This document shows positions 1 to 28,569 of a stretch of DNA of 28,569 nt, piece after piece. The DNA comes from Octopus sinensis (Eukaryota), in assembly GCF_006345805.1 (NCBI RefSeq), contig NW_021833536.1:1-28569 (forward strand). Reading direction: 5' to 3'. Below the pieces are notes generated by a model. The model searched no databases. It saw only the letters and a list, made by a program, of their open reading frames with translations, and was not told where the DNA came from. Numbering within the stretch: the first letter of the stretch is position 1; each line of letters starts with the position of its first letter. A program made the translations under genes and the position numbers.

Positions 1-419
1 GGAGAGGGAGGGGAGAGAGAAAGAAGTGATAGAGTGAAGGAGAGGAGATAAAGATAGTATGTAGAGAAAGCTGGACAGAGAGGAGAGAGAGAGAGAAGAT
101 ATTAAAGAAGGAAATAGAGGAGAGAGGGAGAGAAAGAGGAGTGAAAAGGCAAAGTGAGAGAGAGAGAGAGAGAGAAGAGAGGAGGCGAGACAGATTCAGT
201 AGAGAAGAGATAGAGACAGATAGATAGATAGATAGATAGATAGACGTAATAGAGGAGAAAGAGAACAAAAGGAGAGAGAGAGAGTGAAAGAGGAGAGAGA
301 GAGAGGAGAGAGAGAGAAAGAAATGAGAAAGAGGAGAGAGGTGTGAGAAGGCAAAGTAAGAAGGAGAAGAAACTGAGATGCGATATAGAAGAGATAGACA
401 GACAGACAGACAGACAAAC

Positions 420-490
<71 letters not shown>

Positions 491-563
491 AAGACAGACA
501 GACAGATAGAAAGACAGACAGATAGAAAGACAGATAGATAGATAGATAGATAGACAGATAGAC

Positions 564-602
<39 letters not shown>

Positions 603-1200
603 CAGATAGATAGATAGACGGATAGACGGATATATAGGACAAGATGCTGAAAGAAGAGGAAAACAAGAAATATATATAGGAAGGATGAAAATATGAAAGA
701 AAGAAAGATAAAAAGAAAGAAAGGGAAGAAGACGAGAGAAGGAAAGCTAGAAAGGGAGACCGAAAGGAAGAAATGAAGGAATACGAATGAGAGAAAAAGA
801 AGGAAAGGAAATAATGAAGATATGAAATAGAGGAAGACTGGAAATAGGAATGAAGAAAAGGAATATATAAAAGAAAGAAAGAAAGAAAGAAAGAAGGATA
901 GAAAATAAAAGGAAAGGAATAAGAGAAGGAGAAAAAGGAAGGAAAAGTGAAAGAGAAAATAAATGAATGTATAAAATGAAAAGTGAAAATATCAATGAAA
1001 GAAAAGAAGGAGATAGAAAGAAACGAAGAAAGATAAAAAGAAAGCTAGGAATGAAGACAGAGATAAAAAGAAAGAATGAATGAATGAGATATAGTGAAAA
1101 AGTAAAAAAAAGAGAACGATTGAGAGAGAAAGAAGATATGAAGATATGGAAGAAAGAAATGAATAAAGAAAAAAATATCAAAAAGAAAGAAATATCAAGA
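1..1200. repeat. Purine-rich (GA)n/(GAAA)n low-complexity tract with (GATA)n/(GACA)n blocks at about 215-245 and 385-630
   Basis: Read directly from the sequence. The minus-strand ORFs 196-666 and 747-1181 are translations of these repeats. Confidence 0.95.
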
Positions 1201-1589
1201 ATAAAAAAAACGAAATGAAACCCTGCGCATCGAAAATATATTGTGGAATAGGATAATGTCGTCTGGTTTTTTGTCAGAGTGAAAAATATTGTCGGCTGTC
1301 ACTAAAGATGTCGGCTGCATTCTCGGGAAAAACATTATAATGTCAATTGAAAGTATCGAGCTGTCGATGTGCAGCGGTGCAGAATTGAAATAGTCGCTCT
1401 TTCGCGTTCGCAGGACCTTTTTCAACCTATTGTGTCACGGCTAATTTCATAAACTAAGTTGGTTACAAGAAGAAGAAAAATTATGAGAAAATAAAAAAAA
1501 GGAGAAAATGATAATAAAAGCAAACAAGAAACGACAAAAATGGTAACTCTAGAATTGAGAAATTGGCAATTGCTTGTTCATCATTATTT

Positions 1590-2014
1590 CCTGGTCTTGT
1601 ATGAATGTGTGTACGTATATGTGTGTGTAAATGTATGGATGTGGATGTAATTATACATACACACATATATAATTACATGTGTGTGTATATTATTCGTGTA
1701 TCTCTCCCTATATTCTTGCGTATGTGTACATACACACACATATATGTAGGTATTTGTATATGTAATTATGCCTATCCTGATACACACATGTGTGCGTATA
1801 TATATATTTAAAAAGATTGCATATAGAGAAAGTGTATATACAGACACATATATTATAAACATACATTATAACTACACACACACGTATGTGAGTGTCTATA
1901 TATATGTGAGTGTAAGTGTAAAATGAATATATATATATATAGAAAGCATAGATACTATTATATTATGTCGATACAGATACACACATATGTGTATGTGTGT
2001 GTGATTATATATAT

Positions 2015-2057
<43 letters not shown>

Positions 2058-2183
2058 GATACATATATATTTTCATACTAAAACACGTAGGCGTGCACAA
2101 GTTTTATATATATACATATGTGTGAGTATGTGTGTGCATGTATGCAGATTTATACACACACACGCACACAATATGTATATATA

Positions 2184-2228
<45 letters not shown>

Positions 2229-2230
2229 AA
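1590..2230. repeat. (TA)n/(TG)n/(CA)n microsatellite mosaic
   Basis: Read directly from the sequence. Confidence 0.9.
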
Positions 2231-2629
2231 ATGAAGCTAACAAAACAACCAAACACAAGTTCACATAACTCATTGCGCCATAGATTCTCCTGCAAAAGAG
2301 AGGTGTCAGTAATACTGCAATATATTATACAGTCGGCCGGCTTTTGATTTTGAATATGTCGATATGGAGGATGCTTTTTTCTGTTTCATAGTCACACACA
2401 AAATCATAAACACACACACGTTTATACGAATCTGGGTGTATGTATGTGAGTATGCATGCGTGTTTTTGAAACAAATTTCTCCAAAACAAGCTCAATGGCG
2501 TTAAAATGTATAAATATATAAATAATATTAAATCAAAAAAAAGAAAATAATAATAATAATTGACCAGATACATATGATACCATAAGCATTGATTTTTTAG
2601 AATAAAAGCACAAGGCTACGAAAACATTT

Positions 2630-2671
2630 GATCTATCTGCCCATCCAGACATCCATCCACCCATTCTATTA

Positions 2672-2718
<47 letters not shown>

Positions 2719-2841
2719 CATCCATTCACCCAAGCTCTATATTTGTATTTGTCCCCTGTGTTCAGCCCTGTGTGGCCAATAAAATTATCCATCCATCTAT
2801 CTATCCATCTCCCTGTCTGTCTATCTATCCATCCCCCTAAA

Positions 2842-2926
<85 letters not shown>

Positions 2927-3060
2927 ATCTATCTATCCATCCATTCACCCAAGCTCTATATTTGTATTTGTCCCCTGTGTTCAGCCCTGTGTGGCCAATA
3001 AAATTATCCATCCATCTATCTATCCATCTCCCTGTCTGTCTATCTATCCATCCCCCTAAA

Positions 3061-3144
<84 letters not shown>

Positions 3145-3147
3145 CCC

Positions 3148-3221
<74 letters not shown>

Positions 3222-3260
3222 CCTTATCTATTCATCCATCCATCCATCCATCCATCCATA
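2630..3260. repeat. (TATC)n microsatellite containing an identical 125-bp core duplicated at a 219-bp period (2718-2842 and 2937-3061)
   Basis: CCATTCACCCAAGCTCTATATTTGTATTTGTCCCCTGTGTTCAGCCCTGTGTGGCCAATAAA occurs at 2722 and at 2941. Confidence 0.9.
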
Positions 3261-3586
3261 TCTCAAACACAGTTTCGAAATATTTATTTCTAGAAACAAA
3301 ATAAAATGAACTGATGCATCTAAACACTTAATCTATAATTTAGAAGAGATGCATTGTGCAGTTTTTAATAATTTAACTCATTTGTGCATCGTACTAATGA
3401 GTAGTGTCCACAAAAAAAAAATGGTTTAATGAGAAGTGTCTATTTACTTTGAAGGCATATGTGGTGTGTGACTATATGTGTGTGTGCGTATACAAATATA
3501 TGGTATAATAATACATACATATATAATATATAATTATATATATATATATATATAGATATATATATATAAAATATTATTATAATATT

Positions 3587-3698
3587 ATATAAAAGGAAAT
3601 GAAGAAAATGCTGACAAAATAATGTAAGTATTTAAGTAATAATTTAAGCATTACTTAAATTATTTTGTCAGAATTTTTTCATTTCCTTTTTTATATAT
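3587..3698. mobile_element. Fold-back (hairpin) MITE-like element in TA-rich flanks
   Basis: Left arm ATATAAAAGGAAATGAAGAAAATGCTGACAAAATAATGTAAGTA (about 3587-3630) matches the reverse complement of about 3652-3697 with few mismatches. The spacer is about 21 nt. Confidence 0.6.
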
Positions 3699-3731
3699 CA
3701 CAACTCGTGTTCCACATCTCCTTTTTTAAAT

Positions 3732-3768
<37 letters not shown>

Positions 3769-4219
3769 TATATATATATATATATATAGATATTATATAT
3801 ATAGGGAGAGAGAAAGAGTGTCATTAATATCCAGGGAGAAATGAGCGACAAAGTACGATTTAATTCCATTTGTCTACAGCTGTTTCATAATCAGTAGGAT
3901 GACGAATCCAAGATGTCCGGAAAAGGGTCAAATGTGTAATTCTCTTTGCTGCATCCTTATATATGTATGTGCATATGTATGAAATGCATAAATGTATGTA
4001 ATATAATATGTAGGTGAAGTGTATATACTGAATATGTTCCTACCAATCAGAATCGATAATGTAACCGAAAATGGATTATGAAACGGCTGTAATCACACGA
4101 AATTAAATTGAAGACGACGTATCACAGACGATTTGTTTATTTTGGTTAAATGTATGCTCCCTTCAGCAAACCAACATTGTCTGAACAGGTGGACGGTGTA
4201 TCACGTGCAACGCAAGATG

Positions 4220-4292
4220 ATAAAGTGTTTTGCTCAAGAACACAACGCGCCACCCGGTCTTGGGATTGAAACCAAAATCTCGTAATCGTGAA
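4220..4292 (-). mobile_element. Degenerate tRNA-derived SINE head fragment
   Basis: The minus strand reads GGTTTCAATCCCAAGACCGGGTGGCGCGTTGTGTTCTTGAGCAAAACACTT, a B box followed by sequence homologous to the copy at 4669. Confidence 0.65.
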
Positions 4293-4551
4293 TGTAATGT
4301 ATGAAGTAGAAAGTCCTTGGTACAGTATTATATATTTGAAAAAAAACCCAACTCATTGAAATGGTTTTTCTGACAATTTTTCCCCTTTACTAATTAGATG
4401 TTTGCAAGTTATTGTGTGTTTACAAAAGGTTGCTGACAGGAAACTCCTTAGCCACAGTCTTTGACACCTATTTCTAGCAATACTGGTGAGCTTTGTCACT
4501 TTTAGTGACGTTGAATTATTTCGTTTATGGTCTTAAATTGCTTCCAGCCAC

Positions 4552-4578
4552 CTATATATATGTATATATATATGTATG

Positions 4579-4636
<58 letters not shown>

Positions 4637-4668
4637 GGGGTGTGTATATATATATATATGTGTGTGTG
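4552..4668. repeat. (TA)n microsatellite
   Basis: Read directly from the sequence. Confidence 0.95.
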
Positions 4669-4900
4669 TGGCTTAGTGGTCAGGGTGTCAGCACCATGTG
4701 GTTTCGATTCCTGGACCGGGCGACGCGTTGTGTGCTTGAGCAAAACACTTCATTTCACATTGCTCCAGTCCACTCAGCTGGCAAAAATGAGTAACGCTGC
4801 GATGGACTGGTGTCCCGTCCAGCTGGGGGAACACATACGTCATAGAAAAACCGGGAAACCAAGCCCACGAACCTGGCTAGGCTTGAGAAAGGGCGCATTA
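4669..4900 (+). mobile_element. tRNA-derived SINE with a V-domain-like body
   Basis: A box TGGCTTAGTGG, B box GGTTTCGATTCC, CORE-like TTGAGCAAAACACTT, then GCGATGGACTGGTGTCCCGTCCAG resembling the V-SINE domain (recalled). It ends in (TA)n. Confidence 0.8.
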
Positions 4901-4932
<32 letters not shown>

Positions 4933-5519
4933 AGAGAGGAGAAAACAAATTCAAAGGTCGATGTATATATTCATTCAATCCATATTAACGAAATTCTCCA
5001 TGTAATACAAAGTACATACATAGAAGCATTCATCTTTATGATATATAAGAGATTTCTAAGAATTTATAAATACATACATACACGGAAATTTATAAATATA
5101 TAAAAATTCATAGACATACAAAAAATTATAAACACATAAAAATTCATAAATATAAATATATAAAAGTACAAGTCCATAAATGCACTCGCGAAGTCTGGAT
5201 GTTCCAATTTGCACTAATGAAGGGGATGATAAAGCGGATGTAGAATGATTCATAAAGCGTCTGGAACATGTATAAAGTATATGTATAAAGTCTTATGGCC
5301 GTTACGAAAAGATATAGGTTGCTATGGGCGAGCTAGCTCCAACCATAAGCAATACTCTCTATTTCTTTCATCAGAGTTAATAGAATCACAAAGTTAAAAC
5401 TTTAAAAGAAATGGGCGAAATAATTTAATAAAAATCGAATGTAATGTTAAAGGCTAAAATGTAATACGATACTAAATATCCTATAAAGTGTATATTACGA
5501 CGCCGTATATATAATATGT

Positions 5520-5750
5520 GGAGGCGAGCTGGCAGAAACGTTAGCACGCCGGGCGAAATGCGTAGCCGTATTTCGTCTGTCGTTACGCTGTGAGTTCAAA
5601 TTCCGCCGAGGTCGACTTTGCCTTTCATCCTTTCGGGGTCGATAAATTAAGTACCAGTTACGCACTGGGGTCGATGTAATCGACTTAATACCTATGTCTG
5701 TCCTTGTTTGTCCCTTCTATGTTTAGCCCCTGGTGGGTAATAAAGAAACA
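5520..5750 (+). mobile_element. tRNA-derived SINE family A (Nin/Deu-like central domain), full length
   Basis: Head GGCGAGCTGGCAGAAACG, B box GAGTTCAAATTCC, central GCCTTTCATCCTTTCGGGGTCGATAAATTAAGTACCAG. Many homologous copies occur in the window. Confidence 0.9.
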
Positions 5751-5774
5751 GGTTAGTATATATGTCGTATATAT

Positions 5775-5887
5775 ACGGCAGGCTTCTTTCAGTTTCCGTC
5801 TACCAAATCTACTCACAAGGCTTCGGTTGGCCCGAGGCTATAGTAGAAGACACTTGCCCAAGGTGCCACGCAGTGGGACTGAACCCG
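5775..5887 (-). mobile_element. SINE family B (CORE-like) fragment
   Basis: Reverse complement of GGGTTCAGTCCCACTGCGTGGCACCTTGGGCAAGTGTC...GGAAACTGAAAGAAGCC, matching the copy at 7619. Confidence 0.85.
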
Positions 5888-5894
5888 ATATATA

Positions 5895-5932
<38 letters not shown>

Positions 5933-5940
5933 TATATGTG

Positions 5941-5986
<46 letters not shown>

Positions 5987-6496
5987 AGTAATGAAATGGC
6001 TTTGGCATTGTGATATTAGTGACTAGGTGTTAGAACTCCTCCACAGACATACTGAATTGTGTTTGGATGCTTTCGGAAGTTATAAATAACACTCTTCATT
6101 TTAATTTCTCCGAAGAAGCTATAAGATGTTGCACAAGCGGATAGCTCTGGGTGCATTACTACTTGCAGCAGAAACACCCATAAAGTAATGAAGTTAATTA
6201 GGTTAAACCCTGTTACCTTGTCATTAATTAATTAGTTTATTGATTAATTAATACACACACACATTAAAAAAATTATGGCCTTCGAAATCGCTATCATTAT
6301 TATTTGCTAATGATGTGAGAGCCAGTGACAGCCATAGTTGCCGTGAAACAAAGAGAGAGGCTCTATTTCAGGGGTTAGCGAATCGGAGTAAAATACCCTA
6401 TGTGGGGGTAAAAACGAAATTCTTGTGGGTAATGAGGATTTATCGGACATGAGTAAAAAACGTCTTCTCTTGTTACGACAATTTTTTTCTTCTGAA

Positions 6497-6918
6497 GGTG
6501 GCGAGCTGGCAGAAACGTTAGCACGCTGGGCGAAATGCTTAGCAGTATGTTATCTGTATTTACGTTCTGAGTTCAAATACCGCCGAGGTCGACTTTGCCT
6601 AACATCCTTTCGGGGTCGACAAATTAAGTACGAGTTATGCACTGGGGTCGACTTAATCCCTTTGTCTGTCCTTGTTTGTCTCCTCTATGTTTAGCCCCTT
6701 GTGGGCAACAAAGAAATAAGAAACGTTAGCAGGCCGGACGAAATGCTTAGCAGTATTTCGTCTGTCTTTACGTTCTTAGTTCAAATTCCGCCGAGGTCGA
6801 CTTTGCCTTTCATCCTTTCGGGGTCGATGAATTTAGTACTAGTTGCGTAATGGGGTCGATCTAATCGACTGGCCCCCTCCCCCTAAATTTCGGGCCTTGT
6901 GCCTAGAGTTGCAAAGAA
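6497..6918 (+). mobile_element. SINE family A head-to-tail dimer (6497-6718 plus a 5'-truncated copy 6719-6918)
   Basis: Two successive copies of the B box and central domain. The junction reads AAGAAATA|AGAAACGTTAGC. Confidence 0.9.
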
Positions 6919-6998
6919 AATTTTCTTCTGGTAACACTGCATCTATCCAATGTAATGGGTGTGTAAATAGATTCTTTATCTTCTTTTTATCTTTTATC

Positions 6999-7388
6999 TT
7001 TTACTTGTTTCAGTCATTTGACTGCGGCCATGCTGGAGCACCGCCTTTAATCGAGCAACTCGACCCCGGGACTTATTCTTTTGTAAGCCCAGTACTTATT
7101 CTATCGGTCTCTTTTGCCGAACCGCTAAGTAACGGGGACATAAACACACCAGCATCGGTTGTCAAGCAATGCTAGGGGGACAAACACAGACACACAAACA
7201 CACACACGCATACATAAATATACATATATACGACGGGCTTCTTTCAGTTTCCGTCTACCAAATCCACTCACAAGGCTTTGGTCGGCCCGAGGCTATAGTA
7301 GAAAACACTTGCCCAAGGTGCCACGCAGTGGGACTGAACCTGGAACCATGTGGTTGGTAAATAAGCTTCTTACCACACATCCATTCCT
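6999..7388 (-). mobile_element. SINE family B (tRNA head, CORE-like ACCTTGGGCAAGT, internal microsatellite, ~190-nt tail), full length
   Basis: Colinear reverse complement of 7619-8000. Confidence 0.9.
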
Positions 7389-7618
7389 ATTTATTCGTAT
7401 AAATAGATTAAATAAATATTCTGCATTCAAAGTTTCTATGATATTTTTCATTTCAAGTCAGGGAGTAACGTCAGCGTAAATAAATGTTTCGAAGTAATTA
7501 GTAAAAAACGTTCTCTGAATAAGAATGGGTTACTTGACCAGTAACAGTTGCAAGTCACCCACAAATAACAACCCACCTCTTCAAAATGAAAGTGATAGCA
7601 TTATGTATAATTAACATA

Positions 7619-8000
7619 GGCGCAGGAATGGCTGTGTGGTAAGTAGCTTGCTAACCAACCACATGGTTGCGGGTTCAGTCCCACTGCGTGGCATCTTGGG
7701 CAAGTGTCTTCTGCTATAGCCTCGGGCCGATTAATGCCTTGTGAGTGGATTTGGTAGACGGAAACTGAAAGAAGCCTGTCGTATATATATATATATATGT
7801 GTGTGTTTGTGTGTCTGTGTTTGTCCCCCTAGCATTGCTTGACAACCGATGCTGGTGTGTTTACGTCCCCGTCACTTAGCGGTTCGGCAAAAGAGACCGA
7901 TAGAATAAGTACTGGGCTTACAATAGAATAAGTACTGGGCTCGACTAAAAGGCGGTGCTCCAGCATGGCTGCAGTCAAATGACTGAAACAAGTAAAAGAG
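7619..8000 (+). mobile_element. SINE family B, full length
   Basis: Start GGCGCAGGAATGGCTGTGTGG (A box), B box GGGTTCAGTCCC, CORE-like TCTTGGGCAAGTG, tail ending GACTGAAACAAGTAAAAGAG. Confidence 0.9.
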
Positions 8001-8514
8001 AGAGAGAGAGAGTGTAGTCCAAAACACCACCTCTAAATAGACACATTTAACCACAGGCCGGCCTGATGAAGCTTGATGTGGAGAGCTAATCAGCATCTTC
8101 AGCTACCATCAGCAGCTGCGGGAATGATAATGCAATAGATGTTTTGCCAGAACACACCGGTTAACACCTTTGGTCTGTCGGCTAATAATTTAACAAAAAC
8201 GATGACAAACAAACGAGAAATAAAAGAAACAAATAACAATGAAGACGTGACGTCAAAGACATAGATCAAACTGAACAAGACAAAGAAGAGCTCCCAGGGG
8301 AGAGAACTATGTCAAATTTAATCCTAATGAGAATGAAGCGGTGACCGAACGGAATAATAGTCGCTTGGGTTTAAGTTTTGACGTTCTTAGAATGGATTGG
8401 AGTCAGACGAATACTTTAACACGTCTCAGCCTGAAACGGTTTGAGTAAACTAGCAACTTGACACCAAGACTAACCTGTCTTGTTCCCCTCGGCAATAGAC
8501 CTTCCAAAACAAAA

Positions 8515-8531
8515 TGTCCGTCCGTCCGTCC

Positions 8532-8576
<45 letters not shown>

Positions 8577-8876
8577 ACTACCTACCTACCTACCTACCTA
8601 CCTACCTACCTACCTACCTACCTACATACCTACCTACCTACCTACCTATCTATCTATCTATCTATCTATCTATCATCTATCTATCTATCCATTTGTCTAT
8701 CTATCTATCTAGATAGATACATATAAATACACCTATCTGTCTCTCTTCCTAGACATACAAATGCACACACACACACACATATATATACATGGATAAATAC
8801 ACACACGCATCAATGTCAGTTTATTAGGCTCTCTCCCTATCTATCAATTTATCTATACACACACACACGTATATAT

Positions 8877-8918
<42 letters not shown>

Positions 8919-9055
8919 TACATGCATACATACATACATGTAAATACCATATCTGTTTCTCTTCCTCACTCACTACCTAGACAAACAAATGCACACACAC
9001 ATATACACACATGCATAAATACACACACACACATCAATGTCAGTTTATTAGACTC

Positions 9056-9113
<58 letters not shown>

Positions 9114-9115
9114 GA
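8515..9115. repeat. (TATC)n/(TACC)n/(TA)n microsatellites with a diverged duplication (about 8724-8850 and 8941-9070)
   Basis: CTAGACA.ACAAATGCACAC...CATCAATGTCAGTTTATTAG.CTCTCT occurs twice. Confidence 0.8.
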
Positions 9116-9364
9116 CCTTTCTGTCTATCTTCCTCTCTTTCGCTTCCCATTGTACTTGAAACAAGTTATATGATAACCGAAGAAGAACGGAAAGAAACGA
9201 TGGACAAGGAAGGAACCGGACGAGACGATCGCCTGGTAGTTAAGTTGTAACTCACACTTCCTCAGTCAGGTGACATTCAGTGTTAGGTCAAATGAATATG
9301 GCGGAGGTGTTTCGGGGTTGGCTTTAGTTAGATGGGGTGCATACATCTTGTATAATTCATCTTA

Positions 9365-9792
9365 TACTTGTTTCAGCCATTAGACTGCGGCCATGCTGGG
9401 GCATCGTCTAGAAGAATTTCATCTCAACGAATCGGATCCGGTAGTACTTTGCTTCTACTTGGTATCTTGATAGTTATTCTATCGGTCTGTTTTATCCAAA
9501 CCACTAGGTTACGGGGATGTAAATACACCAACACCGGTCGTCAAATGGAGGACAAAGACACACAAACATTTAAGACTGGTTTCTTTCATACATTTTTGTT
9601 TTGCATATATATATATATATACATATATACGACGGGCTTCTTTCAGTTTCCGTCTACCAAATCCACTCACAAGGCTTTGGTTGGCCCGAGGCTATAGTAG
9701 AAGACACTTGCCCAAGGTGCCACGCAGTGGGACTGAACCCGGAACCATGTGGTTGGTTAGCAAGCTACTTACCACACAGCCACTCCTGCACC
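9365..9792 (-). mobile_element. SINE family B, older subfamily with a divergent tail
   Basis: The head at about 9630-9792 is near-identical to other B copies. The tail at 9365-9570 is diverged. Confidence 0.85.
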
Positions 9793-9820
9793 TACATACA
9801 TACATACATACATACGTACG

Positions 9821-9926
9821 TTTGCTTCCCAACCACATGGCTCTCGGTTCAGTCCTACTGCACGACACCTTCGTCATATGTTTCTATTATAGCCCCGCAC
9901 CAACCAAAGACTTGTAAGTGGATGTG
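9821..9926 (+). mobile_element. Degenerate SINE family B head fragment
   Basis: TTGCTTCCCAACCACATGGCTCTCGGTTCAGTCCTACTGC...CCAAAGACTTGTAAGTGGAT aligns to the B head. Confidence 0.75.
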
Positions 9927-10177
9927 GGAGAGAGAAAGAAAGTGTGTGTGTATATTTGCTGCTAGTGTTAAAAAGTACTATCAGCCGCGCCAAGTCATCA
10001 GTATCCAAACAGCTGCGCCCATTCGTCTTATTTCGTTGTTACAGTACTACAAGTAGCCACTGTGACAGCGATAACAAAAGACATATAAGCAACAACAGCA
10101 ACTGTGGAAAGAGAAAGAGTAGTAGTAGAAGTTGCCGTAGTAGTATTAGTAGCAGCAGTAGTAGTCGTAAAAATATG

Positions 10178-10593
10178 TGTTTCTTTACTACCCACAAGAG
10201 GCTAAACACAGAGGGGACAAACAAGGACAGACAACCGGATTAAGTCGATTACATCGACCCCAGTGCGTAACTGGTACTTAATTTATCGACCCCGAAAGGA
10301 TGAAAGGCAAAGTCGACCTCGGCGGAATTTGAACTCAGAACGTAACGGCAGACGAAATACCTATTTCTTTACTACCCACAAGGAGCTAAACACAGAGGGG
10401 ACAAACAAGGACAGACAAAGGTGTTAAGTCGATTACATCGACCCCAGTGCGTAACTGGTACTTAATTTATCGACCCCGAAAAGATGAAAGGCAAAGTCGA
10501 CCTCGGCGGAATTTGAACTCAGAACGTAACGGCAGACGAAAATACGGCTACGCATTTCGCCCGGCGTGCTAACGATTCTGCCAGCTCGCCGCC
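10178..10593 (-). mobile_element. SINE family A dimer (full copy 10362-10593 plus a 5'-truncated copy 10178-10361)
   Basis: Two near-identical successive copies. On the minus strand the junction reads AAAGAAATA|GGTATTTCG. Confidence 0.9.
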
Positions 10594-11230
10594 TTTAGCG
10601 GTAACACTGGCAGCCGCAGAAGCAATAGCATTAATAAATACAGATAGCAATGTTTGCTAATTGATAAAGGTTTGTGTAGTTTTCTTTCAAGCGATCAAGC
10701 GTGCCGAACTTGTTGTTATTTAAGTGAACACCGAAGAAGAATTAATTCAGAGAAGCATGTTGATAGAGAGACAAATAGGATTTAAGATAATAATATTGTG
10801 GTAGATTCTTTTAGGAGAAACAATCCCCCAAAATTCTCAAAAACTAGGGTTAATAAGAAAAATGAATTAATTCATCATATATACAAACACATCCCCATTT
10901 TTTTTTCACCCACCATTATAAGATGATATTTGGAAAGCTGTATATTACTCAAGACGTATGAAACAAGGGTCTATAGAATGTCTGAAAACAAGCATGGACA
11001 TTTTGGATAAACTTATAAAAATCCTTTAGACAGGCAAGAGTTAAATATAAATGGATGTCTAACATTTTAATCGCGAATCATTGGTTCGTCTTCTTTTCTA
11101 GACTTTCATGAAAGAGAAAATATTAACCTCTGAAGTGTTTTCCAAGTCAAAAAGTAAATATATTTGTCTTTTCTGAAGTGTTTATCCGGGTTAAAAAGGG
11201 AAAGCTTAACGAATCTTTGTTAATACAAAT

Positions 11231-11614
11231 CTCTTTTACTTGTTTCAGTCATTTGGCTGCGGCCATGCTGGAGCACCGCTTTTAGTCAAGCGAATCGATC
11301 CCAGAACTTATTCTTTGTAAGCCTAGTACTAATTCTATCGGTCTCTTTTTGCTGAACCGTTAAGTTACGGGGACGTAAACACACCAGCATCGGTTGTCAA
11401 GCGATGTTAGGGGGGGGGGGGGACAAGCACAGACGCACAAACACATATATACAACGGGCTTCTTTCAGTTTCCGTCTACCAAATCCACTCACAAGGCTTT
11501 GGTCGGCCCGAGTCTATAATAGAAGACACTTGCCCAAGGTGCCACGCAGTGGGACTGAACCTGGAACCATATGGTTCGTAAGCAAGCTACTTGCCACACA
11601 GCCACTCCTACGCC
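11231..11614 (-). mobile_element. SINE family B, full length
   Basis: Colinear with 6999-7388. Confidence 0.9.
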
Positions 11615-11772
11615 TATGTTTAACAAGGATAATATTATTTGATCCAATATATCAATAATAGTGATTCCACAATATAGACAACGAAACAAAAAATCCGCTA
11701 ACTCATTCTAAAGAAAAAAAACAAAAAAACTTAAAGTCATTTCTATATTGGATAAAACAATTACAATCCCTC

Positions 11773-12369
11773 TTAACCTTTTGTGTGGAATACATTCATC
11801 ATATCTGATACATATTTCGAATTTTTTTCAACCACCAAAGTAACGTAGGTCTTATGAGAGGAAAACTTTATATTACGCAGAACGTATGAAAATGTATGGA
11901 CGTGTAGGAAACATTTATAAAAATGCTTTGATCTCTTCGGTTTGAACGGCAGTTTTTTCTAGCGGTGTCATATGAAACTGTCACCCATAATTATGACCCT
12001 AGTATCGATCTATTGCATTTCAATCTGTGTTAGGGTTAGGGGTGGGGGGAAGGGTATCTTTTTTCGTTCAGAAATGTAAATAAACTCAATCTGTTTCTTA
12101 ATCGAGGGACATTTTCATACGGCACAATGTTTTTTTTACCTCAATAGACGTCATTGATTGGTTGAAATTGCAGAAATTGAAGAAGAAAACAACAACAAAT
12201 ATCTTACAAACTATAGAATTTTCTCAATAAAGCCAAGAGAAAAAGATGTTTTATAAACACATTCTACCAATATACGAAGTTTAAAAGTGTTTAGTTACGT
12301 GGAAATTATTTTAAAAAACTGCCGGTCAAACCGAAAAGATCCAACTGCTTTGCTGAGGCAAAGGGTTAA
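11773..12369. mobile_element. Possible TTAA-flanked (piggyBac-like) non-autonomous element hosting the MITE at 11930
   Basis: TTAA|CCTTTTG at 11773 and CAAAGGG|TTAA at 12369. The sequence either side of the MITE resembles the 213-bp unit at 14718. The terminal match is only about 7 bp. Confidence 0.35.
11930..12342. mobile_element. MITE with 29-bp TIRs and a 9-bp TSD (Mutator-like by TSD length)
   Basis: GATCTCTTCGGTTTGAACGGCAGTTTTTT (11930) versus AAAAAACTGCCGGTCAAACCGAAAAGATC (12313-12341) match at 27/29. Flanks AAATGCTTT (11921-11929) and AACTGCTTT (12343-12351) match at 8/9. Confidence 0.85.
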
Positions 12370-12609
12370 ACGGGGAATCGAAATCGGATTCCCTGTAGTA
12401 TGAACACAAGCGAAAGCGAACATAAAATTATGGAAGAGAAGAAAAAGATGGAATAATATTAACATTTGACTTGGAACCTCATCAATTTCGCTTCCTGGAA
12501 ATTGTTTTAATGCTTTTAATGTTATGAATAAATTAAAAGGATTGTTGCAATGTTTCTGGTTAATATGTAATATTTTGTGGACAAAATATGTGGTGTAGTT
12601 GTTAACATA

Positions 12610-13132
12610 TGTGGGTGGAAGAGGGAGAAGTAGGGAGAGGGTGAGATACTGTGGAAGTGAGAGGGAAGGAGTGGGTTGGATAATGAGAAAATGACAACAA
12701 AGTATCGGAGAGGAGGAGGAGAGAGAGGGGAGATGAAGAAAGAGGAAGATTGAAAGAGGGTAAAAGAGAGCGAGAGAAATAGAGTGAGAATAGTGGGAGA
12801 AAGAGGGACAAAAGGAGTGAGAAGGAAAAAGGGAGAGAGAGAGAAAGAGGGGGATATAAGAGAGATTAAGAGAGGGGGATAGAAAGAGAGAGAGAGAGAG
12901 AAAGACAAAGAAAGAAAGAGATAGAAAGAAAGAGATAGAGACAAAGAAAGAAAGAGATAGAAACAAAGAGAGAGAGAGAGAGAGACAAAGAAAGAAAGAA
13001 AGAGAGACAAAGAAAGAAAGAGATAGATAGAAAGAAAGAAAGAGAGAGAGAGAGAAAGCACGAGTGAGAGACAGAAAGAAAGAGAAATTAAGAGAGGAGG
13101 ACAGAAAAAGCAAGAGATAAAGAGAAGGGAAG

Positions 13133-13168
<36 letters not shown>

Positions 13169-13420
13169 TGTGTGTGTGTGTGTGTGTTAGGAAAGAGAGC
13201 AACTTATAAAAGGGGATTAAAATATGTGTGTATGTGTGAGGGAGAGGGAGAGAGAGAGAGAGAGAGAAGTAAAACATGATAAGAGAATTATGAAAACATT
13301 TCGGATGAATCCAAAGAGATAAATAGAGAAATATTAGGAGAAAGAGATAAGAAAAAGAAGAAAAGCCCAGAATCAAAAGCGATAAACAGAAAATGATGAA
13401 GATTAGTAGTGTGATGAAGA
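12610..13420. repeat. Purine-rich (GA)n/(GAAA)n tract with a (GT)n block
   Basis: Read directly from the sequence. It generates the spurious ORFs 12295-13113 and 12522-13376. Confidence 0.9.
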
Positions 13421-13519
13421 AGAGAAGATAATTGGCTGGGAGTATGTCTGGAAAAGAGGAATTTTTTGGAGTAGATACACCGTGGGGTCTTTTATCTCAT
13501 TATTTCTGGTACTCATTTA

Positions 13520-13731
13520 GGCGGTCTGTAGGCAGAATTGTTAGCACGCTGGACGGAATGTTTAGCGGTATTTAGTCCGTCTTTAAGTTCCAAGTTCAAA
13601 TTCCGCCAACGTCGACTTTGCCATCCTGCCTTTCCAGTTTGATAAACTAAAATATCAGTCGAGTACTGGACTCGATATCATCAACTGACCAACTTTTCCC
13701 GAAATTGCTGGCCTTGTGTCAAAATTTGAAA
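13520..13731 (+). mobile_element. Diverged SINE family A copy
   Basis: GGCAGAATTGTTAGCACGCTGGACGGAATG...AAGTTCAAATTCCGCC...GGCCTTGTGTC. Confidence 0.8.
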
Positions 13732-13766
13732 TAATTACTCAAAGGGTAATTATTTCAAATTTTGCA

Positions 13767-14150
13767 GACTGTGGCCATGTTGGAGCACCGCATTTAGTCG
13801 AGCAAATCGATCCCAGGACTTATTCTATGTAAGCCTAGTACTCATTCTATCGGTCTCTTTTGCCGAACCGCTAAGTTACGGGGACGTAAACACACCAGCA
13901 TCGGTTGTCAAGCGATGTTGGGTGGGGGGAAACACACAGACACACAAACATACATTTTTATAGATATACATTTTTATAAATATACATAAATATTACGGGC
14001 TTCTTTCAGTTTCCGTCTACCAAATCCACTTACAAGGCTTTGGTCGTCCCGAGGCTTTAGTAGAAGACACTTTCCCAAGGTGCCATGCAGTGGGACCGAA
14101 CCCGGAACAATGTGGTTCGTAAGCAAGCTACTTACCACACAGCCACTCCT
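13767..14150 (-). mobile_element. SINE family B, near full length
   Basis: Colinear with 11231-11614. Confidence 0.9.
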
Positions 14151-14151
14151 T

Positions 14152-14266
14152 TTCCTTTCATCCTTTCGGGATCGATAAATTAAGTGCCAGTGAAACACTG
14201 AGTTCGATGCAATCGACCGCCCCCCTCCCAAAAATCCAGGCCTTGTGCCTATAGTAGAAAGGATTG
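14152..14266 (+). mobile_element. SINE family A 3' half fragment
   Basis: CCTTTCATCCTTTCGGGATCGATAAATTAAG...GGCCTTGTGCCTATAGTAGAAAGG. Confidence 0.8.
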
Positions 14267-14376
14267 CTGAGACTCCTTCGGTCATGAGATTGCACCTAGA
14301 AAGTTACCCTCCCAGGCACAAGTCCGGGCAAAGGATTATTATTATAATTATTATTATTATTATTATTATTACTTAA

Positions 14377-14590
14377 GGCGGCGAGCTGGCAGAATCGTTA
14401 GCACACCAGGCAAAATGCTTAGCGGCATTTCGTTCGTCTTTGCGTTTTGTGTTCAAATTCCGTTGAGGTCGACTTTGCCATTCATCCTTTCAGGGTCGAT
14501 AAACTAAGTACCAGTCATGTACTGGGGTCGATGTAATCGACTTATCTCTTGCCCCGAAATTGCCGGCCTTGTGCCAGAATCTGAAGCCAA
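14377..14590 (+). mobile_element. SINE family A, full length, preceded by (ATT)n
   Basis: Head GGCGGCGAGCTGGCAGAATCG, B box, central domain and GGCCTTGTGCC tail. Confidence 0.9.
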
Positions 14591-14717
14591 TATTTCTTAT
14601 ACTCTGCGTTAGCAAATTTATATTTTAACCGTTTATCCGATCTGTGCATCGCAGGTGGGGCGAACGGTTAATACACCGGGGATATGTTTGTTTGGTGTCC
14701 ATGTATCATATATGATA

Positions 14718-15143
14718 CACAGGCCCAATTTTTTTCATCCTCCAGAGTTAGCTTGGGTCTTAGTAAAAGAGGGCTTTATATTAATCAGAACGTATGAAGT
14801 AAAGGTTAACTAAAAGTCCGAAAACATTCTGATGATCAGGGGAAAGCTATGAAAATGCTTTGGGCTGGTAAAAGATTAAGACAGTCCTGTTTCAGCTGAT
14901 ATACGATCTAAAATGCTCCAGCCGTGACTACACAGTCCAATTTTTTCATCCTCAAGAGTTAGCTTGGGACTTATGAAAAGAGAGCTTTATATTAATCAGA
15001 AGGTATGAAATAAGGGTTAACTAAAAGTCTGAAAACATTCTGATGTTCAGGGGAAATCTATGAAAATACTTTGGGCAGGTAAAAGGTTAAGACAATCCTG
15101 TTTCAGCAGATATATGATCAAAAAAGCTCCAGCCGGGACTACA
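14718..15143. repeat. Two diverged tandem copies of a ~213-bp unit
   Basis: CCAATTTTTTTCATCCTC.AGAGTTAGCTTGGG...GCTCCAGCCG.GACTACA starts at 14718 and at 14931. Identity is roughly 85% by eye. Confidence 0.9.
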
Positions 15144-15389
15144 ATATTTTTTTCTTTATTTCACTTTCAGGCAGATCAATAAATTCTAATTTGGAACAAA
15201 GCTAGCAATTCTGAGGGGAGGGTGTAAAAGTATGACAACAAACAACTTTAAGATAAACTTATGAAAATTCATTGGACAGACACAGAGACTGAGTATTTCC
15301 GCAGATGCTTTGTCACCTTACACAAACAAACCTAATAATTTTAGAAGTCTAAATCGGAAAAAAAAAAGATAAATAAAGAAAACACTTAC

Positions 15390-15427
15390 CACCATAAAAT
15401 CAGCGTGACTTTCACGTGAGCTGCCAT
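15390..15427 (-). CDS. Candidate first coding exon MAAHVKVTLILW- (exon 15390-15435, phase-2 donor); product unknown
   Basis: The minus strand reads TTTTCTTCATTATAG|TTTACAAAATGGCAGCTCACGTGAAAGTCACGCTGATTTTATGGTG|GTAAGT: polypyrimidine acceptor, AAAATGG start context, GTAAGT donor. No partner exons were identified. Confidence 0.35.
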
Positions 15428-15694
15428 TTTGTAAACTATAATGAAGAAAACTGCTTATTAATTAATTAGAATAATGTAACATTTACTAAAAGGAAGCAAT
15501 AATTAATGTCTTTATAGTTTAGAAAATCTTTAAAAATTAAAATTTTAAGATATATTTAAAAATTTTTTTATCAACGTGTGATATTCGTTTTTTGTTGTTT
15601 TTTTTTGTTTGTTTTCAAGTAAACGATTAATTTTAATTAACTGCGGGATAGTATTTTTTTAATGTTCTACTGCTTTCTCTCTCCCTTTCCGTCT

Positions 15695-16011
15695 GGTACT
15701 CCGTCGGTTTCGACGATGTGGGTTCCAGTTGACCGGATCAACGTAACGGAACAGCCTGCTCGTGAAATTAACATGACAAGAACTTCACAGACATGTGTAC
15801 CCTTAGTGTAGTTCCCGGGGAGGTTCAGCCGGACACAGAATATGACAAGGCTGGCCCCTTTGAATTACAGCTACAACTCACTTTTGCCCGCTGAATAGAC
15901 AAGGGCAATGAGAAATGAAGTTCCTTGCTCAAAGGCACAACAGGCTGATAGGTATCGAACTCACGACGTTACGATCTTGAGCCGAGTGCCGTAACCACTA
16001 AGCTACGCGCC
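15695..16011 (-). mobile_element. tRNA-derived SINE family E, full length
   Basis: The minus strand starts GGCGCGTAGCTTAGTGG (A box) and has GAGTTCGATACC (B box). The body is homologous to 19313-19590, and the tail contains AATTTCACGAGCAGGCTGTTCCG. Confidence 0.8.
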
Positions 16012-16018
16012 TTCCAAA

Positions 16019-16086
16019 CGCTCTGTCGATTACGACGACGAGTGTTCCAATTGATCCGATCAACAGAACAGCTTGCTCGTGAAATT
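16019..16086 (-). mobile_element. SINE family E 3'-tail fragment
   Basis: Repeats the sequence at about 15695-15770 (GATCAACAGAACAGCTTGCTCGTGAAATT). Confidence 0.75.
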
Positions 16087-16470
16087 CTTTTCTACTCTAG
16101 GCACAAGGCCTGAAATTTTGGAGGAGGGGGGGCAATCGATTAGATCGACCCCGAAAGGATGAAAGGCAAAGTTGACCTCGTCGGAATTTGAACACAGAAC
16201 GTAGCGATAGGCGAAATACCTGTTTTTTTATTACCCACAAGGGGCTAAACATAGAGGGGACACACAAGGACAGGCATATGGATTAAGTCGATTACATCGA
16301 CCCCAGTGCGTAACTGGTACTTAATTTATCGTCCCCGAAAGTATAAAAAGCAAAGTTGACCTCAGCAGAATTTGCACTCAGAACATCGACCCCAGTACTT
16401 GACTGGTACTTAATTTATCGACCCCGAAAGGATGAAAGACAAAGTCGACCTCGGCGGAATTTGAACTCAG
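16087..16470 (-). mobile_element. Three tandem partial SINE family A copies
   Basis: The GACCTCGGCGGAATTTGAACTCAG-like B-box segment occurs three times. Junctions fall at about 16220/16221 and 16383/16384. Confidence 0.85.
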
Positions 16471-16959
16471 GCTGAAGGGCCTCTGCAATAAATATGTGAA
16501 CCGCATAGGGGGAATAGGTTGAATAAAATCCTAATTAACTGATCCTCCTGTATTTTCTTTTAACCAAAGCCAAGAACTTTTCAGGAACCCTCCTCGTACA
16601 CACACACACACACACACACACGTTTCGTTTATTGGTTGCATATTTTCTTATCACAGATTTGTTTTTATCACGTATTAATAATAAAGAGGGTCACGTTTTC
16701 AACCTCTAACGGAAGAAAATTTGCAACGACATTTATTTTATTTCCTATAATAATAACACTTCTTGGTATGTATGTGTGTGTGTATATACATATTTACACA
16801 CACACACACACATATATATGCATACATATTAAAAGAAATGAGGTACTCAGAAATTCGGATGGTTTTACAGATATTTATTTGTATATTACATGTTTTTATA
16901 CATCATATAACTTAGATCATGTATTAGCGCTTTCTCACATTCAAGTGGGGTTTTCAAAT

Positions 16960-17140
16960 CGAACTATGTATATATACATATATACATATATATATACATG
17001 CATATATATATATATATATGTGCATATATATATATGCATATATATATACATATATATATATGCATATATATATACATGCATATATATATGTATGTATGTA
17101 TGTATACACACACGCATGTATATATATATATATATATGGA
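16960..17140. repeat. (TA)n/(CATA)n microsatellite
   Basis: Read directly from the sequence. Confidence 0.9.
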
Positions 17141-17599
17141 TATCAGGTGTACTGGTAAATTGTTCATTGTTGTTCTTCACGGAACATTTTTTTTATTTCA
17201 TAGTTCAGTGGTAGAACCTCTGAAGAGGACGACGAAATTACACAGCATATTACGGTTGGAAATACACATTATTATCTCTATCTCCTGCATTAAACTTCGC
17301 TCTTTAATTATAGTGAGATGACTGTTGGTGTTTTGACGCCTATTACCTACAGCGAGAATTTTTTCCATGGCACACTGCAGTGAAAATGGCCTTTTTTTAC
17401 AGGTCAAATATGCCACAAAGATACTTGAGCTGAATTGAAAGTTTATACTACACATACACACAGACACATAGACAAATTCATGTATTTATATGTATAGATG
17501 TGCGTGTGTTTGTATGTGTATGTATGTGTGTGTATATGTGTGCGTGTGTATGTTGTGTGTGTGTCTATCAGGGAGTAAATGTCGGATAAAAAGAAAAAT

Positions 17600-18420
17600 T
17601 CCAATCAACATATGTGAGTGTAAGAGAGAGAGAAGGGGGGAGAAAGACAGAGAGATTGAGAGGAAGAAGAGGGGGTGGGAAGATAAAGAGAGAGGGAGAG
17701 AAAGGATGAGAGGGGGTGAGAGAGGGGAGTGTGTGAGAATGGAAAAGATTGAGATAGAAATAATTGAAGAGGAGAGACACATACAGGAGAGAGAATGAGA
17801 GAGAGATAATGAGAGAGAGAGAATGAGAGAGAGAGAGAGAGAATGTGAGAGAGAGAGAGAATGAGAGAGAGAGAATGTGTGAGAGAGAGAATGAGAGAGA
17901 GAGAATGAGAGAGAGAGAGAATGTGTGAGAGAGAGAATGAGAGAGGGAGAGAATGAGAGAGAGAGAAAGAGAATGTGTAAGAGAGAGAATGAGAGAGAGA
18001 GAGAACGAGAGAGAGAATGAAAGAGAGAGAGAAAGGGAGAGAGAGAGAGAGGGAAGGAGAGAGAGAGAGAGAATGAGAGAGAGAGAGAGAAAGAGAGAGA
18101 GAGAATGAGAGAGAAAGAGAGAGAGAACGAGAGAGAGAGAGAATGAGAGAGAGAGAGAGAATGAGAGAGAAAGAGAGAGAGCGAGGATGAGAGAGAGAGA
18201 GAGAGAATGAGAGAGAAAGAATGAGAGAGAGCGAAGGAGAGAGAGAGAATGAGAGAGAGAGAATGAGAGAGAGAGAATGAGAGAGAGAGAGAATGAGAGA
18301 GAAAGAGAGAATGAGAGAGAGAGAATGAGAGAGAGAGAGAGAGAATGAGAGAGAGAAAATCATTGAGAGAAAAGGAGAGAAGGATCAGAAAACAAGAAAA
18401 CGAGAGAATGTAAACGAAAA
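17600..18420. repeat. (GA)n tract with recurring GAGAAT interruptions
   Basis: Read directly from the sequence. It generates the spurious ORFs 17486-18646 and 17605-18363. Confidence 0.95.
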
Positions 18421-18569
18421 CGATGTGAGTGTATGTGTGTGTGTGTGTGTGTTGTGTGTGTGTGTGTGTGTGATAGGAATTACAAGGTGACTGACAGTGA
18501 GAGAAAGAGAGAGAGAGAGAGAGTGACAAAGAATGATGGATATTATGGGAAAATTTAATAAGCTGTATG

Positions 18570-19260
18570 TAATTAAGACTGGAAACAGACACACACACAC
18601 GCACGCACACACACAAACATACATACATATAATCATGCATACACACAAATACACGAACCTATACATACACAAATGTATACAACCACATTTGCAGATACAT
18701 ACACACATACATATATTCATATATTCATATACACATGTACACACGCATACATACATACATACATACATGCATACATACATACATACATACATAGATGCAT
18801 ACATACATATATACATACATACATACATACATGCATACATACATACACACATACACACATACATACATACATAGATACACACATACACACACACATACTT
18901 ACATACATACACACATACACACATACATACATACATACACACATACACACACATACATACATACATACATACACATACATACATACATACATACATACAT
19001 ACACACATACACACACATACATACATACATACATACACATACATACATACATACATACATACATACATACACATACACATACATACATACATACATACAT
19101 ACACATACATACATACATACATACATACATACAATTTCACGTCTTTATCTCAAACATCCATCGTAACGCATCCATACTCAAAACACATACATAAGTACAC
19201 ACACACACACGCCACACACACACACACGTATACGCACACATATGTTCATACACCTACGTA
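18570..19260. repeat. (CATA)n/(CA)n microsatellite
   Basis: Read directly from the sequence. Confidence 0.95.
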
Positions 19261-19312
19261 CAAATACATACAGTCAAAAACATGCACACAGCATATATAC
19301 ATATAAATATGT

Positions 19313-19590
19313 GGAGGCGCAATGGCCCAGTGGTTAGGGCAGTGGACTCATGGTCATAGGAGCGCGGTTTCGATTCCCAGACCGGGCGTTGTGAGTGTTT
19401 ATTGAGCGAAAACACCCAACAGCTCCACGACGCTCCGGTAGGGGGTGAGGGCGAACCCCGCCGTACTCTTCCTGTTTCTGTTGTACCTGTATTTCAAAGG
19501 CCCAACCTTGTCACACACTGTGTGTCGCTGAATCTTCCCGAGAACTACATTAAGGGCACACGTATCTGTGGTGTACTCAGCCACTTGCAC
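19313..19590 (+). mobile_element. tRNA-derived SINE family E, 3'-truncated
   Basis: A box TGGCCCAGTGG, B box GGTTTCGATTCCC, body AAAGGCCCAACCTTGTCA...AAGGGCACACGTATCTGTG homologous to 15695-16011. Confidence 0.8.
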
Positions 19591-19879
19591 CTTATATATA
19601 TATAATATATATATATATACATATATATACATACGCAATATTTGCACATATACACATATAAATACGCATCCTCTCATATGCGAGTATATACATACATACA
19701 CTTGTATACAACCATACATGTGCACACAAAGACACACAGAGACACACATACGCATATATATAAATACATACGAATAAAATACGGAAATAGATACATATAA
19801 ATATATATATGAATACACACACATATCCACGTATACACACTCATACATACACACAGAACACACACTCATACACACATTC

Positions 19880-20300
19880 ACGCACATATGCATATACACA
19901 TACATACAAATGCATACAACTATACACACACACTGATGCGCAGATACACGCACATATGCACATACATACAAATAGATACAGCTACACACTCACACGCATA
20001 CACACTCACAGATTAGCAGATACACACACATAAACACATACATACAAATGCATACAGCTACACACGCACACACACATACATACATACACGCAGATACACG
20101 CACATATGCACATACATACAAATGCATACAGCTACACACACACACATATATACACACGCACAGATGCGCAGATACACGCACACATACACATACATACAAA
20201 TGCATACAGCTACGCACACACACACACACCCACACACACACCCACACACACACATACAAACACACAGATGCGCAAACACACACACGCACATATTCACACA
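19880..20300. repeat. CA-rich minisatellite, about 5 copies of a ~75-bp unit
   Basis: GCAGATACACGCACATATGCACATACATACAAATGCATACAGCTAC recurs at about 19940, 20018, 20090 and 20168. Confidence 0.75.
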
Positions 20301-21519
20301 TACACGCGCGCACAGATATTTAAAATGCAAATTATTTACAAGTTTTATTTAATTTAGAAGATCAGGCAGTAAAGATTGATATGCCAGGTCACAGGTTCAA
20401 ACCTCGATTAGTTCATTTAGTAACGCTCCACGTATCACACACAACCGACATTTTCCCCTTCCCGTTTGCCTCGTCTTGATATTTTTCTAATTGTCATTAT
20501 TTTACATTTTGTTAATTTTTGCTGAAATCAACTTAAAATTCTTCTCGTTCTTGTTATTATCATTTATTATTATCAATGTTGTTCAGGCCTTTTTTGTTAT
20601 ACTTTTTCATCTTGTAACAGTCTTCATAATTATCGTTATCCCCATCGTTTTACTGGCTTTTAGAACTATCTTTCGTTTGTAAAATTGTTGTTATGATTTT
20701 CCTATTGTTGTTGTTGTCATATCGTACTGTTGTAGTTGTTGTTATAAACATTGATATTTTTTGTTATGTCCCTTATTTCTGTTTTCCTTTTCTCCCCACA
20801 GTTATTGCCATTGTTATTGGTCCCCGTTACTGTCATTGTTATTGTAGCTACCATTATCTTAGTTAAGCTTGTTGTTTGTATTCCTTGTTGTTATTATAGT
20901 TATTTCCCTTGTCGTTTGTTGTAGGTTACAGCTGTTTTGTTATATACTGTTGTTGCAGCTATTATTAACATGACCAGCGTTATCATATTACGGTCAAAAC
21001 TAAAAACGATGTTGTTGTTATACTTCTTTACGCTTCTAACGTCGCCGTCTTCGTCATTGCTGCTCGTGTTTGCTAATTTCATTCTGACAAGCGCTGGAGA
21101 GCAAGAGGTTATAAAAGGCGAAGAACTATTCGCGAGCCCCAAGTCTTTGATTTCAGCTCACTTATATCATTCATCCTATTGGAAACCAATAAACGTCATA
21201 GTTTTCCTTTCCACCCGTCCAACCGTGACAATCCTTAACCATCCTCTGTAAAAACAGCGTTTCTATGTGTTTAATTAGTCATTAATCTGGTTAGGTCGTT
21301 AAATAAGGGCCTTGGAGCAACATGTAGATTGAAGTCATACAAAAAACAAAAAAACAAAAACAAAAAAACAAAACAAAAAAAATTCAGAATTGAATTTTCC
21401 ATTTCGGCCATTTTACTCGGGAAATGCCATTAACAGTGTTGGGAAAATGTATGAAAGCCACAACATCCTGTTTTATTTTCGTACTTTACAAAAAGGGAAT
21501 TACAGCGCAGTTAGTGCTT

Positions 21520-21685
21520 TACACACACACACACACACACAAACACACTCACACAAACAACACACGCACACACACACACACTCACACACATACACACACA
21601 AATACAAACACACACACACATACACACACACACAAACACACACACACAAATACAAACACACACACACAAACACACACACACACAT
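21520..21685. repeat. (CA)n microsatellite
   Basis: Read directly from the sequence. Confidence 0.95.
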
Positions 21686-21897
21686 TAATGTTTGCGTTTA
21701 TGTTCAGTTATACAAAAAAAAATCAAAGCAATCTTACATTAATTTGATGGGTTACTCTTATTCTTTTGTAGAGTGCAAATTTATCATTCTAATAAAAGAA
21801 TGTTACTGACTGTGACTTCGAAGTGTCGGTCAGCTGATACATATATATATATATTATATATATATATATATATAATATGATATTATAATATATATAT

Positions 21898-21983
21898 GGA
21901 CGTACGTTTCGAGATCAAGTTTTAGGATAGCGTAAGAATTAGAAAATTCTACTTACCCGTACTTCTTCTCTCATCGGCGCAGG
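21898..21983 (-). ncRNA. Type I hammerhead ribozyme motif L1, truncated 1 nt after the cleavage site
   Basis: The minus strand reads CCTGCG-CCGATGA-helix II-GAAAC-GTAC-GTC^C and then (AT)n. The 3' strand of helix I is absent. Confidence 0.7.
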
Positions 21984-22474
21984 ATACTACAATTATTATA
22001 ATATTGTATATTAAATTTTGAGATACTAGAATGCATCATCTCAACTCAGAGCGAGCTCAAGCATGACCAGTACCACGAAATTCAAGTTTGAATGAAGGTT
22101 TGTGTCACCAGCCCCCTTCCACCCGCGTGTAGCCAAGATAAAATGCTGTGGTCATTTACTGGGATAAAATATGGTTATCAGTAATAATAAAAAAAGGTGA
22201 AACTAATTAATTAGGGATAATTATCAATTACACCAAGTAGATTTCAGCATGTAAAAGCCCCATTCGAGGAAAATTTAAGTAATACTAAGTAATTAAGGGT
22301 TTAGCAACGAATTGCCTCACCAACACACCGAATTTAGAAATAGCAGTCAAAGAGATATAGCTATTCCTTCTACTAAAAGGGGGATCTCAGTAAAAACACA
22401 GCACTTGAAAGGCAAACACAGACAGGTAAGAAGAAAAATGAAATGACGGCAATCCATCATGCAATTTTACGTTA

Positions 22475-22566
22475 CCTACGGACGTACGTTTCGAGATCAA
22501 GTTTTAGGATAGCGTAAGATTTAGAAAATTCTACTTTACCCGTACTTCTTCTCTCATCGGCGCAGG
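22475..22566 (-). ncRNA. Type I hammerhead ribozyme motif L2 (predicted cut 22481|22480)
   Basis: Complete motif CCUGCG/CCGAUGA/GAGA..UCUC/GAAAC-GUAC-GUC^CGUAGG. Confidence 0.8.
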
Positions 22567-23059
22567 ATACTACAATTATGAATAATTGTATATTAAATTT
22601 TGAGATACTAGAATGCATCATCTCAACTCAGAGCGAGCTAAAGCATGACCAGTACCACGAAATTCAAAGTTTGAATGAAGGTTTGTGTCACCAGCCCCCT
22701 TCCACCCGCGTGTAGCCAAGATAAAATGCTGTGGTCATTTACTGGGATAAAATATGGTTATCAGTAATAATAAAAAAAGGTGAAACTAATTAATTAGGGA
22801 TAATTATCAATTACACCAAGTAGATTTCAACATGTAAAAGCCCCATTCGAGGAAAATTTAAGTAATACTAAGTAATTAAGGGTTTAGCAACGAATTGCCT
22901 CACCAACACACCGAATTTAGAAATAGCAGTCAAAGAGATATAGCTATTCCTTCTACTAAAAGGGGGATCTCAGTAAAAACACAGCACTTGAAAGGCAAAC
23001 ACAGACAGGTAAGAAAGAAAGAATGAAATGACGGCAATCCATCATGCAATTTTACGTTA

Positions 23060-23151
23060 CCTACGGACGTACGTTTCGAGATCAAGTTTTAGGATAGCGT
23101 AAGAATTAGAAAATTCTACTTTACCCGTACTTCTTCTCTCATCGGCGCAGG
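23060..23151 (-). ncRNA. Type I hammerhead ribozyme motif L3 (predicted cut 23066|23065)
   Basis: Complete motif as in L2. Confidence 0.8.
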
Positions 23152-23643
23152 ATACTACAATTATGAATAATTGTATATTAAATTTTGAGATACTAGAATG
23201 CATCATCTCAACTCAGAGCGAGCTAAAGCCTGACCAGTACCACGAAATTCAAAGTTTGAATGAAGGTTTGTGTCACAGCCCCCTTCCACCCGCGTGTAGC
23301 CAAGATAAAATGCTGTGGTCATTTACTGGGATAAAATATGGTATCAGTAATAATAAAAAAAGGTGAAACTAATTAATTAGGGATAATTATCAATTACACC
23401 AAGTAGATTTCAGCATGTAAAAGCCCCATTCGAGGAAAATTTAAGTAATACTAAGTAATTAAGGGTTTAGCAACGAATTGCCTCACCAACACACCGAATT
23501 TAGAATAGCAGTCAAAGAGATATAGCTATTCCTTCTACTAAAAGGGGGATCTCAGTAAAAACACAGCACTTGAAAGGCAAAAACACAGACAGGTAAGAAA
23601 GAAAGAATGAAATGACGGCAATCCATCATGCAATTTTACGTTA

Positions 23644-23735
23644 CCTACGGACGTACGTTTCGAGATCAAGTTTTAGGATAGCGTAAGAATTAGAAAATTC
23701 TACTTTACCCGTACTTCTTCTCTCATCGGCGCAGG
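23644..23735 (-). ncRNA. Type I hammerhead ribozyme motif L4 (predicted cut 23650|23649)
   Basis: Complete motif as in L2. Confidence 0.8.
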
Positions 23736-24008
23736 ATACTACAATTATGAATAATTGATATTAAATTTTGAGATACTAGAATGCATCATCTCAACTCAGA
23801 GCGAGCTAAAGCATGACCAGTACCACGAAATTCAAAGTTTGAATGAAGGTTGTGTCACCAGCCCCCTTCCACCCGCGTGTAGCCAAGATAAAATGCTGTG
23901 GTCATTTACTGGGATAAAATATGGGTCATGCTTTAGCTCGCTCTGAGTTGAGATGATGCATTCTAGTATCTCAAAATTTAATATACAATTATTCATAATT
24001 GTAAGTAT

Positions 24009-24100
24009 CCTGCGCCGATGAGAGAAGAAGTACGGGTAAAGTAGAATTTTCTAATTCTTACGCTATCCTAAAACTTGATCTCGAAACGTACGTCCGTAGG
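24009..24100 (+). ncRNA. Type I hammerhead ribozyme motif R1 (predicted cut after 24094)
   Basis: Helix I 24009-24014/24095-24100, core CCGATGA 24015-24021, helix II 24022-24082 closed by GAGA/TCTC, GAAA 24083-24086, C-GTAC-G 24087-24092, TC 24093-24094. Confidence 0.8.
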
Positions 24101-24589
24101 TAACGTAAAATTGCATGATGGATTGCCGTCATTTCATTCTTTCTTTCTTACCTGTCTGTGTTTGCCTTTCAAGTGCTGTGTTTTTACTGAGATCCCCCTT
24201 TTAGTAGAAGGAATAGCTATATCTCTTTGACTGCTATTTCTAAATTCGGTGGGTTGGTGAGGCAATTCGTTGCTAAACCCTTAATTACTTAGTATTACTT
24301 AAATTTTCCTCGAATGGGGCTTTTACATGCTGAAATCTACTTGGTGTAATTGATAATTATCCCTAATTATTAGTTCACCTTTTTTTTATTACTGATAACC
24401 ATATTTTATCCCAGTAAATGACCACAGCATTTTATCTTGGCTACACGCGGGTGGAAGGGGGCTGGTGACACAAACCTTCATTCAAACTTTGAATTTCGTG
24501 GTACTGGTCATGCTTTAGCTCGCTCTGAGTTGAGATGATGCATTCTAGTATCTCAAAATTTAATATACAATTATTCATAATTGTAGTAT

Positions 24590-24680
24590 CCTGCGCCGAT
24601 GAGAGAAGAAGTACGGGTAAAGTAGAATTTTCTAATTCTTACGCTATCCTAAAACTTGATCTCGAACGTACGTCTGTAGG
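24590..24680 (+). ncRNA. Hammerhead motif R2 (cut after 24674); one A of GAAA is missing
   Basis: Reads CTCGAACGTACGTCTGTAGG: a core deletion (real or a sequencing error) plus a C>U change at the first pair of helix I. Confidence 0.6.
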
Positions 24681-25177
24681 TAACGTAAAATTGCATGATG
24701 GATTGCCGTCATTTCATTCTTTCTTTCTTACCTGTCTGTGTTTGCCTTTCAAGTGCTGTGTTTTTACTGAGATCCCCCTTTTAGTAGAAGGAATAGCTAT
24801 ATCTCTTTGACTGCTATTTCTAAATTCGGTGTGTTGGTGAGGCAATTCGTTGCTAAACCCTTAATTACTTAGTATTACTTAAATTTTCCTCGAATGGGGC
24901 TTTTACATGCTGAAATCTACTTGGTGTAATTGATAATTATCCCTAATTAATTATTTCACCTTGTTTTTTTTTTACTTATTACTGATAACCATTTTTATCC
25001 CAGTAAATGACCACAGCATTTTATCTTGGCTACACGCGGGTGGAAGGGGGCTGGTGACACAAACCTTCATTCAAACTTTGAATTTCGTGGTACTGGTCAT
25101 GCTTTAGCTCGCTCTGAGTTGAGATGATGCATTCTAGTATCTCAAAATTAATATACAATTATTCATAATTGTAGTAT

Positions 25178-25269
25178 CCTGCGCCGATGAGAGAAGAAGT
25201 ACGGGTAAAGTAGAATTTTCTAATTCTTACGCTATCCTAAAACTTGATCTCGAAACGTACGTCCGTAGG
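25178..25269 (+). ncRNA. Type I hammerhead ribozyme motif R3 (cut after 25263)
   Basis: Complete motif. Confidence 0.8.
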
Positions 25270-25762
25270 TAACGTAAAATTGCATGATGGATTGCCGTCA
25301 TTTCATTCTTTCTTTCTTACCTGTCTGTGTTTGCCTTTCAAGTGCTGTGTTTTTACTGAGATCCCCCTTTTAGTAGAAGGAATAGCTAATCTCTTTGACT
25401 GCTATTTCTAAATTCGGTGTGTTGGTGAGGCAATTCGTTGCTAAACCTTAATTACTTAGTATTACTTAACTTAAATTTTCTCGAATGGGGCTTTTACATG
25501 TTGAAATCTACTTGGTGTAATTGATAATTATCCCTAATTAATTAGTTTCACCTTTTTTATTATTACTGATAACCATATTTTATCCCAGTAAATGACCACA
25601 GCATTTTATCTTGGCTACACGCGGGTGGAAGGGGGCTGGTGACACAAACCTTCATTCAAACTTTGAATTTCGTGGTACTGGTCATGCTTTAGCTCGCTCT
25701 GAGTTGAGATGATGCATTCTAGTATCTCAAAATTTATATACAATTATTCATAATTGTAGTAT

Positions 25763-25854
25763 CCTGCGCCGATGAGAGAAGAAGTACGGGTAAAGTAGAA
25801 TTTTCTAATTCTTACGCTATCCTAAAACTTGATCTCGAAACGTACGTCCGTAGG
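25763..25854 (+). ncRNA. Type I hammerhead ribozyme motif R4 (cut after 25848)
   Basis: Complete motif. Confidence 0.8.
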
Positions 25855-26347
25855 TAACGTAAAATTGCATGATGGATTGCCGTCATTTCATTCTTTCTTT
25901 CTTACCTGTCTGTGTTTGCCTTTCATGCTGTGTTTTTTACTGAGATCCCCCTTTTAGTAGAAGGAATAGCTATATCTCTTTGACTGCTATTTCTAAATTC
26001 GGTTGTTGGTGAGGCAATTCGTTGCTAAACCCTTAATTACTTAGTATTACTTAAATTTTCCTCGAATGGGGCTTTTACATGCTGAATCTACTTGGTGTAA
26101 TTGATAATTATCCCTAATTAATTAGTTTCACCTTTTTTATTATTACTGATAACCATATTTTATTATCCCAGTAAATGACCACACAGCATTTTATCTTGGC
26201 TACACGCGGGTGGAAGGGGGCTGGTGACACAAACTTCATTCAAACTTTGAATTTCGTGGTACTGGTCATGCTTTAGCTCGCTCTGAGTTGAGATGATGCA
26301 TTCTAGTATCTCAAAATTTAATATACAATTATTCATAATTGTAGTAT

Positions 26348-26439
26348 CCTGCGCCGATGAGAGAAGAAGTACGGGTAAAGTAGAATTTTCTAATTCTTAC
26401 GCTATCCTAAAACTTGATCTCGAAACGTACGTCCGTAGG
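26348..26439 (+). ncRNA. Type I hammerhead ribozyme motif R5 (cut after 26433)
   Basis: Complete motif. Confidence 0.8.
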
Positions 26440-26930
26440 TAACGTAAAATTGCATGATGGATTGCCGTCATTTCATTCTTTCTTTCTTACCTGTCTGTGT
26501 TTGCCTTTCAAGTGCTGTGTTTTTACTGAGATCCCCCTTTTAGTAGAAGGAATAGCTATATCTCTTTGACTGCTATTTCTAAATTCGGTGTGTTGGTGAG
26601 GCAATTCGTTGCTAAACCCTTAATTACTTAGTATTACTTAAATTTTCCTCGAATGGGGCTTTTACATGCTGAAATCTACTTGGTGTAATGATAATTATCC
26701 CTAATTAATTAGTTTCATCACCTTTTTTTTATTACTGATAACCATATTTTATCCCAGTAAATGACCACAGCATTTTATCTTGGCTACACGCGGGTGGAAG
26801 GGGGCTGGTGACACAAACCTTCATTCAAACTTTGAATTTCGTGGTACTGGTCATGCTTTAGCTCGCTCTGAGTTGAGATGATGCATTCTAGTATCTCAAA
26901 ATTAATATACATTATTCATAATTGTAGTAT

Positions 26931-27021
26931 CCTGCGCGATGAGAGAAGAAGTACGGGTAAAGTAGAATTTTCTAATTCTTACGCTATCCTAAAACTTGAT
27001 CTCGAAACGTACGTCCGTAGG
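26931..27021 (+). ncRNA. Hammerhead motif R6 (cut after 27015); one C of CCGATGA is missing
   Basis: Reads CCTGCGCGATGAG: a 1-nt core deletion (real or a sequencing error). Confidence 0.6.
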
Positions 27022-27513
27022 TAACGTAAAATTGCATGATGGATTGCCGTCATTTCATTCTTTCTTTCTTACCTGTCTGTGTTTGCCTTTCAAGTGCTGT
27101 GTTTTTACTGAGATCCCCCTTTTAGTAGAAGGAATAGCTATATCTCTTTGACTGCTATTTCTAAATTCGGTGTGTTGGTGAGGCAATTCGTTGCTAAACC
27201 CTTAATTACTTAGTATTACTTAAATTTTCCTCGAATGGGGCTTTTACATGCTGAAATCTACTTGTGTAATTGATAATTATCCCTAATTAATTAGTTTCAC
27301 CTTTTTTTATTATTACTGATAACCATATTTTATCCCAGTAAATGACCACAGCATTTTATCTTGGCTACACGCGGGTGGAAGGGGGCTGGTGACACAAACC
27401 TTCATTCAAACTTTGAATTTCGTGGTACTGGTCATGCTTTAGCTCGCTCTGAGTTGAGATGATGCATTCTAGTATCTCAAAATTTAATATACAATTATTC
27501 ATAATTGTAGTAT

Positions 27514-27605
27514 CCTGCGCCGATGAGAGAAGAAGTACGGGTAAAGTAGAATTTTCTAATTCTTACGCTATCCTAAAACTTGATCTCGAAACGTACGTCC
27601 GTAGG
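27514..27605 (+). ncRNA. Type I hammerhead ribozyme motif R7 (cut after 27599)
   Basis: Complete motif. Confidence 0.8.
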
Positions 27606-28093
27606 TAACGTAAAATTGCATGATGGATTGCCGTCATTTCATTCTTTCTTTCTTACCTGTCTGTGTTTGCCTTTCAAGTGCTGTGTTTTTACTGAGATCC
27701 CCCTTTTAGTAGAAGGAATAGCTATATCTCTTTGACTGCTATTTCTAAATTCGGTGTGTTGGTGAGGCAATTCGTTGCTAAACCCTTAATTACTTAGTAT
27801 TACTTAAATTTTCCTCGAATGGGGCTTTTACATGTTGAAATCTACTTGGTGTAATTGATAATTCCCTAATTAATTATTTTCACCTTTTTTTATGATTACT
27901 GATAACCATATTTTATCCCAGTAAATGACCACAGCATTTTATCTGGCTACACGCGGTGGAAGGGGGCTGGTGACACAAACCTTCATTCAAACTTTGAATT
28001 TCGTGTACTGGTCATGCTTTAGCTCGCTCTGAGTTGAGTATGATGCATTCTAGTATCTCAAAATTTAATATACATTATTCATAATTGTAGTAT

Positions 28094-28185
28094 CCTGCGC
28101 CGATGAGAGAAGAAGTACGGGTAAAGTAGAATTTTCTAATTCTTACGCTATCCTAACACTTGATCTCGAAACGTACGTCCGTAGG
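28094..28185 (+). ncRNA. Type I hammerhead ribozyme motif R8 (cut after 28179)
   Basis: Complete motif. Confidence 0.8.
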
Positions 28186-28421
28186 TAACGTAAAATTGCA
28201 TGATGATTGCCGTCATTTCATTCTTTCTTTCTTACCTGTCTGTGTTTGCCTTCAAGTGCTGTGTTTTTACTGAGATCCCCCTTTTAATAGAAGGAATAGC
28301 TATATCTCTTTGACTGCTATTTCTAAATTCGGTGTGTTGGTGAGGCAATTCGTTGCTAAACCCTTAATTACTTAGTATAGATAGATAGATAGATAGATAC
28401 ACATATTCTCTTATTCTCTAA

Positions 28422-28569
28422 TTTGTTTCAGTCATTTTGACTGCGCCATTGCTGGAGCACCGCCTTTAGTCGAACAAATTGATCCCAGGACTTATTCTTT
28501 GTATACGTAGTACTTATTCTATTGCCCCATTTTGCCGAACCGCAGAGTTACGGGGCGTAAACACACTAA
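28422..28569 (-). mobile_element. SINE family B 3' tail, cut by the window edge
   Basis: TTGTTTCAGTCATTTTGACTGCGCCATTGCTGGAGCACCGCCTTTAGTCG matches other B tails. Confidence 0.85.

What the first reader, a model, noticed from the sequence alone, without database searches (positions are those of the whole stretch)
21898..28378. Tandem array of ~585-nt units, each with a hammerhead ribozyme: a candidate cephalopod retrozyme / self-cleaving circRNA element
Seen: about 11 near-identical non-coding units carrying 12 copies of CCUGCG-CCGAUGA-[GAGA...UCUC]-GAAAC-GUAC-GUC^CGUAGG. All three helices and the core sit in type I order. The predicted cuts are 580-589 nt apart. Known: tandem type I hammerhead repeats occur in newt satellite 2, Schistosoma Sm-alpha, cricket pDo500 and metazoan non-LTR retrozymes. 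Their read-through transcripts self-cleave into monomers that can circularise, and they are thought to be mobilised by autonomous retroelements such as Penelope-like elements. Inference: this is such an element. At ~585 nt the monomer is longer than the few-hundred-nt monomers I recall for animal retrozymes, and I know of no description in octopus.
Basis: partly seen in the sequence, partly recalled or inferred. Interest (0 to 1): 0.95.

Follow-up and report, generated by a model that had tools for sequence, protein, structure and literature searches.

The report
Retrozyme-like repeat with variant hammerhead
A 6.5-kb block of about 584-nt non-coding repeats, each carrying a hammerhead-type self-cutting RNA motif with one unusual core base, looks like a recently inserted animal "retrozyme", a known kind of mobile element; one end of it stops at the predicted RNA cut site.

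Summary
Window 21898-28378 holds about 11 units of a 584-nt non-coding repeat (95-99.5% identical) and 12 copies of the motif, with predicted cuts 580-589 nt apart. It is not one tandem array. About 3.5 units lie on the minus strand (21898-23924) and about 7.6 on the plus strand (23925-28378), joined head-to-head. Nine of the 12 motifs are intact.

The motif has the usual metazoan type I hammerhead architecture: helix I of 6 bp, helix II starting with 4 bp including G10.1-C11.1, GAAA, and a 2-bp helix III inside a palindrome ACGUACGU. It appears in 1 of 20,000 shuffled units. It deviates in two ways: the core is CCGAUGA (U4C), and helix II carries a 53-nt extension. Rfam Hammerhead_1 therefore scores only 18 bits against a gathering score of 34.

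The layout resembles insertions made by Penelope-like elements: an inverted 5'-truncated block, microsatellite flanks, mostly private variants, and one outer end within 1 nt of the predicted cut.

The best reading is a young non-LTR retrozyme-like insertion. Self-cleavage, circular RNA, other copies and the host organism could not be tested. The unit length is within the published range. Moderate interest.

The parts
21898..23924 (-). Minus-strand block: a 5'-truncated unit (starting at consensus position 308) plus three full units. Its outer 3' end is ...GAAACGUACGUC(C), within 1 nt of the predicted hammerhead cut.
23925..28378 (+). Plus-strand block: a 5'-truncated unit (starting at consensus position 416), seven full units and a 3'-truncated unit that ends at consensus position 201.
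23922..23927 (.). Head-to-head junction of the two blocks. It has a 3-nt microhomology (TGG) and is not a symmetric fold-back (23% identity under that model).
26348..26439 (+). Representative intact hammerhead-like motif, 92 nt: helix I CCUGCG/CGUAGG, core CCGAUGA (U4C), 61-nt helix II arm, GAAA, helix III AC-GUAC-GU, cut after GUC at 26433. Identical intact copies have cuts at 24094, 25263, 25848, 27599 and 28179 (+) and at 22481, 23066 and 23650 (-).
26361..26421 (+). Helix II arm, 61 nt: a 4-bp base GAGA/UCUC, then a 2x2 internal loop and an imperfect hairpin (MFE -16.0 kcal/mol, z = -2.9). It occupies the position of the usual 4-bp stem plus loop 2.
24589..24680 (+). Defective motif copy: GAAAC changed to GAAC (core A lost) and C1.1 changed to U.
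26930..27021 (+). Defective or miscalled motif copy: the core reads CGAUGA, with one C missing.
21837..21897 (.). (AT)n microsatellite abutting the cut-site end of the minus block; the presumed target sequence.
28379..28398 (.). (AGAT)5 microsatellite abutting the mid-unit end of the plus block, followed from about 28420 by a SINE-like element.

Best explanation
This is a young insertion of a non-autonomous, non-LTR retrozyme-like element. It consists of multimers of a 584-nt non-coding RNA gene, and each unit ends in a type I hammerhead-like ribozyme.

Proposed working:
- Read-through transcripts of the multimer fold so that two neighbouring motifs pair their palindromic ACGUACGU segments into an 8-bp helix III (a double hammerhead). 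Each motif may also fold alone, with a 2-bp helix III.
- The RNA is cut after GUC, releasing 584-nt linear monomers with 5'-OH and 2',3'-cyclic phosphate ends.
- A host tRNA ligase can close these monomers into circles.
- The DNA copy seen here was made by target-primed reverse transcription using the enzymes of an autonomous retroelement, most likely a Penelope-like element. Both strands of a staggered break in microsatellite DNA primed cDNA synthesis on this RNA.
- One cDNA started at the ribozyme-made 3' end (the minus block, ending at GUC). The other started internally (the plus block). The two were joined in the middle by microhomology, which produces two blocks with their 5' ends facing.

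Shown: the repeat, the motif and its improbability, the predicted folds, the layout, the ends and the junction.
Inferred: transcription, cleavage despite U4C, circularisation, RNA-mediated insertion, and the identity of the mobiliser.
For: - Motif architecture. Helix I is 6 bp, helix II starts with 4 bp including G10.1-C11.1, then GAAA, A15.1-U16.1 and C17, with a 2-bp helix III and a palindromic tetraloop. This is the published consensus for metazoan type I hammerheads (PMC4209133; PMC7229834 describes 2 bp plus a tetraloop as typical of invertebrates).
- Chance. The motif appears in 1 of 20,000 shuffled units.
- Rfam. Hammerhead_1 is the top hit over the full model 1-45, at 18 bits and E = 0.039, when one motif is scanned alone.
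- Dimer. Cofolding two motifs gives the double hammerhead, at -56.8 kcal/mol against 2 x -25.0.
- Whole-unit fold. Helices I and II are both present in the MFE structure of the whole unit, which is unusually stable (z = -4.4).
- One polarity only. The motif occurs in one polarity, and no other ribozyme family matches.
- Unit properties. GC is 36-37%. ORFs are at most 91 aa and have no homologues.
- Variation. 77 of 85 variable columns are private to one unit, which suggests a single recent burst.
- Layout. There is a tandem block plus an inverted 5'-truncated block, flanked by microsatellites including (TA)n. This is what is described for Penelope-like insertions (PMC8557442).
- End position. 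One outer end lies within 1 nt of the predicted cut, with P about 0.01 for either of two ends.
- U4C precedent. A natural U4C variant has low activity in vitro but is still sufficient in vivo (PMC3088659).
Against: - U4 is a conserved core position. All copies have C there or lack the base, and no canonical CUGANGA copy exists in the window.
- The Rfam score is well below the gathering threshold, and there is no hit when the whole region is scanned.
- The 53-nt extension replaces loop 2, so the usual loop 1-loop 2 tertiary contact cannot be assumed.
- The single-motif MFE (-25.0) is an alternative fold that sequesters the core; the hammerhead fold is -21.1.
- No other copy, transcript or relative could be found, so there is no covariation or conservation evidence.
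- Lower variability in the hammerhead segment is weak evidence (p = 0.017 with indels, 0.19 with substitutions only).
- No reverse transcriptase or PLE ORF lies in the window.
- In the one PLE studied in vitro, reverse transcription starts internally and hammerhead cleavage is not required (PMC11167929). Ends defined by the ribozyme are therefore not an expected PLE signature.
- The end coincidence is a single event.
- The plus block ends in the middle of a unit.
- No target-site duplication or PLE 'tail' was identified.
Confidence: 0.62

Rival explanations
1. This is an ordinary satellite or segmental repeat carrying a dead hammerhead relic. The motif descends from a real ribozyme but is inactivated by U4C. 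The array grew by DNA-level processes (replication slippage, unequal crossing-over), and the opposite orientation of the two blocks comes from a later inversion.
For: U4C is present in every copy and no canonical core exists. The Rfam score is below threshold. No other copies or transcripts were found. A T variant in alignment column 242 is shared by units in both blocks, which could reflect DNA-level exchange.
Against: The variation is star-like, with 77 of 85 variable columns private and no higher-order structure. The two inner ends are 5'-truncated at different unit positions and joined by microhomology. One outer end falls within 1 nt of the cut site (P about 0.01). Microsatellite flanks match PLE target preference (PMC8557442). 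A simple inversion of part of an array would not by itself place an end at the cut site.
Confidence: 0.22
2. The head-to-head arrangement is an assembly artefact (a chimeric or fold-back long read), and the real locus is a single one-directional tandem array of the same hammerhead-bearing unit.
For: Many differences between units are 1-nt homopolymer indels, which are typical of long-read consensus noise. Tandem repeats are prone to misassembly.
Against: The junction is not symmetric: sequence to the right of it is 23% identical to the reverse complement of the left. The two blocks start at different unit positions, 308 and 416. The blocks carry different private variants. This rival concerns only the layout, not the nature of the unit.
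Confidence: 0.08
3. The repeat is the pseudo-LTR or untranslated part of an autonomous Penelope-like element, or a deletion derivative of one, rather than a separate non-autonomous retrozyme family.
For: PLE pseudo-LTRs carry hammerheads and form tandem and inverted structures (PMC8557442, PMC4209133). Xenopus retrozymes are sister to PLE pseudo-LTRs (bioRxiv 10.64898/2026.07.22.740005).
Against: No reverse transcriptase or endonuclease ORF lies in the array or anywhere in the 28.5-kb window. About 11 consecutive units are uninterrupted by coding sequence. This rival overlaps with the main explanation, because retrozymes are proposed to derive from PLEs.
Confidence: 0.06
4. The hammerhead resemblance is a chance match inside an unrelated repeat.
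For: The Rfam score is below threshold, and one core position does not match.
Against: Only 1 of 20,000 shuffled units satisfies even the relaxed descriptor. Features not required by the descriptor also fit: G10.1-C11.1, a fully palindromic ACGUACGU, helix I of exactly 6 bp, and helix II with an internal loop after 4 bp. The array end also sits at the cut site.
Confidence: 0.02

Closest known systems
Metazoan non-LTR retrozymes (coral, mussel, axolotl; Cervera and de la Pena 2020, PMC7229834; vertebrate survey, bioRxiv 10.64898/2026.07.22.740005)
   Same: Tandem, AT-rich, non-coding units, each with one type I hammerhead in a single polarity. Helix III is 2 bp plus a tetraloop, as in invertebrate examples. 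The predicted monomer is highly base-paired. The unit length lies inside the reported range of 51-972 bp.
   Different: The core is CCGAUGA rather than CUGAUGA. Helix II is a 61-nt arm instead of 4 bp plus loop 2. Expression, circularity, copy number and dispersal are unknown here. The array consists of two opposed blocks.
Penelope-like element insertions and their hammerheads (PMC8557442, PMC4209133, PMC11167929)
   Same: Partial tandems with an adjacent inverted 5'-truncated copy. Preference for microsatellite targets, including (TA)n. Hammerheads with a small palindromic helix III that are thought to act as dimers. Initiation of reverse transcription without homology to the target, as at the plus-block end.
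   Different: There is no RT/GIY-YIG ORF. No 30-40-bp 'tail' was recognised. One end coincides with the ribozyme cut, whereas for the Anolis element PAc no ends at the cut site were seen and cleavage was dispensable in vitro.
Satellite hammerheads: newt satellite 2, Schistosoma Sm-alpha, Dolichopoda pDo500 (PMC2837043)
   Same: A tandem satellite-like repeat whose multimeric transcripts would be processed to monomers. Double-hammerhead potential. The pDo500 unit (463-505 bp) is of similar size.
   Different: Those hammerheads are compact (about 49 nt for pDo500) and have canonical cores. They are conserved across many species and their cleavage has been shown experimentally; none of that is available here.
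Natural hammerhead core variants (Perreault et al. 2011, PMC3088659)
   Same: A single deviation at a conserved core position in an otherwise well-formed hammerhead. A U4C variant is cited there as weak in vitro yet sufficient in vivo for viroid infectivity.
   Different: That precedent is a viroid hammerhead. Here U4C is fixed in all copies of a genomic repeat and is combined with a long helix II arm, and its activity is untested.
L1 'twin priming' inversions (from my own knowledge of non-LTR retrotransposition)
   Same: Two cDNAs primed from the two strands of the target and joined by microhomology, giving an insertion whose two parts face each other with their 5' ends.
   Different: That mechanism is described for LINE-1 with poly(A) priming. 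Here the template would be a multimeric or repeatedly copied ribozyme RNA with no poly(A).

Membership tests
Hammerhead ribozyme, type I (Rfam RF00163) | Three helices around the core in type I order (helix I open; helices II and III closed) | tested here: met
   The descriptor hits 9 copies with helix I of 6 bp, helix II of at least 4 bp and helix III of 2 bp plus a 4-nt loop. The Rfam alignment covers model positions 1-45.
Hammerhead ribozyme, type I (Rfam RF00163) | Conserved 5' core C3-U4-G5-A6-N7-G8-A9 | tested here: not met
   The core reads CCGAUGA (C at position 4) in 11 copies and CGAUGA in one. No CUGANGA-type motif exists in the window.
Hammerhead ribozyme, type I (Rfam RF00163) | Conserved 3' core G12-A13-A14, A15.1-U16.1, H17 and the G10.1-C11.1 pair | tested here: met
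   GAGA...UCUC-GAAA-C-GUAC-GUC with C17 in 11 of 12 copies; the copy near 24663 has lost one A.
Hammerhead ribozyme, type I (Rfam RF00163) | Score at or above Rfam's gathering threshold | tested here: not met
   18 bits against 34 for a single motif. No hit in scans of the whole window or whole region.
Hammerhead ribozyme, type I (Rfam RF00163) | Site-specific self-cleavage after H17 | not testable with these tools
   Needs in vitro transcription or RNA mapping. The only indirect hint is the array end within 1 nt of the predicted site.
Metazoan non-LTR retrozyme | Short tandem repeats (about 150-1000 bp), each with a type I hammerhead; no LTR, PBS or PPT; low GC | tested here: met
   584-nt units in two tandem blocks; GC 36-37%; no long terminal repeats. 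This holds only if the U4C motif is accepted as a hammerhead.
Metazoan non-LTR retrozyme | Non-coding, non-autonomous | tested here: met
   ORFs are at most 91 aa and interrupted in every frame. No homologues were found for sense or antisense ORFs.
Metazoan non-LTR retrozyme | Expressed as monomer-length linear and circular RNA | not testable with these tools
   No transcript data were reachable. Exact-ORF look-ups in public assemblies found nothing.
Metazoan non-LTR retrozyme | Multiple dispersed loci in the genome, and co-occurrence with Penelope-like elements | not testable with these tools
   There is no other copy and no RT ORF in the remaining 22 kb of the window. The source genome is not in the searchable DNA collections.
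Penelope-like-element type insertion | Tandem copies with an adjacent inverted 5'-truncated copy | tested here: met
   The blocks meet 5'-to-5' at 23924/23925, truncated at unit positions 308 and 416.
Penelope-like-element type insertion | Insertion into microsatellite, (TA)n preferred | tested here: met
   (AT)n at 21837-21897 and (AGAT)5 at 28379-28398 flank the array directly.
Penelope-like-element type insertion | A 30-40-bp 'tail' at one end, and/or a target-site duplication | tested here: inconclusive
   No tail or clear duplication was recognised at either end. The low-complexity flanks make this unreliable.

The most novel reading that the evidence does not exclude
The locus is a molecular fossil of how animal retrozymes move. 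A hammerhead-cleaved linear RNA (a multimer, or monomers copied end to end) served as template, reverse transcription began exactly at the ribozyme-made 3' end on one strand of the target and internally on the other, and the two cDNAs were joined head-to-head. If array ends across the genome pile up at GUC, that would be the first genomic evidence that ribozyme cleavage defines the retrotransposition template. This would contrast with the internal initiation seen for the one Penelope-like element studied in vitro. In addition, the U4C core with a 61-nt helix II arm would be a naturally active hammerhead variant that standard models miss.
Probability: 0.2. Interest if true: 0.6.

Novelty: new variant of a known kind. 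Interest (0 to 1): 0.4.

Why it matters
Animal retrozymes are a recently recognised source of abundant small circular RNAs, and how they are mobilised is still inferred rather than shown. This locus adds three things:
- A hammerhead-like motif that escapes Rfam thresholds because of a core U4C and a long helix II arm. Surveys based on canonical models would undercount elements of this kind.
- A very young insertion whose ends and internal junction can still be read.
- An outer end at the predicted cut site, which turns the question of whether the ribozyme defines the template for reverse transcription into something that can be counted across a genome.

Type I hammerheads have already been counted in a squid genome. 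The kind of element, its unit size and its arrangement are otherwise already described.

Tried and rejected
- Rfam at gathering threshold on the whole window and at E <= 10 on 21500-28569 gave no hammerhead. The only hits were weak RCNMV_5UTR matches (25-28 bits against 75), which merely follow the helix II arm and which I reject as chance.
- TRF missed the array because its period limit is 500.
- Routes to other copies all failed. Exact look-ups of three recurrent unit ORFs in public assemblies found nothing. Homology searches with a sense 91-aa ORF and an antisense 67-aa ORF found nothing.
- The DNA pattern GATGAG-N45-75-CGAAACGTACGTC gave 118 stretches in metagenome contigs, 1 in viral contigs and 77 in prokaryote genome contigs. 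None of the 196 stretches held as loci resembled the unit or passed the descriptor.
- Organism identification failed. A SINE-derived ORF found one unnamed Logan protein, whose contig shares both SINE families at 65-80% identity. A literature search for the run accession and for SINE strings found nothing. ARAGORN found no tRNA-like heads.
- Rejected: the fold-back artefact model (23% identity).
- Rejected: a viroid-like or HDV-like replicon, because the motif occurs in one polarity only and no other ribozyme family matches.
- A possible imperfect duplication, GATACATATAT on the left and GATACACATAT on the right, was judged not significant in low-complexity flanks.

Full report
**1. What is there**

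A search for the 3' half of the claimed motif (GAAACGTACGTCCGTAGG, up to 3 mismatches) gives 12 matches against 0.01 expected from shuffles. Taking the predicted cut after GUC, successive cuts are 580, 589, 585, 585, 582, 584 and 580 nt apart on the plus strand. On the minus strand they are 582, 585 and 584 nt apart. The ten full units are 94.8-99.5% identical and give a 584-nt consensus. The coordinates 21898-28378 are correct. TRF did not report the array only because its period limit is 500.

**2.

The region is not one tandem array. The repeat finder reports direct-repeat families at 21852-23867 and at 23892-28378, and long inverted repeats between them at 96-100% complementarity. The AT skew changes sign near 24000. 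Four motifs are on the minus strand and eight on the plus strand.

The blocks meet at 23924/23925 with their 5' ends facing. The minus block starts at consensus position 308 and the plus block at position 416. TGG is shared at the junction. The arrangement is not a symmetric fold-back, since identity under that model is 23%. That argues against a simple chimeric-read artefact.

**3. The motif**

Each intact copy reads CCUGCG-CCGAUGA-[61-nt arm GAGA...UCUC]-GAAA-C-GUAC-GUC^CGUAGG. My own type I descriptor required:
- helix I of at least 5 bp
- C[U/C]GANGA
- helix II of at least 4 bp
- GAAA
- helix III of at least 2 bp with a 3-8 nt loop
- U then H, followed by the helix I partner strand

It finds nine intact copies and nothing else in the window. 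With a canonical CUGANGA core it finds nothing. Three copies are defective:
- one is cut off by the array end
- one has lost an A of GAAA and has C1.1 changed to U
- one reads CGAUGA

The relaxed descriptor is satisfied by 1 of 20,000 dinucleotide-shuffled circular units on either strand, so the motif is not a chance match.

Its dimensions are those given for most metazoan type I hammerheads: helix I of 6 bp, helix II of 4 bp, and helix III of 1-2 bp capped by a small palindromic loop (PMC4209133). A 2-bp stem with a tetraloop is described as typical of invertebrates (PMC7229834).

**4. Rfam**

Rfam gives no hit at gathering threshold on the window and no hammerhead at E <= 10 on 21500-28569. 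When one motif is scanned alone, with laxer filters, the top hit is Hammerhead_1 (RF00163). It covers the full model 1-45 at 26348-26439, scoring 18 bits against a gathering score of 34, with E = 0.039 and a 57-nt insertion in helix II. The shortfall is explained by the insertion and by C at position 4.

The weak RCNMV_5UTR hits on every unit (25-28 bits against 75) follow the helix II arm and are chance.

**5. Predicted folding**

- The helix II arm folds as an imperfect 61-nt hairpin, -16.0 kcal/mol with z = -2.9.
- The whole unit has an MFE of -156.8 kcal/mol with z = -4.4, and helices I and II are part of that global structure.
- A single 92-nt motif prefers an alternative fold (-25.0) that pairs core bases with the palindrome. 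The hammerhead fold is -21.1.
- Two motifs together fold into the classic double hammerhead with an 8-bp ACGUACGU helix III, at -56.8 against 2 x -25.0.

This fits the published logic that such hammerheads cut in multimers and spare the monomer (PMC4209133). It remains a prediction.

After 6 bp of helix I and 4 bp of helix II there are internal loops, at the distances where loops 1 and 2 normally touch. Whether they interact is unknown.

**6. The U4C problem**

U4 is a conserved core position, and every copy has C there or lacks the base. Perreault et al. state that core changes are generally assumed to destroy function. They also note that a U4C variant considerably decreases activity in vitro while keeping enough activity in vivo for viroid infectivity (PMC3088659). 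Activity here is therefore plausible but unproven. I do not file the motif as a canonical hammerhead.

**7. The layout as evidence of origin**

Of 85 variable alignment columns, 77 are private to one unit. This star-like pattern is expected if all units were copied at once from nearly uniform templates. A few variants are shared, one of them across both blocks (column 242), so the templates may not have been fully uniform. Many differences are 1-nt homopolymer indels and may be assembly noise.

The minus block ends, in its own sense, at ...GAAACGUACGUC(C) followed directly by (AT)n. That is within 1 nt of the predicted cut. The chance that either of two ends falls that close is about 0.01. I saw no complementarity between the flank and the unit sequence just past the cut, which favours initiation at a template end.

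The plus block ends at unit position 201 against (AGAT)5, again without visible homology.

Craig et al. describe Penelope-like insertions as partial tandems, often with an inverted 5'-truncated copy next to them, and with a strong bias for microsatellites, including (TA)n (PMC8557442). This locus has all three features.

A caution comes from the one PLE reconstituted in vitro. There, reverse transcription starts at internal sites without homology to the target, hammerhead cleavage was not needed, and no RNA ends at the cut site were seen (PMC11167929). A ribozyme-defined end is therefore not an established PLE signature. It is also a single observation here.

**8. What it is not**

- The unit is non-coding: ORFs are at most 91 aa, and no homologues were found.
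- It carries no other Rfam ribozyme and no motif in the opposite polarity, so it is not viroid-like or delta-like.
- No reverse transcriptase ORF lies in the window.
- No other copy of the unit lies in the other 22 kb.

**9. Comparison with what is known**

- retrozyme family consensus lengths of 51-972 bp are reported, with a mean of 650 bp in ray-finned fishes (bioRxiv 10.64898/2026.07.22.740005)
- circRNAs of 150 to over 1000 nt are reported (PMC7229834)
- the pDo500 cricket satellite unit is 463-505 bp (PMC2837043)

Type I hammerheads have been counted in a cephalopod genome: 235 Hammerhead_1 loci in the giant squid (PMC6962438). I found no paper describing cephalopod retrozymes.

I could not verify that the window is cephalopod. 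A SINE-derived ORF led only to an unnamed Logan contig that shares both SINE families at 65-80% identity, and literature string searches found nothing.

**10. Verdict**

This is best read as a young non-LTR retrozyme-like insertion carrying a variant (U4C, long helix II) type I hammerhead-like motif, in a layout typical of Penelope-like mobilisation (confidence about 0.6).

The main rival is a satellite with a dead ribozyme relic (about 0.2). Cleavage, circular RNA, dispersal and conservation are untested, and all routes to relatives failed.

The kind of element is known. The variant core, the helix II arm and the end at the cut site are the parts worth following up. Interest is 0.4.

Noticed in passing
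window ~5755-5933, 7001-7388, 7595-7995 (inverted), 9607-9787, 11236-11638, 13769-14150, 28420-28569: An interspersed SINE-like family containing CTGCGGCCATGCTGGAGCACCGCC..., with at least 7 copies at 60-94% identity. One copy lies directly to the right of the array. ARAGORN finds no tRNA-like head.
   Followed up: partly
window ~5499-5718, 6476-6903, 10101-10541, 13499-13650, 14149-14575, 16110-16470: A second interspersed family (ACATCGACCCCAGTGCGTAACTGGTACTTAATTTATCGACCCCGAAAGG...GGAATTTGAACTCAG). It includes internal tandem duplications of 184 nt (10180-10541) and 89 nt (16294-16470), and it often sits next to the first family.
   Followed up: partly
L197 1-1264 (Logan contig from run SRR11869384): A public short contig carries both SINE-like families at 65-80% identity to the window copies, so it comes from a related organism. 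The organism name was not available from the tools.
   Followed up: partly
window 2665-3160 and 14716-15143: A 219-nt unit repeated 2.3 times inside (ATCT)n tracts, and a 211-nt unit repeated twice (89% matches). Their nature was not examined.
   Followed up: no
window 77-1200, 12765-13166, 17787-18356, 18695-19133, 19813-20317, 21521-21684: Very dense microsatellite and low-complexity DNA: (AGAT)n, (GA)n of 570 nt, (ATAC)n of 440 nt, AC-rich 74-152-nt repeats, and (AC)n. These produce long spurious ORFs. No convincing protein-coding gene was seen in the window.
   Followed up: no
window 21835-21845 and 28393-28404: Similar short strings, GATACATATAT on the left and GATACACATAT on the right, lie near the two outer flanks of the array. 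This could be a remnant target-site duplication, but it is not significant in sequence of such low complexity.
   Followed up: partly
alignment column 242 of the units (units 25264-25848, 27600-28179 and minus-strand 23065-22481): A C-to-T variant is shared by three non-adjacent units across both blocks. This hints at non-uniform templates or gene conversion, against an otherwise star-like pattern of variation.
   Followed up: no
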